IMG/VR virus record: IMGVR_UViG_3300042473_001265
Location: 62,001 to 126,000 of that record
DNA length: 64,000 nt
Strand: one strand, 5' to 3'
Shown here: positions 1 through 64,000 of the stretch, one piece after another
Numbering within the stretch: the stretch's first letter is position 1
How the letters are laid out: each line of letters starts with the position of its first letter
Position numbers and translations under genes: made by a program
The notes under the pieces: model-generated
The model's database searches: none
What the model was told of the DNA's origin: nothing
The model's input: only the letters and a program-made list of their open reading frames with translations

Positions 1-705
1 AGTCAGCGGGCCCATTGCGCTGGAAAGAAGAAGCAAAACGAAAGCGCAGAAATGGAAATGGTGTGTGAAATGTGTGGCCTGTGTGAAACACACGGCGATC
101 ATTCACAGGACAACTTGGATGAAGCATGCTGGGACACACACAAACAAGTTGGTATGAAGAAAAAAAGCAACAAAATGGTTCCCAACTGTGTGCCTAAAAA
201 CGAAGAAAAGGAGACCGCAATGACAGAAAATCAAGATGAATTGGCAAGAATACTGGAACTCAGCACAGGAGTAAGTGCAACAGATCGCGTGGAACTAAAC
301 GAAGAGTTTGATCTAATAGAGTCTATCATTGACAGTCTTGCAGATCGCAATGGGGTAGATGCAGAGACAATATGGGAAGACCTCGACTCACTGACAGATG
401 ATGAGTTGTATGTGTTTGCAGTGACTACGCCAATCATGGAAGATTGGCAAAAGGCCAACAAAAAGGATCGTACTGCCGGCATGAGTCAGAAAGCTGTCAA
501 CGCTTATCGCAGAGAAAATCCCGGGTCCAAACTAAAGACTGCTGTAACTACCAAGCCCAGCAAATTAAAGAAAGGTTCGAAGGCGTCGAAACGTCGTAAG
601 AGCTATTGCAGCCGCAGCCGTGGTCAAATGAAAATGCACAGCATCAGCTGTGCTAAAACTCCGGACAAGGCCATATGCAAAGCACGCCGTAGATGGAACT
701 GCTGA
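1..705 (+). CDS. 5'-truncated modular, basic phage protein, putative virion-internal polyprotein
   Basis: Frame is open from base 1 (SQRAHCAGKKK...) to TGA at 703-705. Short modules joined at x-x-E junctions; Lys/Arg/Cys-rich C-terminal module (KRRKSYCSRS...KARRRWNC). Confidence 0.7.
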   Translation, partial: SQRAHCAGKKKQNESAEMEMVCEMCGLCETHGDHSQDNLDEACWDTHKQVGMKKKSNKMVPNCVPKNEEKETAMTENQDELARILELSTGVSATDRVELNEEFDLIESIIDSLADRNGVDAETIWEDLDSLTDDELYVFAVTTPIMEDWQKANKKDRTAGMSQKAVNAYRRENPGSKLKTAVTTKPSKLKKGSKASKRRKSYCSRSRGQMKMHSISCAKTPDKAICKARRRWNC

Positions 706-706
706 C

Positions 707-994
707 ATGAGACTGTATGAATTTGCATTCGGTTCCGGCGTGGACGTCAATGAAAATCTTCGCGACTGGTTCAAAGATAAATGGGTACGCTTTGGTCCCG
801 ATGGTAAGATACGCGGCGACTGTGCTAGAGGGTCAGAATCTGAAGGCAAGCCCAAGTGTTTGCCACAGTCCAAAGCACATGCACTGGGCAAGAAAGGTCG
901 TGCAAGTGCAGCAGCCAGAAAACGCAGACAAGATCCCGACGCCAATCGTTCAGGCCCAGCAATAAATGTCAGTACAAAAGGAAAGAAAAAATGA
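707..994 (+). CDS. small basic phage protein (MRLYEF...WFKDKWVR module)
   Basis: ATG at 707 directly follows the previous stop; stop overlaps the next ATG (ATGA at 991-994). Confidence 0.7.
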   Translation: MRLYEFAFGSGVDVNENLRDWFKDKWVRFGPDGKIRGDCARGSESEGKPKCLPQSKAHALGKKGRASAAARKRRQDPDANRSGPAINVSTKGKKK

Positions 995-2529
995 ACATAA
1001 ATGATATCATTACAGAATCACAACAAAAATGTCCGCACTGTGGTGGACCTGTGGTGGAATATTCAGAACTAGGCGAGGGCAAAAAAGATGCCTGCTACTA
1101 CAAGGTCAAGGCATCGGCCAAAGTATGGCCCAGTGCCTATGCATCCGGTCGATTAGTTCAGTGTCGCAAAAAAGGTGCTGCCAACTATGGCAACAAGTCA
1201 GAAGGTGTGGCGGAAGGCTTATTAAACGAATTCGCACCAGGTGGAGCTGAAGGTGCTGGACCATATGCATATGGTATAGCTCTAAAAGAAATGGCAAAAT
1301 TGTATGCTGAAGGTGAGTTTGATTTAGTTGACGTCAGCGGCATGGACACAACAAGTCAAAACCAAAGTGATGCCGAAGAAATAAACAGCGTAGCAGATGC
1401 TTTTATCAATCGTGGAATGGAAGCTGGTAGAGAAGCATACCGCATGGTTGACACCATGGTGCAAGAGGACATGGATGAATACCTTGACGGCCAAGGATTC
1501 AATGTTGATGCTGATATCCATGTTGCATACAAAAATGACGTTGACCGTTATAATGCTTCTCCAGAGGGTCAGGCAGGAATCGCTGCGCATGAGGCTCGAC
1601 GAGAAGCCTGGCGGCGGTCAAAGCCGGCCAACCAAGTGATAATACAAGCAATTGATCCCAAAGGCAATTTGCCCATTGACAACACTCGCGTAGTGTTTGA
1701 TGCTAGAGAGTTTAACCTTGAGCCTGGCTTTCTTAAATACTCAATTGAACAAGATATTAAAAAGATCAAAAAGACAGCACCCGGTAGCTTGATTCAAATC
1801 ACCTTGGGCGGCAAACCAACTGATATTCAGGGTATTCTTGACCAATATAAACAGCTCAGCAAGGGGCCACACGATGTGGCGGAAAACTTTGCTGATGGGC
1901 GAAATCCCCAAGACAAGGGCGATGCCAAGCGTCACGGTATCAACACCAAGGCCAGTGTAAGCAGTCTACGCAAAACTGCCAAGCAAGGTGGACGCAAGGG
2001 ACAACTGGCACACTGGCTGGCCAACATGAAATCAGGCCGAGCCAAAAACGAAGGTGTGACAGAAAACACCGAGCCAGAAATGTTGTTCTACGCCAAATTG
2101 CCAGAGGGCACAAAAGTATATGCACGAGTAAAAGATGAACAGCAGTTGGCCAATCTACAACAACAGTATCGCGGCGCTGAAATCAAGACTTTTGATTTTC
2201 AGCGTCCTGATGTGCAGAAATGGCTGGAGGCCCGCAGAATCAATCTACGCAAATTTACACCGGGTATGGTACAAACCATGTATGATGTGATGGAAGCAGC
2301 ACACACCACCAATTTTAACGACGACGACTGGTATGAAATCAATCCTGACACCAAGACCATTGTGAGTCAGCGCGGGCCGCAGGCATATCACATGCCGTTT
2401 GGACAGCGACAGATCACCCTGCCCAATGGCAACATAGTTGTCAGAGGCATGCGAGCCAAAGGCATGGGTCTGGACACCGGACTTGGCAAACCGCAACAGA
2501 AAGAAGACGGTACCTGGGGCGCACTGTAA
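991..2529 (+). CDS. modular phage polyprotein, putative virion-internal protein
   Basis: ATGA-coupled start MNINDIITE. Modules separated by GVAEG, LNEF, VAEN, VTEN and VMEA junctions. Confidence 0.7.
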   Translation: MNINDIITESQQKCPHCGGPVVEYSELGEGKKDACYYKVKASAKVWPSAYASGRLVQCRKKGAANYGNKSEGVAEGLLNEFAPGGAEGAGPYAYGIALKEMAKLYAEGEFDLVDVSGMDTTSQNQSDAEEINSVADAFINRGMEAGREAYRMVDTMVQEDMDEYLDGQGFNVDADIHVAYKNDVDRYNASPEGQAGIAAHEARREAWRRSKPANQVIIQAIDPKGNLPIDNTRVVFDAREFNLEPGFLKYSIEQDIKKIKKTAPGSLIQITLGGKPTDIQGILDQYKQLSKGPHDVAENFADGRNPQDKGDAKRHGINTKASVSSLRKTAKQGGRKGQLAHWLANMKSGRAKNEGVTENTEPEMLFYAKLPEGTKVYARVKDEQQLANLQQQYRGAEIKTFDFQRPDVQKWLEARRINLRKFTPGMVQTMYDVMEAAHTTNFNDDDWYEINPDTKTIVSQRGPQAYHMPFGQRQITLPNGNIVVRGMRAKGMGLDTGLGKPQQKEDGTWGAL

Positions 2530-2565
2530 CACCCACAGCCGCAGCAGATTCTCATAAGTAACAGT

Positions 2566-2754
2566 ATGAAAGCCAAAGAAATCATCAGCGGAGCAAAACT
2601 ATGGACTGCAAAGATCCGTATTGAAAACCCACGCTATGTTTCTTTGGTTGATGTAACAACCTGGGCTCCCAACGCAGCAACAGCCCGTAATATCTTTAAA
2701 TCCCAATATAATATTCAAGATTGGCACATCGGGTCAATCAAACAAGTTCAGTAA
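2566..2754 (+). CDS. hypothetical protein
   Basis: 62-aa ORF preceded by a TAAGTA late-promoter-like motif. Confidence 0.6.
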   Translation: MKAKEIISGAKLWTAKIRIENPRYVSLVDVTTWAPNAATARNIFKSQYNIQDWHIGSIKQVQ

Positions 2755-2772
2755 ACTGCTACTAAATACAGC

Positions 2773-3054
2773 ATGAAACAGTTTGTTCGTGTATTGTGTG
2801 ATGTCAGTTGTGACTGGACAGGTACGCCGCCGGTGTACCGTGTGTATGTGGACGACGAATTGTTTGCTGAACGCACCTGGATCTGGCGTGATCAATATCT
2901 GGAAGAAGCGTTGCAAATTGAAGCTGAGCCCGGTGAATACACCATCACATATCAACTGGACAACACAGACACAGCAGTCATCCATGCTGACAACATGCGT
3001 GTGGATTATGGCACAGGCAAAATTAAAAACAATATATTAAGGATCAGCCGATGA
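2773..3054 (+). CDS. hypothetical protein
   Basis: 93-aa ORF preceded by TAAATA; stop overlaps the next start. Confidence 0.6.
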   Translation: MKQFVRVLCDVSCDWTGTPPVYRVYVDDELFAERTWIWRDQYLEEALQIEAEPGEYTITYQLDNTDTAVIHADNMRVDYGTGKIKNNILRISR

Positions 3055-3248
3055 GAGCAGCTGAATTCGTCAAAGAAGACGCCTCCGGAGGCAGCACCAG
3101 TGCTGGCTCCATTGCCCCTGTGGCCATGCCGCTAGGTGGAACGATCACAAGAACTGGTGGCAGTTTCTTTTCTGGTAAATACACAACGGATCCAACACCC
3201 AATACTCCGAGCTATATGAAAAAAGGAAAGAAACGCCGTGCTAACTGA
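3051..3248 (+). CDS. small protein with a capsid-targeting-like N-terminus (MRAAEFVKE)
   Basis: 65-aa ORF translationally coupled on both sides. Confidence 0.6.
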   Translation: MRAAEFVKEDASGGSTSAGSIAPVAMPLGGTITRTGGSFFSGKYTTDPTPNTPSYMKKGKKRRAN

Positions 3249-3678
3249 ACAACTAAAAACCTTGCTTGCAAGCCAATTTGCTTACTATTTAAAAGCTCAA
3301 TACTTTCACTGGAATGTGGAAGGATCAGACTTTGCACAACTACACAAATTCTTTCAAAAAATCTACGAAGATGCCTACAGCGCCGTGGATCCCATAGCCG
3401 AATACATTCGCAGTCTAGATGAATACGTCCCGGGCAGTCTTGCTCGTTATGCTGAATTATCAATCATACAAGATCAAACAAAAGTGCCACGGGCCAAACT
3501 GATGATACAAGAACTGCTGGCCGACAGTGAACCAATGATTGCTCTGTTAAACAGTTGCTTTGCTGAGGCAGAAGCTGAAAACAAACAGGACATTGCCAAC
3601 TTCATGGCTGAACGATTGAGTCAGCAGAACAAATATGCCTGGCAATTGCGCAGTTTCTTAAAGGACGCTAGGGAGTAA
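3238..3678 (+). CDS. dps: Dps / ferritin-like DNA-protection protein
   Basis: Dps signature YFHWNVEG..F..LH.FF..IYE...D.IAE.IR; GTG start. Confidence 0.85.
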   Translation: MLTEQLKTLLASQFAYYLKAQYFHWNVEGSDFAQLHKFFQKIYEDAYSAVDPIAEYIRSLDEYVPGSLARYAELSIIQDQTKVPRAKLMIQELLADSEPMIALLNSCFAEAEAENKQDIANFMAERLSQQNKYAWQLRSFLKDARE

Positions 3679-3679
3679 C

Positions 3680-4378
3680 ATGGACGAAATCTACACTATA
3701 ATGCAACGCCTGGCCTTGATTGAAGGCAGCATTACTCCTGCCAGTGTCAAAACTGGGCTGAATGCTCAACAAAAGTCGGTGCCGCAGATGCCGGCCCTGT
3801 ACAAAATGCCCAGCCAGGGTCCTGTGTTGGGCGGCAACCCCAATAAAAAAGTTCCAGGCAGCAGCTACATGGTCGGCTCAGGTGAAGGTGTAGACAATCC
3901 AGAAGATGTGTTGGAAGAAGAGGTCACCATCGAAGACCGGTTAGACAAAGTTAAAAAATCTTTTGCCGAGTATCTTGACAGTGTTGCTGAGGAAAAACAC
4001 GACACGGACTTGAAAGAAAAAGTCAAGAATGACAGTGACATCAAAGAAAAAAATACCAAAGACTCCAGCATCATAGCCAAACAGATTGTTGCTGTTGCAG
4101 AAAATCCAACAGAAGAAGATCCTGTTGTTCAGATGCCCACTGCCCCGGTTCAAGAACCCATCTACACAGAATCAGCACCGGTCAAGACACTGGCCTTGGA
4201 AGACGGTCGTGTGTGCGAAATACACGGCGACGAGCGTCGTGGATTTGAAATACGACACAACGGCCGTTCAATGAAGAGCCGTTTTAAAAATTTAGACCAA
4301 GCACACATGGCATTGGAAATGTATCTGGGGCGTGACAAAGCAACAGACGAGTCAGCAGATTATATAGAGGAAGCATAA
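3680..4378 (+). CDS. hypothetical acidic phage protein
   Basis: 232-aa ORF tightly packed between its neighbours. Confidence 0.65.
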   Translation: MDEIYTIMQRLALIEGSITPASVKTGLNAQQKSVPQMPALYKMPSQGPVLGGNPNKKVPGSSYMVGSGEGVDNPEDVLEEEVTIEDRLDKVKKSFAEYLDSVAEEKHDTDLKEKVKNDSDIKEKNTKDSSIIAKQIVAVAENPTEEDPVVQMPTAPVQEPIYTESAPVKTLALEDGRVCEIHGDERRGFEIRHNGRSMKSRFKNLDQAHMALEMYLGRDKATDESADYIEEA

Positions 4379-7300
4379 TGATTTTAAATGAGCTGTATAA
4401 ATTAAACGAGTTGAGTCCAGACACCTTGGCCAGTTACAAAAAAGCTGCTGGTGCCGATGCCACTGCTGCTGATGCGGCCGGTGATTATGCTCGTGGCAAC
4501 AAGAGATTCAAGGGCATTGTCAAAGCAACCAAGAAACAGTTTGCCAACGATACCAAAGGTGTGACAGAAAACCGTGAGTACAGTTCAGTGACCAATGCTA
4601 TCACTCGCAGAATCATAACACAACATCCCGAAGTGTTGGCCAAATACGGCCCCGATGTGGTTGGAATGGCCATTGACGAAATTGCAGACTTCGTAGGCGA
4701 TGTTGACGAAATTGGGTCAAGCGATGTTTCGGGCTGGACCAGTCAACTCATTCGTAGTCTGGCTAGATTTCCTCCGCTAAGAGAGCAAGGTGTGGCGGAA
4801 AAGTTAGGCGATAATAGACCCAAACTAGGCAGCGGTCGCGATCGTGGCAAGAGTGTTCGCAAATGGCGCCAGGACCGTGGCCTGGACGAGTCGGGCATGG
4901 CGGGAGGTCATAATAATTCTAAAACAATAATTACTGAGCCAAACAAACGCATACGAATTGACGAATCCTTGCTGTTGCAAGATCCTGTTTATCGCAGTTT
5001 CAAGCAAGTGGGACGCTATCTTGCCGAACGCCGCATGAGCGAAAAAGAAATTCTACAGGTGTTTGCCGACGCAGAAGCAGGAATGACCAACACAGCAACT
5101 GGCACTAATCGTACCATGCTGGGACGCGGCAAAGACAAGGCCACAGATCTTGCAGCCAGTATCAGAGATTCGGTCAACACGGTGTTGAGCGGTGTACAGA
5201 ATTCTGTGCCTGTGTCAGCAGTTGACACTGCTTATGATCAGGCCACTGATGCCCTGGCTGGCCTGGCCGGCGGACAAAAAGGTGCAGTAATGCAGGCGAT
5301 CAAAAAGTATCGCATGCTGGTAAAGAAATATCCCAAGTCTGCTGGATTTGCCAAAGCAGCATTGGTGGCCATTACAGGCCTGGCCACAGGTGGTGCAAGT
5401 CTTCCAGTCATTGCTGGCCTAACCTATGCCCTGGACGCAGCAATCAAAGGCGAAAAACTAAGCAGTGTGTTTGGCAAAGGTGCAGGTGCAGCAGCATTGG
5501 CCTGGGCAGGTCAATCTATTGCTGGTATGTTTGGGGCAGACCCAGCAGCTGGTGCGGCGGCCGCTGGTACCGATCCAGCTGCCGCGGCGTCTACATTTGT
5601 ACCTGGTCCTGACTTGCCTACATACACTGTGCAAGCCGGCGACACACTGAGTCAGATTGCTCAAGCAAACGGTGTATCGGTACAAGAACTAGTTGGGCTA
5701 AATCCACAATTGGCAGCAGACGCTGGCGCAGTAGGTGGCCAGAATCTCAATCCTGATGTGATATTTCCTGGACAAGAAATCACCTTGCCGCCTGCATCAG
5801 GAGCCGACGTTTATGCCGGCGGCGTGGGTACCAATGCCAACACCATGGCCGACATTGCCAAAGGCAATGTGCCTGACAGTTCTATCACACAAACTGGAAG
5901 CCTGGAACGCCTAGGAGGGGTTGACGCTGCTGATGTGAGTCAAGCTGCTGCTGATCCAGGAAAATATTCTGCTCCTATTGATTACAGTCAATCAGGACCA
6001 ACCAGCACTGACTCACTGGGACAAAAATTAGAATACGGCATTCCTGTCAACGACAAGGGTAGTTTTATTCCACCAAACGCTGGTTTGCCCGCTGACGAAC
6101 TGGCCAGACAAACAGCCGCATATGATGCCTGGAAGGCAGACTTTACCAAACGTTTTCCAAGTGCTGAACTACAGCCAGACGGATCTATGAAAGCTACCAA
6201 ACCAGGCCTAGCGCCCATGTATCCATCAAACTACACACCCGGCAGCGGCGGCAGCGGTTCAATAAGACCAAAAGGATTCACAGAATCTGTCAAGTTAATA
6301 AGATTGCCGGTCAGTCAGTTGATTGACAAAAAAACAACCATCTTGAATTGGAAATTGAACGAAAGCATAGGACGCAAGAGCAAAACTGTGAACTTAACCA
6401 CTGCTGGCGCCTACACAGTGTTTGAAAACGTTGACCGATACCGTAAAGCCATCATGGAACTCAAGGGTGTGCCTGGAAGCACACGCCCGGCATTGTATCG
6501 TCCCGACATGGCGGGTGCTCCAGTTGCACCTGCAGCCAAAAAACCCGGCCTGCTGAGCCGTGGGCTCAGCAAAGTAGGTGGTGCACTGAGCACATTTGGT
6601 CGTCAATTTACTACCAACGTGACCAAAGAAAAACTCAAGATGAACTGGCATCAAAAGGGAAAACCCAGTGATTCAGATCAATTGGCTGCTTGGTTGGTCA
6701 CACAAGGCGTGCCACAAGAAGTGGTAACTTCAGTTTACAGTAAAATGGGTCTACCAGTTGCTGCTGCTACAGTAACAGCTACACCAACAGCACCAACAGT
6801 AGCTACGCCAACAGCACCGACAACTGCTACACCAACAGCACCGACAACTGCTACACCAACAACAGCTACCGCCACTACAACCAAGCCAACAGCACCCGCA
6901 GCAGCAGCTGGCAAATTTCCAGGTGAGGATCCACAAGGTGCTGGCTATGTTGGTCGTAGAGAAGTTGCTCGTCGTCAAGCTGCGCGAGCTGCAGGTGCTG
7001 CTAAACCTGCACCTGCCAAGACTCCTAATTTCAGTGGCCCTACTGGATATTCCAGTGTGAATACCACAGTCAAACAACCAGCAAAACAACCAGCTGTGGC
7101 GGAAGGTGCCATGCCAGCGGCAGTGATTCGAATCAAAGAAAAAATTCGTCAAATGTCCGACGCCGAAAAGAAAGAATACTTCCAAGGCAAGACACGAGAG
7201 CAATTGCAACAACTGGCTCGACGACATGGCTACGGCGAAAATAGCAATGTGTACGCCAAGTATGCTGCACAAGGCCTGAATGAATTTGCTCCCGGTTCAG

Positions 7301-8778
7301 GTGGTGGCGACGACGACATCGGCGATGATCCTTACAAGTATCCCACGCCAGAGTCATATCGTCGCAGTGCGGATTACTTTGGTCAATTTGAAGCAGATCA
7401 TTTTGATCGTGAAGACTTTGATGATGCCACTGGCGTGTTCAAAGGCTACTGGGGTGATAAACAGATCGCCTATTTCAAATTTAATAAGCCAACTCAAACT
7501 GGCGGCGACGACCCGGGTCGGGGCTGGTACTATGAACCCCAGTCAGACAGCAGTGACAACACCGGTACTGGACCTGCAGTTGATCGGTCTGATGAACGCA
7601 AGCAACAAGAGTTAGGCATGATCCGTGCGTTTTTAAAATCTGGCAATCGACCAAATCCAGACAGTCAAATTGGTCGATTGATGAAAAAACATGGCATAGA
7701 GGAAGATCTAAGCCGCAGAGGATTCTTACAAGGCTTAGGTGCAGCAGCCGCTGGTGCTGTTGGCGTTGGCGCTGCTGGTTCTGCTCAAGCACGATCAACC
7801 GATGCGTCACGAAAAGAAGATGCTGAGGCCTTGGCATTACTGGCCAAAGGTATGACTCCTGAACAAGTTGCTAAAAAATTAGGAGTTCCTGGACCAAATC
7901 ACGGGCAGACCCATCATATGGGTGGTCGGTGGGCTTCAATCAATCGGGCTGCGGCGCAGCTTCAACGACAACGAGGCGCTGAGATAAAAGAAGGTGTGTC
8001 AGAGTCAGCAGGCGACGAGTTAGAATCCATGTTGAAGTCTGCTGGACTCCCGATCAGGGCCATACATGAGGCTGCTCCTCGCTCCAACCAGATCTGGACA
8101 GGAAATAAGCCAGCAGCTACATTGCCAACAACAACAGCAGCGGCGGCAGCTCCCAAAAAACCTGGATTGCTAACACCAAATAAATCTAAAGAAGCTGCTT
8201 ACGCAGCAGCAAATAAAGCTAAAGCAGCAGCACCTGCGCCAGCAGCAGCAGTACCTGTAGCTGCACCTGTAGCTGCGCCAGCAGCATCTGTGGCTGCAAA
8301 AGAACCAACACCTGATTCACCAACTGCTAGATATAGCGGCAAGACTGGTGAGTTAACTGCTTACGGCGCAGAATTAGCAGCGAAAGAAAAAGCTGATATA
8401 CAAGCTGCCCAAGCAGCAGCAGCAGCAAATAAAGCTAAAGCAGCACCAGCTGCACCTGTAGCTGCGCCAGCAGCACCAACAACGACTGGCATGTTTCAGC
8501 CGCGAACAACTTCACCAGCAACTAATCCAGCAGGTAAGAAAGTAGATATTGTGCAAGCAGCAAACACTGCCATGGCCGCAGGTGGAAATCCAGAAGCCGC
8601 AGCAATAGCTGCAATGAAGGCTAAAAATCCTAAATTAGCTGCAATGATGGCACAGGCAGGATTAGATGATCAAGGTAATGATATTGCAGCAGCACCTGTG
8701 GCGGAAGATTCTCTTGCTGGCATGAAAAGATTAGCGGGCATTGCGTCTGTTAGCCCATACAACAAACTTGTTAACTGA
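4378..8778 (+). CDS. 1466-aa modular protein with a LysM domain, Ala/Pro/Thr-rich linkers and an internal twin-arginine-like segment
   Basis: LysM motif YTVQAGDTLSQIAQANGVSVQELVGLNP...IFPGQEITLP at 5623-5790; hydrophobic Gly/Ala segment at about 5340-5580; many x-x-E junctions. Confidence 0.8.
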   Translation: MILNELYKLNELSPDTLASYKKAAGADATAADAAGDYARGNKRFKGIVKATKKQFANDTKGVTENREYSSVTNAITRRIITQHPEVLAKYGPDVVGMAIDEIADFVGDVDEIGSSDVSGWTSQLIRSLARFPPLREQGVAEKLGDNRPKLGSGRDRGKSVRKWRQDRGLDESGMAGGHNNSKTIITEPNKRIRIDESLLLQDPVYRSFKQVGRYLAERRMSEKEILQVFADAEAGMTNTATGTNRTMLGRGKDKATDLAASIRDSVNTVLSGVQNSVPVSAVDTAYDQATDALAGLAGGQKGAVMQAIKKYRMLVKKYPKSAGFAKAALVAITGLATGGASLPVIAGLTYALDAAIKGEKLSSVFGKGAGAAALAWAGQSIAGMFGADPAAGAAAAGTDPAAAASTFVPGPDLPTYTVQAGDTLSQIAQANGVSVQELVGLNPQLAADAGAVGGQNLNPDVIFPGQEITLPPASGADVYAGGVGTNANTMADIAKGNVPDSSITQTGSLERLGGVDAADVSQAAADPGKYSAPIDYSQSGPTSTDSLGQKLEYGIPVNDKGSFIPPNAGLPADELARQTAAYDAWKADFTKRFPSAELQPDGSMKATKPGLAPMYPSNYTPGSGGSGSIRPKGFTESVKLIRLPVSQLIDKKTTILNWKLNESIGRKSKTVNLTTAGAYTVFENVDRYRKAIMELKGVPGSTRPALYRPDMAGAPVAPAAKKPGLLSRGLSKVGGALSTFGRQFTTNVTKEKLKMNWHQKGKPSDSDQLAAWLVTQGVPQEVVTSVYSKMGLPVAAATVTATPTAPTVATPTAPTTATPTAPTTATPTTATATTTKPTAPAAAAGKFPGEDPQGAGYVGRREVARRQAARAAGAAKPAPAKTPNFSGPTGYSSVNTTVKQPAKQPAVAEGAMPAAVIRIKEKIRQMSDAEKKEYFQGKTREQLQQLARRHGYGENSNVYAKYAAQGLNEFAPGSGGGDDDIGDDPYKYPTPESYRRSADYFGQFEADHFDREDFDDATGVFKGYWGDKQIAYFKFNKPTQTGGDDPGRGWYYEPQSDSSDNTGTGPAVDRSDERKQQELGMIRAFLKSGNRPNPDSQIGRLMKKHGIEEDLSRRGFLQGLGAAAAGAVGVGAAGSAQARSTDASRKEDAEALALLAKGMTPEQVAKKLGVPGPNHGQTHHMGGRWASINRAAAQLQRQRGAEIKEGVSESAGDELESMLKSAGLPIRAIHEAAPRSNQIWTGNKPAATLPTTTAAAAAPKKPGLLTPNKSKEAAYAAANKAKAAAPAPAAAVPVAAPVAAPAASVAAKEPTPDSPTARYSGKTGELTAYGAELAAKEKADIQAAQAAAAANKAKAAPAAPVAAPAAPTTTGMFQPRTTSPATNPAGKKVDIVQAANTAMAAGGNPEAAAIAAMKAKNPKLAAMMAQAGLDDQGNDIAAAPVAEDSLAGMKRLAGIASVSPYNKLVN
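6781..6861 (+). repeat. 24-bp coding tandem repeat (TPTAPTTA), about 3 copies
   Basis: Near-identical units of acaccaacagcaccgacaactgct. Confidence 0.8.
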
Positions 8779-8782
8779 TTCC

Positions 8783-9142
8783 ATGAGAGCTAGTGAATTT
8801 GCAATTGTGAAAGAAGGTGCAGTGGAGGATCTTGAAAAAGATCTCGACGATCCTAAGGGTTACAGCGCAATTGACCACATGATGCAGACCATTGCCAGAG
8901 ACCACGGCATCACCGGCAAACAATTGCACGATGCGTTTGTGGCCAAGCATGGCGTGATACCTGACCGGTGGACACGAGATCAACTGCGCGAATTGACTTT
9001 TCTTGGATCAGAATGCACCCGAGACTGTTCGGGACACAGAGCCGGATATGACTGGAGCAAACGCAAAGGACTAAAGCTGGGCAATAGTCCATGGAGTCCC
9101 AGTTTCAACAAAGGCGCTGCACTAGCAGTGGCAGGAAAATAA
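8783..9142 (+). CDS. hypothetical two-module protein (MRASEFAIVKE...)
   Basis: ATG at 8783 follows the stop at 8778; C-terminal CTRDCSGHRAGYDW module. Confidence 0.65.
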   Translation: MRASEFAIVKEGAVEDLEKDLDDPKGYSAIDHMMQTIARDHGITGKQLHDAFVAKHGVIPDRWTRDQLRELTFLGSECTRDCSGHRAGYDWSKRKGLKLGNSPWSPSFNKGAALAVAGK

Positions 9143-9149
9143 CAGAACA

Positions 9150-9240
9150 CACTACCTTAGGACCTTTGCGTTATATAAGTGTGCGCCGGCTGCTGGCGCA
9201 GTGAACCGAATTCGCTACTCGGCTTACTGGAAGTGAGCTT
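9150..9240 (+). ncRNA. candidate structured intergenic RNA of unknown class
   Basis: Hairpins TGCGCC-ggctgct-GGCGCA and CAGTGAACCGA-attcgctac-TCGGCTTACTG in non-coding DNA. Confidence 0.4.
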
Positions 9241-9255
9241 ATTACCAAAATGAGT

Positions 9256-9284
9256 TGACATCAACAAAATCCATGTTATAATAA
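9256..9284 (+). promoter_or_regulatory. sigma70-type promoter
   Basis: TTGACA-N17-TATAAT upstream of the ORF at 9305. Confidence 0.75.
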
Positions 9285-9304
9285 CTTTTTAATCGGAGTA
9301 TTCT

Positions 9305-9568
9305 ATGACACAACAAAAGACATTCAACGGCGACCAAAAGATCAAACTGACAGCAATCATCAATGAGGGCATGCAAGTGACTCAGGAGATTGAAACACTC
9401 ACCGGCGGTCTCAACGACACCATCAAGGCCATTGCAGAAGAACTTGAGATCAAACCCGGTGTGTTGAAAAAGGCCATCAAATTGGCACACAAAGCTGAAT
9501 TTGGCAAGGCCAAACAGGATCACGAATTGCTGGAAACAATTCTTGAGACTGTGGGCAAGACATTATAA
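9305..9568 (+). CDS. T4 DsbA / GapR-like dsDNA-binding protein
   Basis: 87-aa helical protein with the pattern IKAIAEELEIKPGVLKKAIKLAHK, next to the DNA polymerase. Confidence 0.55.
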   Translation: MTQQKTFNGDQKIKLTAIINEGMQVTQEIETLTGGLNDTIKAIAEELEIKPGVLKKAIKLAHKAEFGKAKQDHELLETILETVGKTL

Positions 9569-9643
9569 GTACTGTTTTAAACAGCGAGTCGCTCACGATA
9601 CGAGCATGAATCACGGCCCACCGGCCATAAACGGAGAAAATGA

Positions 9644-12301
9644 TTGAGTTATGTAGACGCACTGTTTGATCGTGAGCACGATCGCATCCATGTTGTAGAA
9701 CGCCAAGGCGGCAAGAGAGTCTACAAAGAATATCCAGCCAACTACATCTTCTACTATGATGATGCCCGTGGCAAGTTCCGCAGCATCTACGACACACCTG
9801 TGTCAAGATTCAGCACACGCAACAACAAAGAATTTCGCAAAGAAGTTCGCATGCACGGCGGCAAGCAGTTGTATGAAAGCGATATCAATCCCATCTTTAG
9901 ATGCTTTGAAGAAAACTACAAAGATGCTGTTGCCCCAGAACTGCAAACGGCCTTTTTTGACATTGAAGTAGACTTTGACAAAGAGCGCGGGTTTTCTCCC
10001 ACTCACGATCCGTTCAATGCCATCACTGCCATTTCTGTTTATTTGAACTGGCTGGATCAGTTGGTCACATTGGCTGTGCCGCCCAAAAGTATCAGCATGG
10101 CTACTGCACAAGAACTGGTTGCTGAATTTGACAACACATTCTTGTTTGACAACGAAGCAGACATGCTGAAAATGTTTCTGGACCTGATTGACGATGCCGA
10201 TGTACTCAGCGGTTGGAATTCAGAGGGCTACGACATTCCCTACACAGTGAATCGTATCACTCGCATACTCAGCAAAGACGACACACGCAAGTTCTGTCTG
10301 TGGGGGCAGTTTCCCAAACCAAGGCAATTTGAACGCTTTGGTGCTGAACAACAAACATACGATCTGATCGGTCGTGTGCATATGGACTATATGCAGTTGT
10401 ATCGCAAATACACATATGAAGAACGACACAGCTACAGCCTGGATGCCATTGCCGAACACGAGTTAGGCGAGCGCAAGACACAGTTTGAAGGCACACTGGA
10501 TCAACTGTACAATCAACACTTCCGAACATTCATTGCCTACAACAGACAAGATACTGCACTGTTGGACAAGCTGGACAAGAAACTACAGTTTTTGGATCTG
10601 GCCAACACACTGGCACATGCCAACACTGTGTTGCTACAGACCACAATGGGTGCAGTTGCTGTGACTGACCAGGCCATTATCAACGAAGCACACGAGCGTG
10701 GCATGGTTGTGCCCAATCGCAAGCAACAGCTCACTGACGACAACACTCAGGCCGCAGGTGCCTATGTGGCATATCCCAAGAAGGGCATGAGTGAATGGAT
10801 TGGTTCGGTTGACATCAACAGCCTGTATCCATCGGCAATTCGTGCCATGAACATGGGTCCAGAAACTGTGATAGGTCAACTGCGACCCATCATGACTGAT
10901 CGTTACATCAAAGACAAAATGAACGGTGGCGCAAGTTTTGCAGCAGCGTGGGAGGGCCTGTTCGGCAGTTTGGAATACACTGCGGTGATGGAACAACAAC
11001 GCGGCACTGAACTCACAGTGGATTGGCAAGATGGCGAGACCAATGTGTATTCAGCGGCTGAGATGTGGTCCATTGTGTTTGATTCAAATCGTCCATGGAT
11101 CTTGACTGCCAACGGAACCATTATCACTTACGAAAAGAAAGGTATCATTCCCGGTCTGCTGGAACGATGGTATAGTGAACGCAAAGAAATGCAGGCCAAG
11201 AAAAAAGATGCCAAAGACAAAAAAGAAGAAGCATTCTGGGACAAGCGGCAACTGGTCAAGAAGATCAACTTGAACAGCTTGTACGGAGCCCTGCTGAATC
11301 CCGGTTGCAGATTCTTTGACCATCGCATTGGTCAGAGTACCACACTGACAGGCCGTGCCATTGCCCGACACATGGATGCTTACATCAATGAATGTATCAC
11401 TGGCAAGTATGATCATACCGGCGATGCTGTGATATACGGCGACACTGATTCATGTTACTTCAGTGCTTGGCCGGCAATCAAGACCGAAGTAGAGCAAGGT
11501 CGCATGGAGTGGAGCAAGGAAACTTGTATTGCTTTGTATGACTCAATTGCAGATCAAGTAAACGATTCATTCCCGGGTTTTATGGAGCAGGCATTCCATT
11601 GTCCGCGAGACATGGGCGGGTTGATCAAAGCCGGCCGCGAGCTGGTGGCAGATCGTGGCCTGTTCATCACAAAGAAACGCTATGCTGTAAACATCATTGA
11701 CCTTGAAGGCAAGCGATTGGACGTCAATGGTGCGCTGGGCAAGACAAAAGTCATGGGGCTTGACCTCAAGCGCAGTGATACACCCAAAGTGATTCAAGAC
11801 TTCTTGTTGGAGATTTTGAATCTTGCGTTGAGTGGAGCACAAAAAGAAAGCATCATTGAACGCATCCGTGAATTCAAATACGAGTTCATGGATCGACCCG
11901 GCTGGGAAAAAGGATCGCCCAAGCGTGTCAACAACTTGACCAAATATGCAGCAGAAGAAACACGCCAAGGCAAAGCCAACATGCCTGGCCATGTCAGAGC
12001 TGCAATGAACTGGAACAATCTGAGACGCATGAACAGTGACAACTATTCAATGCAGATTGTGGATGGTATGAAAACAATTGTGTGCAAACTCAAGAGCAAT
12101 GCACTGGGTTGGACCAGCATTGGCTATCCCACAGACGAACAACGCTTGCCGGAGTGGTTCAAGGAACTGCCGTTTGATGACGGATTGATGGAGGCCACTG
12201 TGGTGGATCAGAAGATTGACAACCTGTTGGGTGTAATGGAGTGGGACTTGCCCAGTGCAACCAACACAGAAAACACATTCCAAAATTTATTTGAATGGTA
12301 A
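9644..12301 (+). CDS. family B DNA polymerase (T4 gp43-like)
   Basis: Exo motifs FFDIEVD and GWNSEGYDIPY; polymerase motifs DINSLYPS, KINLNSLYG and YGDTDS. TTG start with GGAG Shine-Dalgarno at 9633. Confidence 0.97.
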   Translation: MSYVDALFDREHDRIHVVERQGGKRVYKEYPANYIFYYDDARGKFRSIYDTPVSRFSTRNNKEFRKEVRMHGGKQLYESDINPIFRCFEENYKDAVAPELQTAFFDIEVDFDKERGFSPTHDPFNAITAISVYLNWLDQLVTLAVPPKSISMATAQELVAEFDNTFLFDNEADMLKMFLDLIDDADVLSGWNSEGYDIPYTVNRITRILSKDDTRKFCLWGQFPKPRQFERFGAEQQTYDLIGRVHMDYMQLYRKYTYEERHSYSLDAIAEHELGERKTQFEGTLDQLYNQHFRTFIAYNRQDTALLDKLDKKLQFLDLANTLAHANTVLLQTTMGAVAVTDQAIINEAHERGMVVPNRKQQLTDDNTQAAGAYVAYPKKGMSEWIGSVDINSLYPSAIRAMNMGPETVIGQLRPIMTDRYIKDKMNGGASFAAAWEGLFGSLEYTAVMEQQRGTELTVDWQDGETNVYSAAEMWSIVFDSNRPWILTANGTIITYEKKGIIPGLLERWYSERKEMQAKKKDAKDKKEEAFWDKRQLVKKINLNSLYGALLNPGCRFFDHRIGQSTTLTGRAIARHMDAYINECITGKYDHTGDAVIYGDTDSCYFSAWPAIKTEVEQGRMEWSKETCIALYDSIADQVNDSFPGFMEQAFHCPRDMGGLIKAGRELVADRGLFITKKRYAVNIIDLEGKRLDVNGALGKTKVMGLDLKRSDTPKVIQDFLLEILNLALSGAQKESIIERIREFKYEFMDRPGWEKGSPKRVNNLTKYAAEETRQGKANMPGHVRAAMNWNNLRRMNSDNYSMQIVDGMKTIVCKLKSNALGWTSIGYPTDEQRLPEWFKELPFDDGLMEATVVDQKIDNLLGVMEWDLPSATNTENTFQNLFEW

Positions 12302-12305
12302 AGAT

Positions 12306-13289
12306 ATGAAACTAAGCGAACTCATTGCCTACCGCAATCAACTGCTGGAATATGATGTGGCAGATATACAGTATCATGCTCGACATAAATTGGCCGATGT
12401 TGTGCATACTGTGAAAAACAGTGTGATACAGCCGCGATCTTTCACGCAGTCGATAGAAGAAGATTTAAATAATCTAGTTGACATCTTTAATCAATTTGGA
12501 TTGACACTGGACGAGTTGGTAAAAGAACTGGATTCCTTAATTGAAACTGTTGAAAAGACCTACTATAAAGATAGCACAGCACAGTACAACGAAGAGTCTA
12601 CTAGATACGGTCATTTGTCCGACAGCACCAACGCCCAAGTCAACCAACAAATCATTGACCGTAGTCTAGCAATAAGTCCAGAAACTCAACAGATGCTGTT
12701 GGACAGAATAAAATCTTTTGTAGACTGGAAGTATGCTGGATTGATCATTAGACCGGGAAAAGAAACTTTCATTGATGATTTGGTAGCACTGGATCCATTG
12801 TATCTTGTTGACTACAGTCATGCATTGTTGGCACCAGCTCGGAGTAAATTCAATGCTGAGTATCAAAATAGATTAAGAACATACGAAGAATCTCCGGTCA
12901 CAACTGATGTGCTGGCTGCAATACCAGACAATCAACTGGGACTGTGTCTGGCATTTAATTTCTTTGAATTCACACCGATTGAAGTGGTAGAAAACTATTT
13001 GGAAATTATATTTAAAAAACTAAGACCTGGCGGCACACTGGCCATGACATTCAATGATTGCGATCGTGCTCATTGTGTGGCATTGGTTGAAAAAAACTTC
13101 TGTTTTTATACACCAGGAAGGCGTGTCAAAGCCGCAGCCAAGCGACTCAAATATCAACAGCAGTTTATGTGGACCGACAAGCTGAATCTCACCTGGCTGG
13201 AATTGCGTAAACCTGGAACACTCACTAGTCTAAAAGGCGGACAAACATTGGCAAAAATATTACCCAAACCACTTGCAAAATCTAAATAA
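12306..13289 (+). CDS. class I SAM-dependent methyltransferase-like protein
   Basis: C-terminal FNFFEF...IFKKLRPGGTLAMTF motif; start moved to MKLSE at 12306. Confidence 0.55.
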   Translation: MKLSELIAYRNQLLEYDVADIQYHARHKLADVVHTVKNSVIQPRSFTQSIEEDLNNLVDIFNQFGLTLDELVKELDSLIETVEKTYYKDSTAQYNEESTRYGHLSDSTNAQVNQQIIDRSLAISPETQQMLLDRIKSFVDWKYAGLIIRPGKETFIDDLVALDPLYLVDYSHALLAPARSKFNAEYQNRLRTYEESPVTTDVLAAIPDNQLGLCLAFNFFEFTPIEVVENYLEIIFKKLRPGGTLAMTFNDCDRAHCVALVEKNFCFYTPGRRVKAAAKRLKYQQQFMWTDKLNLTWLELRKPGTLTSLKGGQTLAKILPKPLAKSK

Positions 13290-13322
13290 ACCATATACAA
13301 TACACTATAGGAGAAATAAAAC

Positions 13323-14045
13323 ATGAAAGATCATTTACTAGACCTGGTTCAACACACACTCGATTTGGGTGTAATTGACTTGGTTAAAATCACAGGCGAC
13401 GACAAAGAAACAGTTATTGCTGCGGTGGCAGAAGACCGTTCGGTAGTAGTGGAAGGCAAGTTTGCTGGACCAGTGGCAGATTTTGTTGGTACCTTTGGCA
13501 TGCCAAATTTAAACAAGTTAAAAATCTTGTTGAATCTTCAGGAATACCGCGAGAACGCCAAACTCAGTATCACACGCAAGACCACAGGCGAACCAGATGG
13601 TATTGCATTTGAAAACGCTGCTGGCGACTTTAAAAACAGCTATCGCTTTATGGCCAGTGGCATGGTGAACGACCAGCTCAAGAACTATAAATTTAAAACA
13701 CCAACTTGGCACATTGAGTTTGAACCAACTGTGGCCAGTATCCTGCGTTTGAAAATGCAAGCACAGGCCAACGCCGAAGAAACCAACTTTCAAGCAAAAA
13801 CCGATGGTACCGACTTGATGTTCTTCTTTGGCGATCACAGCACTCACGCTGGAAACTTTGTGTTTCAACCAAACATCACAGGACAGCTCAAACGAGCATG
13901 GTCGTGGCCTATTGTGACATTCATCAGCATTATGAATCTTGCTGGCGACAAGATTGTCCGGATCAGTGATGACGGTGCAGCAATGATCACTGTGGATTCA
14001 GGACTTGCTGTTTATAACTACATTCTTCCAGCACAGAGCAAGTGA
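13323..14045 (+). CDS. putative sliding clamp / processivity factor
   Basis: 240-aa alpha/beta protein of gp45/PCNA-like size in the replication block; assignment rests on context and general pattern. Confidence 0.5.
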   Translation: MKDHLLDLVQHTLDLGVIDLVKITGDDKETVIAAVAEDRSVVVEGKFAGPVADFVGTFGMPNLNKLKILLNLQEYRENAKLSITRKTTGEPDGIAFENAAGDFKNSYRFMASGMVNDQLKNYKFKTPTWHIEFEPTVASILRLKMQAQANAEETNFQAKTDGTDLMFFFGDHSTHAGNFVFQPNITGQLKRAWSWPIVTFISIMNLAGDKIVRISDDGAAMITVDSGLAVYNYILPAQSK

Positions 14046-15604
14046 TGGAACAAGACAATCTAACAGCCAAGCAAAAAGATTACGCCATATTTTTGCCGGC
14101 TATTAGTGGATTCTACGCCACCTTTGTAGGCAAGCAGCGTGATCCAGTAAATGGTCCCTATGTGGAGCCAGGTCGTATGCCCGCAGGTATTCCTGATATG
14201 GAACAACTGAACTGGCTCAACAGCCAGCAAGCATTGTTTCCATATCGGTGGAGTCTGTATTCAGGTGGACACGCCAACTTAGATCTTACCAAACCAGACT
14301 GGTCAGAGGATATGGTTCGTAATCGTGAGCCTGGCACACTCGTGTTAGGCGACTCGGGTGGATTCCAGATTGCCAAAGGTCTGTGGGAAGGCGATTGGAA
14401 AGCCAACTCGGGCTGTGCCAAAGCACAAAAGAAGCGCGAATCTATTCTCAAATGGCTAGACGGTGTTGCCACATACGGCATGACTCTGGATATCCCTACC
14501 TGGGTTATTCATGACAAGAATGCCAGCGACAAGTGCGGTATCAAAACACTGCAAGAAGCAGTTGACGCTACCAAATACAACAACGAATACTTTATGAAAC
14601 ATCGTAAAGGTGTTAAAAATGGTGGCATGAAAGTGTTGAATGTTCTGCAGGGTGCCAGTCATGCCGACGCTGATCGCTGGTACGACCTAATGAAAGACTA
14701 CTGCGATCCTGTCAAGTATCCAGACACTCACTTCAACGGCTGGAGCATGGGCGGACAGAACATGTGTGATGTGCATTTGGTGCTCAAGCGTTTGGTAGCA
14801 TTGCGACATGACAATTTGTTGCAACCAGGTATTCACGATTGGATGCACTTTTTGGGTACCAGCAAGTTGGAATGGGCCGTGCTGCTGACTGTGATTCAGC
14901 GAGCAGTTAGAAAGTATGTGAATCCAGAATTTACCATTTCTTTTGATTGTGCCAGTCCATTCCTGGCCACTGCCAATGGTCAAGTGTATCACGAGATTGT
15001 GCTGCCACACAATGGCAAGTGGAGTTACAGAATGAATCCCATTGCGGATGACAAAAAGTACAGCACAGACACACGCCCGTATGGACAAGCAGTGGTGGCA
15101 GATGGCCTGGTTGATAAATTCGACGAAAGTCCCATCAGCCAACATCTGCAGATGAAAGATATTTGTTATTACAAACCCGGTGACCTAAATAAGATTGGCA
15201 AAGAAGGCAAAACAAGTTGGGACAGTTTCAGCTATGCTTTGTTGATGGGTCATAATGTGTGGTTACATTTGGAATCAGTGCAACGGGCCAACAGAGAATT
15301 TGATGCTGGATCAAGACCCAAAATGATGTGGGACACCAATGGCGATTACACCAAGTTTGAAGACATTGTGGAAGCAATCTTTGCTACACCAGATCGAGCA
15401 GAAGCAGAAGCCATCATTGAACAGTACGATCGTTATTGGATGGACATAGTCGGCACTCGCGGATTCAAAGGCAAGAAGGCCAAAAACGCTCGTTCACAAT
15501 TCAACGCATTGTTCGAAACAGTTGACGACGAGGTCGATGATAATGTACAATCACAACAAGCAATAGACGATCGAATTGCAATTCAAGAAGATTTAGGTTT
15601 ATGA
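14042..15604 (+). CDS. dpdA: tRNA/DNA-guanine transglycosylase superfamily protein (DpdA-like)
   Basis: TGT motifs DSGGFQ, TLDIP, LQG, HFLG, FDCAS and HN; no CxCxxC Zn site; same region as folE, queD and queE. Confidence 0.7.
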   Translation: MMEQDNLTAKQKDYAIFLPAISGFYATFVGKQRDPVNGPYVEPGRMPAGIPDMEQLNWLNSQQALFPYRWSLYSGGHANLDLTKPDWSEDMVRNREPGTLVLGDSGGFQIAKGLWEGDWKANSGCAKAQKKRESILKWLDGVATYGMTLDIPTWVIHDKNASDKCGIKTLQEAVDATKYNNEYFMKHRKGVKNGGMKVLNVLQGASHADADRWYDLMKDYCDPVKYPDTHFNGWSMGGQNMCDVHLVLKRLVALRHDNLLQPGIHDWMHFLGTSKLEWAVLLTVIQRAVRKYVNPEFTISFDCASPFLATANGQVYHEIVLPHNGKWSYRMNPIADDKKYSTDTRPYGQAVVADGLVDKFDESPISQHLQMKDICYYKPGDLNKIGKEGKTSWDSFSYALLMGHNVWLHLESVQRANREFDAGSRPKMMWDTNGDYTKFEDIVEAIFATPDRAEAEAIIEQYDRYWMDIVGTRGFKGKKAKNARSQFNALFETVDDEVDDNVQSQQAIDDRIAIQEDLGL

Positions 15605-16110
15605 TTAGAAAAGATCACGACGATTCGGTAAAGTTCTTTACTGGAACAGAAGTAGAACACACTCCTGCATTGGGAAAGAAAACTCTGTTTGTGGTGGGTG
15701 TGCAGTCAGTGGATGACATTGCTGCACACCTAACAGGCTGCGAACACATCTACTTTGGCGCCAACCAGAGTTTTCCCAACTATGACATCAATGCTCGTGG
15801 TTGGCTAGACTGGGAGAACATGATTGGACCATTCCTAGACCGAGGTTATCTATGCACCCTAGACATAGATGTCAAATCCGTGGAAGGCTTGTTAGAAAGC
15901 GGATTCACCGAACATCACAACTTCATTCCCATGATATCGGTCAAGCTGCCTTACATACGCCAGCTGGGCTACAACGCCACACTCAAACTGGACGACAAAG
16001 ACTTTGCTGCTACCAATCCTGGAGTGTGGTGTCACAGTGTACACAAATTACAAAGTCGCACAGCATTCACTGACTGGGATCAGTACAACAAAGACGAGGT
16101 AGTAAAATGA
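15601..16110 (+). CDS. hypothetical protein coupled to the dpdA-like gene
   Basis: 169 aa; ATGA overlaps with both neighbours. Confidence 0.65.
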   Translation: MIRKDHDDSVKFFTGTEVEHTPALGKKTLFVVGVQSVDDIAAHLTGCEHIYFGANQSFPNYDINARGWLDWENMIGPFLDRGYLCTLDIDVKSVEGLLESGFTEHHNFIPMISVKLPYIRQLGYNATLKLDDKDFAATNPGVWCHSVHKLQSRTAFTDWDQYNKDEVVK

Positions 16111-16397
16111 TTAGATGGTTATGGTCAAGAATGATGAAATGGGGTTGGGATTTCAACCACAATCTACAAGAAAACGATGTAGTCTATGCCCTAGGAAGCA
16201 GAGATGATGATAGTATTGAATTGTCAGACCCATTAACCTTTAGAATACAAACAGTGTTGGGCGGCACCTTGATAGAAACCAGTTATTATCATAGGAAATC
16301 AGAGGATCGTCGCTCTAAATTATATATTGTCACACCAGAAGAAAACTTGTCTGAAAGTGTGGGTAAAATTGTAACCATGGAACTACTACAAAAATGA
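16107..16397 (+). CDS. hypothetical protein
   Basis: 96-aa ORF with coupled start and stop. Confidence 0.55.
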   Translation: MIRWLWSRMMKWGWDFNHNLQENDVVYALGSRDDDSIELSDPLTFRIQTVLGGTLIETSYYHRKSEDRRSKLYIVTPEENLSESVGKIVTMELLQK

Positions 16398-16867
16398 TAC
16401 AAGCACAACGAGAAGCAATAGATCGCATCGTGGAAAAGGCCGAACGCAAAGTCTGGGTCACATTCCAAAAAGAAGGCATACATAAATACCCTGCGGCGCT
16501 GACAGATCCAGCGTTGGCCACAGGAGATGAATATGATGTATCGTTTTTGGGCCATCCTCATCGCCACATCTTTCATTTCAGGGTGTGGATCGATGTGTTC
16601 CATAATGACCGGGACATCGAGTTCATCCAATTCAAACGCTGGCTCGAAAACCTGTTCCGGCCTAAACATACCGACAATAACAATAATACGGATTCCGTTC
16701 TAAGCCTTGACTACAAAAGTTGCGAGATGATCGCAGATGACATATATATACAGATTGCACAGCGATATCCGGACAGAGCTGTGTGGATTGAAGTATCCGA
16801 AGACAATGAAAACGGCTGCTTGATCAAGTATGAACTTTCTCGTCCTAACCTCTCTTTAAAAATTTAA
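16394..16867 (+). CDS. dpdL: QueD-like T-fold protein, DpdL-like (candidate CDG decarboxylase)
   Basis: FLGHPHRHIF matches the LxxxHRHxF signature I recall for DpdL; also has SCE and VSED T-fold motifs. Confidence 0.6.
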   Translation: MIQAQREAIDRIVEKAERKVWVTFQKEGIHKYPAALTDPALATGDEYDVSFLGHPHRHIFHFRVWIDVFHNDRDIEFIQFKRWLENLFRPKHTDNNNNTDSVLSLDYKSCEMIADDIYIQIAQRYPDRAVWIEVSEDNENGCLIKYELSRPNLSLKI

Positions 16868-16906
16868 AAATTTTTAAATCTCATCAACCTTTAAAAAAGA
16901 AACATC

Positions 16907-17128
16907 ATGGCCAAACAACTCGTACAAGCCAACCCCAAGTCTACAGCAGCACTGGAAGAACTAGGAACCTTTCTGGAATTTTGTTGCGATTTTGGATATC
17001 GTTACAATGAAGCAGACCTGTATAACTTCAAAAGTTATGCCTGGCAGCAATACAACAAGTTCACGCAGGGTAAAAACGCTCGTGACATGTGGGCCGAAGA
17101 TGCTCGTAGGTTAAACAGAAATATTTAA
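16907..17128 (+). CDS. hypothetical protein
   Basis: 73-aa ORF with an AAGAAA SD-like leader. Confidence 0.55.
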   Translation: MAKQLVQANPKSTAALEELGTFLEFCCDFGYRYNEADLYNFKSYAWQQYNKFTQGKNARDMWAEDARRLNRNI

Positions 17129-17131
17129 ATC

Positions 17132-17998
17132 TTGGTTACAATATTTTTTGTTCCAGGAATGTTTGGATCAACTGTTGAATTTGTGCTAAGGTCGTATACA
17201 GACAAATTCAACAAGGTCAATGGAGAAGTGTTGTCGGATGGATCTATGCATTCATTTGAAAAAGCGTTTCACCCAACTGATATGGAATCAATAACTCCAA
17301 AATCTGTGGTAGATATATCCACCCCAATATATCCATTTAAAAAACAACATTTTCCTGAAATACTACAAGCGTTTTTGAACAATAAGCTCATACACAACAC
17401 AATAATACTACATGCTGATTCCTTACGAGCAGCCGAACTTAATATTTTATTTCAATATCACAAAATAGCGTTTGGTGAAAAACTAAACCTCGGCCTTGAT
17501 ATTTTTTGTTACAATAATACTCATGACATTGTAAACTGGAATCAAAATTATACTCACTGGGACCAAATGCAGTCATGGGAGTTGCGAGAATGGTTTAGTT
17601 TGTTTTATGTTCCATGGGTGCAGGAATGGATTGAGTCACAACATCAAGCGCCCGATACATATTTAAAAGTGTGCAATACTGATATACTGTATGATACTAA
17701 GAATACTTTCAAACGCATTTTTAAATTTCTTAATTTAACACCGACCGGCGATCTTGATTTGTTTATTGCTGATTGGACAAAAAAACAGCAATACATTGTA
17801 GACGAGTTTGACTTGTTAGATCGTATAGTTGATTGCTCTATTAATAATCAACCACTGGAGTGGCAACCCATTAACCTCATAGCAGAAGCTATTGTGCAAC
17901 AGAGACTACGAGCAGTTGGTTACGAAATACGGTGTGATGGACTAGATACGTTTCCAACAGATTCCAGAACACTTTACAACTTATTGGAGAAATGCTAA
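17132..17998 (+). CDS. hypothetical protein, weak sulfotransferase-like N-terminus
   Basis: 288-aa AT-rich ORF beginning with a beta strand and PGMFGST; start codon uncertain. Confidence 0.5.
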   Translation: MVTIFFVPGMFGSTVEFVLRSYTDKFNKVNGEVLSDGSMHSFEKAFHPTDMESITPKSVVDISTPIYPFKKQHFPEILQAFLNNKLIHNTIILHADSLRAAELNILFQYHKIAFGEKLNLGLDIFCYNNTHDIVNWNQNYTHWDQMQSWELREWFSLFYVPWVQEWIESQHQAPDTYLKVCNTDILYDTKNTFKRIFKFLNLTPTGDLDLFIADWTKKQQYIVDEFDLLDRIVDCSINNQPLEWQPINLIAEAIVQQRLRAVGYEIRCDGLDTFPTDSRTLYNLLEKC

Positions 17999-17999
17999 C

Positions 18000-18401
18000 A
18001 TGGGTGCAAGCAGAGAAAAAGATTTGGCAGACTTTGACCTTGAGCGTTTTGTTGACATGTTCGACGAAGCTATGACCAGTCAAGATCCGCGTGTGATGGA
18101 TGCGCTGCGCGGTCTCATGATGATAGTGCTACTGACTCGTCCTGAAATCAAAACAGAACACAGTCGCAACCATGGACCTCTGAGAAGATTGTTCGAAGAC
18201 ATGAATCATCTAAATAGACGTATGCATGACATGGAAGACAAAGTCAATAACATGGGTCGATCTAGTGATTCGGCTGAAAAATATGCATACACCCATTATC
18301 CTGACAAAAAGTATGCCATGACTGCTACACAGGCAATGGCCGCGCAAATTGATCGAGATGTATTGAACCGAGTACAAGGACTAAATGAACGAGAAGATTA
18401 A
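18000..18401 (+). CDS. hypothetical coiled-coil protein
   Basis: 133-aa ORF. Confidence 0.55.
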   Translation: MGASREKDLADFDLERFVDMFDEAMTSQDPRVMDALRGLMMIVLLTRPEIKTEHSRNHGPLRRLFEDMNHLNRRMHDMEDKVNNMGRSSDSAEKYAYTHYPDKKYAMTATQAMAAQIDRDVLNRVQGLNERED

Positions 18402-18672
18402 ACAATTTGCCGAACAGGCTAAAAAATATGCTCTTGATGCTATGATTAAAATCACAGACCGAGAACAAGCATTGAAAGTGTATTCGGAATCTTATGATAC
18501 AAAGTTCGCCGAGTTGATTGTGACGGAATGCTTGCGGCAGGTTGAAGAACAATACAAACCTGTGTTGGAAGATGAAGTCATGATGAAGGACACGCATTGG
18601 GGTGGATATGTCCAATGCGGTGTTGATAGTTATGTGGCCATTAGAGAACATTTTTTTGGAGTTGAAGAATGA
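18385..18672 (+). CDS. small phage protein of the MNE.I.E.A...KFAELIV..C...FGVEE family
   Basis: Paralogous to the ORFs at 59816 and 59989. Confidence 0.65.
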   Translation: MNEKIKQFAEQAKKYALDAMIKITDREQALKVYSESYDTKFAELIVTECLRQVEEQYKPVLEDEVMMKDTHWGGYVQCGVDSYVAIREHFFGVEE

Positions 18673-19871
18673 GAAAACTATTTTATTGTGGTTTGGAGTC
18701 GTATGAAGCAAGGTACACTCTACAACTGACTGAATGGAACCGTCGTGTGTTCGATCGTAGAGGGTTGGATGTAGTTTATGTTCCAGGCAGCACCATTGAC
18801 AACACACAAAGTATCAGCGTGGGACAGGTGTTGGATGCACACGGCCGCAGTTACTTTGGCATGAGCCAAATGATGAATCTTGTGCAAATGATGCGCCGAG
18901 GAGAAGTCACAAGTGAAGATGTGATCTACTTTGAAGACATGTTTCAGCCCGGTATCGAGAGCTTGCCTTATATTCTTGATCAAGTGGATGCGGATCAGCG
19001 TCCTAGGATCTATGTTCGCTGTCTTGCTCAGGCCATTGATCCTGATGATTTTGTTCATGTATGGGGCATGGAAAAGTGGATGGGCCTGTATGAAAAAATG
19101 GTCAATGAGTTTGTGACAGGTGTGCTTGCTACCAACGAAGAAATGGTTGCTCACATGCGTATTGCAGGCTGGACTGCTCCTATCTACAACATCTCAGGCT
19201 TGGCGTTCGGCAAGGCAGAAGTACTGGAACGCATCGGCGGTGCGGAAAAAGTCCGACCATTTGAAGAACGCCCTCGTCGAGTGGGTTTTGCAGCTAGGTT
19301 TGATCAAGAAAAACAACCGGGCTTCTTCATGGATCTGATTGAGATGTACGGTGAACTCACCACGGAGCCTTGTGAGTTTGCCATCTACTCCGGCGGTGCA
19401 TTGCGCAGCAACAATCCTGAATTTGTGACCCGTGCTAGAGCCATGGAAGCAGCCGGCAAGTTAAAAATCTATGACAACATAAGCAAGAATGAATATTATG
19501 ATCATCTCAATGACACTCGTGTATTGTTCAATTGTGCTTTACAGGACTGGGTTAGCAACACCGTCTCGGAAGCTGACACTCTTGGAGCTAATGTGCTCTA
19601 TCCTGCTTATCGTAGCTTTCCTGAAACTTTTGCAAACGATCCTAATCGACTTTATGTTCCCTGGAGCATAGATGATGCTTATCACAAGATGCAAAACTTG
19701 CTGCGTGAACCACATCACAACATGGGCTTGATCAGCGACTGGAACAACGGCACAGTTGATCGTGTGGTTGATATCATTGAAGGCCGCGGCGAACAATGGA
19801 ATCGTGCAGGCAATCGATATCGTGATCATGTGGCACAAGACAAATATCATGTGAGAAAGATCGAATCATGA
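18669..19871 (+). CDS. GT-B fold glycosyltransferase (GT4-like)
   Basis: C-terminal VGFAARFDQEKQPGFF and LFNCALQDWVSNTVSEADTLGANVLYP pattern. Confidence 0.75.
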   Translation: MRKLFYCGLESYEARYTLQLTEWNRRVFDRRGLDVVYVPGSTIDNTQSISVGQVLDAHGRSYFGMSQMMNLVQMMRRGEVTSEDVIYFEDMFQPGIESLPYILDQVDADQRPRIYVRCLAQAIDPDDFVHVWGMEKWMGLYEKMVNEFVTGVLATNEEMVAHMRIAGWTAPIYNISGLAFGKAEVLERIGGAEKVRPFEERPRRVGFAARFDQEKQPGFFMDLIEMYGELTTEPCEFAIYSGGALRSNNPEFVTRARAMEAAGKLKIYDNISKNEYYDHLNDTRVLFNCALQDWVSNTVSEADTLGANVLYPAYRSFPETFANDPNRLYVPWSIDDAYHKMQNLLREPHHNMGLISDWNNGTVDRVVDIIEGRGEQWNRAGNRYRDHVAQDKYHVRKIES

Positions 19872-20827
19872 GCACTGTTGTAGTAACAGGTGCTGCTGGT
19901 TACATTGGTGGCGAAATTGCCCTGTTGTTGAAAGATGCAGGGCACACTGTGGTTGGTATTGATCGCAGACCCTTGTCAAGTCATCTCAAAGACGTTATGG
20001 ACTTTGTACAAGCAGACTTTGACAGCGACGACTCTTATCGCAAGTTGATTTCTGTACGGCCCGCAGCCATTGTACACTGTGCAGGCACCAGCTTGGTTGG
20101 CCCTAGCATTCTGCGTCCCAGTGATTACTACAACAACAATGTGGTCAAGACTCTCAACCTGCTGAACATTGTTATGGCTGCAATGCCGCAAACCAGATTT
20201 ATCTTTAGCAGCAGTGCAGCAGTGTACGGTGACCCTGTTATGACTCCGTGTGATGAAGTTGATCCAAAGGAACCCATAAGTCCCTATGGTCAAAGCAAAC
20301 TGATGGTGGAACAGATCCTGGAAAGTTATCACCGTGCATATGGTCTAGACTATGTGGCATTTCGCTATTTCAATGCGTGTGGCGCAGACAGCCAAGGCCG
20401 GCACGGTCAAGAGCCCGGGGCAACACACATCATTGCTCGAGTGCTGGAAAGCATTCGGGACCGTACAGAATTTGTGCTCAACGGCATTGATTACCCCACT
20501 CCCGACGGAACCTGTGTACGAGACTATGTGCATGTGGAAGATATTGCCCGAGCACACGTCATGGCGCTGGATTCAAAAGTCACAGCAGGCGTATACAATC
20601 TTGGATCCAACAACGGAACCAGCAACAGAGAAATCATTGATACAGCACAACAGGTCACTGGCAGTGCTGCGGTCGTTCAACTTAGTCAGGCACGACCAGG
20701 CGATCCACCCGTACTTACTGCCAGTGCTGCCAAGTTTGGAATGGCTGTGGACGGCGCATGGCAAAAACATACTTTGCATGACATGATTTCGCATGCATGG
20801 ACCTGGTACAATCGATCCCATGTTTGA
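19868..20827 (+). CDS. galE: UDP-glucose 4-epimerase
   Basis: VVTGAAGYIG Rossmann motif, FSSSAAVYG, YGQSK catalytic YxxxK, FRYFNACG and RDYVHV. Confidence 0.9.
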   Translation: MSTVVVTGAAGYIGGEIALLLKDAGHTVVGIDRRPLSSHLKDVMDFVQADFDSDDSYRKLISVRPAAIVHCAGTSLVGPSILRPSDYYNNNVVKTLNLLNIVMAAMPQTRFIFSSSAAVYGDPVMTPCDEVDPKEPISPYGQSKLMVEQILESYHRAYGLDYVAFRYFNACGADSQGRHGQEPGATHIIARVLESIRDRTEFVLNGIDYPTPDGTCVRDYVHVEDIARAHVMALDSKVTAGVYNLGSNNGTSNREIIDTAQQVTGSAAVVQLSQARPGDPPVLTASAAKFGMAVDGAWQKHTLHDMISHAWTWYNRSHV

Positions 20828-21407
20828 TAAGATTCTAAAATTTGAACATGCGCTGGCAGAGTTCACCGGCGCACCTTATGTGATCATGACCGATTGCTGC
20901 ACACATGCCATCGAACTTTGTCTACGCTATGACCGGATACGAAGCTGTAGTTTTACAGCATTTACCTATCTGAGTGTGGCCATGACCATGCACAAACTGG
21001 GCATCAAGTACGGCCTGGAAAACGAAGTCTGGACCGGTGAGTATCACATTCATGACACTCGAATCTGGGACAGTGCTAGACGACTGGAAAAGAACATGTA
21101 TCGACCTGGTGCCATGCAGTGCTTGAGTTTTGGACACGGTAAACCCCTGCATATTGGTCGTGGTGGTGCCATCTTGTTGGATGATCCAGCAGCATACGAG
21201 ATCATGATTCGTCAACGCTATGATGGACGCGACCTAAATACATCACCCTGGCAAGCACAACACACATTTCAAGTTGGATATCACTACAAGCCCACGCCCG
21301 AAGAAGCTGTTCAAGGTCTGGCCATGTTGGAAGGAATCAAGGACCAAGGCTGTGTGCCTGTGCATGTCGCTTACCCAGACCTAAGAACTATTACCATAGT
21401 AGATTGA
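20820..21407 (+). CDS. short DegT/DnrJ/EryC1/StrS-like PLP-dependent protein
   Basis: FEHALAEFTGA..CTHAIEL and SFGHGKPLHIGRGG with the PLP lysine; only about 195 aa. Confidence 0.65.
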   Translation: MFDKILKFEHALAEFTGAPYVIMTDCCTHAIELCLRYDRIRSCSFTAFTYLSVAMTMHKLGIKYGLENEVWTGEYHIHDTRIWDSARRLEKNMYRPGAMQCLSFGHGKPLHIGRGGAILLDDPAAYEIMIRQRYDGRDLNTSPWQAQHTFQVGYHYKPTPEEAVQGLAMLEGIKDQGCVPVHVAYPDLRTITIVD

Positions 21408-21432
21408 CTTTGCAGTCTAAATACTATACAAT
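21404..21432 (+). promoter_or_regulatory. sigma70-type promoter for folE
   Basis: TTGACT-N17-TATAAT. Confidence 0.65.
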
Positions 21433-21472
21433 CAACAAAAGCAATCCACTGCGTCAACATCGGAGAAAAAGT

Positions 21473-22171
21473 ATGGACACAAGTAAAAATTTAGCACAGG
21501 TGCTTCGCGAACGAATGCAAGCCGACAACAAGCGTTTCTGGGCTGGTGATAACATCAGCGAGTATGTTAAAGATGAGTTTGACAAGAACTATCTTATTGA
21601 AGAGGCAACTGTAGCGTTTGAGGGTGTACTCGATGCACTGTTAATTGATCGTGAGAATGATCCTAATAGCAAAGGTACAGCACGCCGCCTTGCTAAAATG
21701 TACTTCAATGAAATTATGGCAGGTAGATATGAACCAGCACCAGATGCAACCGCTTTCCCAAATGATTCGGCAGACCGTTACGAAGGTATGTTGGTGGTTA
21801 GAAGTGAGCTTCGTAGTATGTGTAGTCATCATCATCAGCCTGTGTCCGGTGTGGCTTATATCGGAATCATTGCTGCTCAAAAACTTATTGGTCTTAGCAA
21901 GTACACTCGCATTGCTCAGTGGTGTGCCCGTCGCGGTACATTACAGGAAGAACTCTGCAATGACATTGCACGAGAAATCTCCAAAGCAACTGAAAGCGAC
22001 AATGTAGCAGTGTATCTTGAAGCGGAACATGGCTGCTGCACCAATAGAGGAATAATGGCGCACAGTAGTCTGACACAGACCACAGTGCTCAAAGGTGCAT
22101 TCAAGGACGACAAAGGAACAAAGAAGGAATTCTTTGACAATATCTTGCTTCAGTCAAGAAACGGTAATTAA
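21473..22171 (+). CDS. folE: GTP cyclohydrolase I
   Basis: SMCSHHHQP, GLSKYTR, QEEL, HGCC..RG and TKKEF motifs; ATG at 21473 with GGAG SD. Confidence 0.95.
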   Translation: MDTSKNLAQVLRERMQADNKRFWAGDNISEYVKDEFDKNYLIEEATVAFEGVLDALLIDRENDPNSKGTARRLAKMYFNEIMAGRYEPAPDATAFPNDSADRYEGMLVVRSELRSMCSHHHQPVSGVAYIGIIAAQKLIGLSKYTRIAQWCARRGTLQEELCNDIAREISKATESDNVAVYLEAEHGCCTNRGIMAHSSLTQTTVLKGAFKDDKGTKKEFFDNILLQSRNGN

Positions 22172-22187
22172 ATTAAAGGAAAATAAT

Positions 22188-22715
22188 ATGACACAAACTG
22201 TACCCAATGTAAAATTTGCATTTCGCGAAGGCGACGAAGCTCCCGAAGATGGCGGTTGCCCGATCGGCGGAGAATTTGTTTTTAAAACAAGCACGGATTT
22301 GTTTGCCAACAAACAAGTGATTGTCTTTAGTCTGCCCGGAGCATTTACTCCCACTTGCAGCACATACCAACTGCCGGGCTTTGAACAAAAGTTTGAAGAA
22401 TTTCGAGCCAAAGGCATTGATGAGATTTATTGCATCAGTGTCAACGATGCCTTTGTAATGAACGAATGGGCTCGATCGCTGGGTATTAAAAATATCAAAG
22501 TCGTCCCAGACGGCGCCGGTACTTTTACCGACGGAATGGGCATGACAGTTGACATGAGTGAGATTGGATTTGGCCTGCGCAGTCGTCGTTATGCGGCAGT
22601 GATCAACAACTGCAAAGTAGAAAAAATGTTTGTGGAACCCGACTCCAGTGCCGCAGATCCAGATCCTTACGGTGTTTCTAGCCCCGAGAGTGTGATGAAG
22701 TACATCGACCAATGA
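22188..22715 (+). CDS. peroxiredoxin (Prx5 type)
   Basis: [20 protein letters not shown] and RSRRYA motifs. Confidence 0.9.
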
Positions 22716-23038
22716 CCTATGTTGTAACCGAAGAATGTATTCTTTGCAAACACACTGACTGTGTTGCGGTGTGTCCGGTAGATTGTTTTGTGGAAGGTCC
22801 AAACTTTCTAGCAATCGACCCGGATGGATGTATCGACTGTGCAGTGTGTGTGCCCGAGTGTCCAGTCAATGCTATCTATGCCGAGGATGATGTTCCGGCA
22901 CACTTACAAGCATTTGTGGATATCAATGCAGAATTGGCAAAAAAATGGTCGCCTATAACCAAACGAAAAGATCCACTGCCAGACCATGAAAAATGGACAA
23001 ATGTTCCCAATAAATTAGAACATTTGGATCGCAGTTGA
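22712..23038 (+). CDS. fdxA: 7Fe ferredoxin (FdxA-like)
   Basis: [18 protein letters not shown] and [12 protein letters not shown] motifs. Confidence 0.9.
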
Positions 23039-23095
23039 CTATAAAATATTCTTTTGTTATAATGAATACTTAACCAACCATATAGGAGGTCCGCA

Positions 23096-25309
23096 ATGAC
23101 CAAAGTATTGAAATTTTTTGCAATTGCCGTGATGGCAATGACCATGGGGCTGGCAGTAGCAGCTGATGTAGTTCGCTATGCGTATATCACTGCCATGGTA
23201 AAACAACCCAATGGCACGGTGATTAACCAACAATGGAAATACACCTACATCAACAACAAGCTTCGAGCCAAGGACCTAATCAGTGCCACAACAGTTGGCG
23301 CCGTGGCATCTGTTGCGCGGCCTGTAACCCCAACTGTGACTCCAGCGGTGACTCCAGCGGTGATCCCAACTGTGCCCAGGCTAGTGTTTGATGCCAATTT
23401 CAACGCGGCCACCTACTACAACAACCCCAACATGGGCACGCCTACAGCAGTGCCCAGTTTTGACCCCAGCTGGTATTTGACCAGTGAGGCTGGCAAAACA
23501 ATCTCAGCCACGGGTGCCAACTATGCCTATGCTCGTGGCTGGACTGGCAAGGGCTCGACCATTATGGTGATGGACACTGGCATTGCTGTGGCTGGCAGTG
23601 AGTTTGCTGGAAAAATCAAATACAGCGTGGACTACACACAGACCAGCATATTGGACACAGTGGGTCACGGCAGCCAGGTGGCAGCCATTGCGGCCGCTGC
23701 TCGTGACGGCAAAGGCATGCATGGTGTGGCCTACGATGCCAATCTGGCCATTGCCAAGATTGGCACGGGTAATAGCGTCAGCATGGCATCAGCTCGTCAA
23801 GCACTGGTGTGGGCACAGCAGTACACAGACATTGTGGTGGCTAACTTGAGTTCCAATGTGAACTATGCCGCTGACTACACCAGATCTGTTTACAGGTTGG
23901 CTGACGGTACTTTTTACAGCAACCATGTCAACTACGGTGGCACCAACTACTACAACTTGGAACGACCAACTGATTGGTCTGCGGTGTTGGGCAAGCAAAT
24001 GGTGCTGGTTGTGGCCGCAGGCAATCAAGGCCTAGGCTATGTGCAGTCGCCTGCGGTGTTTGCGTCTGCTGTGGGCCGAGACGGCCGACTAGTGATGAAT
24101 GGGCAGATGATTATTGCAGGTGGCTGGAACACCACCACCAACTCAGTGGAGGGCAACGGTGCAGGACACATTTGCAAAGTGTCAGTGAATCAGGTGTGTC
24201 AAGACAGTTATCGCACCAAAGACTTCTTCTTGATGGCGCCCAGTGTGGCCATTGAAACTGTGGGTGCAGACGGTGCATATCGAACCAGCAGCGGCACCAG
24301 TTTTGCTGCACCTGCCATATCTGGTGCAGTGGCTGTGGTTCATCAGTTGTGGCCCTACATGAAGGGTGATCAGCTGGCTCAGCTGCTGTTTAAAACTGCC
24401 AATAAAAACATAAAAAACTACAACGCAGATCAAATGGGCCATGGGCTGTTGGATCTCAACAGGGCCACACAGCCAGTGGGGTCGCTGGGCGTTTCAGTCA
24501 CAGGTCGAACAGGCACAGCGCGGCCACTCAGCGGCGGTTTGGCCATTGCTGGTGTGATGGATGCATCAGTGTCCAGCATGCTGTCGGCTGTGTCGGCTGT
24601 TGACAGCTTTGAACGAGACTTCACAGTGAACCTGTCATCTGCTGCTGGCAGCACTGTGCAGCCTGTGGAACACATGCAGCAGACTGCGGGACAAAGTTGG
24701 AGCAGTAAATTTGCAGGTCCTTCAGTCACAGCCCGAGGTGTGACCATCAGTGGCACGGGTGCCAACATCAGTGTGGGAGTCAGCAGCCAAGCATTTGATC
24801 TTCATCGGCAAGCCTTGCAGTATCAAGCCACAGTCACACAAGTGGCACACAATCCTTGGGTCAACTTCTCTGGCATGTGGGGACAAAGTGCAGGCTCCAC
24901 CACTGCTGAATTCAGCATGTTGTACAGCCCAGACGCTTCGGGTGCATGGGCACAGGCAGGTGTTATGAACACTGCGGGCCAATACCAGTACGCCATGGTC
25001 AATCGCGTGTCTGACATTCGCAGTGCCTATGCTGTAGCAGGGTGGAGGAACAACAGTGTGAACTTGTATGCTGGCTTCAAGCCTACTGTGACCAGTGGCT
25101 CAGTCAACTTGACAGTTCCCACCAGTGTTGATGCTGATGGAGTCATGCACTACAGCAACGCAACCAATCAGATCCGTAACCAACGCACTGGTTTTGTTGG
25201 CGCCAGTGTTGACTATGCACCTGTGCGCAATCACAGCCTAAATTTATCAACAACATATGGCCAAGATGGCACAGGCCAAATTGGTTTGAAATACAAGATT
25301 GCTTTATAA
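23096..25309 (+). CDS. secreted S8 (subtilisin-like) peptidase with a C-terminal beta-rich, autotransporter-like domain
   Basis: Signal peptide; catalytic triad motifs MDTG, GHGSQVA and GTSFAAP; beta-strand-rich C-terminus. Confidence 0.85.
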   Translation: MTKVLKFFAIAVMAMTMGLAVAADVVRYAYITAMVKQPNGTVINQQWKYTYINNKLRAKDLISATTVGAVASVARPVTPTVTPAVTPAVIPTVPRLVFDANFNAATYYNNPNMGTPTAVPSFDPSWYLTSEAGKTISATGANYAYARGWTGKGSTIMVMDTGIAVAGSEFAGKIKYSVDYTQTSILDTVGHGSQVAAIAAAARDGKGMHGVAYDANLAIAKIGTGNSVSMASARQALVWAQQYTDIVVANLSSNVNYAADYTRSVYRLADGTFYSNHVNYGGTNYYNLERPTDWSAVLGKQMVLVVAAGNQGLGYVQSPAVFASAVGRDGRLVMNGQMIIAGGWNTTTNSVEGNGAGHICKVSVNQVCQDSYRTKDFFLMAPSVAIETVGADGAYRTSSGTSFAAPAISGAVAVVHQLWPYMKGDQLAQLLFKTANKNIKNYNADQMGHGLLDLNRATQPVGSLGVSVTGRTGTARPLSGGLAIAGVMDASVSSMLSAVSAVDSFERDFTVNLSSAAGSTVQPVEHMQQTAGQSWSSKFAGPSVTARGVTISGTGANISVGVSSQAFDLHRQALQYQATVTQVAHNPWVNFSGMWGQSAGSTTAEFSMLYSPDASGAWAQAGVMNTAGQYQYAMVNRVSDIRSAYAVAGWRNNSVNLYAGFKPTVTSGSVNLTVPTSVDADGVMHYSNATNQIRNQRTGFVGASVDYAPVRNHSLNLSTTYGQDGTGQIGLKYKIAL

Positions 25310-25701
25310 TGAAACATAGAACTCACATATTTTCGGAAAATATTCCAAGTTCAATTGAGGATAGTTCTGCTCCATGGACAAGTTTGGTAAGAGAAGACTT
25401 CCATGTGGCAGTGTACGAGGACCGTTATCCGTGTACGCCAGGCCACCTGTTGTTTGTGCCCAAGCACAATACTATGTCAGTGGTACTGGATGCATTCAAC
25501 GATGCAATTATACATGGACAGACCATGATTGAGAATGGTCAATGTGACGGATTCAATATTGGTATGAATTACGGCAGTGCCGCAGGACAGACAGTCGAGT
25601 GGCCACATGTTCATTTGATTCCCAGACGGCACGGAGATGTTGAGGACCCAGTGGGAGGTGTACGCAATACCATTCCTGGCAAGGGCAACTACCATAAATA
25701 A
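25309..25701 (+). CDS. HIT family hydrolase
   Basis: DRYPCTPGHLLFVPK, GFNIGMN and AGQTVEWPHVHLIPR (first His of the triad replaced by Trp). Confidence 0.85.
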   Translation: MKHRTHIFSENIPSSIEDSSAPWTSLVREDFHVAVYEDRYPCTPGHLLFVPKHNTMSVVLDAFNDAIIHGQTMIENGQCDGFNIGMNYGSAAGQTVEWPHVHLIPRRHGDVEDPVGGVRNTIPGKGNYHK

Positions 25702-25730
25702 AAACATAGCGGTCTTGGTGTCACTCCCGC

Positions 25731-25759
25731 TTTACAAACTCTGCCACCTATGCTATAAT
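25731..25759 (+). promoter_or_regulatory. sigma70-type promoter overlapping a structured queD leader
   Basis: TTTACA-N17-TATAAT; ATAAATA at 25694. Confidence 0.55.
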
Positions 25760-25776
25760 CACATAGGAGAAAAATA

Positions 25777-26328
25777 ATGGCAAACTCATCAGTGGACTTA
25801 ATCCGTCATTTAGAAGAAAACTTACAAAACACTAGACCAGTGAACTATAGGTACACCAGCACCAAAGAGTATCACGACTCTTTTCCCTGCGCCTATCGAC
25901 AATGGCGTGCTGACAGTCACTGTAATCTAATACACGGCTACAGCTTCAACATGAAGTTTTACTTTGGTACCAATGATCTGGATGCTCGCAACTGGGCTGC
26001 TGATTATGGAGGTCTCAAAGAACTCAAAGGTATATTGGAAAGTCAATTTGATCACACTTTATTGGTGGCCGAGGACGATCCTGAACTGGCGTTTTACAAA
26101 GAAATGGAACGCCGCAAGTTGGCCAAACTGACTATTCTGCCCAAACTAGGCTGCGAAGGTCTGGCTGACCAGCTGTACAAATATGTCAATGGTGTTTACA
26201 TTCCAGACATGTGGGGTCAGGCAGAATCCAAACGCTTGTGGTGCTATCGTGTGGAAGTGCGTGAAACACAAGCCAACATGGCGTTCCGTGAAGGACATCG
26301 TGAGTGGAATGAAGATTTATTTGAATAA
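25777..26328 (+). CDS. queD: 6-carboxy-5,6,7,8-tetrahydropterin synthase
   Basis: HCNLIHGYS, FDHTLL, GCEGLA and VEVRET motifs. Confidence 0.85.
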   Translation: MANSSVDLIRHLEENLQNTRPVNYRYTSTKEYHDSFPCAYRQWRADSHCNLIHGYSFNMKFYFGTNDLDARNWAADYGGLKELKGILESQFDHTLLVAEDDPELAFYKEMERRKLAKLTILPKLGCEGLADQLYKYVNGVYIPDMWGQAESKRLWCYRVEVRETQANMAFREGHREWNEDLFE

Positions 26329-26336
26329 GAAACAAC

Positions 26337-27158
26337 ATGAGCGAATACCGTATATCACTGCTGTTGCCCACTAGAGGCCGCAAAGAAGCACTAAGGCGCA
26401 GTATTCTCAGCGCAGTTGATACAGCAGATGACGTTGATTCGTTTCAAGTGTTGATAGGATTTGATGATGACGACACAGCAACAGTTGACTATTTTACAAC
26501 GGAACTGCAACCAGAATTGGAACAACTTGGTGTAAACTACCAAGCGCATGTGTTTGCCCCAATGGGATATATTCGTCTAAACGAATATGTAAATGGGCTG
26601 GCACGACATGCCGATGCCGATTGGTTGGTTTTCTGGAATGATGATGCTGTTATGGAAACCCAGGGCTGGGACACTGTGATAGCTGCGCATACCGGTGAGT
26701 TCAAAGTGCTGGCATTTCACACACACAATGATCATCCCTACAGTATTTTTCCCATTGTTCCACGGAAGTGGGTTGACATGTTTGGATATCTAAGTCCACA
26801 TCAAATCAGTGACGCATGGATCAGCCAACAGGCCTATGTACTTGATATATGGAAGCGTATTGAAGTAAATGTAACGCACGACAGATTTGATTTGACCGGC
26901 AACAACAACGACGAAATTTTTGAAAAGCGGCCCATGTTGGAAGGTAATCCAACTGACCCTAGAGACTTTCATCACAAGTTCTGGCATGATAGACGAGTGG
27001 CAGATTTGATCAAAATGGTTGGATACATGAAATCACAAGGTCTAGACTGCACGTTTGCCGAAGCAGTGTTTGCCGGCAAACAAAATCCGTGGGAAAAATT
27101 AAAAGCCAATGATACGAACAACCAAATGGCTCAATGGAAACCTGTATGGGCGAAATAG
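26337..27158 (+). CDS. GT-A fold glycosyltransferase (GT2-like)
   Basis: ISLLLPTRGR, GFDDDD and FWNDDA (DxD-like) motifs. Confidence 0.75.
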   Translation: MSEYRISLLLPTRGRKEALRRSILSAVDTADDVDSFQVLIGFDDDDTATVDYFTTELQPELEQLGVNYQAHVFAPMGYIRLNEYVNGLARHADADWLVFWNDDAVMETQGWDTVIAAHTGEFKVLAFHTHNDHPYSIFPIVPRKWVDMFGYLSPHQISDAWISQQAYVLDIWKRIEVNVTHDRFDLTGNNNDEIFEKRPMLEGNPTDPRDFHHKFWHDRRVADLIKMVGYMKSQGLDCTFAEAVFAGKQNPWEKLKANDTNNQMAQWKPVWAK

Positions 27159-27160
27159 TC

Positions 27161-27940
27161 ATGACATCAACACTGGAACAACGCATCAAACAATACTGGA
27201 ACAATCAGCCTTGCAACATTCGACACAGCGGAAATGAAATTGGCAGTTTAGATTTCTTTAAAGAAGTATCGGCTCGTAGATTCCAAGTGGAGCCACATAT
27301 TCCGGAGTTTGCCGGCTTTCATCTCTGGCAGGGCAAACAGGTTTTGGAAATTGGCCCAGGTATTGGATCTGATGCTGCGGAGTTTGCTCGTCACGGTGCT
27401 GACTATTACGGCATAGACTACAGTGAAGAAAGTGTCAAACTTGCTCGTAAACGATTCGAAGTTGAAGAACTCGACGGCAATTTCCACTGTGGTGACGCCA
27501 GCGACCGAGACATGTACATTGGCTTGCCGCAGTTTGATTTGATCTACAGTTACGGTGTTATACATCATTTTCCTGCCATTGATAAAATTATCAACAATGT
27601 GCATCAAGCTCTCAAGCCCGGTGGCGAATTCCGTTTTATGGTGTATGCCCGTGACAGTTGGAAACAGGCCATGATCAATAAAGGTCTAGATCAATACGAA
27701 GCACAGGCCGGGTGTCCCTATGCCAAAAGCTATACCAAAGATGATATTGCAGTGCTGTTGGGATCGCAATTTCACATTGAGCGGTTGCGGCAGGATCATT
27801 GTTTCATGTATAATGTACAAGCATACAAGCAAGGCCGATATGAACTGGAGCCGTGGTTTGAAGCCATGCCTGCTGCAATGAGAGAAGCTGTCAGAGAGTA
27901 TCTAGGCTGGCACCTGTTGGTCAAAGCACGAAAGATTTAA
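27161..27940 (+). CDS. class I SAM-dependent methyltransferase
   Basis: VLEIGPGIGSD, GIDYS, FDLIYSYGVIHH and LKPGG motifs. Confidence 0.9.
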   Translation: MTSTLEQRIKQYWNNQPCNIRHSGNEIGSLDFFKEVSARRFQVEPHIPEFAGFHLWQGKQVLEIGPGIGSDAAEFARHGADYYGIDYSEESVKLARKRFEVEELDGNFHCGDASDRDMYIGLPQFDLIYSYGVIHHFPAIDKIINNVHQALKPGGEFRFMVYARDSWKQAMINKGLDQYEAQAGCPYAKSYTKDDIAVLLGSQFHIERLRQDHCFMYNVQAYKQGRYELEPWFEAMPAAMREAVREYLGWHLLVKARKI

Positions 27941-27943
27941 TAA

Positions 27944-28354
27944 ATGAAATTGCCAAAAAACTTATCCGTAGATTCAGACTGGTCAACAATCGATCTGTCG
28001 TCGGCAGAGTACACATTAGACAGTAACATGACAACGCCCTACACAATCAATACTTCTACAATCAATACTTCTCCATGGAAAAATGTTTCTGGTACAAGCA
28101 GTACCGGTACAGTGAGCATCAGCGAAAATGGTATTGAAATGCAACCCGGTGCTGATATTGTGATTGGCGGCCAGAGTTTGACAAAAACACTGGCTGCCAT
28201 AAACGAACGATTGGCCATTTTACAACCAAACACCCAACTAGAATCAGAGTGGAAAGAATTGAAAGAGCTGGGCGAACGCTACCGCGAAATGGAGCAAGAC
28301 CTGCTGGAAAAAGCCCGAGTCTGGGGTATACTCAAAGCACCAAGCAAGCGATAG
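27944..28354 (+). CDS. hypothetical protein
   Basis: 136-aa ORF with a coiled-coil C-terminus. Confidence 0.55.
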   Translation: MKLPKNLSVDSDWSTIDLSSAEYTLDSNMTTPYTINTSTINTSPWKNVSGTSSTGTVSISENGIEMQPGADIVIGGQSLTKTLAAINERLAILQPNTQLESEWKELKELGERYREMEQDLLEKARVWGILKAPSKR

Positions 28355-28367
28355 ATGTAACACACCA

Positions 28368-28871
28368 ATGACCGAAGAAAAAAAATCTAATATTGCCAAA
28401 GGTAGAAATAGCTTTGATGCAGATATAGATGGTGCCATTGTTCCGTTCTTCAATCGAAATGTCACGCCGTATGGCACTGAAGCAGGTGGTGCTAAATTTG
28501 AACTGGTTCCTGTTACCAAACAAAAAGACATAATGATCAATCATGCTAGGATGTATGCCCAGCAAGAACATGATAGAATTATGCAGTTGGTTGCTGTGTT
28601 GGAAAAGCAAGCGCAGGATATCAAACGCCGATTGGATGTAACAGATGCAGTGCATGCAGCAGAGTATCAATTTCAAGTGGTGATAGGCAACTGTTACTGG
28701 CTAGCCTGGGACCGCCGCAAAGAAAAAATGCTGCTGGTTCATCATGGACCCAATGACTGGAGTAGTGGGCCGCCCGATAATTATGTGTATCAGTCACAGG
28801 TAAAATACATGGGTGACCATACATGGATGGAAATAACTGAAGGAACAGGCAATGGGAACATATTACCGTAA
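28368..28871 (+). CDS. hypothetical protein (DUF2452-like)
   Basis: 167 aa; coiled segment followed by a YQF.VVIGNCYWL pattern. Confidence 0.55.
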   Translation: MTEEKKSNIAKGRNSFDADIDGAIVPFFNRNVTPYGTEAGGAKFELVPVTKQKDIMINHARMYAQQEHDRIMQLVAVLEKQAQDIKRRLDVTDAVHAAEYQFQVVIGNCYWLAWDRRKEKMLLVHHGPNDWSSGPPDNYVYQSQVKYMGDHTWMEITEGTGNGNILP

Positions 28872-29472
28872 CATAACAAAATTCATTGACACAATTGACA
28901 ACGGCCATTGGATCGAAATTGGAGTGGACCGTGGCGAAGGCAGTACCCGATTCTTTGCGGATCTGTGCCAAGCTCGTGGGGTGGATTTTTACGGTGTAGA
29001 TATGGATGCTGAACAAATTAAACGGGCAACCAGCAATTTAATGGTTGACGGAACACTGCCAGATCATGTAAAATTAGCACAGGCCAAGGGCGAAGAATTT
29101 TTACAACAGTTGGACCCAGCAGTTAAAATATCATTGGCATACCTGGACAACTTTGATTGGGATTACTGGTTGGGTGGCGCAGAAGAAGGGTTTGTAGCCG
29201 GTGTCAAACAGAAGTATAGAGATTTAATGAACATTGAGATGACCAACCTAAATAGTCAGCAAACACACCTGTTGCAGGCAATCTTGTTGATGAACAGGAT
29301 GACTGACAACAGCATTATCATATGTGATGACACTTGGTATCATCCGCAAGAAGGTGTTTTCATTGGCAAGTGCTCTGCTGCTATTCCTTTTCTAATGCTG
29401 CAAGGATATAGACATTTGCACAATGATGGATACAGGCAAAACAGCGGCGCAATTTTTGGAAGATTTAAGTAA
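28852..29472 (+). CDS. SAM-dependent methyltransferase-like protein
   Basis: WIEIGVDRGEGST, LAYLDNFD and IICDDTW motifs. Confidence 0.65.
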   Translation: MGTYYRNITKFIDTIDNGHWIEIGVDRGEGSTRFFADLCQARGVDFYGVDMDAEQIKRATSNLMVDGTLPDHVKLAQAKGEEFLQQLDPAVKISLAYLDNFDWDYWLGGAEEGFVAGVKQKYRDLMNIEMTNLNSQQTHLLQAILLMNRMTDNSIIICDDTWYHPQEGVFIGKCSAAIPFLMLQGYRHLHNDGYRQNSGAIFGRFK

Positions 29473-29480
29473 AGGATAAT

Positions 29481-30356
29481 ATGTTCGGAACAAACGAAAT
29501 CATTGGCAAGAAGTACTTTAAAGACGCACAAGAAAACACCTTGATGGTGACCAGTATGTTCTTTACCTTACAAGGTGAAGGACCCTATGCTGGCTTGCCA
29601 GCACTGTTTATTCGACTGGCCAAATGCAACTTGGATTGCAGTTTCTGTGACACATTCTTTGATGACGGTGATGTGTTCACCTATGCAGAACTGGAACAAA
29701 AGGCACATGAAACTATTCGCGACTTTTGGGTCAGCAAAGGCAAACCAGTGCCTGAGTGGGCAGTGCGGGATCGCAACGACTATCCCGGAGTTGTTCTGGT
29801 AATGACTGGCGGCGAACCCTTGCTGCAAGACAACATCTCGGGATGGATGAAACGACAGTTGTTGCACTACAAAGCAGTGCAGGTTGAAAGCAACGGCATA
29901 CCTGACACAGATGTGCCTACTGGTGTCACACTGGTGTGTTCGCCCAAATGCATTGAGAAGAATGGCAAGGCTGTCAAGTATCTTGCACCCAGTAAAACTA
30001 TTTTAGACCGTGCAGACTGTTTGAAGTTTGTTGTAACTGCCGATGCGGAATCACCTTACAACACAGTTCCAGACTGGGCATTTGAATGGAAACAGCGCAA
30101 CCCCAACAAGGAAGTTTACTGTAGCCCAATGAACGTCTACAACAGTTTTCCACAGAAGATCAAATTGTTGCGAGCAGAGAAAGGCCAAATAACCATGGCT
30201 GAACGCAGCACTGTGGATGAAGTGATTAGTTTTTGGGAACCAGGGCTGTTGAACTTGGCTGACAACCAACGCAATCATGAATATGTGGGGCAGTTTTGTA
30301 TAGAGAATGGGTTCAAGTTGAACTTGCAGCAGCATCTATACACAAGTTTGGCATAA
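29481..30356 (+). CDS. queE: 7-carboxy-7-deazaguanine synthase (radical SAM)
   Basis: FFTLQGEGPYAG, FIRLAKCNLDCSFCDT, TGGEPLLQ, VESNG, SPK and LNLQQH motifs. Confidence 0.92.
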   Translation: MFGTNEIIGKKYFKDAQENTLMVTSMFFTLQGEGPYAGLPALFIRLAKCNLDCSFCDTFFDDGDVFTYAELEQKAHETIRDFWVSKGKPVPEWAVRDRNDYPGVVLVMTGGEPLLQDNISGWMKRQLLHYKAVQVESNGIPDTDVPTGVTLVCSPKCIEKNGKAVKYLAPSKTILDRADCLKFVVTADAESPYNTVPDWAFEWKQRNPNKEVYCSPMNVYNSFPQKIKLLRAEKGQITMAERSTVDEVISFWEPGLLNLADNQRNHEYVGQFCIENGFKLNLQQHLYTSLA

Positions 30357-30370
30357 CAAAGGAAAACACA

Positions 30371-30760
30371 ATGGGATTTTTTGATAGATTTAAAAAGAAG
30401 CCAGCGCCAGAAACTCCGAAACCCCGGACGGAGAAACCTAAAGCACCAGTCAAAACTGAAAAAGAAATTGCTACAGAAAAAGGACAACCTTGGGTTGCTA
30501 TCTTGAGCATGGACATTGATCCTGACAACTTGCATCAGGGTGCATTTGAACTGGACTGGAATGACAAGTTTGTGGCCAATCTGGTGCGAGCAGGCTATCA
30601 AGGTCGGCCCGATGACAAAGATTCCGACATAGTGGATCGCTGGTTTCAAAATGTTTGCAGGCATGTGGTCATGGAAACCTGGGAACAGGAAATGGCCAAC
30701 AATCCTAGTCGTGTGGTTAAACAACGAGACATCGGCGACGGCAGAACAGAAGTGTCTTGA
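30371..30760 (+). CDS. hypothetical phage protein
   Basis: Start MGFFDRFKK at 30371 with AAGGA SD. Confidence 0.65.
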   Translation: MGFFDRFKKKPAPETPKPRTEKPKAPVKTEKEIATEKGQPWVAILSMDIDPDNLHQGAFELDWNDKFVANLVRAGYQGRPDDKDSDIVDRWFQNVCRHVVMETWEQEMANNPSRVVKQRDIGDGRTEVS

Positions 30761-31383
30761 TGATCTTGTTCAACGGTGACAGCCATACAGCTGGATCTAA
30801 TACAACTGTTGCAGATAGATTTAGTAATTTGGTATCTGCTGCATTTGATGCTGATACTGTTAATCTAGCAAAAATCGGAGCCAGCAACGCTCGAATTTTA
30901 AGAACCACACAGGAATACATTGCCAATAACACAGTGGATTTAATCGTGGTTGGATGGTCTACCTGGGAACGCGAAGAATGGAAATATCAAGATAGTTATT
31001 ACAGTGTTAACTCGTCCGGGCATGACGCATTGCCACCAGCACTGTTAGACCGGTACAAAACATGGGTAATAGATCAAACACCAGACAGTTTAATTGCTAA
31101 ATCGCAAAAGTGGCACGAAGATATTTACAAATTTCATTTGGAATTAGAACAAAAAAATATAAAGCATTTGTTTTTTAATTGCATGTATGATTTTTTTCGT
31201 CCATTGAATGTTTACAACTGGAACAATCAATATATAGGGCCATATGACAATGACAGCAGCTATTACTGGTATTTAAAAAATCAAGGTATCAACGCCGACC
31301 AATGGTATCATTATTGCGCCGACGGTCATGCCCAATGGGCAAGGTTGTTAGTTAATTATATTAAAGAATACAAATTACTATGA
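30757..31383 (+). CDS. SGNH/GDSL-like protein
   Basis: ILFNGDSHT, GASN and terminal H motif (HYCADGH). Confidence 0.6.
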   Translation: MMILFNGDSHTAGSNTTVADRFSNLVSAAFDADTVNLAKIGASNARILRTTQEYIANNTVDLIVVGWSTWEREEWKYQDSYYSVNSSGHDALPPALLDRYKTWVIDQTPDSLIAKSQKWHEDIYKFHLELEQKNIKHLFFNCMYDFFRPLNVYNWNNQYIGPYDNDSSYYWYLKNQGINADQWYHYCADGHAQWARLLVNYIKEYKLL

Positions 31384-32081
31384 TATTGTATGTAAACGGC
31401 GACAGCCATACCGCAGCAGCAGAAGCAGTCAATCCACATGCATTTGCCATGGACGATGGACCATTGTTTTACATGGGGCGGGCACCACATCCAGAAAATT
31501 TAGCAGTGAGCTGGGGCACACGCTTGAGCAAAGCATTAAGAGCCAGTTTCCACTGCGGTGCCGAGAGTGCCAGCAGCAACACCAGAATACTCAGAACAAC
31601 CAGAGATTGGCTGACCAAAATACGAAACTTTGACGAAGTGTTGATGGTGATTCAATGGAGTACCTGGGAACGCGAAGAATGGTTGATTGACGGTGTGTAC
31701 TATCAAATTGGTGCCAGCGGACAGGACGATGTGCCCGAAGAACATACACAACGCTACAAGGAATTTGTAGTTGGTGTTGATTGGAAAGAAAAAACCAAAC
31801 AAGCACATAATGAAATTTGGCAACTGCATACCGATCTGGAGGGCCTGGGTGTAAATCACATCTTCTTCAATGGCAACAACGATTTTAGTGCAATTACAGA
31901 CCGAAAAGACTGGGGCACCAGTTATATTGACCCATATGATCCTGCAGGCACTTACAGTGCTCGAATACAAGCACAAGGTATCCAAACAGTTACGCCCAAA
32001 TCGTGGCATTTTGGCAGCGATGGCCATAGCTTTTGGAATCGTTTTATGTTACAATATATCAATGCCAACAACAAAGTTTAA
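31380..32081 (+). CDS. SGNH/GDSL-like protein (paralog of 30757)
   Basis: ILYVNGDSHT, SASSN and HFGSDGH; shares WSTWEREEW with its neighbour. Confidence 0.6.
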   Translation: MILYVNGDSHTAAAEAVNPHAFAMDDGPLFYMGRAPHPENLAVSWGTRLSKALRASFHCGAESASSNTRILRTTRDWLTKIRNFDEVLMVIQWSTWEREEWLIDGVYYQIGASGQDDVPEEHTQRYKEFVVGVDWKEKTKQAHNEIWQLHTDLEGLGVNHIFFNGNNDFSAITDRKDWGTSYIDPYDPAGTYSARIQAQGIQTVTPKSWHFGSDGHSFWNRFMLQYINANNKV

Positions 32082-32090
32082 AGAGTTATC

Positions 32091-33098
32091 ATGCGTTATG
32101 TGTTAATTGATACAGCCAACATGTTCTTTCGTGCCAGGCACACAGCTTTTCGCGCCAGTGATCCTTGGGAAAAAGTCGGAGTAGCACTGCATACCACCTT
32201 GATGAGTGCCAACAAAGTGGTCAAACGCTTTGAAGCAGATCATGTGGTATTTGCACTGGAAGGTCGCAGCTGGCGCAAAGATCACTACAAACCTTACAAG
32301 GCCAATCGTGCTGTGGCTCGCGCAGCACTGACCGAGGCCGAAGCCGAAGAAGATGCCATGTTCTGGGAAGCATTTGATAACCTGACTAAATACTTGTCAG
32401 AGCGAACCAACTGTAGTGTGATTAGATGCCCCACTGCCGAAGGCGATGACATCATTGCTCGCTGGATCAATCTACATCCCCAAGACGAACACATTGTGAT
32501 CAGCAGCGACACAGATTTTGTGCAGTTGGTGGCCCAAAATGTAAAACAATACAATGGTATCACAGACGAACTTATCACAGTTGACGGTATCTTTGATGCC
32601 AAAGGCCGACCTGTAGTTGACAAGAAAACAAAAGAACCCAAGAAGATTCCAGACCCTGCGTGGTTGTTGTTTGAAAAGTGCATGCGTGGCGACACCAGCG
32701 ACAATGTGTTTTCGGCATATCCAGGAGTGCGCACCAAAGGTACCAAGAACAAGGTGGGCCTAGAAGAAGCATTTGCTGATCGTACAAACAAAGGCTATTC
32801 GTGGAACAATCTCATGTTGCAGCGTTGGACTGACCACAACGGCGAAGAACATCGTGTGCTGGACGACTACGAGCGCAATAGACAGTTAATCGATCTTACA
32901 CATCAGCCGCAGGCCATCAAAGACACTGTGGATCTTGCCATCATTGACCAGGTGTCGCACAAAGATATTGGTCAAGTTGGTGTGAGATTCATGCAGTTCT
33001 GTGGCAAATACGATTTGGTCCGATGCAGCGAAGGTGCCGACAGTTTTGGTCGTTGGTTGAACGAGACATATAAAGGAGTACTAAATGTTAGTGGCTAA
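32091..33098 (+). CDS. rnh: 5'-3' exonuclease / T4 RNase H-like
   Basis: VLIDTANMFFR, EGDDII, ISSDTDFVQL and RGDTSDNV motifs. Confidence 0.9.
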   Translation: MRYVLIDTANMFFRARHTAFRASDPWEKVGVALHTTLMSANKVVKRFEADHVVFALEGRSWRKDHYKPYKANRAVARAALTEAEAEEDAMFWEAFDNLTKYLSERTNCSVIRCPTAEGDDIIARWINLHPQDEHIVISSDTDFVQLVAQNVKQYNGITDELITVDGIFDAKGRPVVDKKTKEPKKIPDPAWLLFEKCMRGDTSDNVFSAYPGVRTKGTKNKVGLEEAFADRTNKGYSWNNLMLQRWTDHNGEEHRVLDDYERNRQLIDLTHQPQAIKDTVDLAIIDQVSHKDIGQVGVRFMQFCGKYDLVRCSEGADSFGRWLNETYKGVLNVSG

Positions 33099-33519
33099 AG
33101 TAATAGCAGATAAACAATATTGGATTTTGCAAGACGACAATCAAAAGGTCGGCAACATCGAAGCATGGAACGGCGGCTATCAGGTTCGCATACATGATCA
33201 AGTAAAACAGTTTAAAACAATTAAACTTGCGGCTCGTGAATCAAACATTGTGTTTGAAAAAGGCGCGGTGCCAACCAAACCAGACACCAGCCAGGTACAT
33301 GGCTTTCCTGTGTCAGGCAGATGTTATAATCCTGTATGGGATGTGGCACATCGCTTGCCGTTGTATACCAAGACTCGCAAAAGCAAAAGTTGGTTTGCTG
33401 CCGGATGGTATTCTATCAAGCGTGGGCGTAAATGGAAGTTGGTACAGGATCCCAAGTTGATTGCACTACAACGCTATCCGTATCAAGGCCCATTCCACAG
33501 CAAAGAAGAAGTAAAATGA
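33085..33519 (+). CDS. hypothetical protein
   Basis: 144-aa ORF coupled to rnh. Confidence 0.6.
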   Translation: MLVAKVIADKQYWILQDDNQKVGNIEAWNGGYQVRIHDQVKQFKTIKLAARESNIVFEKGAVPTKPDTSQVHGFPVSGRCYNPVWDVAHRLPLYTKTRKSKSWFAAGWYSIKRGRKWKLVQDPKLIALQRYPYQGPFHSKEEVK

Positions 33520-33881
33520 ATCCGTTTAGAGACCAAGAAAAGTTCATGCGAGCATGCGATCAGAAAACTGATGCGTATGCAATTTCTCAGTACAACATGT
33601 ATCTGAATCTGATAGACGAAGAACATGCTGAACTCAAACAAGCAGTTGCCGACGACGACATGACCGAACAGTTGGATGCCTTGATTGATATTTTAGTTGT
33701 GACAATTGGTGCTATTCACAGTGCTGGCTTTGATGGTGAAGGTGCTTGGAAAGAAGTCATGAGTACAAACTTTGCTAAGATTGATCGTGAAACTGGCAAG
33801 GTGCGCAAGCGTGAAGATGGCAAGGTACTCAAGCCCACCGGTTGGACTCCGCCAGATCTCAAAACATATCTTAAAAAATGA
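33516..33881 (+). CDS. MazG-like nucleoside triphosphate pyrophosphohydrolase
   Basis: LIDEEHAEL, LDALIDILVV, EVMSTNFAK and DGKVLKP motifs. Confidence 0.85.
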   Translation: MNPFRDQEKFMRACDQKTDAYAISQYNMYLNLIDEEHAELKQAVADDDMTEQLDALIDILVVTIGAIHSAGFDGEGAWKEVMSTNFAKIDRETGKVRKREDGKVLKPTGWTPPDLKTYLKK

Positions 33882-34087
33882 GTATCCATATTCAAAAATT
33901 CATTGAGCGTGTACAGGGTTTTGAAGCCAGAGCCGCAAAAGACTTTACCATGTCAATGAAAGATGCCAAAGATCTACACGCCGATATCACACGACTACTG
34001 TTGACTGTGAATCAACTGCGCGAAATGACTGTTGCTGCCCAACAAAACGACAAAATTTCCATTGAAGTTGGGGGCGGCTCATTCTAA
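33878..34087 (+). CDS. hypothetical protein
   Basis: 69-aa coupled ORF. Confidence 0.55.
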   Translation: MSIHIQKFIERVQGFEARAAKDFTMSMKDAKDLHADITRLLLTVNQLREMTVAAQQNDKISIEVGGGSF

Positions 34088-34128
34088 TAACTCCCTATAT
34101 TTGTCATAAATAAAAATGTAGGAGTTTA

Positions 34129-34428
34129 ATGATGTCAAGACCCAAACCCAAAGTTCTTTTAGAACTCACAAACAAAGCCACTTACAAGACAGAACAGGTG
34201 TTGTCTTCGTCCGGCGTGTGGGCGGTATTCTATGATGACACTCCGATCAATCTCAAGACCAGCAACATGCTGGTGCAGACTCCTGGACCCAAATACAAGA
34301 AAGTTTCTTTCTCCAATCCCGGACATGCTCACAATCTTTCAAAGAAGTTAAACGCACAATTCAAGACTGACAAGTTCACTGTGGTGTTGTTGAAGCAGGG
34401 CGATACTGTTCAGCCCAGTGGTGCGTGA
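34129..34428 (+). CDS. hypothetical phage protein (MSRPKPKVLLE...)
   Basis: ATAAATA motif and GGAG SD upstream. Confidence 0.65.
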   Translation: MMSRPKPKVLLELTNKATYKTEQVLSSSGVWAVFYDDTPINLKTSNMLVQTPGPKYKKVSFSNPGHAHNLSKKLNAQFKTDKFTVVLLKQGDTVQPSGA

Positions 34429-34777
34429 CAAACTAAAATTGACTCAAGCATTGGTAGCAGAGCTGCCAGTAGAGTTCAACGAGTCTGTGGAATCTGCATC
34501 AAGATCCTGGTGGTCAAACATTCGCAAGACCGGCGGCATGAGATTGACTGACCACGGTTACTATGTGTTTAGTCGTGTGTTGGATCTGGCACATTACGGA
34601 ATAGATATCAAGCCAACAGCCAGTCGCATTGTGTTGGCGTTAGATCGCAAACTACAAACTCCTTACTATATAGAAATTGAAAAACGCATACCTGTGAGAG
34701 TATACATGTTTGGCAGCCGCGAAGCAGTGACAGCACAGTTGTATGGTGATTTGGAAAAGTTCTTAAAGAATTATTAA
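34418..34777 (+). CDS. hypothetical protein
   Basis: 119-aa ORF overlapping the previous stop. Confidence 0.55.
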   Translation: MVRDKLKLTQALVAELPVEFNESVESASRSWWSNIRKTGGMRLTDHGYYVFSRVLDLAHYGIDIKPTASRIVLALDRKLQTPYYIEIEKRIPVRVYMFGSREAVTAQLYGDLEKFLKNY

Positions 34778-34778
34778 C

Positions 34779-35579
34779 ATGATTGATACAATCACAATTG
34801 TATTTCAAGACGAATTAGAAACATTAAAAACTCAAGCGCGGAGTTTAGCAGTTTACGGTAAAGACTTGGGTACTATATTTGTAGTGATAAATCAAGACAC
34901 AGATCTAGTGCCCGAAATTGATCGATCCTGGTGGGGTCGTTTTCATGATCATGTTCAAATAATTTCAAGAAATACATTTGGAGATGCATGGGTTCAAAAC
35001 GGTTGGGTAAGTCAGCAGGCATTAAAATTGTTGACCAGCACTTTTAGCAGCAATGATTGGAGCATAATACTTGATGCTAAAACTTTTTTTGTTAACCCTA
35101 TGCCTGAGGTGGAATCTAGGCCGGCTGTAGGCCAGCTGGAGATTTATCCGGTATTTGTGCCCAGTCAAGAGATAGTCAACCGGTTGTTTGGAATTGATCT
35201 TGTAAAACAACTAGGGCCCGGTGGTGTTCCTTTCGTAATCAACAATGGTCAAGCTCGGGAAATGATCAAGTGGATAGAGTCCCACACTCAACAGACATTT
35301 GCCAGCTGGTTCCAAAGTCAAGGCATGCTGACAGAATTTATTTTGTATTCAGGATGGATACAGTATCAGTACGGTGATTTTAATTCGTTGTACAATGTTT
35401 CAAAATCCAATCTGCAGCCGTGTAATCTTTGTCACAGCGAAGTGGCCAGTTTTGATCGTATATTTAAAACAATGGCCAGTGCTACCACAGTTAGTGTACA
35501 TCGCAGAGCATGGACCGAATTGACTCCCGTGCAACAAACACAATATACCAATTTCTTAGCCAGCAGGGGCATTCTATGA
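34779..35579 (+). CDS. putative glycosyltransferase-like protein
   Basis: NGWVSQQALKL, IILDAKTFF (DxK/DxD-like) and TEFILY pattern. Confidence 0.5.
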   Translation: MIDTITIVFQDELETLKTQARSLAVYGKDLGTIFVVINQDTDLVPEIDRSWWGRFHDHVQIISRNTFGDAWVQNGWVSQQALKLLTSTFSSNDWSIILDAKTFFVNPMPEVESRPAVGQLEIYPVFVPSQEIVNRLFGIDLVKQLGPGGVPFVINNGQAREMIKWIESHTQQTFASWFQSQGMLTEFILYSGWIQYQYGDFNSLYNVSKSNLQPCNLCHSEVASFDRIFKTMASATTVSVHRRAWTELTPVQQTQYTNFLASRGIL

Positions 35580-36082
35580 AAGCAGTATGTGTGGTTGCGC
35601 ATCCTGACGACTGTGTGATCTTTGCTTATAGTTTTATACACAATCATCCAGAATATCATTGGACTATATGTTATGTTACCTATACTGCTACAGACCCACG
35701 AGGACAAGAGTTTGTAAATTTTTGGAACAGGCGCAATTGCGAAACTAAATTTTTAGGATATGTAGACGATTGGCATGATATAGAAAATAAACACATCAGC
35801 TTTGATGAAGGTTCGGCCCGTGCTGATATACAATCAACTATAGCAGATTATGATTTGGTATTGACTCACAATGCCCAGGGCGAGTACGGACACATTCACC
35901 ATGTGTTTGTAAATCAAGCTGTTGGCCCTCATCCCAACCTTGTGACTTTTGCAGGACCTGGGCAAGGCACAGTTAAATATACTATAGAACCGGGTGTGTA
36001 TTCTCTAAACGAGTTTCCATTGCATCGAGACATAGTTGCTGATTTTCACCCCACCATACATGTAAACGAGTATAATTTATGA
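35576..36082 (+). CDS. PIG-L/LmbE-like deacetylase
   Basis: VVAHPDDCVIF and THNAQGEYGHIHH motifs. Confidence 0.7.
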   Translation: MKAVCVVAHPDDCVIFAYSFIHNHPEYHWTICYVTYTATDPRGQEFVNFWNRRNCETKFLGYVDDWHDIENKHISFDEGSARADIQSTIADYDLVLTHNAQGEYGHIHHVFVNQAVGPHPNLVTFAGPGQGTVKYTIEPGVYSLNEFPLHRDIVADFHPTIHVNEYNL

Positions 36083-36897
36083 AAAAGAAATTAATGGTAG
36101 CAGGTTGCAGTTTCAGTGCGCCAACAAAAAGCAACGACGGTACCAGCTGGAGTGAGGTACTGGCAGCTAGACTGGGCTGGGACTTGGTCAATCTGGCCAG
36201 ACAGGGCTGTAGCAACGGCGGCATCAGAATCCAAATGGAAGAGATTCGCAAACAACAGCCGGACTTTGCCATTGTCACTCCCACATTCTGGGATCGCATG
36301 GAGATTCCAGCAAACTCAGCACCGTACGACTGGACGCAACCGCCCAGCCGTGGCGAAGGCCCACCACTGGAAAAGCATCTACAAGATCGTACACGCGGCA
36401 ATGGTTACCGGCGAGAAGACGGCCTGAAAAATGTCAACTATGGCAAAGAACCCAGCAATATGATTTGCGAAACCATCTTTACCCTGGCAGAAAATTTTGA
36501 TCATCCTTACAGAATGGCTCGCATCAGCCGAGATGCACAACGCGGCGTACAGGCCTGGATTGACAGCATCTACGACAATGCTTGGAAAAAACAACAGGAC
36601 GAATGGATCATACACGAAGGTATTTTACAAATGTATCACGATGGATTAAAGTTTCTAGTACAGCCTGTGTTGCTGTGGCCATTTGACCATGCCAATGAGC
36701 ACCAATGGCGCAATGCATTTAATAAAGTGATCCCTGATCATTACATCATGCTAGACCAAGCAGAAAGTGTACTTGCTGCTTATAGCCGCTACCCGTTTGT
36801 GGGCGAAGATCCTGGATATCACACCAGCCCTGCAGGACAGGCAGCCATAGCAGACAATTGGTATCGACGTATTACTCAAGACCATGGCATCAGTTGA
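36079..36897 (+). CDS. SGNH/GDSL-like protein
   Basis: LMVAGCSFS, GCSN and GYHTSPAGQ motifs. Confidence 0.55.
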   Translation: MKKKLMVAGCSFSAPTKSNDGTSWSEVLAARLGWDLVNLARQGCSNGGIRIQMEEIRKQQPDFAIVTPTFWDRMEIPANSAPYDWTQPPSRGEGPPLEKHLQDRTRGNGYRREDGLKNVNYGKEPSNMICETIFTLAENFDHPYRMARISRDAQRGVQAWIDSIYDNAWKKQQDEWIIHEGILQMYHDGLKFLVQPVLLWPFDHANEHQWRNAFNKVIPDHYIMLDQAESVLAAYSRYPFVGEDPGYHTSPAGQAAIADNWYRRITQDHGIS

Positions 36898-37603
36898 TCA
36901 CTTGGTTGTGAATGGTTGCAGTTATATGGAAGCATATGCTGCTGGCAATGGCCATGTGGATTTGGCCGAGCGCCTAGGCATGAACACTTCGGAAAGTTTG
37001 GCCATTGGCGGCAGCGCCAACACTCGTATTATTCGCACCACACTCAAACACAGTTACCAGACAACACAGCCGACCTTTTATGTACTGGGAATGACTTTCT
37101 TAAGCCGACTGGAAATACCGATCCTGGAAAATCAGTCTGAGTTTGAAGGACGTTGGACCAATCCGCAGAATCAACAGTTTGCCAAACACTGGCAGTACGG
37201 CTGGGGTGCGGCAGAAACAGATCAATTTGTAGACATCAAATTAAAAAGTGAAATCTACAGCATACTGGATCGCACTGAGGATCTGATGTATAAAATTGTT
37301 TCCATGATTGCTGACTTGAAGCAGCGTGGACACCGTGTGCTGGTGTATCAACAGGCCGACGATGTGTATCAGCATTGCATTCATGACCCTAGGCTTGACC
37401 TGTTCAGGAAAACTACTAACATCTTGGGCGGCTATGCCTGGCTGGCCGTTGAATGGCAACACATGCAAGGTGTTCCGGCTATGAACTACGGCAATACCCC
37501 CATACACCTGGTGCCCGACACAATGAGACATCGTGAGTCCGGGCACCACCAGGTGTTGAACAGCTTTTTAATTGATTATATCAAGCAACAGCAGTTGGTG
37601 TAA
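36884..37603 (+). CDS. SGNH/GDSL-like protein
   Basis: LVVNGCSYM, GSAN and RHRESGHH motifs. Confidence 0.55.
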   Translation: MASVDHLVVNGCSYMEAYAAGNGHVDLAERLGMNTSESLAIGGSANTRIIRTTLKHSYQTTQPTFYVLGMTFLSRLEIPILENQSEFEGRWTNPQNQQFAKHWQYGWGAAETDQFVDIKLKSEIYSILDRTEDLMYKIVSMIADLKQRGHRVLVYQQADDVYQHCIHDPRLDLFRKTTNILGGYAWLAVEWQHMQGVPAMNYGNTPIHLVPDTMRHRESGHHQVLNSFLIDYIKQQQLV

Positions 37604-38603
37604 CCACGGTTCGGCCACCGCAACTGTTGACACATCCATACAGTCTGCCGGCGGCAATGCTGTCCTTTTTCCAGGTTTCTTCCACTGCATTGAACCACTC
37701 AATACAGTGTTCAAGGCTGTGCTCTAGTGCATTGTTTTCTTTGATCAAGGGCAACAACTGTTGATTGCCGGGATGATTCATTGTGGTCGGATAGAACCCC
37801 AGGAAGCAACAGGGATACACTGTTGCGTCAGCAGCAATATAAATTTCTTTTAGTCGGTTGTGCTGACAAGTGATATTCAAGGGCTGACAATCTTTATCAA
37901 TTTTTACAGTGGCAGGATCAAACCATGTGAGATGACTTTGCAACAAAGGTTTGATGTCGGGTGTGCCTGAATCATACGGTTGGCCGATGTGATGAGTAAA
38001 TTCACCTGTACGAGTAAATGCTGGGCCACGGTTGCGTCCTTCGTCAATGTTTTCAAATCTGGCAAATCCCAACTCTTTGGATAATTTTTTGCAGTCTGTT
38101 TGCTGATGACGATTATGGTCAAATGGAACAAATCTCCAGATGGCATGGCCGCCAGCACGAATAAATGCCGTGGCGTTTTCAATGACTCGATTCCAATCTG
38201 TATCCAAGCGGTATAGACTGTGTGTGTCGGCTAACCCATCCAGTGCAAATCCAATGCGAACGCCGGGTCGTGCCAACGCAGCCCACCAGTCAGGTGTACG
38301 CATACTGCCATTGGTGTTGATATAAACTGGTACTGCTAGATCTGCCAAGTAGTGTACAATTTCTTGAGCATCGCGAGCCAATCCAAAATCCCCGAGATTT
38401 CCATTGAAACTTACACCAGATGTTAGTTGCTGTAAGAAACTCACAGGAAGTATTTGTTTAATGTTGTCCAGGGTTAATTCAGTAACTGGATATCCAGAAT
38501 TAAACTCCAGACCACGATAGTTCCGCATACACATGGGACAACGAGCATTGCAACGGGTAGTTAATTCAATTTGTACTTGACGAATGTCAGAAAGTCTCAG
38601 CAT
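37581..38603 (-). CDS. radical SAM protein with a C-terminal SPASM/twitch-like region
   Basis: CNARCPMC (CxxxCxxC), INTNGS, YPCCFL and CVNSC motifs. Confidence 0.85.
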   Translation of the reverse strand: MLRLSDIRQVQIELTTRCNARCPMCMRNYRGLEFNSGYPVTELTLDNIKQILPVSFLQQLTSGVSFNGNLGDFGLARDAQEIVHYLADLAVPVYINTNGSMRTPDWWAALARPGVRIGFALDGLADTHSLYRLDTDWNRVIENATAFIRAGGHAIWRFVPFDHNRHQQTDCKKLSKELGFARFENIDEGRNRGPAFTRTGEFTHHIGQPYDSGTPDIKPLLQSHLTWFDPATVKIDKDCQPLNITCQHNRLKEIYIAADATVYPCCFLGFYPTTMNHPGNQQLLPLIKENNALEHSLEHCIEWFNAVEETWKKDSIAAGRLYGCVNSCGGRTVVTPTAVA

Positions 38604-38656
38604 AAAATATTTATGGATTATAATTGTTGTTTGATATAAAAGATAAATAAATCATA

Positions 38657-38764
38657 ATGAATACCATTCACTCACTCTTGTCCTCTTTGTGTATCTCGAA
38701 CACAGGGCTATCTGCGTCTTTGAGACTAGAACAGTTCCGGATCCCGAATGGTTGGCACAGTTAA
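38657..38764 (+). CDS. leader peptide 1 (Ser/Leu-rich, 35 aa) of a putative tRNA-operon attenuator
   Basis: MNTIHSLLSSLCISNTGLSASLRLEQFRIPNGWHS: 7 Ser and 6 Leu; followed by a terminator. Confidence 0.7.
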   Translation: MNTIHSLLSSLCISNTGLSASLRLEQFRIPNGWHS

Positions 38765-38791
38765 AATAATTTAACAACCCAAACTTCAAGG

Positions 38792-38820
38792 ACCCTGGAA
38801 CTAAAAACTCCGGGGTTTTT
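38792..38820 (+). terminator. attenuator terminator 1
   Basis: ACCCTGGA-N9-TCCGGGGT plus T run; AGTTCC at 38733 can pair instead with GGAACT at 38797. Confidence 0.75.
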
Positions 38821-38845
38821 CATTATGCACTACAAGGAGAACTGT

Positions 38846-38893
38846 ATGACCGCAGAAGAATATTGGAAATGGTTACATGACAATGTACAATAA
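38846..38893 (+). CDS. 15-aa micropeptide MTAEEYWKWLHDNVQ
   Basis: Strong AAGGAG SD at 38834; first ORF after terminator 1. Confidence 0.45.
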   Translation: MTAEEYWKWLHDNVQ

Positions 38894-38898
38894 AGCAG

Positions 38899-38927
38899 TT
38901 GACACAGATTGCTGACTGTGCTACAAT
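38899..38927 (+). promoter_or_regulatory. sigma70-type promoter of tRNA block 1
   Basis: TTGACA-N17-TACAAT. Confidence 0.75.
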
Positions 38928-38936
38928 AGACAATTG

Positions 38937-38984
38937 GCAACAAACGATCGAGTAGTTGCTGTACAGTTCATTAATATAAAATTT
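38937..38984 (+). promoter_or_regulatory. boxB-like hairpin plus boxA-like antitermination element
   Basis: GCAAC-AAACGATCGAGTA-GTTGC, then GTTCATTAATATAAAATTT; the same loop recurs at 42764. Confidence 0.5.
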
Positions 38985-39005
38985 AGATAAGTTAATACAA
39001 GCAAT

Positions 39006-39095
39006 GGAAGCGTGGCAGAGTCCGGTTTATTGCAGCAGTCTTGAAAACTGCCGGCTCGAAAGGGTCCGTGAGTTCGAATCTCACCGCTTCCACCA
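39006..39095 (+). tRNA. tRNA-Ser(TGA)
   Basis: Cloverleaf with long variable arm, loop CTTGAAA, encoded CCA. Confidence 0.95.
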
Positions 39096-39104
39096 ATGCA
39101 ATTT

Positions 39105-39179
39105 GCGGCCATAGTATAACGGATAATACAGCGGTCTTCTACACCGTGAATGTGGGTTCGATTCCTGCTGGCCGCGCCA
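39105..39179 (+). tRNA. tRNA-Arg(TCT)
   Basis: Loop CTTCTAC, T-loop GGTTCGATTCC, CCA. Confidence 0.93.
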
Positions 39180-39184
39180 AACAT

Positions 39185-39270
39185 GCCCCCATAGACAAAT
39201 TGGTAAAGTCACTCTCCTCAAAAGGGAGTATTTTAAAAAAATCTGAGTTCGAATCTCAGTGGGGGCACCA
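39185..39270 (+). tRNA. tRNA-Leu(CAA)
   Basis: Loop CTCAAAA, AT-rich variable arm, CCA. Confidence 0.9.
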
Positions 39271-39311
39271 ATGGTTGACAAAGATCAACAAACAAGTTAT
39301 AATAGAACAAT

Positions 39312-39398
39312 GCTCTGATGGTGAAATAGGTAGACACAAGAGACTTAAAATCTCTCGCTCGCAAGGGTGTGCCGGTTCGATTCCGGCTCGGAGCACCA
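39312..39398 (+). tRNA. tRNA-Leu(TAA)
   Basis: Loop CTTAAAA, long variable arm, CCA. Confidence 0.95.
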
Positions 39399-39441
39399 TT
39401 TAAATAAGTCAGTTAATCAAGTTAAATTAAAGAAAGCAATC

Positions 39442-39615
39442 ATGACCCCAACAAAAACTTTTAAGTTCAGCAAGCGCAACAAAACATTGATGACCTTGCT
39501 GCCATTCAAAGATCAAACCATACGCAATGCGTTCAAGCGCATGATGGTTGATGCACAGCTATGCAGCGGTGTTGTTGTCAAAAGCAGCAAGGATCGTGGC
39601 ACAGATAGCAAGTAA
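39442..39615 (+). CDS. small basic hypothetical protein within the tRNA block
   Basis: 57-aa ORF MTPTKTFKFSKRNK... between two Leu tRNAs. Confidence 0.55.
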   Translation: MTPTKTFKFSKRNKTLMTLLPFKDQTIRNAFKRMMVDAQLCSGVVVKSSKDRGTDSK

Positions 39616-39623
39616 AGATATAT

Positions 39624-39700
39624 GCCCTGGTGGTGAAATTGGTAGACACAGCGGTCTTAGAAGCCGTAAGCTGAGAGTTCGAGTCTCTCCTAGGGCACCA
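39624..39700 (+). tRNA. tRNA-Leu(TAG)
   Basis: Loop CTTAGAA, short variable arm, CCA. Confidence 0.9.
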
Positions 39701-39722
39701 AGTATATAAAAGCAATCACACT

Positions 39723-40196
39723 ATGCCAAAATGTTATCAACTGATCGGAGTGCCTGCATCGGGCAAAACCACTTGGTACCGTAACCAAGAGTGGTTGGGT
39801 GAAGATAAAAAAGATCACAAGTATGTGTCCACAGATCAGCATGTGGAAGGATATGCCAATGATCAAGGCAAAACCTACAGTGAAGTGTTTGAGGAATACA
39901 TGCCCACTGCTGTCAAACAGATGCTGATAAATGTTAACATGGCTGCGGCATATCAGTTAGATATTGTTTGGGATCAGACCAGCACCACAGTTAAAAGCCG
40001 TCGAAAGAAGTTTGTTGAGTTGCCCAACTATGAGCACATTGCTGTGGTATTTCGGACACCCGATGCACCGGAACATGCTCGCAGATTAAACAGTCGTCCG
40101 GGCAAGCACATTCCTGATGAAATAGTACAAGATATGATCATCAAATTTGAAATGCCTACCGAAGAAGAAGGGTTTGTTGAAATCTGGCATGTGTAA
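39723..40196 (+). CDS. P-loop kinase (AAA_33 / polynucleotide-kinase-like)
   Basis: LIGVPASGKTT and IVWDQTS..R motifs. Confidence 0.85.
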   Translation: MPKCYQLIGVPASGKTTWYRNQEWLGEDKKDHKYVSTDQHVEGYANDQGKTYSEVFEEYMPTAVKQMLINVNMAAAYQLDIVWDQTSTTVKSRRKKFVELPNYEHIAVVFRTPDAPEHARRLNSRPGKHIPDEIVQDMIIKFEMPTEEEGFVEIWHV

Positions 40197-40203
40197 TACT
40201 GGG

Positions 40204-40689
40204 TTAGGCTCTGGATAGCATTACCAGGCTGAGAAAAAATGCCGGAATTGCAATGGCCACAAAACAAGAAAACACAAGAAATGTTTGTAATATGTCTTCT
40301 TGTGCTTTGCGATTGGCTGCTGCCATTTTTCTTTCAACTTCTGCTCGTTCTTTGTACATACGCACTCGCTCGGACTGCATTTGATCCCAGACATCTTTGT
40401 TGCCGGACCAGATCAGCATTTCTTTAAGTTCTTTTTCAGCGTCCCGCAGTGCTTTGCTGTGCATGGCAGTTTGCAAAGATCTTGAAGCAATTTCTCCATT
40501 GCTCAGCAAAGAAGTAGAATTCATCAGCTTGACATTGGCCACATAAACTTTGTCGCAATTTTGAAAAAATGAACTAAACTGTCCGTATAAGCTGTTGATG
40601 TCTTTGCCCATGGCAATGGCTTTTTTAATGCCGCCAATTGCTTGCTGTGCCGCAGTGAATGCCAGGCCAATTGTCACAGGGTCAATCAT
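40204..40689 (-). CDS. hypothetical protein with hydrophobic termini
   Basis: 161-aa ORF MIDPVTIGLAF..., coupled to 40686-40880. Confidence 0.6.
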   Translation of the reverse strand: MIDPVTIGLAFTAAQQAIGGIKKAIAMGKDINSLYGQFSSFFQNCDKVYVANVKLMNSTSLLSNGEIASRSLQTAMHSKALRDAEKELKEMLIWSGNKDVWDQMQSERVRMYKERAEVERKMAAANRKAQEDILQTFLVFSCFVAIAIPAFFLSLVMLSRA

Positions 40690-40880
40690 GATCGTAGAAT
40701 ATAAGGTTTAAATTGCTTTTCCCAGCGTCGACACCAAACTTCTCTATTGGGAGCTTGGCCCGACCAACTCCACAGTGTACACACCCATTGTTCATTCTTG
40801 TCTAATTTTTCCGTTGGTGGTGCCACAGCATTTAATGCTGTAGAGCCTGCCAACAACACAAACAACAAAGAATATTTCAT
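40686..40880 (-). CDS. small secreted hypothetical protein
   Basis: Signal-peptide-like N-terminus and a WVCTLWSW..WCRRW motif. Confidence 0.55.
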   Translation of the reverse strand: MKYSLLFVLLAGSTALNAVAPPTEKLDKNEQWVCTLWSWSGQAPNREVWCRRWEKQFKPYILRS

Positions 40881-40926
40881 TTACTATATTTAACTATAGT
40901 ACGATATAATTACAACAGCCGTTTGA

Positions 40927-40955
40927 TTGACTGCAAAGCCACAATCTGCTATAAT
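40927..40955 (+). promoter_or_regulatory. sigma70-type promoter
   Basis: TTGACT-N17-TATAAT before the phosphoesterase gene. Confidence 0.7.
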
Positions 40956-40986
40956 ATAGGTTACAACGCAAGAAAAGGAGGGCAAG

Positions 40987-41589
40987 ATGCCTAGTGTATT
41001 TTTAGTCAGCGACACGCACTTTGGACACATGGGTGTATGCCGCTTTACCCGCAACGATGGTGTCACCAAATTACGCCCGTGGGATAGTGCTGAGGAAATG
41101 GACGAAGCCATGGTCACGGCCTGGAACAAACGAGTTAAACCCACGGACAAGGTATATCACTTGGGTGATGTGGTTATAAACCGCAAAGCATTAAAGACTC
41201 TGGCCAGATTGAACGGCGACAAGGTGTTAATCCGTGGCAACCATGATATCTTCCGTGATGAAGAGTATCGTGAATACTTTCGTGAATTACGGGCGTACCA
41301 TGTGATGAACGGCATGATCCTTAGCCACATTCCTGTACACAGTGACAGCTTGGGGCGTTTTGGCGTCAACATACACGGACATACTCACGCAAATCGTGTA
41401 CGCAAAGCCCGTGGAGTTGATGCTAGAACTGGTGAAATCTTGTACAGCGACGAGATTGATCCACGCTATCATTGTGTATGCGTGGAACAGACTGACTTTG
41501 CACCGATACTGTTTGAAGATGTGATCAAACGCATCGAAGCAGAAGGTGGGTCAGTGGGTTTTCGTAACGGCAATGGTCCTACAATGTAG
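40987..41589 (+). CDS. calcineurin-like metallophosphoesterase
   Basis: SDTHFGH, HLGDVV, IRGNHD, LSHIP and HGHTH motifs. Confidence 0.92.
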   Translation: MPSVFLVSDTHFGHMGVCRFTRNDGVTKLRPWDSAEEMDEAMVTAWNKRVKPTDKVYHLGDVVINRKALKTLARLNGDKVLIRGNHDIFRDEEYREYFRELRAYHVMNGMILSHIPVHSDSLGRFGVNIHGHTHANRVRKARGVDARTGEILYSDEIDPRYHCVCVEQTDFAPILFEDVIKRIEAEGGSVGFRNGNGPTM

Positions 41590-41604
41590 GCCTGGAATTT
41601 TAAA

Positions 41605-41682
41605 GTAGCGGTGGCAGAGAGGCCCAATGCAAGGGATTGCAAATCCCTAAAACCGTGAGTTCGAATCTCACCCGCTACTCCA
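41605..41682 (+). tRNA. tRNA-Cys(GCA)
   Basis: Loop TTGCAAA, U73, CCA. Confidence 0.93.
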
Positions 41683-41803
41683 GTTAATTCACAGTTGAAT
41701 TTTAAAGAGTAAATAGAGTAGTCAGAGTGCAGGCTCTTTTTAAATCCTGCCTTTGTGTGGTACCGAGCAATGCTCCTGCTTGTATAAGCATCGGTACACT
41801 ATT

Positions 41804-41877
41804 GCGGGATTCGTAAAATGGTATTACCTTAGATTTCCAATCTAAAGTCGGGGGTTCGATTCCCCCATCCCGCTCCA
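41804..41877 (+). tRNA. tRNA-Gly(TCC)
   Basis: Loop TTTCCAA, U73, CCA. Confidence 0.93.
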
Positions 41878-41906
41878 GTTTTTATGTTGATCGATTTGAG
41901 AAAATT

Positions 41907-42407
41907 ATGCAAACCATTAATCTTGTAAAAGTAAAACAATTCATAGAAGCACAAGGCCCAATGACTCGCATCTATTTGGGTTGCGACAGCGAACGAATCC
42001 GAATCAACAACGAATGGTGGGCCGATTACACACTGGCCATTGTGGTGCATATCAACGGCAACAGCGGATGCAAGATATTTGGCGAAGTGTGCCGCGAGCG
42101 TGACTATGATCAAAAAACTGCACGGCCCAGCATGCGACTGATGAACGAAGTGTACAAAGTTTCTGACATGTATCATCGGCTGGGCGAAGTGCTGAACGGC
42201 CGAGAAGTGGAAGTACACTTGGACATCAATCCAGACGAACGCCACGGATCCAGCTGTGTGATTGCACAGGCCATTGGCTATATAAAAGGAACCTGCAACA
42301 TAACACCATTGGTCAAACCCGAAGCGTTTGCTGCCAGTTATGCTGCGGATCGCTTCAAAGGATTGGCCACTGCACGACATCGTGTTCGAGTCAATGAACG
42401 AGTTTAG
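41907..42407 (+). CDS. RNase H-like YkuK/DUF458 family protein
   Basis: IYLGCDS, RLMNEVYK, EVHLDIN and AASYAAD pattern. Confidence 0.75.
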   Translation: MQTINLVKVKQFIEAQGPMTRIYLGCDSERIRINNEWWADYTLAIVVHINGNSGCKIFGEVCRERDYDQKTARPSMRLMNEVYKVSDMYHRLGEVLNGREVEVHLDINPDERHGSSCVIAQAIGYIKGTCNITPLVKPEAFAASYAADRFKGLATARHRVRVNERV

Positions 42408-42494
42408 GAAGTGTGGCTGAGTGGCCTAAGGCAGCTGATTACTAATCAGTCATATCGCAAGGTATCGTGGGTTCGAATCCTACCACTTCCGCCA
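42407..42494 (+). tRNA. tRNA-Ser with the rare anticodon ACT
   Basis: Ser-type long variable arm and G73; stem GCTGA/TCAGT with loop TTACTAA; CCA. Confidence 0.85.
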
Positions 42495-42500
42495 ATGTTA

Positions 42501-42526
42501 AAAAGGCTACTTTGATAGCCTTTTTT
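42501..42526 (+). terminator. intrinsic terminator after tRNA-Ser(ACT)
   Basis: AAAAGGCTA-ctttga-TAGCCTTTTTT. Confidence 0.7.
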
Positions 42527-42561
42527 CTTGACTTTTAAACAAAAGGCATATATAATACACT

Positions 42562-42660
42562 ATGATTACGCAAATCACATTCACTGCTAACAACACGCCG
42601 GCCATCTATGAGATAGCCTATGAGCGTGATTGTCCCAGGGGTCTTTGCCATTGTAGTTAA
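42562..42660 (+). CDS. leader peptide 2 (32 aa) of a putative tRNA-operon attenuator
   Basis: MITQITFTANNTPAIYEIAYERDCPRGLCHCS; TATAAT at 42549 suggests a near-leaderless start. Confidence 0.7.
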   Translation: MITQITFTANNTPAIYEIAYERDCPRGLCHCS

Positions 42661-42682
42661 CAAAAGTACTACATTCACAAAG

Positions 42683-42707
42683 ACCCGCTAACTAGGCGGG
42701 TTTTTTT
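42683..42707 (+). terminator. attenuator terminator 2
   Basis: ACCCGC-taactag-GCGGGT plus T6; GGGTCTTTG (42639) pairs perfectly with CAAAGACCC (42678), which overlaps the stem. Confidence 0.8.
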
Positions 42708-42717
42708 ATGGCGCTGG

Positions 42718-42746
42718 TAGACACAAAATCGCATCAGTGCTATAAT
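42718..42746 (+). promoter_or_regulatory. sigma70-type promoter of tRNA block 2
   Basis: TAGACA-N17-TATAAT. Confidence 0.65.
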
Positions 42747-42760
42747 ACACACATAACAGC

Positions 42761-42801
42761 AGCAAACGATCGAGTAGCTGAAGAGAATTCTTTAAAAATT
42801 T
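42761..42801 (+). promoter_or_regulatory. boxB-like hairpin plus boxA-like element
   Basis: AGC-AAACGATCGAGTA-GCT, then TTCTTTAAAAATTT resembling rrn boxA (TGCTCTTTAACAATTT). Confidence 0.55.
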
Positions 42802-42830
42802 ACTAATATTTTTTCTTGCTACGGCAAGAA

Positions 42831-42964
42831 ATTATATTGAAACACATTTTCAATCTGAATTGACAGATACAAACAACCAAGGGGAGCCGCTGGACTTGAG
42901 CCAGGTTCATCCTGAATTGACAGGAACAAGGTTGTAAGGGGAGCCGAGTGCGTTTCAATATAAT
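42831..42964 (+). ncRNA. inverted-repeat-bounded RNA cassette with an internal direct repeat
   Basis: ATTATATTGAAACAC...GCGTTTCAATATAAT arms; two CTGAATTGACAG...AAGGGGAGCCG units inside. Confidence 0.55.
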
Positions 42965-42970
42965 AAATTT

Positions 42971-43045
42971 GGAGCATTCGTCTATCGGTTAGGACAGTGG
43001 GTTTTCAGTCCACTAAGAGCGGTTCGACTCCGCTATGCTCTACCA
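42971..43045 (+). tRNA. tRNA-Glu(TTC)
   Basis: Loop TTTTCAG, CCA. Confidence 0.92.
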
Positions 43046-43052
43046 TGTTTTT

Positions 43053-43139
43053 GGATGTGTAGGAAAATTGGTAACCCCAGGAGACTGTAAATCTTCCGTC
43101 GTAATGGCATTGTTGGTTCAAGTCCAACCTCATCCACCA
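43053..43139 (+). tRNA. tRNA-Tyr(GTA)
   Basis: Loop CTGTAAA, variable arm, CCA. Confidence 0.93.
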
Positions 43140-43142
43140 AAT

Positions 43143-43370
43143 ATTTCTCGTCAGAGCCCTAATGCAAATCCTGTGGGCGATGAATTAACAAGGCTGCATA
43201 GATGCTTGCAGTATATTGTCGGTGAAGTTCCGACCGGGAAACGAAATCAAGTGGAAAGCAAGAGCCACAAAGTAAACACCGCCGGGTCAGAAAATGTGTC
43301 CGGGACGTATGGGTCGCGCAGCCTATACAAACAACGGTGGGGTAAGAGTCCTCATAACATTTTCACAAAT
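43143..43370 (+). ncRNA. unidentified multi-hairpin RNA candidate
   Basis: Hairpins GCCC/GGGC, CTGCA/TGCAG, GTCGG/CCGAC, GTGG/CCAC and CACCG/CGGTG between two tRNAs. Confidence 0.4.
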
Positions 43371-43373
43371 TTA

Positions 43374-43448
43374 GGTGCGTTCATATAACGGTCATTATCC
43401 TGGATTGTCTATCCAGAGACGGGAGTTCGACTCTCCCACGCATCGCCA
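43374..43448 (+). tRNA. tRNA-Asp(GTC)
   Basis: Loop TTGTCTA, G73, CCA. Confidence 0.92.
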
Positions 43449-43456
43449 AGTTAACA

Positions 43457-43533
43457 GGCCCTTAGCTCATGTTGGTTAGAGCAGCAGACTCATAATCTGT
43501 TGGTGCTGTGTTCGACTCACAGAGGGCCTACCA
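43457..43533 (+). tRNA. tRNA(CAT), probably Ile2 (lysidine type)
   Basis: Loop CTCATAA; GGCCCTT acceptor resembles E. coli ileX. Confidence 0.8.
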
Positions 43534-43539
43534 AGTTTT

Positions 43540-43712
43540 GGTTAGTTGGAAATGAAAGTAACCCAAAGGGAGCGCTCTGAACAGGCGCTGCTTAGTACGC
43601 CTTACAAAAGTAATTGTCCTGACTGTTCGACCCAAGAGGTGTTTACCCGTAGATTAAGTTCCTACGCTCTCGCTCAAGGGATGTCGCTGTGTCGCAACAG
43701 CACTAACCACCA
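43540..43712 (+). ncRNA. 173-nt RNA with a tRNA-like acceptor stem, T-like arm and ACCA end
   Basis: GGTTAGT/ACTAACC 7-bp stem plus A-CCA; GCTGT-gtcgca-ACAGC hairpin directly before the 3' strand. Confidence 0.5.
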
Positions 43713-43777
43713 AGTTTAAGAGTTCGTCTAGAAACCGGTAAATTGTAGTTTGGTCTACAAGCTCTTAATTAGTTTAT

Positions 43778-43870
43778 GGTGTCATAGGATGTAACGGGGT
43801 GCGGTTTGCCTCAACCTTGAATGATCATCAAGGTTTTCTTGCGTGGGTTCGAATCCCACATGATGCCCCA
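43778..43870 (+). tRNA. atypical tRNA-like RNA with a non-canonical core
   Basis: GGTGTCA/TGATGCC acceptor, canonical T arm GTGGG-TTCGAAT-CCCAC and CCA; central 8-bp AACCTTGA/TCAAGGTT hairpin. Confidence 0.55.
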
Positions 43871-43941
43871 AATTTGCAGTTTTTGTCTGGAGTAATATTC
43901 CTGGACACGGATAAAAACAGAAATGTTCTGCGCCAAGTTAT

Positions 43942-44011
43942 GCCCTGGACTGTGTTGCGAGTCAGATTTGAAGCTGAACGTAGACAGGTTTAATTCCTGT
44001 TAGGGGCGCCA
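43942..44011 (+). tRNA. degenerate tRNA with a reduced D arm, identity unclear
   Basis: T arm ACAGG-TTTAATT-CCTGT, GCCA end, imperfect acceptor and anticodon arms. Confidence 0.4.
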
Positions 44012-44014
44012 AGT

Positions 44015-44238
44015 TTTGTTAGAGTGTTAGCAAGAGAAAGTCACGCTGTCTAGGTTTCTTCGAAGGACCAAAACAGTAGAAGGTTGCGGGTTCGATGCCC
44101 GGCTGATCGCTTGAGTGGGATCGGCATACATGACGGCGTATCAACTGGACCGGTATCCCAAGTAACTTACCGACTCCCGCTCGAGCTTGTTAATTCGGGT
44201 GAATGGCAGCAATAACGTGGTGCTGCTACTCTAACAAA
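44015..44238 (+). ncRNA. 224-nt structured RNA candidate closed by an 11-bp stem
   Basis: TTTGTTAGAGT/ACTCTAACAAA; internal hairpins and a T-loop-like GGGTTCGATGCCC. Confidence 0.45.
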
Positions 44239-44246
44239 TTCAATAT

Positions 44247-44336
44247 GCCAGCGAGACTTGGAGTCCGAGGGGTCTTATATGCCCTTTCCGCCAGATTAGC
44301 GGCTTTGAGAGAGTTCGATTCTCTCCGCTGGTACCA
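44247..44336 (+). tRNA. tRNA with anticodon TAT (nominal Ile), long variable arm and minimal D loop
   Basis: GCCAGCG/CGCTGGT-A-CCA; loop CTTATAT; CCGC/GCGG variable arm; D arm GACT-tgg-AGTC. Confidence 0.75.
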
Positions 44337-44378
44337 GATCGTGTTGGATAAACTTTTTATCAGTTTATCCAAAACAAT

Positions 44379-44407
44379 TTGACAAGCAAAGATGTTTGTC
44401 ATACAAT
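44379..44407 (+). promoter_or_regulatory. sigma70-type promoter with a palindromic spacer
   Basis: TTGACA-N17-TACAAT; TGACAAGCA/TGTTTGTCA inverted repeat. Confidence 0.7.
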
Positions 44408-44420
44408 AGATACTTACTTG

Positions 44421-44526
44421 ATATTGTTGAGCACATTAGCCTGACTGAAACGGGCATCGAGTACGTGGGGCGTGAAAGAAGGTTCGATTCCTTCATACTC
44501 AATTTCAGTGGTGTGTTCAACAATAT
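44421..44526 (+). ncRNA. inverted-repeat-bounded RNA cassette with a T-arm-like hairpin
   Basis: ATATTGTTGAGCACATT...GGTGTGTTCAACAATAT; internal GAAGG-TTCGATT-CCTTC. Confidence 0.55.
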
Positions 44527-44547
44527 AAAGTTTGGTAAAATTAGGTG

Positions 44548-44576
44548 TTGACAAGTTCAACAGTTGATGTTACAAT
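44548..44576 (+). promoter_or_regulatory. sigma70-type promoter of the large ncRNA
   Basis: TTGACA-N17-TACAAT. Confidence 0.75.
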
Positions 44577-44582
44577 AAGATT

Positions 44583-45476
44583 CCGGGGCAGTTTAATGTC
44601 CTACTAGGCAGCTTGCTGTCTAGTGAAGAATAACTGTGGTGACACAGCCAAAGGAGGTATGCCTACATAACTCCGCCAGCAACGGTTCGTTTAGACAAGC
44701 CTGCTCAGACTCGCGAGAGTCCCTTCACTGATAAGACCGGTGGAGGTAACAATGACGCTGGATGTTGTGGAAAGAACGTCGGCTTACCGGCCCGCAAGGG
44801 TAACCGGAGCAGATGGAAAGTAACAGGTGGTGCTGACTTCACAACAAAACCAGTCCAGTTAATTGGCATGAGAAAGGGTAGTGTATCGGTCCGAGGGGTT
44901 GCACCCAAGGGCTTGTATGCAGTTTGAGTGGTCAGTGGAGGCTGTCGAAAGGCGGGGTCAACACAGATCGCAAAAGACGTCTGAGTAGTTCGCAAGACAA
45001 AAGGAACGTGGTGTGTTGTATTGTGTAGAGCAAAACTTTATGCAGCAACTGAGTCAGCACATCGCAGTAGGTTCGTTATAGCTCAATTGGTAGAGCAACT
45101 CCCTGTTAAGGAGTAGGCAGACGGTTCAAATCCATCTAACTATTAAAAAGCAAAGACTGACTCGGTCGTATGTGAAAAGCATCTAATACTTGGCTCGCAA
45201 GAGAATCAAGTCAGACGTAACTCGCAAGGTGAAATCTGTTTATGCAGGAAGTTTCGTAACTGTTTAGCGACAGTGAATGGCTCTAAAGGTCAACGGGATA
45301 GAAAGCGTAGAATAGCATATGGCGACAAGACTACTGCCTGTCTTTAAAAACGGCGATGCTGGCAACAGACCAGGAAACCTGCAAGGGTCTTGGTGGAAGT
45401 CGGAAGAAAGCGGTCTCGCAAGGATCGTAATAATGTCCGAGGTGTTGTTGGGTAAGCATGTATTCTCAGTGCTCCA
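44583..45476 (+). ncRNA. large (about 0.9 kb) structured RNA, GOLLD-like
   Basis: No credible ORF; own promoter; many GCAA/GAAA tetraloop hairpins; tRNA-array location. The GAGTAG..GCAAG..AAAGGAACGTGGTGTGTTGTATT segment resembles GOLLD as I recall it. Confidence 0.6.
45072..45144 (+). pseudogene. degenerate tRNA-Asn(GTT) embedded in the large ncRNA
   Basis: D arm TAGCTCAATTGGTAGAGC, ACTCC-CTGTTAA-GGAGT and T-loop GGTTCAAATCC; broken acceptor stem, no CCA. Confidence 0.65.
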
Positions 45477-45477
45477 C

Positions 45478-45538
45478 TATTCTAAAACACATTAAGCTGA
45501 TGCGGGCTGCAATGCCGCAGATAGTGTGTTTCAGAATA
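45478..45538 (+). ncRNA. inverted-repeat-bounded RNA cassette
   Basis: TATTCTAAAACACATTA...TAGTGTGTTTCAGAATA. Confidence 0.55.
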
Positions 45539-45552
45539 GATAAATAAACTAC

Positions 45553-45628
45553 CGCGGGAAGGGTCCGGTCACCGGCAGGGTCTCATAAGCCTTCGCAATC
45601 CTTGGTTCAAATCCAAGTCCCGCTACCA
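45553..45628 (+). tRNA. tRNA(CAT), probably initiator fMet
   Basis: CGCGGGA/TCCCGCT with an unpaired first position; loop CTCATAA; CCA. Confidence 0.75.
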
Positions 45629-45646
45629 ATAACAAATCATCGGTGG

Positions 45647-45675
45647 TTGACACAGAATGATAAATAACATACAAT
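45647..45675 (+). promoter_or_regulatory. sigma70-type promoter (with embedded ATAAATA) for leader 3
   Basis: TTGACA-N17-TACAAT. Confidence 0.75.
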
Positions 45676-45682
45676 AGGATTT

Positions 45683-52445: not shown

Positions 52446-53767
52446 TAGAGTTACTGTATCTATTACCAATCATACTGCTTGGCATAGCCAGCGGCATTGT
52501 GATCGGCGTATTTCCCGGAGTAGGACCTGCATCAGGAATAATGATCTTGTATCCTGTTTTGCTCGGGTTGCCGGTGGTGGATTTGTTTGTATTTTATTCA
52601 GTGATGATGTCTTCAGTGCAGTACTACAGCAGCATACCATCTATTGTGTATGGCATAGCCGGAGAAATCACCAGTGTGCCAGCGGTGCAGTATGGCCATG
52701 ATGAATTCAGGCAAGGGCGTGGTGCAGAACTACTAAGCGCCACGGCCACATCCAGTCTGATAGCATCGGTTGTGGGTGTTGTGATTTTTTATGCAGCCAC
52801 ACAGTACATTGATTTTATGAAGTACTTTATCAACAACACTCCAAGATTGATATTGTTAACTGTGCTTGTTGTGTTGATCAGTGTGGCCAGCAAACAAAAG
52901 ATCCTGGCACTGACATTTGCAATTATAGGACTGACGATTGGACACATTGGGTACGATGTTTTGAGGCGCGAACATTTTTTATCCGCAGCAGATTTTCTGC
53001 CCAGTGGCATTCCGTTTGTACCGGTGTTCATTGGATTTCTAATGTTGCCAGAGTTATTTCATCATGCAAGGCATACCTTATCCGGTGTTGACATCAATTC
53101 GAATGAGTTTGGTATTCGTACTCGGCTAGCAAATTTATTAAAATTTCCACCGGTGCTGTCATCCCTGCGTGGATCCGTGATAGGTGCTGTGATGGGCCTG
53201 GTGCCTATGATAGGAACATCTGTGTCGTCAATGGTTGCAGCAGTGGTGGAAAAAAAGATCAACAACAACAATCAACGAATAGTGGTTTCTGCAGAGGCTG
53301 CCAACAATTCAGCTGCCATCACTGTGTTGATACCATTGATATTTCTAGCATTGCCTATTATTCCATCCGAAGCAGTGATCATGGCCTTGGCCGAACGCAG
53401 CGGATTTGGAATCAACAACAGTTTCAATTTGATAGCATCACTGGCTGGACCATTGATTGTGATACTGTTACTGGTCAATGTGGTCAATTGGTTGGTTGCC
53501 GGAATGTTTTATCAAAGTATGATTTCCCTCTACATTCGGTTGAACAAGATAATTTATCCCATCCTGATTGCAGTAAGCGTGGCAGTGTGTGTTTCAGAAG
53601 GAATGGCCAACCACCAACTGGGTCTGTATCTGTTGTTGACTGCCATGTCGGTATGTGTTGGGGTTTTTGTCAAAGAGTTTTCTGTTCGCGTCGCACTGAT
53701 ATTTGGCATGCTTTTGTCAACGTCAGTATCATCGGAAATTTTCCGATTTGTATTATTCAACTTTTAA
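52442..53767 (+). CDS. TctA-like tripartite tricarboxylate transporter membrane subunit
   Basis: About 12 TM segments; GVFPGVGP, GEITSVPA and AEAANNSAA..LIPLIFLALP motifs. Confidence 0.8.
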   Translation: MIELLYLLPIILLGIASGIVIGVFPGVGPASGIMILYPVLLGLPVVDLFVFYSVMMSSVQYYSSIPSIVYGIAGEITSVPAVQYGHDEFRQGRGAELLSATATSSLIASVVGVVIFYAATQYIDFMKYFINNTPRLILLTVLVVLISVASKQKILALTFAIIGLTIGHIGYDVLRREHFLSAADFLPSGIPFVPVFIGFLMLPELFHHARHTLSGVDINSNEFGIRTRLANLLKFPPVLSSLRGSVIGAVMGLVPMIGTSVSSMVAAVVEKKINNNNQRIVVSAEAANNSAAITVLIPLIFLALPIIPSEAVIMALAERSGFGINNSFNLIASLAGPLIVILLLVNVVNWLVAGMFYQSMISLYIRLNKIIYPILIAVSVAVCVSEGMANHQLGLYLLLTAMSVCVGVFVKEFSVRVALIFGMLLSTSVSSEIFRFVLFNF

Positions 53768-53776
53768 GGAGAAATT

Positions 53777-54598
53777 ATGAGTAAATTTTCTAAGTTTTTC
53801 ACAGCAATTGCATTTGCTGTTGCATCTGCTGCCGCAGTGGCCGACACCTATCATTTCAATTACTATTATCCACCCGGTGGCGGCACTGAAGTATGGTCAA
53901 TGCCGGTGATCGAAGGTCTTCGGAACAAGGGCCACACAGTCAAACAAGAATTTTTCAAGTCATGCCATGATGCATTGATCCGGGCAAAAACTCAAGAAAA
54001 TTCATTTGTTGTCATGAGTGGCGGAGATATGCAGGATGCAGCAGGTCTTTGCCCAGCACAAAAAGATTATCCCGCATTTAAATTTGTCACTAATCTGGCC
54101 AGCACAACACACTATCTGTGTACTTCGCCTGCAAAAACAAACATTGCCCTGACAGATCTTACTGGCACACAAAATTATAAAGTGGCCATAACGTCTGGAC
54201 CTGTTACCCTGCCACCGTGGACCAATCTTGTGGCTAATAGTTCCCCAAAACTGAATATTCGTACTATTCCATATGAAGCCAATGCTGCTGCAAGAGCTGC
54301 TGTGATTGCAGGAACTGATGTTGATATGATCTTCATTGCCAATGGTGTTGAAGCTGTGGTCAGTGCCGGCGGTAAATGTATTGCAGCATCCACAGCAAAG
54401 AATCATTATGGTTTGCCATTCCTGGGACAGTTTGCCCCGAGCAAGTACACCAATCACTATGTGACTATAGATCTGTGGGGCATGAGCACAGTGTCCAAGG
54501 ACACAGTGTCCGCATTGACTGAAATTTTAAAATCAACTGCTTTCAAAGAATTCCTGGCCAAAAGACCATCAACAGTGCATCTGGGTCTGGGACAATAA
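53777..54598 (+). CDS. TctC/Bug-like periplasmic substrate-binding protein
   Basis: Signal peptide; YPPGGGTE and IPYEANAAARAAVIAGTDVD motifs; adjacent to the TctA-like gene. Confidence 0.65.
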   Translation: MSKFSKFFTAIAFAVASAAAVADTYHFNYYYPPGGGTEVWSMPVIEGLRNKGHTVKQEFFKSCHDALIRAKTQENSFVVMSGGDMQDAAGLCPAQKDYPAFKFVTNLASTTHYLCTSPAKTNIALTDLTGTQNYKVAITSGPVTLPPWTNLVANSSPKLNIRTIPYEANAAARAAVIAGTDVDMIFIANGVEAVVSAGGKCIAASTAKNHYGLPFLGQFAPSKYTNHYVTIDLWGMSTVSKDTVSALTEILKSTAFKEFLAKRPSTVHLGLGQ

Positions 54599-54614
54599 TT
54601 CTGTATCACAAAAT

Positions 54615-54641
54615 AAATAGGCTCGTTGCAGCCTATTTTTT
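54615..54641 (+). terminator. intrinsic terminator
   Basis: AAATAGGCT-cgttgc-AGCCTATTT plus T run. Confidence 0.75.
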
Positions 54642-54656
54642 ATAAGGAAAACTTCT

Positions 54657-55268
54657 ATGATTGAACAATTAATTTATTATCCTGCCTTGCCTGCAATACC
54701 CGACGGATTGCTGGACACCGCAGATGCGTACAATCGTGACGAATTACTGGGCAGAGCGTTTGATCGTTCTGCTAGTAAAGATGGCGTGTCTATACCAAAC
54801 ACAACTTATTGGCGGCATCCTGTTAGTGAAAAAATCTGTGACTGGGTTAAAGAAAATATTGGTTCGGATTATACAGATCTTGGTATTAGCTTTCATGGAA
54901 AACCGGGCGGCGTTGCACTGCCACACACTGATAAAAGTCGCAACTGGACATTGATGTGGTTACTAGACGAGGGCGGTCAGGCCGTCGACACTGTATACTG
55001 GCAAGAAGGAAATCATCCGGTGATCAGAAACACCCACCCTTCGGGCCCTGATTCATATGATATGAAATGGGCCGCTCCTACTTCATATGACAATCTTAAA
55101 GAAGTTGGCCGAGCACGATTGAAACGCGGCCGTTGGCACTTGCTATGTGCCCAGGCTCTACACTCTGTTGAAGGGTTTACAACAGGTCCACGAAAATCAT
55201 TGCAAATTGGATTTTGGGACAAATCAGAATCAATCAAACGGTTCAAATCAATATCAACTACCATGTAA
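54657..55268 (+). CDS. 2OG-Fe(II) oxygenase / cupin-like protein
   Basis: ALPHTD (HxD), WHLL..QALHSVE and RKSLQI motifs. Confidence 0.55.
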   Translation: MIEQLIYYPALPAIPDGLLDTADAYNRDELLGRAFDRSASKDGVSIPNTTYWRHPVSEKICDWVKENIGSDYTDLGISFHGKPGGVALPHTDKSRNWTLMWLLDEGGQAVDTVYWQEGNHPVIRNTHPSGPDSYDMKWAAPTSYDNLKEVGRARLKRGRWHLLCAQALHSVEGFTTGPRKSLQIGFWDKSESIKRFKSISTTM

Positions 55269-55293
55269 TACACTAGTACTACTTTTTGAGCGG

Positions 55294-55350
55294 TTGACTG
55301 ATATTTGCTCTTTTGCTACAATATACACATACCGCAACAAAAGGAGTCAT
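55294..55350 (+). promoter_or_regulatory. early-type promoter and leader, repeated at 57816 and 58061
   Basis: TTGAC-N18-TA(C/T)AATATACACATA..GCAACAA(A)GGA. Confidence 0.7.
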
Positions 55351-55352
55351 TG

Positions 55353-55667
55353 ATGTCATCAGCATTACCCGGCAACGGGCAAGAACAATACAACAAGGAA
55401 TTGCTGTGCAAGGACTGCAAGCATGTACGAGTAGATTGGCTGGCACGTCTGATCAAAGCGTCCAGACAGTTCAGTTGCACTCTGCCTGAAAGTTGGATAC
55501 CACCCGATTACGATCCAGTGATCGGGTTGACCAAAGAAGGATACTTCCAAAGTGCCATAACAATGAGGAGTCCTTGGAATAAAACATGTGGCGCGGCTGC
55601 AACAAAATGGTTGCCACGCAAAAAAAAGCACTTGTTTTTAATGTTGCGAAAAGTTCACACCAATTGA
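55353..55667 (+). CDS. hypothetical Cys-containing protein
   Basis: CKDCKH...FSC...TC pattern; AAGGAG SD. Confidence 0.6.
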   Translation: MSSALPGNGQEQYNKELLCKDCKHVRVDWLARLIKASRQFSCTLPESWIPPDYDPVIGLTKEGYFQSAITMRSPWNKTCGAAATKWLPRKKKHLFLMLRKVHTN

Positions 55668-55721
55668 CAGCAAACACATTTCTTGTTATAATAAACGCAT
55701 TAACCACTTAAAAGGATTTTC

Positions 55722-56807
55722 ATGTCAGATTCACGCACTGTTACTTCGACCCAAGCTCGTAAAAGTTTGCTACGAGCATTCCGAGCCAAACGTCCCTTGT
55801 TCTTGTGGGGTCCTCCAGGCATTGGCAAAAGCGAATTGGTAGAAGGCATCACTGAAGAACTGGGCGGACTCATGATCGATCTGCGCCTGGGCCAGATGGA
55901 GCCCACTGACATTCGTGGTATTCCGTTCTACAACAAAGAACTGGGCAAGATGGATTGGGCTCCACCAATTGAACTGCCCGATGAAGAAATGGCCCGGGAC
56001 TACCCCATTGTGGTGTTGTTCTTGGACGAACTGAACAGTGCCGCACCCAGTGTTCAAGCCGCGGCCTATCAACTTATTCTGAATCGACGCATTGGCAAGT
56101 ATCGCCTGCCTAAAAATGTGGTCTTGGTGGCCGCAGGCAATAGGGAAAGCGACAAAGGTGTCACTTATCGTATGCCCACACCGTTGGCAAATCGTTTCAT
56201 TCACCAGGAAATGAAAGTGGACTTTGCATCGTACCAGACCTGGGCAGTGCAAAACAACATCCACAAGGATGTGGTGGGTTATTTGAGCTTTGCCAAACAG
56301 GACCTGTATGACTTTGACTCCAAGTCCAGCTCACGAGCTTTTGCTACACCGCGTACCTGGACTTTTGTAAGCGAGCTGTTGAGCGAAGATGACGGCGATG
56401 CCGACACATTGACCAACCTGATTGCAGGCACTGTGGGCGAAGGTCTTGCTGTGAAGTTCATGGCACACCGCAAGATCAGTGCTAGACTGCCCAATCCAGA
56501 AGATATCTTGAGCGGCAAAGTCACCACACTGGATGTCAAAGAAGTCAGTGCCATGTACAGCCTGGTGATCTCCATGTGCTACGAACTCAAGGATGCAGTG
56601 GCTCGTAAGATTCCGGACAAAGAATTCCATGCCATGTCCGACAACTTCCTGGGCTACATGATGAAGAACTTTGAAACAGAGTTGACTGTGATGGGTGCTC
56701 GTATTGCCCTGACCACATACAACCTGCCGTTCCAGCCCACCAAGCTGAAGAACTTTGACGAGTTCCATCAGCGTTTTGGCAAGTACATCCTGCAGGCTTC
56801 GGCCTAA
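55722..56807 (+). CDS. MoxR-like AAA+ ATPase
   Basis: GPPGIGKS, LFLDELN, VAAGN and PLANRF motifs; own TTGACA-N17-TATAAT promoter at 55664. Confidence 0.9.
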   Translation: MSDSRTVTSTQARKSLLRAFRAKRPLFLWGPPGIGKSELVEGITEELGGLMIDLRLGQMEPTDIRGIPFYNKELGKMDWAPPIELPDEEMARDYPIVVLFLDELNSAAPSVQAAAYQLILNRRIGKYRLPKNVVLVAAGNRESDKGVTYRMPTPLANRFIHQEMKVDFASYQTWAVQNNIHKDVVGYLSFAKQDLYDFDSKSSSRAFATPRTWTFVSELLSEDDGDADTLTNLIAGTVGEGLAVKFMAHRKISARLPNPEDILSGKVTTLDVKEVSAMYSLVISMCYELKDAVARKIPDKEFHAMSDNFLGYMMKNFETELTVMGARIALTTYNLPFQPTKLKNFDEFHQRFGKYILQASA

Positions 56808-56816
56808 TTTGGCAGT

Positions 56817-56845
56817 GGGGGCAGTGGCAACACTGCCCCCTTTTT
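56817..56845 (+). terminator. intrinsic terminator
   Basis: GGGGGCAGTG-GCAA-CACTGCCCCC plus T5. Confidence 0.85.
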
Positions 56846-56869
56846 GCTTATACAATACAAGGATTCCAA

Positions 56870-57196
56870 ATGAGATTAATGTTAGAAGATATCCATGGTA
56901 ATTCAAAACCAGCAAAGCTAGGAGGATGGCTGTGGGGCAAAAGAATTACTATTTCGCCAAACTCATACGACGAAGGCAGAAAAAACTTCACCGAGTTGCA
57001 TGACTTTTTTACCCAGTCTTTTGGACCTGGCATTGATATTCAAACACTTGAAACCCTGAATCCTCGCCCGTTATGTAACTGGATTTATCAAATTGAATCC
57101 AAATACGGAAATCATCGCTTTTTTGTAAAAGAGCGAAAAGACCTAGACTGGTTTTTACTAAAGTATAATGACAAGCTGAATAATTGGTCACGATGA
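56870..57196 (+). CDS. hypothetical protein
   Basis: C-terminal FFVKERKDLDWFLLKY motif. Confidence 0.55.
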   Translation: MRLMLEDIHGNSKPAKLGGWLWGKRITISPNSYDEGRKNFTELHDFFTQSFGPGIDIQTLETLNPRPLCNWIYQIESKYGNHRFFVKERKDLDWFLLKYNDKLNNWSR

Positions 57197-57516
57197 AATA
57201 CATTGTAACTGATATGGACCGACGCCACAGCCACCATGCTAGTTTTAACTACATGTTGGAGTTTTCCAAATCTGTTTGGCACTGCACTGGCGTGCTGGAT
57301 TTTGACCGTGCCAGGCGCTGGATGAATCGCACATACGGATGGAGTCAAGAGGTAGACACTCGCATTGCGATCAAGCGTAGTAATGCTGTGCTACAAGATG
57401 CAGATATAAACCTGCACTGGGCATATTCGACCGTGTACAAAGACTATCGCATCTACTTAAAAGGCAACGAAGAACTGGCGTTTTTTCAGCTGGCTCATGT
57501 GCAAAGTAACAGTTAA
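57184..57516 (+). CDS. hypothetical protein
   Basis: C-terminal IYLKGNEELAFFQLAH motif. Confidence 0.55.
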   Translation: MVTMKYIVTDMDRRHSHHASFNYMLEFSKSVWHCTGVLDFDRARRWMNRTYGWSQEVDTRIAIKRSNAVLQDADINLHWAYSTVYKDYRIYLKGNEELAFFQLAHVQSNS

Positions 57517-57787
57517 AAAGAATCTAATCATCTTTCACACGCCCAGTGACTGGTCAGAAATCTACAGTAAGATTTTACAAGACTTTGGTATGGGCATGGC
57601 AGTAAGGACTCGACTGCTGCGCGAGCTGGGGTTTGTATATCGACATCATCAAGGACTAGTACCACACGAAGTCGACAGTCCTTATGAACCCAAAATGCAC
57701 TATGAGAACCAGGTTCACTTGGACTTTTATAGTGAGGCTGCACAGAGTTGGTTCCAACTAAAGTACTTAAATTTAGGTAGTATTTGA
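57497..57787 (+). CDS. hypothetical protein
   Basis: C-terminal LDFYSEAAQSWFQLKY motif. Confidence 0.55.
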   Translation: MCKVTVKKNLIIFHTPSDWSEIYSKILQDFGMGMAVRTRLLRELGFVYRHHQGLVPHEVDSPYEPKMHYENQVHLDFYSEAAQSWFQLKYLNLGSI

Positions 57788-57874
57788 GTATTACTTTTTG
57801 AGTTGCACTTTTTGGTTGACCAAAAATGCCCGATTTGCTATAATATACACATAGACAGCAACAAGGAGCCCCAG

Positions 57875-58056
57875 ATGACTTACACCGTTCAAGAACTTGC
57901 CCTGCAATACGCCGAAAAACTGGTTGCTTATCACGAAGCACAGAAAAGCGATTGGTCGGACAAGGAGCGTCAAGTCCGTCGTACCGTGACGAAATGTACC
58001 TTGCACAAAACTCTCTGAATGCTGCCTGCGAACGTGCAGCCGAACTGAGCTTGTAA
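57875..58056 (+). pseudogene. small gene with an apparent -1 frameshift
   Basis: Promoter, SD and ATG at 57875. Frame 0 stops at 58018; the -1 frame continues RDEMYLAQNSLNAACERAAELSL to TAA at about 58056. Confidence 0.35.
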
Positions 58057-58116
58057 GCGTTTGACCATTAATTCAATTTGTGCTATAATATACACATAAC
58101 GCAACAAAGGAACACC

Positions 58117-59394
58117 ATGAGCAAAGCAGGTACCACAGCAGACAGCAAAGACAGCGACAAGTTCAAAGATCTTGTTGGCCCAACTGACCCTAAAATTGAT
58201 CGTGAAGTTCGTGAGATTTTGATCACTGCACGGGTCGGACTGTTGCTGAAGGCCAGTTTCTTTGGCAACATGGCAACTCGCCTTACACTGGTCAACGCTG
58301 ACAAGTGGTGCCCTACTGCCGCAACAGACGGTCGTAATTTCTATTACAACAGCCGTTTTATCAAAATGCTTCGACCCAAAGAAGTTGAATTCTTGTTTGG
58401 CCACGAAGTGTTGCATTGTGTATATGATCACTTCGGCCGTAGAGGCGACAGAGATCCACAGTTATGGAACATTGCTGACGACTACTGTGTCAACGGCGAC
58501 TTGAAAAAACACAATGTTGGCGAGTTCATTACCAGTGTACCTTGCCTGTACGACAAAAAATACGAAGGCATGAGTGCCGAAGAAGTGTACGACATCCTGT
58601 ACCAAAACGCAGACAAGATTGACATTGGTTCATTGCTGGACAAAATGATCGACCAGCACTTGGATGGTGAAGGCGATGGCGATGGCGACGGCAAAGATGG
58701 CAATGGTCGTCCCAAGCTCAGCGAAGAAGACCGTCGGCAAATCAAAGACGAAATCAAAGAAGCCATGTTGTCTGCTGTGGCAGCAGATGCTGATGGTGCT
58801 GGCAATTTGCCCGCAGGTGTACAGCGTATTATTCGTGATCTCACTGAGCCGCAGATGAACTGGCGCGAACTGTTGCGTATGCAATTGGAGAGCACTATCA
58901 AAAGTGACTACACCTGGATGCGAGCAAGCCGTAAAGGCTGGCACATGGATGCAGTGATGCCGGGCATGAAACTGGATCCCATGATTGATATTGCACTGTT
59001 TATTGACGCTTCGGGTTCCATGGGTGAGGACATGCTCAAAGACATCCTGAGCGAAACAGCCGGCATCATGGAATCGTTCCCTGCATATCGTATCCATGTT
59101 GCAAGTTTTGATACCGAAGTGTACAATCCACAGCAATACAATTCAGAAAATTTAGAAGACATCACTGAATACCAGATCAAGGGCGGTGGAGGCACAGACT
59201 TTGATTGTGTGTTTGACTACCTGAAAGAGAACGACATTGAACCCAAGCGACTGGTGGTGTTCACAGACGGTTACCCTTACGGTAGCTGGGGTGATGAGAA
59301 CTATGCAGACACTGTGTGGATCTTGCATGGTACCACAACTATTGTGCCACCTTGGGGACAGCATGCCTACTATGATGAGGAGAAAAAGAAATGA
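58117..59394 (+). CDS. VWA-like / putative metallopeptidase (DUF2201-type) partner of MoxR
   Basis: HEVLH (HExxH) motif, MIDAS-like IDASGSM, GGGGTDF and VFTDGY. Confidence 0.85.
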   Translation: MSKAGTTADSKDSDKFKDLVGPTDPKIDREVREILITARVGLLLKASFFGNMATRLTLVNADKWCPTAATDGRNFYYNSRFIKMLRPKEVEFLFGHEVLHCVYDHFGRRGDRDPQLWNIADDYCVNGDLKKHNVGEFITSVPCLYDKKYEGMSAEEVYDILYQNADKIDIGSLLDKMIDQHLDGEGDGDGDGKDGNGRPKLSEEDRRQIKDEIKEAMLSAVAADADGAGNLPAGVQRIIRDLTEPQMNWRELLRMQLESTIKSDYTWMRASRKGWHMDAVMPGMKLDPMIDIALFIDASGSMGEDMLKDILSETAGIMESFPAYRIHVASFDTEVYNPQQYNSENLEDITEYQIKGGGGTDFDCVFDYLKENDIEPKRLVVFTDGYPYGSWGDENYADTVWILHGTTTIVPPWGQHAYYDEEKKK

Positions 59395-59819
59395 TTGTTA
59401 GACTAGAACAGGACGAAAACGGCGATTTAGTTCTGCCACTCAGCGACGAACTGTTGCAGTCAGTTGGTTGGCGAATTGGTGACACTGTTGTGTGGAAGGA
59501 CAACGAAGATGGTTCCTGGACCATGAGCAAAAAACCCAAGACCAAAATTGTGCTGGTGGATACTTTGGTATCATACCGCATGAGGTATGCTGTGGAACTG
59601 GCAGAAGACTCGCCAGAATCATGGGCCAGAGACACTGTGACCATGGAACAGGCTGTAGAGTTCAGCCAGGAGTGCCTGGGCGAGCAGATTGTGTCACACA
59701 GAGTGATTACTGAAGCTGAATTTTTACAACAGTTTGACAAGGACAACGGTTATCTTGCAGGCTGGACAGCGGACAAAAAGTTTGATTCAGCACTGACTAG
59801 GCTGGAGATAGCAAAGTGA
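59391..59819 (+). CDS. protein with an AbrB/MazE-like N-terminal domain
   Basis: GDLVLPLSDELLQSVGWRIGDTVVW pattern. Confidence 0.55.
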   Translation: MIVRLEQDENGDLVLPLSDELLQSVGWRIGDTVVWKDNEDGSWTMSKKPKTKIVLVDTLVSYRMRYAVELAEDSPESWARDTVTMEQAVEFSQECLGEQIVSHRVITEAEFLQQFDKDNGYLAGWTADKKFDSALTRLEIAK

Positions 59820-59992
59820 ACGAACGAATTTTAGAACTTGCCCGCGAAGCTGGACTGCTGGTCCACAATCCAACAGGCGTTCCGACTAAGCTAGAAAAGT
59901 TCGCCCAGTTGATTGTACGGGAATGTGCTGAGATTTGTCTAGAAGCAAATGACCATAAAAATATCTTACAACATTTCGGAGTTGAAGAATGA
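59816..59992 (+). CDS. MNERI.E.A family small protein
   Basis: GTG start; ...KFAQLIVRECAEIC...HFGVEE. Confidence 0.6.
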   Translation: MNERILELAREAGLLVHNPTGVPTKLEKFAQLIVRECAEICLEANDHKNILQHFGVEE

Positions 59993-60204
59993 ACGAACGA
60001 ATTCAAGAACTTGCTGAACAGGCCGGACTGTATGTGGATCTCGACGGTACGCCGTGGCCGCGAGCCATGTCAGCCGAAGAATCTGAAGCAGCCTATAAAA
60101 AGTTTGCCGAGTTGATTGTGCAGGATGTGTTAAATGAAGTGCTACAGGCAATGGATGATGGAATGGACGTCTACTACACAGTGGCAGATAAATTTCGGAG
60201 TTGA
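59989..60204 (+). CDS. MNERI.E.A family small protein
   Basis: MNERIQELAEQAG...KFAELIV. Confidence 0.6.
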   Translation: MNERIQELAEQAGLYVDLDGTPWPRAMSAEESEAAYKKFAELIVQDVLNEVLQAMDDGMDVYYTVADKFRS

Positions 60205-60412
60205 AGAATGACACACCATGATTGGTTATTACTAATGTGCCTGGCGATTGGATGGCTACAGGGTCTGTATATTGGATGGTTAGTGTGGCGTAGACCACAA
60301 TTGAAATATCACGGAGTTGACCCATGATTGAACTATTGGCCCTTGTGTGTGTAATTGGTCCCACTGTAGTTGTCTACTACTTGGGCAAATAATATTTTTT
60401 TGGAGTTGAACT

Positions 60413-60589
60413 ATGATTAAACTTTGGTTGGCGTTTGCCGTTATTGCTGTTCTCATACACTTCGGCATCACTGCTGTTAGAAAGATGGACGGCAAGGAAC
60501 AATTGGCCTTGACAAAAAGCATAGGCTATAGTATACTTGTGTCACTGGCAGTGGTCATGGTAATGACAGTGCTGGTAATTTTATTTTAA
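60413..60589 (+). CDS. small two-TM membrane protein
   Basis: GGAG SD; two hydrophobic segments; upstream of the SPFH gene. Confidence 0.55.
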   Translation: MIKLWLAFAVIAVLIHFGITAVRKMDGKEQLALTKSIGYSILVSLAVVMVMTVLVILF

Positions 60590-60684
60590 GGAATCATAAT
60601 GATTAGTGATTTTTGGATTAGGCCCTTGTATTTTGCTTTGGGCTTTTGGGTGTGTGTTTTACTTTTTTCTACTGGAGTTATCTA

Positions 60685-61485
60685 ATGAATCGTGTTATTA
60701 AACTTTCTATCGTGGCTGCGGCTGTGGCTCTTACCAGTGCTTGCACTCGCATTGAAACCGGCGAGGTTGGTGTTCGAGTTGGCTTTGACAAACAGGTAAA
60801 ATCTGGCGAACTGTTGCCAGGCTCGTTCAATCAAACCTTGATCGGTGATGTGCTGACATTTCCAATCAAGGATGTTAATGTGAGCTTGGAGAACATGACT
60901 CCTGTGGCCAAAGACAATTCGACCATGAAAGACTTTGATGCTGTTGTGGTCTACAACATCAACCCACAGCAAGTGGCTGAACTATACAGCACCAAGAACA
61001 AGAGCTTTCATGCTGAAAGCAAAAGTGGCGACACTCTTGTGATGTATAACTACATTGTGCAGAATGCTCGTAATGCTATCTACAAGGCCGCTCGCAAGTA
61101 CGAAGCCTTGGACATGGCCGATGCTCGTAGCGACATGGAAAACTTCATCAAGGAAGAAATTGTTCGTAATCTCACCGAAGAAAAACTGGACGGTTCGATC
61201 ACTATCAGTCAGGTGCTGATTCGTAATATTGTGCCAGCAGACTCAGTTGTGGCCAGTGCCAACGAACTGGTCAAGGCCAAAAACGAACTCAAACAGAAAG
61301 AAGTCGAAGTCAAAACTGCCGAAGCTGAAGCTCGACGTATGGCAGCACTGGCCAACAACAGTGCCAGTTCTATTGCGTTCATGCAGGCACAGGCCATGTT
61401 GAATATTTCAGAAGGTATCAAAGCAGGTCGAGTGCAGACCATTGTTGTGCCCAGCAACTTCAACGCACTCATGATGAACAAGTAA
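60685..61485 (+). CDS. SPFH / band 7 (prohibitin-like) lipoprotein
   Basis: Lipobox-like LTSAC, IETGEVGVRVGF and a coiled-coil C-terminus. Confidence 0.85.
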   Translation: MNRVIKLSIVAAAVALTSACTRIETGEVGVRVGFDKQVKSGELLPGSFNQTLIGDVLTFPIKDVNVSLENMTPVAKDNSTMKDFDAVVVYNINPQQVAELYSTKNKSFHAESKSGDTLVMYNYIVQNARNAIYKAARKYEALDMADARSDMENFIKEEIVRNLTEEKLDGSITISQVLIRNIVPADSVVASANELVKAKNELKQKEVEVKTAEAEARRMAALANNSASSIAFMQAQAMLNISEGIKAGRVQTIVVPSNFNALMMNK

Positions 61486-61486
61486 C

Positions 61487-61672
61487 ATGCTCTGGACTCT
61501 AGTACTATTCGCATATGTTGGTATGATGAGTGACAAGGATTCCATGGCGCTGACTTCAGTGCCTGGATTCCGAACTCAACAAGAATGTGCGGCGGCCGGC
61601 AAAGCTGCTGAAAAGATGGCCGCTGGAACAACCAAGGTAATGAAATTTACCTGTGTTGAAGTTACTAAATGA
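61487..61672 (+). CDS. small secreted hypothetical protein
   Basis: Hydrophobic N-terminus; F.T.QEC..A...C pattern. Confidence 0.55.
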   Translation: MLWTLVLFAYVGMMSDKDSMALTSVPGFRTQQECAAAGKAAEKMAAGTTKVMKFTCVEVTK

Positions 61673-61689
61673 ACAAGTAAGGATCGGCC

Positions 61690-61917
61690 ATGTACAAAAC
61701 AGTTTACAAAGAAGTTGAAGTTGATGTCGACTTGCACGACTTCGACACTGAAGATCTGATTGATGAATTAGAAGAACGCGGAGAACTACCCGCCAGCACT
61801 GGACCATATGATTCTAATGAGCTAGTGCAAAAAATCTGGATGGCTCGCCGAAACGGAAAAGACTATCAATCCCTCTTGGATGATTTGATCTATGCTGTAA
61901 CCGGCCGAATTGTGTAA
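61690..61917 (+). CDS. hypothetical acidic protein
   Basis: 75-aa ORF with AAGGA SD. Confidence 0.55.
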   Translation: MYKTVYKEVEVDVDLHDFDTEDLIDELEERGELPASTGPYDSNELVQKIWMARRNGKDYQSLLDDLIYAVTGRIV

Positions 61918-62159
61918 TGGCGACACTGGCCGAATACTTTGCCGAACACAGGCCTACTGCACAATATCACATCGGCGATCGCGTAGAAGGATTGTTTAAC
62001 AAAAAAATTCCCTGGGTGGGCACTGTGGGCAGTGATGTCATGCGCAACGAGATTGAAGGTCCAATGGTCAGTGTGCATTTGGACCTTCCGCTACGGGTCG
62101 ACGGCGTAGTGTATCAATATCTTAGAGTCAAATATAAAGAGTTACGACTACGGTCGTAA
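61917..62159 (+). CDS. hypothetical protein
   Basis: 80-aa coupled ORF. Confidence 0.55.
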   Translation: MATLAEYFAEHRPTAQYHIGDRVEGLFNKKIPWVGTVGSDVMRNEIEGPMVSVHLDLPLRVDGVVYQYLRVKYKELRLRS

Positions 62160-62220
62160 CTGCAATAAATCTGCGGGCCATGCCCCTCAGCAGATAATTA
62201 ATACAACAATAGGAAACACA

Positions 62221-62388
62221 ATGGAAATCCAACCCAAAGATACTAGCCGCGGCCATTTTTATGTTAGTCTTGCAAAGAGTGCTATTCGTATTGTGGCAGG
62301 CGGCTGTTTGATTACAGGTAATTTGCTAATGGCGGGTGTTTGCTTTATAATGGCAGAAGTGCTAGGCATTGTGGAGGAACTAGTATAA
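62221..62388 (+). CDS. small membrane protein
   Basis: AGGA SD; 55 aa; stop overlaps the next ATG. Confidence 0.55.
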   Translation: MEIQPKDTSRGHFYVSLAKSAIRIVAGGCLITGNLLMAGVCFIMAEVLGIVEELV

Positions 62389-63200
62389 TGAAGAAAACCA
62401 ACAAACCCACTTTGAAAGAAGTAACCAAAACACGCTACCACAAAAAATTCACTTACTACACCAACGATTCCATAATTGGTCGTAGTCTAAGATTGTATGG
62501 CGAATATGGTCAGTCGGAAATTGATTTTTTACTTTCCATCATCAACAATATACAAAACAAGCCTGTGGTAGTGTATGATGTGGGTGCCAACATTGGTGTT
62601 CATGCCACTGCATTTGCCAGCACTGGTGCTGAAGTTCATTGCTTTGAACCCAATCCGTTGAACTTTGCCATGCTGAAACAGAATACCAAAGGACTTGCCA
62701 ATGTCACTTTGCACAACCTAGCAGCTACCAATGTGGCCGGTGACATTTTGATTCAGACATTTGATCCTGAAATTGTGGGCAACTACGGCGAGATGCTGAT
62801 CAACAACGAGACCGGAGTCAGCGCACAGGCAGCACGGTTGGATGATACGGATATACCGCTGCCAAATCTGATTAAAATTGATGCCGAAGGTTCTGAACTG
62901 GGTGTTATACAGGGCTGTCTTGAAAGCATTAAAAAGAACTTGCCATTGATCTACTACGAAGCACAGGAGTCTCCGCACCTGGACAAGATCTACCGCATGC
63001 TGACCGACATTGGCTATCACTTGTACTGGGGGTGTATTCGCAATTACAATCCTGACAATTTTAAAACCAACGCCGACAACATCTTTGGAAACAGTGCATT
63101 GTTCAGTGTGGTTGCTGTTCCTCCTGGATGGGCCGCTGTGGAAGGATTAGACCCTGTGATTGACGCCAATGACAGCTGGCGGCGCTTTTTATCTGAATGA
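62388..63200 (+). CDS. FkbM family methyltransferase
   Basis: VYDVGANIG, FEPNP and IKIDAEGSE motifs. Confidence 0.9.
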   Translation: MKKTNKPTLKEVTKTRYHKKFTYYTNDSIIGRSLRLYGEYGQSEIDFLLSIINNIQNKPVVVYDVGANIGVHATAFASTGAEVHCFEPNPLNFAMLKQNTKGLANVTLHNLAATNVAGDILIQTFDPEIVGNYGEMLINNETGVSAQAARLDDTDIPLPNLIKIDAEGSELGVIQGCLESIKKNLPLIYYEAQESPHLDKIYRMLTDIGYHLYWGCIRNYNPDNFKTNADNIFGNSALFSVVAVPPGWAAVEGLDPVIDANDSWRRFLSE

Positions 63201-63272
63201 TCAATTTGCTCTAATTGGCCAAATAAGCAGTGAAAAACATTTTCACTGCTGTTTTTTTTATTAAATATCTGT

Positions 63273-63476
63273 ATGGAAAATAAAGAAATTACCATTGCTG
63301 ACTTGAATCTGTTGAAAAACATCATAGATCTTGCCAGTACCCGCGGCGCATTTCGTGCAGCGGAAATGAAAGAAGTAGGCGAAGTTTACAACAAACTCAC
63401 TGCCTTTTTAGAAGCTGTAGTAGCACAAGCCAAGGCCCAGGAAGAATCCCAGGCCAGTCAAACACAAGGAGAGTAA
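63273..63476 (+). CDS. hypothetical protein
   Basis: 67-aa ORF with TAAATA upstream. Confidence 0.6.
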   Translation: MENKEITIADLNLLKNIIDLASTRGAFRAAEMKEVGEVYNKLTAFLEAVVAQAKAQEESQASQTQGE

Positions 63477-63478
63477 CA

Positions 63479-64000
63479 ATGGCATTTATGAAACACGTTG
63501 GTAAACACGGTGATCGCAAGGTCTGCATCGTATACCGTCAGGTCCCCGGAGATGATCACATGTGTCTAGTGATTTATCCAGAAACTCTACACGCACACTG
63601 GCAAGATGCTGTGCAAAAAGTTTTAGAAAGCGACATTGGACAAGCTGCTGAAGAATTTGCAGATGCATTGCATCGCAGTTATCTTCCAGATGGTCGCCCA
63701 ATCCTCGAAACATTGCATGTGGAACGAATGATAAAGAAAATTCGCACTGCCGATGTGCTGGTTACACCAACTGGTGCAGCAAAACTTCGTTTAGATGAAC
63801 TGAACAAAATGCTGAACGAAATGAAACAAGGCGATGCAGCCATCAAAAGACTGGCAGAGAATGACGCCAGTCGCGGTATGGTTGCTCCTGATGTCAAACG
63901 CAAGGCCGAAGCAGAATACAAAGCAAGTCAAGCAGCCAAGGCTGCACCTGGTTACACTGCTCCACCTGTGTTGCGAGCCGGTGAAAATGGTGTGTTGAGT
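63479..64000 (+). CDS. hypothetical phage protein, 3'-truncated by the window end
   Basis: GGAG SD; ATG at 63479 (MAFMKHVGKHGDRKVCIVYRQ...); frame open to base 64000. Confidence 0.7.
   Translation, partial: MAFMKHVGKHGDRKVCIVYRQVPGDDHMCLVIYPETLHAHWQDAVQKVLESDIGQAAEEFADALHRSYLPDGRPILETLHVERMIKKIRTADVLVTPTGAAKLRLDELNKMLNEMKQGDAAIKRLAENDASRGMVAPDVKRKAEAEYKASQAAKAAPGYTAPPVLRAGENGVLS

What the first reader, a model, noticed from the sequence alone, without database searches (positions are those of the whole stretch)
15601..21407. Glycosyltransferase, GalE and PLP enzyme embedded between dpdA/dpdL and folE: possible sugar-hypermodified deazaguanine
Seen: an unknown 169-aa gene coupled to dpdA, then a GT-B glycosyltransferase, a UDP-sugar epimerase and a DegT-like enzyme in overlapping-frame succession just before folE. 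Established: T-even phages glycosylate modified bases with GT-B enzymes. Inference: an undescribed glycosylated or amino-sugar 7-deazaguanine. These genes could instead glycosylate virion proteins.
Basis: inference. Interest (0 to 1): 0.6.

Follow-up and report, generated by a model that had tools for sequence, protein, structure and literature searches.

The report
Glycosyltransferase built into deazaguanine DNA-modification cassette
A jumbo phage carries a sugar-transferring enzyme that, here and in more than 150 other phage loci, sits inside the gene set that replaces guanine in DNA with 7-deazaguanine, which suggests an undescribed sugar-decorated form of this modified base.

Summary
The window is part of a 340-kb phage genome. 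The genes run DpdA-like transglycosylase, 169-aa protein, 96-aa ORF, DpdL, a variable insert, 400-aa protein, GalE, half-size DegT-like protein and FolE. QueD and QueE lie further on. Most junctions are ATGA/TTGA overlaps.

The 400-aa protein has no Pfam hit of its own. Its model (pLDDT 94.5) is a GT-B/GT4-like glycosyltransferase, and 50 of 72 relatives hit PF00534.

The main result is the co-occurrence. In 80 diverse viral loci, DpdL lies within 1.2 kb of the GT in 71. A DpdA-type gene lies directly downstream in about 61. The same cassette occurs in ACP17, PA5oct, Phosso, X1/BUDD, BCSR5 and BUCT-ZZ01. Six DpdL lineages lack the GT, among them phiST, whose DNA holds plain dDG. So the GT needs DpdL, but DpdL does not need the GT, as expected of a tailoring step.

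GalE and the mini-DegT are specific to this jumbo lineage and probably supply the donor sugar.

A glycosylated deazaguanine in DNA is the best reading (about 0.5). It is inferred, and the acceptor atom is unknown. I found no published description.

The parts
14042..15604 (+). DpdA-like DNA transglycosylase (520 aa, long form)
   Evidence: It has DSGGFQ (D104), LDIP (D150) and SFDCASP (D302) motifs. hhalign against the DpdA3 set gives 95%, E 3.6e-8. Its family HMM hits TGT-positive ORFs. It has no direct Pfam hit.
15601..16110 (+). 169-aa protein of unknown fold, translationally coupled to dpdA
   Evidence: It joins dpdA by an ATGA overlap. It is present in 70 related loci. Homologs lie just upstream of ACP17 DpdA3 and just upstream of the GT in L102 and L103. 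The model has pLDDT 79 and no significant fold match.
16107..16397 (+). 96-aa ORF, poorly conserved
   Evidence: It is found in only 9 related loci at 80% coverage or more.
16394..16867 (+). DpdL (QueD paralog, proposed CDG decarboxylase)
   Evidence: It carries the motif LGHPHRHIF, which fits LxxxHRHxF (PMC10516641). It hits phrog_17812. It is 54% identical to the DpdL of ACP17 and 33% to that of phiST, the two phages named in PMC10516641.
16907..17128 (+). 73-aa conserved small protein, function unknown
   Evidence: It is present in 79 of 80 related loci.
17132..18672 (+). Variable low-GC insert (288-aa, 133-aa and 95-aa ORFs); probably not core
   Evidence: The ORFs are present in only 3-13 of 80 related loci, and GC is 0.39. 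There are no family or PDB hits.
18669..19871 (+). GT-B (GT4-like) glycosyltransferase, DpdL-associated family
   Evidence: The AF2 model has pLDDT 94.5. Foldseek matches GT4 enzymes at E about 1e-12. Of 72 relatives, 50 hit PF00534. R210, K215 and E301 are conserved and align to GT4 donor-binding residues.
19868..20827 (+). UDP-glucose 4-epimerase (GalE)
   Evidence: It scores 294.5 bits on TIGR01179, above the cut-off, and E 6e-57 on PF01370. The GxxGxxG and YxxxK motifs are present. It is in 75 related loci but only 2 of 80 diverse GT loci.
20793..21407 (+). Half-size DegT/DnrJ/EryC1-like PLP protein (204 aa)
   Evidence: It scores 53.7 bits on PF01041. A family profile hits sugar aminotransferases in two segments. 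Lys117 and Asp93 are invariant, and the short length is conserved.
21404..22171 (+). GTP cyclohydrolase I (FolE)
   Evidence: PF01227 at E 3.5e-39 and NF006824.
25777..26328 (+). QueD (CPH4 synthase)
   Evidence: PF01242 and phrog_2389.
29481..30356 (+). QueE (CDG synthase, radical SAM)
   Evidence: It is 43% identical to ACP17 QueE at E 2.5e-83 and has a CNLDCSFC motif. The Radical_SAM hit is weak.

Best explanation
**What the locus is.** It is a 'type II' DpdL-type 7-deazaguanine DNA-modification cassette with a built-in glycosyltransferase.

**Proposed pathway.**
- FolE, QueD and QueE make 7-carboxy-7-deazaguanine from GTP (established pathway).
- The genome has no QueC, so DpdL is expected to convert this to 7-deazaguanine, as proposed for phiST.
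- The long DpdA exchanges genomic guanine for the deazapurine.
- The 400-aa GT4-like GT-B enzyme then uses an NDP-hexose to put a sugar on the deazaguanine, either on the free base before insertion or on the base in DNA. The result would be sugar-decorated deazaguanine in virion DNA.
- In this jumbo-phage lineage, GalE and a half-size DegT-like PLP protein sit between the GT and folE. They most likely tune the donor pool towards UDP-galactose or a derived sugar.

**Shown:** the folds and families, the conserved donor-binding residues and the cassette architecture across many lineages.

**Inferred:** that the acceptor is the deazapurine, that the product ends up in DNA, the identity of the sugar and the atom it is attached to.
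For: **The GT is a likely active glycosyltransferase.**
- It has the GT-B/GT4 fold.
- The R-x4-K and Glu donor-binding residues are conserved.

**The deazaguanine enzymes are present.**
- DpdA-like, DpdL, FolE, QueD and QueE are all encoded.
- No QueC is found in the genome.

**The GT is embedded next to DpdL and DpdA in cultured phages.** This holds in ACP17 (between dpdA3 and dpdL), PA5oct, Phosso, X1/BUDD, BCSR5 and BUCT-ZZ01.

**The same holds in uncultured sequences.**
- In 71 of 80 diverse viral loci, DpdL is within 1.2 kb of the GT. A TGT-positive or DSGAHS-motif DpdA is directly downstream in about 61 of the 80.
- In 7 of 8 metagenomic representatives, DpdL is next to the GT.

**The dependence is asymmetric.** Six DpdL lineages, including phiST with plain dDG, have no GT in the whole record, and the positive controls worked.

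**Published context.**
- ACP17 dpdA plus dpdL, without the GT gene that lies between them, gave no dDG in E. coli, and the authors suggested a missing enzyme (PMC10516641).
- PA5oct DNA resists restriction enzymes with G in their sites (PMC12191111).
- Phage DNA GTs paired with, and dependent on, a neighbouring epimerase are established for 5hmC (10.1101/2023.12.21.572611).
- A GT that glycosylates N2 of a free 7-deazapurine is known (HuiG; PMC7439116).

**No pyrimidine acceptor route is seen.** There is no thymidylate-synthase-like gene that could make a hydroxymethyl-pyrimidine acceptor.
Against: - No nucleoside or mass data exist for any GT-bearing phage.
- 7-deazaguanine has no hydroxyl, so the linkage would have to be an N- or C-glycoside or sit on an unknown intermediate. 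That is unprecedented for a GT4-like enzyme acting on DNA.
- The GT is acidic (pI 5.2; N-domain 4.9), unlike a typical DNA-binding GT.
- T4 alpha- and beta-GT are not among its top structural matches.
- These phages assemble readily from ordinary metagenomes, so the modification does not block library polymerases.
- GalE and mini-DegT are absent from nearly all other GT-bearing cassettes, so they are not part of the core chemistry.
- DpdL's decarboxylase activity is itself unproven (PMC10516641).
Confidence: 0.5

Rival explanations
1. The GT acts on a soluble deazapurine or pterin intermediate and the final DNA base carries no sugar. Two versions are possible. The glycosylated compound may be a transient or carrier form needed to make or deliver 7-deazaguanine, leaving plain dDG in DNA. 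Or it may be a separate small-molecule product.
For: - The GT is acidic.
- Its best structural relatives are small-molecule GT4 enzymes such as BshA, MshA, SPS and the tetrahydrobiopterin glucosyltransferase.
- HuiG acts on a free 7-deazapurine base (PMC7439116).
- ACP17 dpdA plus dpdL alone gave no dDG (PMC10516641), which fits the GT being needed upstream of insertion.
- The invariant acidic and aromatic residues of the N-domain (E10, R15, Y16, D56, D90, D124, D127, W137) suit a heterocycle pocket.
Against: - phiST-type phages make dDG without any GT (PMC10516641), so a GT is not generally needed for dDG.
- The GT gene overlaps the DpdA gene in most loci, which points to a DNA-directed end product.
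- No hydrolase that would remove the sugar again is recognisably conserved.
Confidence: 0.22
2. The GT, GalE and the DegT-like protein glycosylate a protein (virion, DpdA or host) or a cell-envelope glycan. On this view they sit next to the deazaguanine genes only because both are early or auxiliary genes.
For: - GT4 enzymes commonly build glycans.
- GalE and DegT-like genes are typical of polysaccharide loci.
- A second PHROG 'glycosyltransferase' (26337-27158) and methyltransferases lie nearby.
Against: - The GT is adjacent to DpdL and DpdA in more than 150 loci from unrelated phage families with otherwise different gene content.
- The GT is almost never found without DpdL.
- PF00534 finds no ordinary GT4-type gene anywhere in the genome, so this search shows no glycan locus elsewhere.
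Confidence: 0.1
3. The GT glycosylates a different DNA base, for example a hydroxymethylated pyrimidine as in T-even phages, in parallel with an independent deazaguanine modification.
For: - All characterised phage DNA glycosyltransferases act on 5hmC, 5hmU or 5-hydroxycytosine (10.1101/2023.12.21.572611; PMC13326640).
- GT-epimerase pairs are typical of those systems.
Against: - The genome has no thymidylate-synthase or dCMP-hydroxymethylase homolog.
- It has no Tet/JBP match, although that search had no working positive control.
- The GT tracks DpdL rather than any pyrimidine-modifying gene.
Confidence: 0.05

Closest known systems
DpdL/DpdA3-type dDG system of Cellulophaga phage phiST (Cui, Hutinet et al. 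2023, PMC10516641)
   Same: It has FolE, QueD and QueE, no QueC, a DpdL with the LxxxHRHxF motif, and a divergent TGT-like DpdA next to the replication genes.
   Different: phiST has no GT anywhere in its record. Its DpdA3 is short (259 aa), against 520 aa here. The present cassette adds the GT, the 169-aa family and, in this lineage, GalE and a mini-DegT. phiST's product is plain dDG; the product here is unknown.
Acidovorax phage ACP17 and Pseudomonas jumbo phage PA5oct deazaguanine clusters
   Same: They have the same cassette, with the GT-family gene between DpdA and DpdL. ACP17 also has the 169-aa family. The BFVD model of the ACP17 GT matches at TM 0.72/0.83.
   Different: The GT is only 23-24% identical to PA5oct's. 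There is no GalE or mini-DegT, although PA5oct has a 172-aa fragment like the GalE N-terminus. In the papers read here, the GT was not linked to the modification.
Phage DNA glycosyltransferases on hydroxymethyl-pyrimidines (T4 alpha/beta-GT; 5mYOX-associated GT-A/GT-B with partner epimerases, 10.1101/2023.12.21.572611)
   Same: A phage GT-B enzyme is encoded beside base-modification genes. A neighbouring sugar epimerase is likely to supply the donor.
   Different: The acceptor there is a hydroxymethyl group on a pyrimidine, and no such base can be made here. This GT is GT4-like and acidic, and T4 GTs are not among its top structural matches.
HuiG of the huimycin pathway and the dapiramicin N-glycosides (PMC7439116; 10.64898/2026.04.15.718813)
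   Same: A glycosyltransferase is encoded with the FolE/QueD/QueE genes and glycosylates a 7-deazaguanine-type base at the exocyclic N2 with a UDP-sugar.
   Different: That is an actinomycete secondary-metabolite cluster with QueC, an O6-methyltransferase and no DpdA, and its product is a free compound, not DNA. Homology between HuiG and this GT was not tested.

Membership tests
GT-B fold, GT4-like (Pfam Glycos_transf_1, PF00534) glycosyltransferases | Two Rossmann-like domains with an inter-domain cleft (GT-B fold) | tested here: met
   The AF2 model has pLDDT 94.5 and pTM 0.92. Foldseek matches glycogen synthase, BshA, MshA, PimA and SPS at E about 1e-12.
GT-B fold, GT4-like (Pfam Glycos_transf_1, PF00534) glycosyltransferases | Significant match to the family profile | tested here: inconclusive
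   The window protein has no Pfam hit. Of 72 relatives, 50 hit PF00534, with best E 4.5e-10. The family profile hits PglH (WlaC) at E 3e-4.
GT-B fold, GT4-like (Pfam Glycos_transf_1, PF00534) glycosyltransferases | Conserved NDP-sugar binding residues (R-x4-K and the first Glu of EX7E) in the C-terminal domain | tested here: met
   R210 and K215 are invariant and E301 is conserved in 90% or more. They align to GRLDxxK of PglH and to LEAMA of GlgM. The second Glu of EX7E is absent.
GT-B fold, GT4-like (Pfam Glycos_transf_1, PF00534) glycosyltransferases | Glycosyl transfer activity | not testable with these tools
   This needs an enzyme assay.
DpdA / TGT-superfamily DNA transglycosylase (520-aa protein) | Catalytic Asp motifs (DSGGFQ-type and FDC/DS-type) and the substrate Asp | tested here: met
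   D104, D150 and D302 are invariant within DSGGFQ, LDIP and SFDCASP.
DpdA / TGT-superfamily DNA transglycosylase (520-aa protein) | Profile match to TGT or DpdA | tested here: inconclusive
   There is no direct Pfam, NCBIfam or PDB hit. hhalign against the DpdA3 set gives 95%, E 3.6e-8. The link is transitive, through about 420-aa ORFs that pass the PF01702 cut-off. Its structure was not predicted.
DpdL (Cui et al. 2023) | QueD/PTPS-like T-fold protein with LxxxHRHxF in place of CxxxHGH | tested here: met
   The motif is LGHPHRHIF. HRH is conserved in at least 98% of 69 homologs. The protein is homologous to the DpdL genes of phiST and ACP17.
DpdL (Cui et al. 2023) | Genome context: FolE, QueD, QueE and DpdA present, QueC absent | tested here: met
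UDP-glucose 4-epimerase (GalE) | Score above the equivalog cut-off, NAD-binding GxxGxxG and the catalytic YxxxK | tested here: met
   TIGR01179 scores 294.5 bits against a cut-off of 262.3. The motifs GAAGYIGG and YGQSK are present.
DegT/DnrJ/EryC1 sugar aminotransferases | Full-length fold-type I PLP enzyme (about 360-390 aa) with a large and a small domain | tested here: not met
   The protein is 204 aa. It matches only profile positions about 31-93 and 163-259, and the C-terminal domain is absent. The short length is conserved in relatives.
DegT/DnrJ/EryC1 sugar aminotransferases | Schiff-base Lys and the Asp that binds the pyridine nitrogen | tested here: met
   K117 (SFGHGK) and D93 (WDSAR) are invariant.
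T-even-type DNA glucosyltransferases (T4 alpha/beta-GT) | A hydroxymethyl-pyrimidine acceptor made by a phage TS-like hydroxymethylase | tested here: not met
   The genome has no PF00303 match, and the positive controls worked.
T-even-type DNA glucosyltransferases (T4 alpha/beta-GT) | Specific structural similarity to T4 GTs | tested here: not met
   They are not among the top 50 PDB or BFVD matches.

The most novel reading that the evidence does not exclude
DpdL-type cassettes with this GT produce a glycosylated 7-deazaguanine in phage DNA, which would be the first sugar-modified purine analogue in any genome. The sugar would be attached as an N2-glycoside, or as a C7/C8 C-glycoside made possible by DpdL's decarboxylation. 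In this jumbo lineage the sugar would be a galactose-configured or amino hexose made by GalE and the mini-DegT. The family is widespread: at least 761 clusters at 50% identity, present in PA5oct-like therapeutic-candidate phages and in abundant aquatic jumbo phages.
Probability: 0.4. Interest if true: 0.9.

Novelty: new variant of a known kind. Interest (0 to 1): 0.74.

Why it matters
Known DNA glycosylation in viruses is confined to hydroxylated pyrimidines. Known deazaguanine DNA bases carry only small C7 groups. A glycosyltransferase that is a near-obligate companion of DpdL and DpdA would join the two fields and predicts a new class of DNA base.

It also offers a concrete explanation for a published negative result. 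ACP17 dpdA plus dpdL gave no dDG in E. coli, and the untested GT gene lies between those two genes.

The question can be tested directly in cultured phages: ACP17, PA5oct, X1, BCSR5 and BUCT-ZZ01. PA5oct-like phages are studied for therapy and are already known to be sensed by modification-dependent END nucleases. The chemistry of their guanine modification therefore bears on host range and defence evasion.

The GT family is very large in metagenomes, so any new base would be common in the environment.

Tried and rejected
- **Direct family scans of the 400-aa, 520-aa, 169-aa and 288-aa proteins.** Pfam, PHROGs, NCBIfam and PDB sequence searches gave nothing.
- **Megablast of the region against 50,697 phage records.** No match.
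- **Profile of the DpdA family against PDB sequences.** No hit. The DpdA assignment rests on motifs, hhalign and transitive hits.
- **The 169-aa protein.** The atlas feature search gave only scores of 0.81 or less. Foldseek found nothing significant. VIA-align gave Z of 6.6 or less, with STAS-like and QueE-like partial barrels inside the noise range. I assign no fold.
- **My guess that the 288-aa protein is a sulfotransferase.** It was not supported: no PDB hit, and hhalign against the L101 sulfotransferase gave 0.4%.
- **The 273-aa PHROG 'glycosyltransferase' (26337-27158).** No Pfam or PDB support.
- **Complex prediction for DpdA plus GT.** No verdict (score 0.00). This is no evidence either way.
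- **Tet/JBP search of the genome.** Nothing was found, but the control genomes also gave nothing, so the result is uninformative.
- **A broken DegT gene.** Rejected, because the short length and the catalytic Lys are conserved across 67 loci.
- **The careful IQ-TREE run of the GT family.** It did not finish, and only the quick tree was used, for choosing representatives.

Full report
**Setting**

The window is bases 62001-126000 of a 340,172-bp viral record that CheckV rates 98% complete. The + strand carries an unbroken gene run:

| Coordinates | Gene |
|---|---|
| 9644-12301 | Family-B DNA polymerase |
| 12255-13289 | 344-aa methyltransferase-like protein |
| 13323-14045 | 240-aa protein; its homolog in Sinorhizobium phage Phosso is annotated as a sliding clamp |
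| 14042-15604 | 520-aa protein (DpdA-like) |
| 15601-16110 | 169-aa protein |
| 16107-16397 | 96-aa ORF |
| 16394-16867 | 157-aa protein (DpdL) |
| 16907-17128 | 73-aa protein |
| 17132-18672 | 288-, 133- and 95-aa ORFs |
| 18669-19871 | 400-aa protein (GT) |
| 19868-20827 | GalE |
| 20793-21407 | 204-aa DegT-like protein |
| 21404-22171 | FolE |
| 22095-25701 | Redoxin, ferredoxin, S8 subtilase and HIT |
| 25777-26328 | QueD |
| 26337-29472 | 273-aa PHROG 'glycosyltransferase', 136-aa ORF, two SAM methyltransferases and a DUF2452 protein |
| 29481-30356 | QueE |

Most junctions in the finding's range are ATGA or TTGA overlaps, so translational coupling is real.

**Checking the named genes**

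- **GalE** passes the NCBIfam equivalog cut-off (294.5 bits against 262.3).
- **The DegT-like protein** is real but half-size.
  - It is 204 aa and matches only two segments of the sugar-aminotransferase profile.
  - It is not a broken gene. It is about 195-212 aa in the 14 most divergent of 67 related loci. The Schiff-base Lys117 and Asp93 are invariant.
- **The 157-aa protein is DpdL.**
  - It carries LGHPHRHIF, the LxxxHRHxF signature that Cui, Hutinet et al. use to separate DpdL from QueD (PMC10516641).
  - It is 54% identical to the DpdL of ACP17 and 33% to that of phiST, the two phages named in that paper.
- **The 520-aa protein is DpdA-like, but only by indirect evidence.**
  - It has no Pfam TGT hit, and none is found anywhere in the genome.
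  - Its invariant motifs DSGGFQ, LDIP and SFDCASP match the TGT catalytic and substrate aspartates.
  - hhalign aligns its family to the DpdA3 proteins of ACP17, X1, BUCT-ZZ01, BCSR5 and phiST at 95% probability, E 3.6e-8.
  - An HMM built only from this lineage hits about 420-aa viral ORFs at E 1e-16 to 1e-20. Some of those ORFs pass the Pfam TGT gathering score.
- **The genome lacks QueC**, so the pathway should stop at 7-carboxy-7-deazaguanine and DpdL.

**The 400-aa protein**

- No library recognises the protein itself.
- An exhaustive search found 761 representative clusters at E 0.001 or better.
- Of 72 aligned members, 50 hit Glycos_transf_1 (PF00534).
- The family profile hits GT4 enzymes in the PDB.
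- The AlphaFold model (pLDDT 94.5) matches GT-B/GT4 retaining glycosyltransferases at E about 1e-12. These include glycogen synthase, BshA, MshA, PimA and sucrose-phosphate synthase.
- Invariant R210 and K215 and the conserved E301 align with the GT4 donor-binding residues. A catalytically competent NDP-sugar transferase is therefore likely.
- It is not specifically like the T4 glucosyltransferases, and it is acidic (pI 5.2).

*Cultured phages.* The GT family lies inside the deazaguanine cluster in six lineages:

| Phage | Position of the GT |
|---|---|
| BUCT-ZZ01 | Right after DpdL; 66% identical to this GT |
| X1 / BUDD | GT-DpdA-DpdL |
| PA5oct group | DpdA-GT-DpdL |
| ACP17 | DpdA3-GT-DpdL |
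| Phosso | DpdL-GT |
| BCSR5 | In the cluster, directly upstream of a 446-aa DpdA3-type gene and about 3 kb after DpdL |

Across 50,697 phage records, 18 of 23 GT records also carry DpdL, against 0.013 expected by chance. The records are not independent, but 6 of 7 GT lineages carry DpdL.

*Metagenomic representatives.* Eight were sampled across the family tree. DpdL is next to the GT in seven.

*Diverse IMG/VR loci.* Eighty loci were taken, 34-57% identical to a distant seed.

| Gene | Loci (of 80) |
|---|---|
| DpdL within 1.2 kb of the GT | 71 |
| FolE | 50 |
| QueE | 48 |
| 402-434-aa DpdA directly downstream (full-length cases) | 33 |
| About 300-aa family directly downstream, with DSGAHS, HGFAMT and YSVDSTSW motifs | 28 |
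| GalE | 2 |
| mini-DegT | 0 |

Many of the loci without DpdL have the GT at a contig end. The 33 DpdA ORFs are hit by both DpdA HMMs, and two of the four scanned against Pfam pass the TGT cut-off.

*The reverse direction.* Whole-record searches with working positive controls found no GT in phiST, RHph_I1_18, Ahp1, Bakedbeans, D479 or MA9V-3, all of which carry DpdL. Five of these six carry short DpdA3 proteins of 259-290 aa, or a domain of that size.

*Reading.* The GT almost never occurs without DpdL, while DpdL often occurs without the GT. That is the pattern expected of a tailoring enzyme acting downstream of DpdL.

**Lineage-specific parts**

- Within the close jumbo-phage lineage (80 loci, GT 80-100% identical), GalE, the mini-DegT and FolE follow the GT almost wherever the contig extends that far.
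- In the diverse set, GalE appears in 2 of 80 loci and the mini-DegT in none. They are add-ons of this lineage.
- Their likeliest role is donor-sugar supply. Phage 5hmC glycosyltransferases that depend strictly on an adjacent epimerase are documented (10.1101/2023.12.21.572611).
- The 169-aa family also recurs: just upstream of ACP17 DpdA3, and just upstream of the GT in L102 and L103. Its model matches no known fold convincingly.
- The 288-, 133- and 95-aa ORFs are a variable low-GC insert.

**Mechanism**

- *Established.* FolE, QueD and QueE make CDG.
- *Proposed in the literature.* DpdL decarboxylates CDG to 7-deazaguanine and a DpdA3-type enzyme installs it. phiST DNA is fully dDG (PMC10516641).
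- *Inferred here.* The GT transfers a hexose to the deazapurine, before or after insertion.
- *The acceptor atom is the main gap.* 7-deazaguanine has no hydroxyl. The exocyclic N2 has precedent in huimycin and dapiramicin, where HuiG glycosylates a free 7-deazapurine (PMC7439116; 10.64898/2026.04.15.718813). A C-glycoside on the pyrrole ring freed by decarboxylation is conceivable but has no precedent.
- *Published results that fit the GT being a functional part of the pathway.*
  - ACP17 dpdA plus dpdL gave no dDG in E. coli, and the authors suspected missing enzymes (PMC10516641). The GT gene lies between those two genes.
  - PA5oct DNA resists restriction enzymes with G in their sites, and its modification has not been identified by MS (PMC12191111).
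- *No pyrimidine acceptor route.* There is no thymidylate-synthase-like gene that could provide a hydroxymethyl-pyrimidine acceptor.

**Rivals**

- The GT may act on a soluble intermediate, leaving plain dDG in DNA. Its acidity and its small-molecule GT4 relatives favour this. GT-less phiST making dDG argues against a general requirement.
- Protein or envelope glycosylation is hard to square with the cassette architecture across unrelated phages.
- Glycosylation of another base lacks the required enzymes.

**Novelty**

Full-text searches found no report of a glycosyltransferase tied to DpdL or DpdA, and none of a glycosylated deazaguanine in DNA. The library is not exhaustive.

I rate this a new variant of a known kind. 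It is a Dpd-type system with an integral GT. The chemistry of the product is inferred, not shown.

**Steps that gave no result**

- The DpdA-GT complex prediction gave no verdict.

Noticed in passing
whole genome G000 (e.g. C1:139-146 kb, 182-188 kb; window 38145-38570 on the - strand): The 340-kb phage genome has 15 radical-SAM matches, 12 of them above the Pfam cut-off. That is unusually many for a phage.
   Followed up: no
window 22095-25701: A redoxin, a 2x[4Fe-4S] ferredoxin (DUF3470 type), a 737-aa S8 subtilase and a HIT-family protein sit between folE and queD. The ferredoxin could serve QueE; the roles of the others are unknown.
   Followed up: no
window 26337-29472: Between queD and queE lie a 273-aa protein that PHROGs calls a glycosyltransferase (no Pfam or PDB support), a 136-aa ORF, a class-I SAM methyltransferase, a DUF2452 protein and a Methyltransf_24 protein. 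These are possible further tailoring steps.
   Followed up: partly
window 16900-18700: A low-GC (0.39) stretch holds 288-, 133- and 95-aa ORFs that are present in only 3-13 of 80 closely related loci. It is a variable insert inside the cassette.
   Followed up: partly
L009 (Synechococcus phage BUCT-ZZ01) 9001-10167: The GT of this T4-like cyanophage is 66% identical to the jumbo-phage GT, while its DpdL, FolE and QueD are only 32-36% identical. This suggests lateral transfer of the GT. The cluster also holds a second weak GT-B gene (447 aa) and a small PRTase.
   Followed up: partly
L101 1240-1890: A Sulfotransfer_2 protein (31 bits, above the cut-off) lies between DpdL and the GT in a metagenomic cassette. 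This hints at further decoration in some lineages.
   Followed up: no
L188 5251-6402 (Vibrio phage Bakedbeans gp176); L190 5431-6312; L104 2056-2982; P0159: DpdL occurs fused to unknown extra domains in proteins of 383, 293 and 308 aa. One GT is fused to an unknown 296-aa C-terminal domain, giving 655 aa.
   Followed up: partly
L108-L187, ORF directly downstream of the GT: A family of about 300 aa with DSGAHS, HGFAMT and YSVDSTSW motifs follows the GT in 28 loci. Pfam TGT does not recognise it. It looks like a classic DpdA-type transglycosylase.
   Followed up: partly
L010 (PA5oct) 2605-7831: The PA5oct DNA polymerase gene is split by a homing-endonuclease gene, whereas the homologous polymerase in this window is intact.
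   Followed up: no
window 12255-13289: A 344-aa ORF with a weak methyltransferase-domain match overlaps the end of the polymerase gene by 47 nt. It is conserved but fast-evolving in the lineage (31-75% identity).
   Followed up: no

What the first reader, a model, noticed from the sequence alone, without database searches (positions are those of the whole stretch)
38640..38820. Leader 1 is Ser/Leu-rich and uses the codons read by the five downstream tRNAs
Seen: the 35 codons include TCA, TCC, TCT x3, TCG, TTG x3, CTA x2, CTC and AGA. Downstream tRNAs are Ser(TGA), Arg(TCT), Leu(CAA), Leu(TAA) and Leu(TAG). AGTTCCGG (38733) can pair with the CTGGAACT terminator arm. The 19-mer AAACTTCAAGGACCCTGGA is identical in attenuators 1 (38781) and 3 (45829), which indicates common origin. 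ATAAATA at 38643 may be a late promoter, and there is no clear SD, so the leader may be near-leaderless (inference).
Basis: partly seen in the sequence, partly recalled or inferred. Interest (0 to 1): 0.82.

Follow-up and report, generated by a model that had tools for sequence, protein, structure and literature searches.

The report
Translation-coupled terminator switch before phage tRNAs

Summary
The element is real and belongs to a conserved family. It has a short ORF (28-53 codons) whose last 7-9 codons run through the 5' strand of a rod-like helix (P1a GGGUCC:GGACCC, P1b GARG:CUUC). The stop codon lies in a small hairpin (P2) inside that rod. An intrinsic terminator follows, and its 5' arm shares CCC with P1. 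I found 26 distinct copies carrying the same 19-mer, and more divergent copies through the peptide. Both P1 and the terminator show compensatory changes. Every copy with enough flanking DNA has a same-strand tRNA cluster within 1.5 kb downstream. No Rfam, Pfam or PHROG family matches, and no paper was found.

The most likely mechanism is ribosome-mediated attenuation. A ribosome finishing the ORF melts P1, so the terminator forms. A stalled or absent ribosome lets P1 form, so transcription reads through.

The codon-matching idea fails across the family (enrichment 1.16 versus 0.99), and for this copy it is within the range of random small ORFs (8-13%). Two consensus sigma-70 promoters lie between this terminator and the five tRNAs. 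ATAAATA is a conserved promoter-spacer motif, not an enriched late promoter. This copy is the most divergent member.

The parts
38631..38658 (+). Sigma-70-like promoter TTGATA-16-CATAAT (10 of 12 matches). The -10 overlaps the ORF's ATG.
   Evidence: for the promoter. GATAAATAA occurs 3 times against 0.58 expected, all in the tRNA region; the same spacer motif is in paralogs L007, L011, L225, L226 and the second window copy.
38657..38764 (+). ORF1, 35 codons, the most divergent member of the small-ORF family. It lacks the family's invariant Trp and the Asp of the DRxPE motif.
   Evidence: pN/pS against the ortholog L014 is 0.32 in this frame and 0.66 and 2.18 in the other two, based on only 12 differences. 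The peptide HMM built from canonical members does not detect it.
38733..38744 (+). 5' strand of the antiterminator P1 (AGUUCCGG-A-UCC), inside ORF1 codons 26-30.
   Evidence: The covariance model matches 38731-38821 at 64.2 bits, E about 1e-12.
38760..38775 (+). P2 hairpin GUUAAA-AUAA-UUUAAC, which contains the ORF1 stop codon UAA (38762-38764).
   Evidence: A stop codon lies inside P2 in all 33 family members examined.
38784..38802 (+). 3' strand of P1 (CUUC-AA-GGACCC-UGGAACU), which overlaps the terminator's 5' arm.
38793..38820 (+). Intrinsic terminator: CCCUGGA, a 9-nt loop, UCCGGGG, then U5.
   Evidence: Hairpin -13.6 kcal/mol. Covariation across the family reached by 0 of 500 shuffles.
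38834..38894 (+). Strong SD (AAGGAGA) and a 15-codon ORF. This is a truncated remnant of the ORF2 that follows the terminator in most family members. It is conserved in L014.
38899..38927 (+). Consensus promoter TTGACA-17-TACAAT with an upstream TG, lying between the terminator and tRNA-Ser.
   Evidence: Conserved as TTGACA-17-TATAAT in L014.
39006..39700 (+). Five tRNAs: Ser(TGA), Arg(TCT), Leu(CAA), Leu(TAA), Leu(TAG). A second consensus promoter lies at 39275-39303, before Leu(TAA).
45647..45868 (+). Promoter TTGACA-17-TACAAT (45647-45675). Leaderless ORF1 of 43 codons (45683-45814). P1a 45786-45791 pairs with 45838-45843. P1b 45794-45797 pairs with 45832-45835. Terminator 45841-45868.
   Evidence: Covariance model 93.3 bits. 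Full transcript MFE -60.6 kcal/mol, z -4.4, with the P1 rod.
45885..46250 (+). Downstream cargo of the paralog: ORF2 (56 aa, 45885-46055) and a covarying structured RNA block of about 190 nt (about 46046-46250).
   Evidence: 13 of 27 predicted pairs show compensatory changes across 7 loci.

Best explanation
This is a ribosome-dependent transcription attenuator that heads transcription units in phage tRNA arrays.

How it is built: a promoter drives a short ORF (ORF1). In many copies the promoter ends 6-7 nt before the ATG, which gives a leaderless mRNA. The last 7-9 codons of ORF1 are also the 5' strand of a long imperfect helix: P1a, a small internal loop, then P1b. The stop codon sits in hairpin P2 at the tip of that helix. 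The 3' strand of P1 shares CCC, and often UGG, with the 5' arm of an intrinsic terminator.

How it most likely works:
- On naked RNA, P1 folds first and blocks the terminator, so RNA polymerase reads on into ORF2, a structured RNA and the tRNAs.
- A ribosome that keeps pace with the polymerase and translates to the stop codon melts P1 and P2 and sits between the two P1 strands. The terminator then forms and transcription ends.
- The downstream genes would therefore be turned up when translation of ORF1 is slow, stalled or absent.

Shown here: the two mutually exclusive structures and their covariation, the ORF and its geometry, and the link to tRNA clusters.
Inferred: that the ribosome decides between the two structures, and what signal is sensed.

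The copy at 38640-38820 is a divergent and partly decayed member. Its peptide is shortened, its ORF2 is truncated, the structured RNA is gone, and its tRNAs have their own promoters. At most it adds read-through transcripts to those tRNAs.
For: Family:
- The 19-mer is exact in 15 IMG/VR loci and 31 metagenome loci (one a chance hit), giving 26 distinct elements.
- A peptide HMM finds 110 representatives at the 50% identity level, nearly all 41-53 aa. Their loci carry the same RNA architecture with changed sequence.

Structures:
- P1 is 96% paired, with 4 pairs and 14 cells compensatory and a covariation score reached by 0 of 500 shuffles. It peaks sharply against slid registers.
- The terminator is 90% paired, with 3 pairs and 6 cells compensatory, 0 of 500.
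- Examples: GGGUUC:GAACCC, GGAG:CUCC, CCCCAGG:CCUGGGG, CCCUAAG:CUUAGGG, and a wholly different P1 in L250.
- RNAalifold returns P1 on one alignment and the terminator on another.

Energetics:
- P1 is favoured by 2-10 kcal/mol in most members. The nascent RNA, before the terminator's 3' arm is made, folds into P1 at -20 to -36 kcal/mol.
- With about 125 nt of upstream sequence included, P1 is dominant in 24 of 33 members.

The RNA constraint is independent of coding: GGGUCC is read in two different frames, as R-V-R or as G-S/G-F.

The ORF is real:
- It is open in every member.
- pN/pS is 0.31-0.54 in frame, against 0.66-2.2 out of frame.
- Third-position variation occurs within the conserved DRTPE motif.

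Geometry:
- P1a start to stop codon: 20-27 nt in the 30 members where the automatic frame call picked ORF1. For this copy it is 23 nt (38739 to 38762), counted by hand.
- Stop codon to the 3' strand of P1a: 23-34 nt.
- Stop codon always lies between the two P1 strands.

Context:
- Every member with enough DNA, except L208, has a same-strand tRNA cluster within 1.5 kb.
- In L004, L007 and L011 the only consensus promoter nearby is the one before ORF1, and there is none between the terminator and the tRNAs.
Against: - There is no transcript evidence. Three metatranscriptomes show zero depth over 38585-38781, and no RNA run holding the element was listed.
- In this window, consensus promoters lie downstream of the terminator, so control of these five tRNAs by the switch would be partial at best.
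- For this copy the two states are nearly isoenergetic (-22.7 versus -22.2 kcal/mol). The MFE z-score is only -1.7 to -1.9. With the whole ORF included, the terminator dominates at equilibrium.
- The conserved peptide motifs (invariant W, near-invariant D, R, P, E) are more than a simple speed-sensing leader needs. They could mean the peptide has its own function.
- 26 of the 33 aligned sequences were found with the 19-mer itself, so the covariation rests on about 7-9 divergent sequences. The alignment was also fitted to P1 by the model.
Confidence: 0.55

Rival explanations
1. One reading: this copy specifically senses the supply of the Ser, Leu and Arg tRNAs encoded just downstream. Ribosomes stall at hungry TCN, TTG, CTA or AGA codons, which frees the antiterminator.
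For: - 8 of 34 codons are read by the five tRNAs, against 9% in the window's long ORFs (p 0.009).
- TCT-TTG-AGA-CTA (38717-38728) lies directly 5' of the P1 strand (38733), which is where a stalled ribosome would leave that strand free.
- The run is unchanged in the ortholog L014, and the L-to-S and S-to-L changes there keep the composition.
Against: - There is no enrichment across the family: 1.16 for a copy's own cluster, 0.99 for mismatched clusters.
- Near-identical peptides precede different tRNA sets. L226 is followed by Lys/Met/Gln and L231 by Tyr/Glu/Asp.
- 8-13% of random small ORFs in the window match as well.
- Ser, Leu and Arg are the six-codon amino acids, so random ORFs are rich in them.
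- Two consensus promoters lie between the terminator and these tRNAs.
- TCT is read by tRNA-Ser(UGA) only with a modified U34.
Confidence: 0.1
2. ORF1 encodes a sensor or arrest peptide. The conserved W...DRxPE motif stalls the ribosome 12-16 nt upstream of P1, perhaps in response to a metabolite or to damage of particular tRNAs, and the stall switches on read-through.
For: - W is invariant and D, R, P, E are near-invariant across 49 representatives.
- The Pro codon lies 12-16 nt 5' of P1a in all 20 canonical members. This matches the 3' edge of a ribosome with that codon in the P site (established toeprint distance of about +15/16).
- The peptide is predicted to be unstructured: pLDDT 58 and no secondary structure.
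Against: - The two window copies and the L007-type lack the motif but keep the switch.
- The W-to-D spacing varies by about 8-14 residues.
- The fixed distance may only reflect homology.
- No resemblance to a known arrest motif was tested or found.
Confidence: 0.2
3. ORF1 is an ordinary small protein gene with its own terminator. The P1 rod is an mRNA stability or RNase III processing element, and its overlap with the terminator has no regulatory role.
For: - The peptide is under purifying selection and has conserved motifs.
- The rod is a long imperfect duplex of the kind RNase III cuts in phage transcripts (general knowledge, not tested here).
- In six members the terminator dominates at equilibrium.
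Against: - The P1 3' strand and the terminator 5' arm always share CCC, and both helices covary around that shared segment. That is hard to explain without competition between them.
- The stop codon always falls inside the rod.
- Several loci have no promoter for the downstream RNA and tRNAs.
Confidence: 0.15
4. The P1/P2 rod is a ligand-binding or tRNA-binding riboswitch (T-box-like), and translation is irrelevant.
For: The single-stranded and loop nucleotides (AAAC, AA, the UAAAAAC loop) are conserved among the 19-mer group. The element sits in tRNA arrays.
Against: - No Rfam family matches, even at E up to 10.
- The UGGA after P1, which could pair with a tRNA NCCA end, is not conserved in divergent members (AGGA, UAAG, UAGG, AGAA).
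- The internal loop varies from 1 to 3 nt on the 5' side and from 2 to 4 nt on the 3' side.
- The P2 sequence varies freely.
- A riboswitch does not explain why the ORF always ends in P2.
Confidence: 0.05

Closest known systems
Leader-peptide (ribosome-mediated) transcription attenuators of enterobacterial trp, his, leu, thr, ilv and pheA operons, and of pheST
   Same: A short ORF in a leader transcript. An intrinsic terminator and a mutually exclusive antiterminator. The ORF overlaps the structure, so ribosome position chooses the fold. The stop codon lies about 55 nt before the end of the terminator.
   Different: - No run of regulatory codons.
- No conserved 1:2 anti-antiterminator, so untranslated RNA is predicted to read through rather than terminate.
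- The peptide is long (about 47 aa) and conserved in sequence.
- The cargo is a small ORF, a structured RNA and tRNA genes in a phage, not biosynthetic enzymes.
pyrBI attenuator (44-codon leader)
   Same: A long leader ORF. The outcome depends on how closely the ribosome follows the polymerase, not on one amino acid.
   Different: In pyrBI the ribosome runs into the terminator hairpin and prevents termination. Here the ORF ends before the terminator, and the ribosome is predicted to promote termination by melting the antiterminator.
Arrest or sensor leader peptides (TnaC, SecM, SpeFL, Erm leaders)
   Same: A conserved short peptide with a few invariant residues (W, D, P in TnaC; W, D, R, P, E here), placed upstream of a regulated transcription or translation event.
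   Different: No sequence similarity was shown. The spacing of the invariant residues varies. TnaC acts through Rho and the stop codon. Stalling was not tested here, and the window copies lack the motif.
T-box riboswitches
   Same: An antiterminator/terminator choice linked to tRNA biology.
   Different: No Stem I or specifier. No T-box sequence. No conserved UGGN bulge. No Rfam hit. An ORF is present.
rnTrpL/peTrpL of Sinorhizobium (PMC6614838, PMC7968998)
   Same: An attenuator whose terminated RNA and leader peptide may each have functions of their own. This is a possible parallel for the conserved ORF1 peptide and the terminated RNA of about 165-190 nt.
   Different: This is an analogy only. 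No trans function was tested here.

Membership tests
Ribosome-mediated (leader-peptide) transcription attenuator | A short ORF in the transcript upstream of the regulated genes | tested here: met
   An ORF of 28-53 codons is present in all 33 members. In-frame pN/pS is 0.31-0.54. Independent gene calls exist in 110 clusters.
Ribosome-mediated (leader-peptide) transcription attenuator | An intrinsic terminator between the ORF and the downstream genes | tested here: met
   A GC-rich stem of 6-8 bp followed by U5-7. Covariation reached by 0 of 500 shuffles. Hairpin energies of -12.9 and -13.6 kcal/mol. Function as a terminator was not measured.
Ribosome-mediated (leader-peptide) transcription attenuator | An alternative antiterminator helix that excludes the terminator | tested here: met
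   P1 shares CCC (and often UGG) with the terminator arm. 96% paired, with compensatory changes. Energies.
Ribosome-mediated (leader-peptide) transcription attenuator | The ORF overlaps the switch, so ribosome position selects the fold | tested here: met
   The 5' strand of P1 lies inside the last 7-9 codons and the stop codon lies inside P2 in all members. This is geometry only.
Ribosome-mediated (leader-peptide) transcription attenuator | Regulatory codons that match the regulated pathway or tRNAs | tested here: not met
   Family enrichment is 1.16 against 0.99 for mismatched clusters. The same peptides precede different tRNA sets. For this copy the result is inconclusive: p 0.009 against genes, but 8-13% of random ORFs match as well.
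Ribosome-mediated (leader-peptide) transcription attenuator | Termination responds to translation of the leader | not testable with these tools
   No RNA coverage of the element. This needs reporters or coupled in vitro transcription-translation.
T-box riboswitch | Stem I with a specifier, a T-box sequence, and a UGGN bulge pairing with the tRNA NCCA end | tested here: not met
   No Rfam hit at E up to 10. UGGN is not conserved in divergent members.
Any described RNA family (Rfam 15) | A covariance-model match at or near the gathering score | tested here: not met
   The best hit is NsiR1 at 14-16 bits against a gathering score of 39, and it matches the terminator only.
T4-type late promoter | TATAAATA about 6 nt upstream of the start site, recurring before many late genes | tested here: not met
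   TATAAATA occurs once in 64 kb against 1.15 expected, and not here. GATAAATAA occurs only 3 times, twice in the spacer of a sigma-70-like promoter (win1, win3) and once just upstream of the tRNA-like sequence at 45553.
RiPP precursor of the neighbouring radical SAM/SPASM enzyme (37581-38603, minus strand) | Conserved co-location of the precursor peptide with its maturase | tested here: not met
   The radical SAM gene is a neighbour only for this copy and L014. Other members have glycosyltransferase, ClpP or TctC genes upstream.

The most novel reading that the evidence does not exclude
The module is a translation-stress sensor that gates phage tRNA supply. ORF1 acts as a sensor peptide whose W...DRxPE motif parks the ribosome just upstream of the antiterminator when decoding is impaired, for example when host anticodon nucleases or starvation deplete tRNAs. 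That switches on transcription of the phage's own tRNA array and its associated structured RNA. It would be the first leader-peptide attenuator known to control tRNA genes, and the first in a phage tRNA array.
Probability: 0.2. Interest if true: 0.9.

Novelty: new variant of a known kind. Interest (0 to 1): 0.68.

Why it matters
- How large phages regulate their tRNA arrays is essentially unknown. A conserved ORF-coupled terminator switch at the head of these arrays gives a concrete and testable control point.
- If translation of ORF1 sets read-through, phage tRNA output would be fed back from the state of the host's translation machinery. That bears on why phages carry tRNAs at all: codon supply or defence evasion (compare PMC11555353).
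- The element also defines three unannotated families in uncultured freshwater jumbo phages: a peptide of about 47 aa (at least 110 clusters at 50% identity), the RNA switch, and a downstream RNA of about 190 nt.
- It is small enough, under 200 nt, to test directly in reporters.

Tried and rejected
- Known RNA family: none matched at gathering or E-value thresholds.
- Known protein family for ORF1 or ORF2: none in Pfam or PHROGs. The ESM Atlas gave only sub-threshold hits. There is no homolog in GenBank phages.
- ORF1 fold: the AlphaFold model is low-confidence (pLDDT 58), so I ran no fold search.
- The 19-mer as a phage-specific promoter: rejected. There are only two copies per 340-kb genome and it is followed by a terminator.
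- Late promoter: rejected.
- T-box-like pairing with the tRNA NCCA end: rejected.
- RiPP precursor: rejected, because the neighbouring genes are not conserved.
- A third copy ('attenuator 2') in the window: none found. The best extra model hit is at 42631-42707, E 0.85, and there is no extra peptide hit.
- A trp-like 1:2 pairing in this copy (ACCAUUC:GAAUGGU): not conserved in L014, so probably fortuitous.
- Transcript evidence: the runs found are DNA, or RNA without coverage of the element.
- Searches that gave mostly chance matches: the gapped pattern, the N-pattern (one real variant, L208) and genome contigs (one hit inside a coding region).
- The search for related loci with the peptide alignment failed because no stretch was conserved enough.
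- Literature: four searches found no description.

Full report
**Observation.** The window is part of a very large uncultured lake-water phage. Its family-B DNA polymerase is at most 49% identical to those of Sinorhizobium phage Phosso and Agrobacterium phage Atu_ph07, and the source runs are lake metagenomes. It carries a tRNA array: 30 tRNAs, a permuted tmRNA and a GOLLD RNA between 39006 and 49767.

- the 35-codon ATG ORF at 38657-38764, with the stated Ser, Leu and Arg codons;
- the five downstream tRNAs;
- AGTTCCGG at 38733, complementary to CTGGAACT at 38795;
- the 19-mer at 38781 and 45829, with 0.03 matches expected by chance;
- no Shine-Dalgarno sequence;
- a terminator hairpin, CCCUGGA/UCCGGGG plus U5, at 38793-38820.

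**A family, not a one-off.** The exact 19-mer occurs in 15 viral contigs and 31 metagenome contigs. One metagenome hit (L238) is a chance match. This gives 26 distinct elements. Each of the 30 distinct copies with enough upstream sequence has an ATG ORF of 28-51 codons ending in TAA, 17-25 nt before the 19-mer.

A profile built from these peptides finds 110 representatives in a library clustered at 50% identity, nearly all 41-53 aa. Their consensus is M..T....H....AKQaGFMPxYWSAIN..SNDRTPEi..(R/G)(V/S)(R/Q)EG. Trp is invariant, and D, R, P and E are near-invariant. The loci that encode these more distant peptides carry the same RNA architecture with different sequence.

No Rfam, Pfam or PHROG family matches. 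No cultured phage in GenBank has the peptide. The one hit in cellular genomes is a chance match inside a coding region. Four literature searches found nothing.

**Anatomy.** From 5' to 3':
- P1a, GGGUCC pairing with GGACCC.
- A small internal loop.
- P1b, GARG pairing with CUUC.
- P2, a hairpin of free sequence that always contains the stop codon.
- The 3' strands of P1.
- A terminator whose 5' arm, CCCUGG(A), reuses the CCC of P1a.

The two folds therefore exclude each other. RNAalifold returns P1 on one alignment and the terminator on another.

On a 33-sequence model-based alignment:
- P1 is 96% paired, with 4 pairs and 14 cells changed on both sides. Its covariation score is reached by 0 of 500 shuffles, and it peaks sharply against slid registers.
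- The terminator is 90% paired, with 3 pairs and 6 cells compensatory, 0 of 500.
- Concrete cases: GGGUUC:GAACCC (L252, L256, L259); GGAG:CUCC (L253, L254); CCCCAGG:CCUGGGG (L248, L250, L258); CCCUAAG:CUUAGGG (L252); and UUUCGA:UCGAAG replacing the whole inner part of P1 in L250.

Two caveats apply. 26 of the 33 sequences were found with the 19-mer itself, so the covariation comes from the 7-9 sequences reached through the peptide. The alignment was also fitted to P1.

GGGUCC is read as R-V-R in some members and as G-S or G-F in others, so it is constrained as RNA and not as protein.

**The ORF is translated.**
- It is open in every member.
- Pooled pN/pS is 0.31, 0.54 and 0.32 in frame for three subfamilies, against 0.66-2.2 in the other frames.
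- The DRTPE codons vary at third positions.
- AlphaFold gives no fold: pLDDT 58 and no secondary structure.

**Energetics.**
- For the 90-nt element, P1 is favoured by 2-10 kcal/mol in most members. The nascent RNA, before the terminator's 3' arm is made, folds into P1 at -20 to -36 kcal/mol.
- With about 125 nt of upstream sequence, P1 dominates in 24 of 33 members.
- The copy at 45683-45868 folds into the P1 rod at -60.6 kcal/mol, z -4.4.
- The copy under review is the weakest. The two states are -22.7 and -22.2 kcal/mol and the z-score is -1.7. With the whole ORF included, the terminator dominates.
- Its P1a has an A.C mismatch (GGAUCC).

**Context.**
- Every member with enough flanking DNA, except L208, has a same-strand tRNA cluster within 1.5 kb downstream.
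- Usually an ORF2 of about 50-60 aa with a strong SD, and a structured RNA of about 190 nt (13 of 27 pairs compensatory), lie in between.
- In L004, L007 and L011 the only consensus sigma-70 promoter nearby is a perfect or near-perfect one ending 6-7 nt before the ORF1 ATG. None lies between the terminator and the tRNAs.
- There, the downstream RNA and tRNAs plausibly depend on read-through of this terminator.

**Mechanism (inference).**
- Established ribosome dimensions put the 3' edge of the ribosome about 15-16 nt from the first base of the P-site codon, and the 5' edge about 12-15 nt behind it.
- Where the automatic frame call picked ORF1 (30 of 33 members), P1a starts 20-27 nt before the stop codon. 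For this copy it is 23 nt (38739 to 38762). The 3' strand of P1a starts 23-34 nt after the stop codon.
- A ribosome translating the last codons, or sitting on the stop codon, therefore melts P1b and P2 and lies between the two P1a strands. P1 cannot close and the terminator can form.
- The stop codon lies about 55 nt before the last U of the terminator, which is compatible with a closely following ribosome.
- If the ribosome is absent, or is held further upstream, P1 forms first and the polymerase reads through.
- The outcome would be more ORF2, structured RNA and tRNA when ORF1 translation is slow.
- In the 20 canonical members, the Pro codon of DRxPE lies 12-16 nt upstream of P1a. That is where a stalled ribosome would just spare the antiterminator. 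This is suggestive of a programmed pause, but it may only reflect homology.

The general idea, a leader ORF with an attenuator linked to tRNAs, is supported at family level. The specific claims are not.
1. Codon matching. The enrichment of codons read by a copy's own downstream cluster averages 1.16, against 0.99 for mismatched clusters. Near-identical peptides precede different tRNA sets, for example L226 versus L231. For this copy, 8 of 34 codons match, against 9% in the window's genes (p 0.009). However, 8-13% of random 30-45-aa ORFs in the window do as well. The run TCT-TTG-AGA-CTA directly 5' of the P1 strand is intriguing, and it is conserved in L014, but given the peptide's composition it is not significant.
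2. Promoters. In this window two consensus promoters lie between the terminator and the tRNAs, at 38899-38927 (also present in L014) and at 39275-39303.
3. Late promoter. ATAAATA belongs to GATAAATAA, a spacer motif conserved in the family's sigma-70-like promoters. TATAAATA is not enriched.
4. Start site. The -10 hexamer CATAAT overlaps the ATG. At the position where the paralogs have their leaderless ATG, this copy has ATT (38666). Whether the 38657 ATG is transcribed at all is open.

This copy looks like a decayed paralog:
- it is the lowest-scoring family member against the RNA model (64 bits);
- its peptide lacks the invariant W and D and is missed by the canonical peptide profile;
- its ORF2 is cut down to 15 codons;
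- the structured RNA is absent.

It is nevertheless conserved in a second phage (L014).

**Transcript data.** Twenty-one DNA runs hold the region. Three metatranscriptomes hold parts of it but have zero depth over 38585-38781, and their tRNA coverage comes mostly from other organisms. No RNA run holding the element itself was listed. The start site and termination are therefore untested.

**Verdict.** The finding uncovers an undescribed, covariation-supported ORF-coupled antiterminator/terminator module at the head of tRNA arrays in uncultured freshwater jumbo phages. The Ser/Leu codon-sensing reading of this particular copy is unlikely, at about 0.1.

Noticed in passing
window 45008-45472: GOLLD RNA (RF02032, 197 bits) with tRNA-Asn(GTT) embedded at 45071-45145. 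A second GOLLD is in related locus L010 at 2987-3452.
   Followed up: partly
window about 46046-46250; also L003, L004, L007, L008, L011, L013 between the terminator (or ORF2) and the first tRNA: A conserved structured RNA of about 190 nt with no Rfam match. 13 of 27 predicted pairs show compensatory changes across 7 loci. Its 3' end abuts the first tRNA in several loci, which suggests co-transcription and RNase P processing.
   Followed up: partly
window 45885-46055 and 38847-38894; L247 2050-2211, L250 1710-1871, L257 2229-2408: A second small ORF family (ORF2, about 50-60 aa, strong SD) immediately follows the terminator in most members. It has no Pfam or PHROG match. In this copy it is truncated to 15 codons, but that remnant is conserved in L014.
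   Followed up: partly
window 45553-45625: A tRNA-like sequence (Rfam tRNA 19.9 bits, below the threshold of 29) that ARAGORN does not call. It has a CAU anticodon-like loop and is preceded by a third GATAAATAA at 45539.
   Followed up: no
window 49362-49767: A permuted tmRNA with an unusually long predicted tag peptide. Related loci carry betaproteobacterial-type tmRNAs (RF01850), which hints at a betaproteobacterial host.
   Followed up: no
window 36500-51000, + strand: Eleven near-perfect sigma-70 promoters (11-12 of 12 matches), all on the + strand within the tRNA region. In this phage many tRNA sub-clusters therefore have their own strong host-type promoters.
   Followed up: partly
window 39723-40196, 40987-41589, 41907-42407: An AAA_33 / polynucleotide-kinase-like ATPase, a calcineurin-like phosphoesterase and an RNase H-like (PF04308) protein are interspersed with the tRNAs. 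This may be an RNA repair or processing set.
   Followed up: no
window 37581-38603 (minus strand): A radical SAM protein with a weak SPASM match, divergent from the small ORF. The pairing is not conserved in other family members.
   Followed up: partly
window 38689-38769: A second, GTG-started 26-codon ORF in another frame also ends inside P2 (TAA 38767-38769). Its pN/pS against L014 is 0.66, compared with 0.32 for the ATG frame.
   Followed up: partly
window 49835-50077 and 50186-51088: An Ala/Lys/Pro-rich repeat ORF with a signal-like N-terminus and a porin-like ORF lie just after the tRNA array.
   Followed up: no

What the first reader, a model, noticed from the sequence alone, without database searches (positions are those of the whole stretch)
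38937..42801. rrn-like boxB-boxA antitermination signals at the heads of two tRNA transcripts
Seen: shortly after the promoters at 38899 and 42718 there is a hairpin with the identical 13-nt loop AAACGATCGAGTA but different stems (38937-38959, 42761-42779). Each is followed by a boxA-like run: GTTCATTAATATAAAATTT (38966) and TTCTTTAAAAATTT (42788). A variant, AAACGGGCATCGAGTA, follows the promoter at 44379. Established: rRNA operons use boxB-boxA with NusB/E/A/G/SuhB for processive antitermination. Inference: the phage recruits host Nus factors, or its own N-like protein, to transcribe the long structured arrays.
Basis: partly seen in the sequence, partly recalled or inferred. Interest (0 to 1): 0.62.

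Follow-up and report, generated by a model that had tools for sequence, protein, structure and literature searches.

The report
rrn-like boxA leaders on phage tRNA operons
Two strong promoters of a 340-kb freshwater jumbo phage start their untranslated tRNA/ncRNA operons with a small hairpin followed by a near-copy of boxA, the signal bacteria use to make ribosomal-RNA transcription termination-proof, and relatives carry the exact bacterial signal at the same place, so the phage probably borrows the host Nus antitermination machinery for its tRNA arrays.

Summary
After sigma-70 promoters at 38899 and 42718 lie hairpins (38936-38960, 42760-42780) with the identical loop AAACGATCGAGTA. Six bases further lie GTTCATTAATA and ATTCTTTAAAA, each 10/11 to the published boxA consensus GYTCTTTAANA. 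The third "variant" (44447) is not homologous; it folds into a different, tRNA-like structure.

Comparative data support the boxA reading. The same leader heads tRNA arrays in at least six related IMG/VR contigs, and one stem pair covaries (G-C/A-U). In 80 protein-anchored loci of the wider phage family, exact boxA occurs 23 times on the sense strand against 2 antisense. It mostly follows promoter-plus-hairpin and precedes 7-27 tRNAs. One relative (L105) has the loop with one change plus a perfect GCTCTTTAACA. The layout matches the E. coli rrnB P2 leader, and the extended 15-mer marks rrn leaders and spacers in sampled Pseudomonadota.

No NusB, NusG or Q homologue was found in the phage, so host Nus factors are the likely partners. 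The conserved 13-nt loop is unexplained; it is not copied from any representative bacterial genome. Function is inferred, not shown. I rate it a new member of a known kind, confidence about 0.6.

The parts
38899..38927 (+). Promoter P1: TTGACA-17 nt-TACAAT with TG-extended -10. The inferred start is near 38934.
   Evidence: scan (11/12). Conserved in relatives L035/L093.
38936..38960 (+). Leader hairpin 1 of P1: stem GCAAC/GUUGC (38937-41 with 38955-59, plus a possible G-U), 13-nt loop AAACGAUCGAGUA (38942-38954). It is the positional counterpart of rrn boxB.
   Evidence: The stem pair covaries G-C/A-U across relatives.
38966..38986 (+). boxA-like GUUCAUUAAUA (38966-38976; 10/11 to GYTCTTTAANA, mismatch at position 5), followed by an A/U-rich AAAAUUUAG flank.
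   Evidence: It is GCTCATTAATA in the relative L093. Unpaired in the centroid fold.
39006..39700 (+). Cargo of P1: tRNA-Ser(tga), Arg(tct), Leu(caa), then an internal promoter at 39275 without boxA, Leu(taa), a small ORF and Leu(tag).
42684..42707 (+). Terminator-like hairpin CCCGC-taactag-GCGGG followed by T7, just upstream of P2. It makes P2 an independent unit.
   Evidence: Read directly.
42718..42746 (+). Promoter P2: TAGACA-17 nt-TATAAT with TG-extended -10. The inferred start is near 42753.
   Evidence: 11/12. Relatives have TTGACA here.
42760..42780 (+). Leader hairpin 1 of P2: stem CAGC/GCUG, with the same 13-nt loop (42764-42776).
42787..42801 (+). boxA-like AUUCUUUAAAA (42787-42797; 10/11, mismatch at position 1) plus AUUU. 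It matches 14 of 15 bases of the rrn-associated word GTTCTTTAAAAATTT.
   Evidence: Unpaired in the centroid fold.
42813..42830 (+). Hairpin 2 (UUCUUGC-uacg-GCAAGAA) followed by UUAUAUUG. It looks like a terminator but has a weak U tract.
   Evidence: Relatives have larger, different hairpins at this place.
42831..42964 (+). Long-range helix (42831-42849 with 42946-42964) enclosing a roughly 95-nt structured domain with two CUGAAUUGACAG...AAGGGGAGCCG units. It ends 7 nt before tRNA-Glu.
   Evidence: z = -3.6. The helix is kept through compensatory changes in relatives (ATATTGAAACA / ATATAAAAATG / ATATGCAAAC with matching 3' strands).
42971..44336 (+). First cargo of P2: tRNA-Glu, Tyr, Asp, Met, Ile(tat), interleaved with unannotated structured spacers. 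The mostly untranslated stretch continues through GOLLD and further tRNAs to the tmRNA terminator at 49717-49740.

Best explanation
P1 and P2 are host-RNA-polymerase (sigma-70) promoters of untranslated tRNA/ncRNA operons. The first 45 nt or so of each transcript is an rrn-type antitermination leader. It has a 5'-proximal hairpin at the position of rrn boxB and, 6 nt later, a single-stranded boxA-like word.

Inferred mechanism: host NusB-S10(NusE) binds the boxA RNA as it emerges. Together with NusA, NusG and SuhB it stays tethered to the polymerase. That makes elongation resistant to Rho (and perhaps faster, and helpful for RNA folding) across kilobases of RNA that no ribosome protects.

The hairpin's 13-nt loop is conserved in this sub-lineage, where boxA is slightly off consensus. 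It probably adds a second contact, with a host or phage factor, or protects the 5' end. That part is the least certain.

Shown: the sequence elements, their positions, their conservation and the covariation. Inferred: Nus binding and antitermination.
For: 1. Anatomy: strong promoters, then a hairpin 9-13 nt after the -10, then 6 nt, then an 11-mer matching GYTCTTTAANA at 10/11. The consensus is from PMC5725501.
2. This is the layout of E. coli rrnB P2: TATTAT, 11 nt, GCCGC[14-nt loop]GCGGC, 3 nt, GCTCTTTAACAATTT.
3. Among 54 strong + strand promoters of the genome, only P1 and P2 have a boxA-like word at this offset.
4. The same leader heads tRNA arrays in related contigs L014, L015, L019, L022, L032 and L035. 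T3, C4, T6, T7, A8, A9 and A11 of boxA are invariant in the nine leaders of A2.
5. Stem pair 4 switches G-C to A-U in at least two contexts, and G-U occurs at the base.
6. L105 has the loop with one change and a perfect GCTCTTTAACA, followed at once by a tRNA.
7. In 80 protein-anchored family loci (1.24 Mb), exact boxA occurs 23 times on the + strand and 2 on the - strand. GTTCTTTAAAA occurs 15 times against 0.5 for permuted words. Exact boxA follows 15 of 245 promoters that have a tRNA within 400 nt, against 3 of 592 others (Fisher p = 2e-6; the loci are related, so this overstates independence).
8. These leaders use several unrelated hairpins, many with GAAA loops, 2-8 nt before boxA. Each is followed by 7-27 tRNAs within 5 kb.
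9. GYTCTTTAANAATTT is multi-copy in 74 of 401 sampled Pseudomonadota genomes, and the reversed control is rare. Six of six loci checked by Rfam lie in rrn operons, in 16S leaders or 16S-23S spacers. Five of 30 listed loci have a 16S start within 175 nt by signature; several single-copy hits are not rrn.
10. The phage has no NusB or NusG of its own, while its many sigma-70 promoters point to the host polymerase.
11. Precedent: boxA is already known to serve other long non-coding arrays, namely CRISPR arrays (Stringer et al. 2020, as described in PMC7862264; PMC13753749).
Against: - The window's two boxA words are not perfect (G1 to A; T5 to A), and T5 lies in the U-rich core. Whether NusB-S10 of the unknown host binds them is untested.
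- The host is unknown; a Gram-negative, possibly Burkholderiales-like host is only hinted at by porin, TctA and a two-piece tmRNA.
- Genome-wide, boxA-like words with one mismatch or fewer show no strand bias in this genome (26 + / 33 -). The case therefore rests on position and conservation.
- The hairpins are weak.
- Many internal tRNA promoters lack boxA.
- Loop invariance among the first relatives is partly by construction, because they were found with the 15-mer. Positional homologues in L093 and L106 carry other loops.
- Metatranscriptome contigs gave no coverage of the leaders and no 5' ends.
- tRNA-rich cultured phages T5, KVP40, RaK2, PBECO4 and Phosso show no boxA enrichment, so this is not a general phage strategy.
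Confidence: 0.6

Rival explanations
1. Lambda-nut-like system: the conserved 13-nt loop is the binding site of a phage-encoded N-like RNA-binding antiterminator. The weakened boxA only assists it, so antitermination is phage-controlled rather than constitutive.
For: - The loop is far more conserved than its surroundings within the sub-lineage.
- It is absent from representative bacterial genomes in this context.
- In the family, the 13-nt-loop type goes with off-consensus boxA words, whereas GAAA-loop hairpins go with perfect boxA. This parallels lambda, whose suboptimal boxA needs N-boxB (textbook knowledge).
Against: - The order is hairpin then boxA, as in rrn and not as in nut.
- The loop is not a GNRA-like pentaloop.
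- No candidate protein was identified, and N-like peptides cannot be found by family search.
- L105 combines the loop with a perfect boxA.
- Loop invariance is partly an ascertainment effect.
Confidence: 0.15
2. 5'-end stabiliser or processing signal: the hairpin merely protects the primary transcript from 5'-end-dependent decay, or marks an RNase cleavage that releases the first tRNA. The A/U-rich run is an RNase E site that resembles boxA only by composition.
For: - The hairpin sits within about 5 nt of the inferred 5' end.
- The leaders are A/U-rich.
- RNA contigs cover downstream tRNAs and ncRNA but not the leaders. This is weak evidence, since these are contigs only.
Against: - Composition does not explain it: GTTCTTTAAAA occurs 15 times against 0.5 for permuted words, with strong strand bias.
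- Relatives carry the exact 11-15-nt rrn word.
- A stabiliser hairpin would not need a conserved loop.
Confidence: 0.12
3. DNA-level element: an operator for a phage regulator, or a sigma-70-dependent promoter-proximal pause site (the loop contains AACGAT, the pause-inducing -10-like word of lambda PR' as I recall it) that loads a Q-like factor.
For: - AACGAT lies at about +10 to +18 of both transcripts.
- The inverted repeat could bind a dimer.
Against: - No Q-family protein was found.
- The two half-sites differ between P1 and P2 in one genome but change together, and G-U occurs. This fits RNA pairing better than protein-DNA half-sites.
- The inner CGATCG palindrome is off-centre by half a base from the stem dyad and is broken in L105.
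- Positional homologues with other hairpins have no such word.
Confidence: 0.05
4. No function: a remnant of a duplicated promoter cassette. The left arm and loop start (CAGCAAAC) resemble the common early-gene leader ...ACACATAAACAGCAAACAGGAG of this genome.
For: Dozens of early promoters share TATAAT-atacacataaacagcaaacaggag. P2 reads TATAAT-acacacataacagcagcaaacgatcg.
Against: - P1 and P2 have diverged everywhere except the hairpin and the boxA core.
- Both types persist in relatives whose flanks have diverged.
- The stem covaries.
- The family-wide association of boxA with tRNA operons is not explained.
Confidence: 0.05

Closest known systems
Bacterial rrn leader antitermination signal (boxB-boxA-boxC; NusB/NusE/NusA/NusG/SuhB/S4 complex)
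   Same: - A promoter-proximal 5-bp hairpin with a 13-14-nt loop, a short spacer, an 11-nt boxA word and then AUUU.
- It heads a long untranslated, highly structured, multi-gene RNA operon.
- Relatives have the exact rrn word.
- A long-range helix follows boxA, as the leader-trailer helix does in rrn.
   Different: - It is viral and heads tRNA/ncRNA arrays, not rRNA.
- The window's boxA words miss the consensus at one position.
- No boxC was recognised.
- The hairpin loop is sequence-conserved in this sub-lineage. By my recollection of the literature, rrn boxB is not conserved and is dispensable.
boxA upstream of CRISPR arrays and of suhB (Nus targets outside rRNA)
   Same: boxA is placed at the head of a long non-coding repeat array, or of a gene, to counter Rho (PMC5725501; PMC7862264; PMC13753749).
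   Different: Those are chromosomal. No conserved preceding hairpin is described for them, and here the cargo is tRNAs and large ncRNAs of a phage.
Lambda nutL/nutR (boxA-boxB with N protein)
   Same: A phage leader RNA that uses boxA and a hairpin to recruit host Nus factors. An off-consensus boxA is paired with a conserved hairpin.
   Different: - The order is reversed here (hairpin first).
- The loop is 13 nt, not a GNRA-like pentaloop.
- No N-like gene is evident.
- The cargo is non-coding.
HK022 put RNA and lambda Q/PR' pause
   Same: Promoter-proximal cis elements that make the polymerase termination-resistant.
   Different: put is a two-stem element of about 70 nt with no boxA. Q needs a Q protein and a DNA binding element. 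Neither was found here.

Membership tests
rrn-type boxA (Nus-factor) antitermination leader | An 11-nt boxA word matching GYTCTTTAANA in the transcript | tested here: inconclusive
   The window has 10/11 at both sites. The core T3 C4 T6 T7 A8 A9 A11 is invariant in the nine leaders of A2. Exact matches occur at the homologous position in relatives L105, L104, L095-L103, L131, L133, L165 and L170.
rrn-type boxA (Nus-factor) antitermination leader | Located in the 5' leader, shortly downstream of the promoter and upstream of a long untranslated RNA | tested here: met
   The words lie 38-40 nt after the -10. tRNA arrays follow. No credible ORF occurs for about 2.9 kb after P2.
rrn-type boxA (Nus-factor) antitermination leader | A preceding small hairpin (boxB position) and single-stranded boxA | tested here: met
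   Compared with E. coli rrnB P2.
rrn-type boxA (Nus-factor) antitermination leader | boxC element after boxA | not tested
   By eye, no UGUGUGGG-like word appears. No formal search was made.
rrn-type boxA (Nus-factor) antitermination leader | Binding of NusB-S10, and Nus- and boxA-dependent read-through of Rho terminators | not testable with these tools
   This needs biochemistry or genetics. The RNA runs held are contigs without ends.
Lambda-type nut site (N-dependent) | Order boxA then boxB, with boxB a 5-bp stem and a GNRA-like pentaloop | tested here: not met
   The hairpin precedes boxA and its loop is 13 nt.
Lambda-type nut site (N-dependent) | Phage-encoded arginine-rich N protein | not tested
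   No dependable profile exists for such peptides. Only NusB, NusG and Q families were searched.
Q-type antitermination (sigma-dependent pause plus Q) | Q-family protein encoded by the phage | tested here: not met
   PF06530 and PF03589 gave no match in the 98%-complete genome.

The most novel reading that the evidence does not exclude
The invariant 13-nt loop is the docking site of an as yet unrecognised phage (or host) RNA-binding factor. That factor would compensate for a deliberately weakened boxA. This jumbo-phage lineage would then run a switchable, N/nut-like antitermination and RNA-chaperoning system dedicated to non-coding RNA factories (tRNA arrays, GOLLD, tmRNA). It could also act as a decoy that draws NusB-S10 away from host rrn operons.
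Probability: 0.15. Interest if true: 0.75.

Novelty: new member of a known kind. Interest (0 to 1): 0.55.

Why it matters
Long phage tRNA arrays are untranslated and should be exposed to Rho, yet how they are transcribed processively has hardly been asked. In the held paper library I found no description of boxA at phage tRNA operons.

If it holds, a large family of freshwater jumbo phages has taken over the host's ribosomal-RNA antitermination signal for its own tRNA/ncRNA operons. The same region includes a GOLLD RNA. That would extend the known targets of the Nus complex (rRNA, suhB, CRISPR arrays, lambdoid nut) to viral non-coding operons.

It would also offer a simple sequence marker for operon heads in uncultured phage genomes. 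In addition, it provides a natural series of hairpin-boxA variants for studying what the boxB position contributes.

Tried and rejected
- Host mimicry of the whole leader: the scan of 185,579 species genomes for loop + YTCNTTAA gave 8 hits, all in unrelated contexts without hairpin or promoter. The hairpin is therefore not copied from a representative rrn leader.
- Third site: rejected as a homologue.
- A second viral scan with the boxA flank GAATTCYTTAAAAATTTA found no leaders with other loops, only coding-sequence chance hits.
- Host identification through the phage's TctA gene over 401 Pseudomonadota genomes gave only about 30% identity matches in anonymous genomes and was abandoned.
- RNA evidence: two freshwater metatranscriptomes hold small parts. 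Exact contigs cover 41793-42147 and 42870-43063, but no leader coverage or ends were seen. This is uninformative, and DNA carry-over cannot be excluded.
- Phage NusG, NusB and Q families: none found.
- Generality in cultured tRNA-rich phages (T5, KVP40, RaK2, PBECO4, Phosso): boxA counts equal the controls, and the T5 hit in the tRNA region is antisense.
- Kissing-loop or Dam-site ideas based on CGATCG/GATC: weakened by L105, whose loop reads GATAG.
- Pseudoknot between the loop and downstream sequence: no conserved complement was seen.
- Rfam has nothing at the leaders.
- Not used: the large protein searches, structure prediction and any other genetic code.

Full report
**Setting.** The window is bases 62001-126000 of a 340,172-bp IMG/VR virus record, estimated 98% complete, 44.6% G+C. 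It has no close relative among GenBank phages. Positions 38.9-49.8 kb hold 30 tRNA genes, a two-piece tmRNA and a GOLLD RNA. Twelve near-consensus sigma-70 promoters lie on the + strand of the scanned 36-52 kb stretch.

**Observation.** P1 (TTGACA-17-TACAAT, 38899-38927) and P2 (TAGACA-17-TATAAT, 42718-42746) are each followed by a small hairpin whose 13-nt loop AAACGATCGAGTA is identical (38942-38954; 42764-42776).
- These are the only exact copies in the genome. One- and two-mismatch copies are as frequent as for the reversed control.
- The stems are GCAAC/GTTGC and CAGC/GCTG.
- Six bases after each hairpin lie GTTCATTAATA (38966) and ATTCTTTAAAA (42787).
- The published gamma-proteobacterial boxA consensus is GYTCTTTAANA (PMC5725501). 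Both words match 10 of 11 positions.
- Of 54 strong + strand promoters in the genome, only these two carry such a word at this offset.

**The third site.** It is real sequence but a different thing. It lies 40 nt after its -10, has no boxA-like run, is not found by the covariance model, and is base-paired inside a 110-nt long-stem, T-arm-bearing fold.

**Relatives with the same loop.**
- A scan of IMG/VR for the shared 15-mer returned, besides chance hits in coding sequence, the same promoter-hairpin-boxA leader in several diverged contigs. L014, L015, L019, L022 and L032 are P2-like. L035 is P1-like.
- In each contig with enough flank, the leader stands at the head of a tRNA array, for example 36 tRNAs on the locus downstream of it in L022.
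- Across the nine leaders of A2, boxA positions T3, C4, T6, T7, A8, A9 and A11 never vary. With the stem bases, the hairpin is the most conserved block, while the -10-to-hairpin spacer and everything after boxA drift.
- One stem pair alternates G-C and A-U in P1-type, L022 and L105 contexts, and G-U occurs at the stem base. This favours RNA pairing.
- Caveat: these relatives were ascertained with the loop itself.
- Independent ascertainment through the boxA flank found no loop variants.
- Ascertainment through a neighbouring protein found L105, whose loop has one change (AAACGATAGAGTA). It also found positional homologues with other loops in L093 and L106.

**The wider family is the key result.** The RNase-H-like ORF 41907-42407 was used as an anchor to fetch 80 loci (1.24 Mb) of related jumbo phages.
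- Exact GYTCTTTAANA occurs 23 times on the sense strand and twice on the other.
- GTTCTTTAAAA alone occurs 15 times, against 0.5 for permuted words.
- Seventeen of the 23 follow a TTGACA/TATAAT-like promoter.
- Most of the promoter-proximal ones are preceded at 2-8 nt by a short hairpin of varying sequence: CTAGTTAG-gaaa-TTAACTAG, GATTGA-gaaa-TCAATC, TGTTAA-gaaa-TTAACA, or GCAAC with 13- or 17-nt loops.
- Exact boxA follows 15 of 245 promoters that have a tRNA within 400 nt, but 3 of 592 other promoters (Fisher p = 2e-6; the loci are related, so this overstates independence).
- Every such leader with enough downstream flank is followed by 7-27 tRNAs in the next 5 kb.
- L105 has a perfect GCTCTTTAACA, and L104 has GTTCTTTAACA.

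**Comparison with bacteria.**
- The E. coli rrnB P2 leader, read from NC_000913.3, is TATTAT, 11 nt, GCCGC[14-nt loop]GCGGC, act, GCTCTTTAACAATTTATCAG. This is the same architecture, down to the AUUU after boxA.
- The 15-mer GYTCTTTAANAATTT occurs in 74 of 401 evenly sampled Pseudomonadota genomes, typically in several copies, while the reversed control is rare.
- Six of six loci checked by Rfam lie in rrn operons, either 75-175 nt before 16S or in the 16S-23S spacer after the spacer tRNAs. Five of the 30 listed loci have a 16S start within 175 nt by signature; several single-copy hits are not rrn.
- GTTCTTTAAAAATTT, the commonest phage-family form, is the spacer boxA of two small-genome bacteria in the sample (L180, L181). 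P2 matches it at 14 of 15 positions.
- The full phage leader (loop plus boxA-like word) is not present in 185,579 representative bacterial genomes beyond chance.

**Mechanism.** The phage lacks NusB, NusG and Q-family genes and relies on many sigma-70 promoters.
- The most economical reading is that host NusB-S10 binds the boxA-like RNA and builds the rrn-type antitermination complex on host polymerase. That would protect kilobases of untranslated RNA from Rho.
- From P2 there is no credible ORF for about 2.9 kb. Apart from the weak leader hairpin 2, there is no strong intrinsic terminator until 49717.
- boxA is predicted to be unpaired.
- After boxA, P2-type leaders have a hairpin and then an 18-bp long-range helix enclosing a variable structured insert, ending just before the first tRNA. 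The helix is kept by compensatory changes among relatives. This recalls the rrn leader-trailer helix, whose formation the Nus complex is proposed to assist (title and abstract of PMC10250234).
- Precedents for boxA outside rRNA are suhB and CRISPR arrays.

**What remains open.** Nus binding and read-through are not shown.
- The window's boxA words are each one step from consensus, and the host is unknown.
- The conserved 13-nt loop has no explanation. In the family it goes with off-consensus boxA words, except in L105. That invites, but does not establish, a lambda-like auxiliary factor.
- DNA-level readings (operator, sigma-dependent pause via AACGAT) are disfavoured by the covariation, the off-centre inner palindrome, its loss in L105 and the absence of Q.
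- Five cultured tRNA-rich phages show no boxA enrichment, so the device appears lineage-specific.
- Searches of the held literature found no report of boxA at phage tRNA operons. The library is incomplete, and Stringer et al. 2020 could not be read.

**Verdict.** Observation partly confirmed and interpretation partly supported. This is a new member of a known kind, a boxA/Nus leader in a viral tRNA-operon context. Confidence is about 0.6 and interest 0.55.

Noticed in passing
window 44548-45472: GOLLD RNA (Rfam RF02032, 197 bits, 45008-45472) with tRNA-Asn (45071-45145) embedded in it. It probably starts at the promoter at 44548 (TTGACA-17-TACAAT). It sits inside the same largely untranslated region as the P2 operon. 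A weak DNA match to Sinorhizobium phage Phosso covers this element.
   Followed up: partly
window 42831-42964: An unannotated structured RNA is bounded by an 18-bp long-range helix and contains two CUGAAUUGACAG...AAGGGGAGCCG units. Relatives keep the helix (with compensatory changes) but carry different inserts of about 100-250 nt. It looks like a processing stalk that releases a variable small RNA just before the first tRNA. No Rfam match.
   Followed up: partly
window 44414-44530: Behind the promoter at 44379 lies a 110-nt long-stem RNA (z = -4.0) with an internal T-arm-like GAAGGUUCGAUUCCUUC. It is tRNA-like but was not called by ARAGORN or Rfam.
   Followed up: partly
window 43140-43370, 43540-44240: The spacers between tRNAs are long, ORF-free and hold tRNA-like pieces. 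Examples are an 8-bp-acceptor tRNA-like sequence at about 43790-43870 and a T-arm at about 44085-44101. There is also a 90-nt tRNA-Ile(tat) with an odd anticodon position (44247-44336). These may be unusual tRNAs or further ncRNAs.
   Followed up: no
window 49362-49767: Phage-encoded two-piece (permuted) tmRNA (RF04321, 89 bits; beta_tmRNA 67 bits, below its threshold) with an unusually long tag, ANANTGEVTVSGKNVKFSARTAQRHSLAV. The relative L014 has the ordinary tag ANDNTFALAA.
   Followed up: no
whole genome (G000), e.g. genome positions 14026, 119816, 336220: Dozens of early-gene promoters form a repeated cassette, TTGACC-17-TATAAT-atacacataaacagcaaacaggag-N5-ATG. P2's initial transcribed sequence (acacacataacagcagcaaac) looks derived from it.
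   Followed up: partly
window 39723-40196, 40987-41589, 41907-42407: Protein genes are embedded in the tRNA region: an AAA_33 P-loop kinase, a calcineurin-like phosphoesterase (together reminiscent of polynucleotide kinase/phosphatase RNA repair) and an RNaseH_like (PF04308) protein. The last is conserved across the whole phage family.
   Followed up: partly
window 50186-51088, 52442-53767: Host-like genes: a Gram-negative porin (Porin_4, E = 4e-26) and a TctA tricarboxylate transporter subunit (E = 4e-50). They hint at a Gram-negative, possibly Burkholderiales-type, freshwater host.
   Followed up: partly
window 42407-42494: ARAGORN calls a tRNA-Ser with anticodon ACT, which is unusual. It lies just before two terminator-like hairpins (42500-42525, 42684-42707).
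   Followed up: no
L149, L153, L156, L157, L158, L164, L167 (family loci): A recurrent TTGAAA-17-TATAAT followed after one base by ATTCTTTAACA, with no tRNA downstream. Here the boxA-like word would straddle the transcription start, so it is probably not an RNA signal. Unexplained.
   Followed up: no

What the first reader, a model, noticed from the sequence alone, without database searches (positions are those of the whole stretch)
42528..42707. Leader 2 has a Tyr-Glu-Ile(ATA)-Asp control cluster directly before a perfect antiterminator
Seen: ATC TAT GAG ATA GCC TAT GAG CGT GAT lies just 5' of GGGTCTTTG (42639). That segment is exactly complementary to CAAAGACCC (42678), which overlaps terminator ACCCGC/GCGGGT-T6. 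Downstream tRNAs are Glu, Tyr, Asp, the CAT (Ile2) tRNA and the TAT tRNA; the last two would read the rare ATA codon. Tyr, Glu and Asp are the residues missing from the control region of leader 3.
Basis: partly seen in the sequence, partly recalled or inferred. Interest (0 to 1): 0.85.

Follow-up and report, generated by a model that had tools for sequence, protein, structure and literature searches.

The report
Leader-peptide attenuator before phage tRNA genes
A giant lake phage puts a tiny test gene, translated from the first base of its RNA, and a stop-or-go RNA switch in front of its Glu-Tyr-Asp tRNA genes, apparently so that slow reading of Glu, Tyr and Asp codons lets more of those tRNAs be made; this control principle is known from bacteria, but I found no report of it for tRNA genes.

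Summary
A near-consensus promoter (42528-42556) is followed 5 nt later by an ATG that opens a 32-codon ORF (42562-42660). The ORF holds TAT GAG ATA GCC TAT GAG CGT GAT, then GGGTCTTTG, which is exactly complementary to CAAAGACCC. That segment overlaps the terminator (42679-42708).

The window is a ~340 kb uncultured jumbo phage. I recovered 24 distinct homologues of the element, and all lie upstream of tRNA-Glu. All keep the ATG 5-6 nt after the -10 box, and only that frame is open. All keep a stop 15-26 nt before the terminator and a second promoter after it.

The peptide diverges fast, but the Glu, Tyr and Asp codons stay, and stay as wobble-read codons: TAT 11:0, GAT 10:1, GAG 11:3 against 23% background. 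Leaders without Tyr codons occur where tRNA-Tyr has moved to another operon.

A sister leader (45683-45814) uses only amino acids whose tRNAs follow it (34/34, P=7e-5).

Best reading: a leaderless, ribosome-mediated attenuator that senses tRNA supply.

Caveats:
- A strong promoter follows the terminator.
- The antiterminator shows no covariation.
- ATA is not rare.
- One relative is a counterexample.
- There is no experiment.

The parts
42500..42525 (+). Intrinsic terminator that closes the preceding unit (tRNA-Cys, tRNA-Gly, RNaseH-like ORF, tRNA-Ser). The leader therefore starts a new transcript.
   Evidence: Terminator scan: 10-pair stem plus T run. Conserved in L003.
42528..42556 (+). Promoter P1, TTGACT-17-TATAAT.
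   Evidence: 11 of 12 consensus matches. The -35 box, the ATATATAAT block and the following ACT-ATG are conserved in all 24 homologues.
42562..42660 (+). Leaderless leader ORF of 32 codons. The ATG starts 5 nt after the -10 hexamer, so it lies at or next to the predicted transcription start, and there is no room for a Shine-Dalgarno site.
   Evidence: Frame 0 is open in 24/24 homologues and the other two frames in 0/24. All indels are multiples of 3. The spacing is 5-6 nt in 24/24. No Pfam or PHROG match.
42570..42586 (+). Predicted region 1 (codons 3-9). It can pair with 42636-42648 when no ribosome is present.
   Evidence: Fold of the transcript prefix. The 1:2 plus 3:4 state is -42.1 kcal/mol against -39.8 for the 2:3 state. 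This is predicted only. Other clades use different partner sequences.
42607..42630 (+). Candidate control codons TAT GAG ATA GCC TAT GAG CGT GAT (Tyr16 Glu17 Ile18 Ala19 Tyr20 Glu21 Arg22 Asp23).
   Evidence: Glu17, Ala19, Tyr20, Glu21 and Asp23 keep their amino acid across the window's clade (as do Met1, Thr3, Asn11, Pro13, Gly27, Leu28 and Cys29), while 16, 18, 22 and 24 vary. Codon bias: TAT 11:0, GAT 10:1, GAG 11:3.
42639..42647 (+). Antiterminator 5' arm (region 2), GGGTCTTTG, inside codons 26-29.
   Evidence: The same nucleotides are read in a different frame in L117 (Arg-Val-Phe-Val instead of Gly-Leu-Cys), so the constraint is on the RNA.
42651..42673 (+). Apical stem TGTAGT/ACTACA. 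The stop codon (42658-42660) and the conserved AAAGTACTAC box lie in or beside its loop.
   Evidence: AAAGTACTAC is conserved in 23 of 24 homologues, though its pairing partner differs between clades.
42678..42686 (+). Antiterminator 3' arm (region 3), CAAAGACCC. It shares 8 nt with the terminator's 5' arm.
42679..42708 (+). Intrinsic terminator: stem AAAGACCCGC/GCGGGTTTTT with a T7 tract.
   Evidence: It is the RNAalifold consensus of the 24 sequences: 10 pairs, 3 with compensatory changes, for example CCCTCC/GGAGGG and CCCTGC/GCAGGG.
42718..42746 (+). Promoter P2, TAGACA-17-TATAAT with an upstream TG, immediately after the terminator.
   Evidence: Conserved in all 24 homologues. Relatives without the leader have P2-like promoters alone before tRNA-Glu.
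42760..42798 (+). Hairpin with conserved loop AAACGATCGAGTA (42760-42780), then TTCTTTAAAAA (42788-42798). This resembles an rrn boxB/boxA signal at the start of the tRNA transcript.
   Evidence: The same box follows the promoter at 38899-38927, with a covarying stem. The function is inferred.
42971..43533 (+). The downstream genes: tRNA-Glu(ttc) 42971-43045, tRNA-Tyr(gta) 43053-43139, tRNA-Asp(gtc) 43374-43448 and tRNA-Ile2-like (CAT) 43456-43533.
   Evidence: ARAGORN and Rfam. The CAT tRNA matches E. coli tRNA-Ile.

Best explanation
This is a ribosome-mediated transcription attenuator that controls read-through from promoter P1 into the tRNA-Glu/Tyr/Asp(/Ile2) operon of a jumbo phage.

Proposed mechanism, step by step:
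- Host sigma-70 RNA polymerase starts at or next to the A of the ATG. The RNA is therefore leaderless, and a ribosome can load as soon as the 5' end emerges (inferred from geometry).
- If decoding is fast, the ribosome reaches the stop codon. The stop lies inside the loop of the GGGTCTTTG:CAAAGACCC hairpin, and the ribosome covers the 5' arm. The terminator then forms and a roughly 146-nt RNA is released.
- If the ribosome lags at the wobble-read TAT, GAG and GAT codons (codons 16-23), the 5' arm stays free. These codons end 8-30 nt before that arm. The lag would reflect scarce usable tRNA-Tyr, -Glu or -Asp.
- The free arm pairs with CAAAGACCC and takes 8 nt of the terminator stem, so polymerase reads on.
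- The result is a negative feedback loop on the supply of the very tRNAs encoded downstream.
- P2, just after the terminator, gives attenuation-independent basal expression.

Shown: the sequence elements, their conservation, the coding constraint, the codon bias and the synteny. Inferred: the transcription start, the translation, the switch and the signal.
For: (1) All elements are present and beyond chance.

(2) There are 24 distinct homologues from IMG/VR, plus about 11 more distinct leader sequences from metagenomes. All those with enough flanking DNA lie upstream of tRNA-Glu.

(3) The ATG lies 5-6 nt after the -10 box in 24/24. Only this frame is open (24/24 against 0/24 and 0/24). Indels come only in threes. 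The stop lies 15-26 nt before CAAAGACCC in every case.

(4) The peptide is not conserved as a protein would be. Amino-acid-changing columns outnumber synonymous-only ones, 18:5 and 11:4. In the window's clade Glu17, Ala19, Tyr20, Glu21 and Asp23 are among the 12 positions that keep their amino acid, while their neighbours 16, 18, 22 and 24 vary.

(5) The arm GGGTCTTTG is kept in a different reading frame in L117.

(6) Synonymous bias is confined to the operon's own amino acids: TAT 11:0 TAC (p=0.001), GAT 10:1 GAC (p=0.012), GAG 11:3 GAA against 23% background (p=1.7e-5). His, Asn, Phe, Cys, Lys and Gln show no bias, and the sister leader family shows none.

(7) Covariation with operon content:
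- The L033/L129/L136 clade has a Glu-Asp operon, with tRNA-Tyr moved to the Trp cluster. Its leader 2 has no Tyr codon, and (seen in L033 and L129) its leader 3 has gained one.
- The largest clade has Arg(acg) and His tRNAs in the Glu operon. Its leader 2 has His and CGT codons within E-I-P-S-H-D-Y-R-E, and its leader 3 has none.
- In the window these two tRNAs lie in the Trp cluster, and leader 3 has 2 His and 5 Arg codons.

(8) The sister family (window 45683-45814) has the same architecture, with an antiterminator arm that covaries with the terminator arm. Its body uses only amino acids whose tRNAs follow it: 34/34 (P=7e-5), 33/33, 35/35, 37/37, 27/27.

(9) The antiterminator duplex is significantly more stable than shuffles in six leader sequences (window, L003, L088, L116, L117, L081; p<=0.007).
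Against: - A strong promoter, conserved in 24/24, sits right after the terminator. The tRNAs are therefore not dependent on read-through, and the regulatory gain may be modest.
- The antiterminator shows no compensatory change on the family alignment.
- In the largest clade it is only a 6-bp GCGGG:CCCGC pairing that is not better than shuffles (p about 0.1).
- In the window the two hairpins can coexist in shortened form. The centroid fold shows both.
- Leader 2 is not exclusive. Only 11 of 23 body residues are operon-cognate (P=0.046), and it holds many Thr, Ala, Gln and Pro codons whose tRNAs lie in other operons.
- Counterexamples exist. L169 keeps Tyr codons although Glu and Asp tRNAs are adjacent and no tRNA-Tyr is seen in 4 kb. 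The L033 leader has His and Trp codons without those tRNAs in its operon.
- The covariation rests on about two independent events.
- Codon bias could partly reflect shared ancestry.
- The efficiency of leaderless translation in the unknown host is untested.
- There is no transcript or reporter data.
Confidence: 0.55

Rival explanations
1. It is a translation-coupled attenuator that reports general translation capacity after infection (ribosome availability, host shut-off, overall elongation rate) rather than the supply of specific tRNAs. Any slow decoding anywhere in the leader would raise read-through.
For: Same architecture as the main model. Leader 2 contains many codons for tRNAs outside its operon. 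A region 1 that would restrict sensing to particular codons is only predicted, and it differs between clades.
Against: The synonymous bias is restricted to Tyr, Asp and Glu codons. Those residues are among the few that keep their amino acid. The Tyr and His/Arg covariation with operon content and the strict exclusivity of the sister leader all point to codon-specific sensing.
Confidence: 0.2
2. It is an independent small early gene. A leaderless mRNA with its own promoter and terminator encodes a roughly 30-residue peptide with a function of its own. It lies next to tRNA-Glu only through conserved gene order, and the hairpins merely stabilise the 3' end.
For: The start, frame and stop are conserved in 24/24. 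P2 makes the tRNA operon self-sufficient. Within clades some peptide motifs persist, such as AYE.DC and SFEIPSHDY.
Against: Amino-acid-changing columns far outnumber synonymous ones. The C-terminal third differs completely between clades while RNA pairing to the terminator arm is kept, once in another frame. There is no Pfam or PHROG family. This model does not explain the codon bias, the link to operon content or the exclusivity of the sister leader.
Confidence: 0.12
3. It is a non-coding unit. One version is a promoter-proximal terminator module like lambda PR'-6S RNA-tR', read through only when a phage antiterminator modifies polymerase. Another is a roughly 146-nt small RNA with a trans function. 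In either case the ORF would be incidental.
For: A consensus promoter is followed after about 146 nt by a strong terminator. The promoter-proximal sequence is very highly conserved. The AAAGTACTAC box is conserved even where its pairing partner changes. Attenuator RNAs can double as trans-acting sRNAs (the rnTrpL papers listed).
Against: An incidental ORF would not stay open in 24/24 with the other frames closed in all, nor accept only 3n indels, nor keep its stop at a fixed distance from the terminator. A -10-like pause element after the start (TATGAT) is not conserved. Half of the homologues have TATGAA, which lacks the key final T. I did not look for a Q-like gene.
Confidence: 0.08

Closest known systems
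Classical leader-peptide attenuators of enterobacterial amino-acid operons (trpL, hisL, leuL, thrL, pheL, ilvL)
   Same: A short ORF carries codons cognate to the regulated pathway. An intrinsic terminator lies between the ORF and the genes. An upstream segment inside the ORF's 3' end can pair with the terminator's 5' arm, and the stop codon is placed so that a finishing ribosome blocks that pairing. A possible 1:2 hairpin is predicted.
   Different: The regulated genes are tRNAs, not biosynthetic enzymes, so the loop would act on tRNA supply rather than amino-acid supply. The mRNA is leaderless (ATG 5-6 nt after the -10 box). The control codons are scattered single Tyr, Glu and Asp codons rather than runs. 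A strong promoter follows the terminator. The element sits in a phage. The Rfam Trp_leader model scores 28.6 bits against a gathering score of 41, and the aligned part is little more than the terminator.
pheST attenuator (pheM leader) of E. coli
   Same: From my own knowledge: this is leader-peptide attenuation applied to a component of the translation apparatus (Phe-tRNA synthetase), so it senses the charging state of one tRNA.
   Different: It controls a synthetase gene, not tRNA genes. It is Shine-Dalgarno-led, cellular and has a Phe-codon run. I did not compare the sequences.
T-box riboswitches
   Same: They share the same logical goal: a cis-acting leader that reads the state of a specific tRNA and switches between terminator and antiterminator.
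   Different: T-boxes bind the uncharged tRNA directly through a specifier codon and the T-box sequence, and need no translation. Nothing of the kind is present here. No T-box match appeared at E<=10 in 42400-43000.
Lambda PR'-6S RNA-tR' late-promoter module
   Same: A strong constitutive promoter makes a short terminated RNA just upstream of the genes it can feed.
   Different: The lambda RNA is non-coding and read-through needs Q protein loaded at a promoter-proximal pause. Here a conserved translated frame spans the RNA, and the pause-like hexamer is not conserved.
The sister element in the same window (leader 3, 45647-45868) and its 16 distinct relatives
   Same: It has the same build: a consensus promoter, an ATG 6-7 nt after the -10 box, a 36-48 codon ORF, an antiterminator arm in the last codons, the stop in the loop, and a terminator, all ahead of a tRNA operon.
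   Different: Leader 3 is a strict checklist of the amino acids of its 16-26 tRNA operon. Its antiterminator is stronger and covaries. In the relatives I read, no conserved promoter follows its terminator. Leader 2 is short-listed (Glu, Tyr, Asp, plus or minus His, Arg, Ile) and not exclusive.

Membership tests
Ribosome-mediated (leader-peptide) transcription attenuators | A short translated ORF lies upstream of the regulated genes on the same transcript. | tested here: inconclusive
   The ORF is conserved. Frame 0 is open in 24/24 and the other frames in 0/24, with 3n indels and a fixed stop position. Translation itself is not shown. It would have to be leaderless.
Ribosome-mediated (leader-peptide) transcription attenuators | An intrinsic terminator lies between the leader ORF and the regulated genes. 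| tested here: met
   Stem 42679-42705 plus a T7 tract. Conserved with 3 compensatory pairs across 24 sequences.
Ribosome-mediated (leader-peptide) transcription attenuators | An alternative antiterminator hairpin shares bases with the terminator. Its 5' arm lies within reach of a ribosome at the stop codon. | tested here: inconclusive
   Met in the window: 9 bp, 8 nt shared, arm ending 10 nt before the stop, p=0.007 against shuffles. Five further leader sequences also reach p<=0.003. It is weak in the largest clade (p about 0.1) and shows no compensatory changes. In the sister family it covaries.
Ribosome-mediated (leader-peptide) transcription attenuators | The regulatory codons are cognate to what the operon supplies. 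| tested here: met
   Glu, Tyr and Asp codons are present in all leaders whose operon has those tRNAs, and they keep their amino acid within the clade. Wobble-codon bias is confined to them. Tyr and His/Arg content tracks operon content. One counterexample, L169. There are no codon runs as in his or phe.
Ribosome-mediated (leader-peptide) transcription attenuators | A region 1:2 pairing enforces termination when the leader is not translated. | tested here: inconclusive
   Predicted in the window (42570-42586 with 42636-48; -42.1 against -39.8 kcal/mol) and, with different sequences, in other clades. Conservation could not be assessed.
Ribosome-mediated (leader-peptide) transcription attenuators | Read-through responds to translation of the leader. 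| not testable with these tools
   This needs reporter assays, Term-seq or coupled in vitro assays.
Rfam Trp_leader (RF00513) and other curated leader families | The score reaches the family's gathering threshold. | tested here: not met
   Trp_leader scores 28.6 bits against 41. Leu_leader scores 17.4 and Phe_leader 16.6. The aligned part is essentially the terminator.
T-box riboswitch | A specifier loop and a T-box antiterminator bulge are recognisable by the Rfam model. | tested here: not met
   No T-box hit at E<=10 in 42400-43000.
Q-type promoter-proximal antitermination module (lambda PR'/6S) | A conserved -10-like pause element in the initial transcribed region, and a non-coding short RNA. 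| tested here: not met
   TATGAT occurs in the window but TATGAA, TATGAAA and similar occur in half of the homologues. The short RNA carries a conserved open frame. I did not search for a Q-like gene.
Known small phage or bacterial protein families | A significant profile match of the 32-residue product. | tested here: not met
   No Pfam-A or PHROG family at E<=1.

The most novel reading that the evidence does not exclude
These jumbo phages run their tRNA arrays on demand. Each tRNA operon is preceded by a leaderless 'test translation' ORF written in the codons of that operon's own tRNAs. Shortage of any one of them then stalls the ribosome, opens an antiterminator and raises transcription of exactly the missing tRNAs. 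Such shortage could follow host codon-usage mismatch or cleavage by host anticodon nucleases. Leader 2 would be the Glu/Tyr/Asp channel of this system, leader 3 the 15-amino-acid channel, and leader 1 possibly the Ser/Arg/Leu channel. As far as I could find, this would be the first leader-peptide attenuation of tRNA genes, and a homeostatic layer of phage translation takeover or counter-defence.
Probability: 0.45. Interest if true: 0.92.

Novelty: new variant of a known kind. Interest (0 to 1): 0.85.

Why it matters
- Phage tRNA genes are usually treated as constitutively expressed cargo. How their expression is matched to need is an open question. It has gained weight now that phage tRNAs are known to replace host tRNAs destroyed by defence nucleases (my own knowledge).
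- A leader-peptide attenuator in front of tRNA genes would close a direct feedback loop. The sensor would be decoding speed at given codons, and the output would be the tRNAs that read them.
- The design is compact, uses host sigma-70 promoters, and is directly testable in E. coli reporters or defined cell-free systems.
- The leaderless start is an unusual way to guarantee that the first ribosome follows polymerase from the first nucleotide.
- The sister element offers a natural 'checklist' ORF whose composition can be predicted from the operon. That gives a simple rule for finding such sensors in other genomes.

Tried and rejected
- DNA similarity to cultured phages (INPHARED) found only tRNA matches and no relatives of the element.
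- RNAalifold on the 24 leaders returned only the terminator as consensus.
- A column-wise test of the window's antiterminator on that alignment gave no compensatory changes, and the slid controls did about as well. Covariation support for leader 2's antiterminator is therefore rejected. The support that remains is per-sequence energy against shuffles.
- The Rfam Trp_leader hit looked promising but is below threshold and is essentially terminator-only.
- 'ATA as rare control codon' is rejected on codon usage.
- I first took the L081/L256 leader as extra support (18 of 25 residues in the first 8 tRNAs' set). I withdrew this when the full locus showed an 18-tRNA merged operon, which makes the match uninformative.
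- Composition alone (Tyr+Glu+Asp = 5/32) is not above background.
- A sigma-dependent pause or Q-type reading is rejected because the -10-like hexamer is not conserved.
- A RiPP-precursor idea (Cys-rich C-terminus, radical SAM gene 4 kb away on the other strand) was dropped. The C-terminus is not conserved between clades, and its conserved nucleotides are explained by RNA pairing.
- Five literature searches found no prior description. The library lacks most subscription journals, so a precedent there is not excluded.
Full report
**Context.** The window carries 30 tRNA genes on the + strand between 39006 and 49369. It also carries a GOLLD RNA (45008-45472) and a permuted tmRNA. The neighbouring RNaseH-like gene (41907-42407) retrieved 80 related loci from IMG/VR. 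Two are identical to the window, and one of these lies on a 340,172-bp contig. Several others lie on contigs of 340-350 kb. The window is therefore part of an uncultured jumbo phage with many relatives. Cultured phages share only tRNA similarity with the region.

**The observation.**
- A terminator (42500-42525) ends the preceding unit.
- A promoter TTGACT-17-TATAAT (42528-42556) follows.
- The ATG at 42562 starts 5 nt after the -10 hexamer and opens a 32-codon frame ending at TAA 42658-42660.
- Codons 16-23 are TAT GAG ATA GCC TAT GAG CGT GAT.
- GGGTCTTTG (42639-42647, codons 26-29) is the exact complement of CAAAGACCC (42678-42686).
- The terminator stem AAAGACCCGC/GCGGGTTTTT (42679-42705) shares 8 nt with that segment.

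The 9+9 complement is unique in the window and absent from 100 shuffles. The duplex energy of -15.1 kcal/mol is reached by only 0.7% of shuffles. The whole leader folds better than its shuffles (z = -3.4).

First, the ATG is so close to the -10 box that the mRNA must be leaderless. Second, a strong extended -10 promoter (42718-42746) lies right after the terminator.

**Relatives.** A motif scan of IMG/VR followed by a profile search gave 24 distinct versions of the element.
- Wherever flanking DNA is available the element lies upstream of tRNA-Glu(ttc), although the order of the following tRNAs differs.
- All 24 keep P1, the ATG 5-6 nt after the -10 box, a 25-36 codon frame, a stop 15-26 nt before CAAA(G/A)ACCC, the terminator and P2.
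- The terminator has compensatory changes.
- The leader frame is open in 24/24 and the other two frames in 0/24. All indels are multiples of three.

So the frame is under selection. The peptide, however, is not conserved like a protein. Columns with amino-acid changes outnumber synonymous-only columns 18:5 in the window's clade and 11:4 in the largest clade. The C-terminal third is unrelated between clades, and no Pfam or PHROG family matches. In L117 the nucleotides GGGTCTTTG are retained but read in another frame. That part is therefore constrained as RNA.

**Are the Tyr, Glu and Asp codons special?** On composition alone they are not: 5 of 32 residues is the background rate. Three comparative results say they are.
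- In the window's clade (window, L003, L088, L107, L116), Glu17, Ala19, Tyr20, Glu21 and Asp23 are among the 12 positions that keep their amino acid (the others are Met1, Thr3, Asn11, Pro13, Gly27, Leu28 and Cys29). Positions 16, 18, 22 and 24 vary.
- Across one representative per clade, the codons for exactly these three amino acids are strongly biased to the form read by wobble by the downstream tRNAs. TAT is 11:0, GAT 10:1, and GAG 11:3 where the phage's genes use GAG for 23% of Glu codons (p=1.7e-5). His, Asn, Phe, Cys, Lys and Gln show no bias, and the sister leader family shows none.
- Leader content follows operon content.
  - In L033, L129 and L136 the operon is Glu-Asp and the leader has no Tyr codon. 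In L033 and L129 tRNA-Tyr sits in the next cluster, and the leader of that cluster has acquired a Tyr codon.
  - In the largest clade the Glu operon also holds tRNA-Arg(acg) and tRNA-His. Its leader reads E-I-P-S-H-D-Y-R-E with CAT and CGT, and the next leader has no His or Arg.
  - In the window those two tRNAs lie in the next cluster, whose leader has two His and five Arg codons.

These are about two independent evolutionary events, so they are suggestive rather than conclusive. L169 is a counterexample: Tyr codons are kept although no tRNA-Tyr lies nearby.

**The sister element.** A generic search of the loci for 'consensus promoter, ATG 4-8 nt later, short ORF, T-run' returned only two families: leader 2 and the family of the window's leader 3 (45647-45868).

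Leader 3 has the same build. Its antiterminator arm CAGGGTCC, in the last codons, pairs with the terminator arm GGACCCTG. The two arms covary across relatives as GGGTCC/GGACCC, GGGTTC/GAACCC, GGGTCT/AGACCC and GGGTTT/AAACCC.

Its body uses only amino acids whose tRNAs follow it:

| Locus | Body residues in the operon's set | P |
|---|---|---|
| window | 34/34 | 7e-5 |
| L024 | 33/33 | 7e-5 |
| L014 | 35/35 | 0.0015 |
| L028 | 37/37 | 0.0017 |
| largest clade | 27/27 | 0.004 |

In the window's leader 3 all 15 amino-acid types of the operon are used. Amino acids whose tRNAs lie only in the Glu operon appear in leader 3 only in its last few codons, within or beside the antiterminator arm. This is very hard to explain unless these ORFs are read as tRNA sensors, and it raises the prior for leader 2.

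**Mechanism (inferred).**
- Polymerase starts at the ATG and a ribosome loads on the 5'-terminal AUG.
- A ribosome that reaches the stop covers the 5' arm, whose last base lies 10 nt before the stop. The terminator then forms.
- A ribosome delayed at codons 16-21, and possibly up to 23, leaves the arm free. The arm captures CAAAGACCC and polymerase reads through into P2, the box hairpin and the tRNAs.
- Prefix folding also predicts a 1:2 pairing (42570-42586 with 42636-42648) that would give termination without translation. The energies are -42.1 against -39.8 kcal/mol. This pairing is not conserved in sequence, and I treat it as unproven.

**Weaknesses.**
- P2 is strong and universal, so attenuation can only modulate a basal level.
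- Relatives without any leader 2 drive tRNA-Glu from P2-like promoters alone.
- The antiterminator has no covariation support in this family and is weak in the largest clade.
- The centroid fold lets shortened versions of both hairpins coexist.
- Leader 2 also carries many non-cognate codons.
- ATA is neither rare nor positionally conserved, and the TAT 'tRNA' is doubtful. The CAT tRNA, by contrast, does look like tRNA-Ile2.

**Comparison with known systems.** The element works like the trp, his, phe and thr leader-peptide attenuators. It is not a member of any curated family. Trp_leader scores 28.6 bits against 41, aligned on the terminator only, and there is no T-box. It differs in target (tRNA genes), in being leaderless, in its scattered control codons, in the trailing promoter and in its phage setting. 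Five full-text searches found no description of leader-peptide attenuation of tRNA genes. The search library lacks most subscription journals.

**Verdict.**
- Best explanation: a leaderless ribosome-mediated attenuator that senses decoding of Tyr, Glu and Asp codons (confidence 0.55).
- Novelty: a new variant of a known kind.
- Interest: high.

Noticed in passing
window 45647-45868: Leader 3. A consensus promoter is followed 7 nt after the -10 box by an ATG opening a 43-codon ORF (45683-45814). Its first 37 residues use exactly the 15 amino-acid types of the 16 tRNAs at 47002-49369 and none of Leu, Tyr, Asp, Glu or Cys. The antiterminator CAGGGTCC/GGACCCTG is stronger than the terminator. The same rule holds in most of its 16 distinct relatives.
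   Followed up: yes
window 38631-38830: Leader 1. A 35-codon ORF (38657-38764) is rich in Ser, Leu and Arg (13 of 26 body residues, P=2.4e-4; codons TTG x3, CTA x2, AGA). It lies ahead of tRNA-Ser(tga), Arg(tct), Leu(caa), Leu(taa) and Leu(tag). Its terminator resembles that of leader 3. However, its ATG overlaps the best -10 match (CATAAT 38653-38658), so its start is unclear. It is conserved in L003.
   Followed up: partly
window 38939-38961 and 42760-42798: A hairpin with the conserved loop AAACGATCGAGTA and covarying stems (GCAAC/GTTGC against CAGC/GCTG) follows two tRNA-operon promoters. After P2 it is followed by TTCTTTAAAAA. Relative L015 has CGCTCTTTAACA at that place. The arrangement resembles an rrn-type boxB/boxA antitermination signal for untranslated tRNA operons.
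   Followed up: partly
window about 46060-46265: A conserved, apparently structured RNA, listed mechanically as ORF 46064-46225. It follows the leader-3 terminator and precedes tRNA-Trp in many relatives. It has no Rfam match at E<=1. In the window a 236-codon gene on the minus strand (46270-46980) is inserted between it and tRNA-Trp.
   Followed up: partly
window 48091-48723: Four long hairpins have nearly identical 17-20 bp stems (ACCATATAAAAACACA / TGTGTTTCTATATGGT). They enclose 65-91 nt each (48091-48195, 48245-48370, 48480-48592, 48599-48723) and lie between tRNA-Lys and tRNA-His. No family match. Function unknown.
   Followed up: partly
window 45008-45472: A GOLLD RNA (RF02032, 197 bits, full length) with tRNA-Asn (45071-45145) embedded in it. 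It lies at the end of the operon that leader 2 precedes.
   Followed up: no
window 49393-49676: A permuted tmRNA (RF04321, 89 bits) lies directly after tRNA-Pro at the end of the tRNA array.
   Followed up: no
window 42407-42494: A tRNA-Ser with the unusual anticodon ACT (A at position 34). It starts at the last base of the RNaseH-like ORF's stop codon (41907-42407). Both ARAGORN and Rfam detect it (51.8 bits).
   Followed up: no
window 44247-44336: A 90-nt 'tRNA-Ile(tat)' is called only by ARAGORN. Rfam gives a sub-threshold tRNA-Sec-like match (23 bits). Similar calls recur at the same relative place in several relatives, so it may be an atypical long-arm tRNA.
   Followed up: partly
window 42831-42964: Just before tRNA-Glu lie a 41-nt direct repeat (42849-42889 and 42906-42946, 76% identical) and a 16-nt inverted repeat that brackets it (42831-42846 with 42949-42964).
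   Followed up: no
window 50186-51088: A 300-residue Gram-negative porin gene (Porin_4, E=4e-26) lies on a phage contig. It is preceded by an 80-residue Ala/Lys/Pro-repeat ORF (49835-50077).
   Followed up: no
L169 2244-2398: This metagenome relative has tRNA-Glu and tRNA-Asp only 5 nt apart and no tRNA-Tyr in 4.1 kb. Its leader still carries Tyr codons. It is a counterexample, or a recent loss.
   Followed up: partly
L025 4189 and L111 4704: ARAGORN calls a tRNA with anticodon CTA (labelled Pyl, that is, an amber suppressor-type tRNA) inside or near the Glu-Tyr-Asp operon of some relatives.
   Followed up: no
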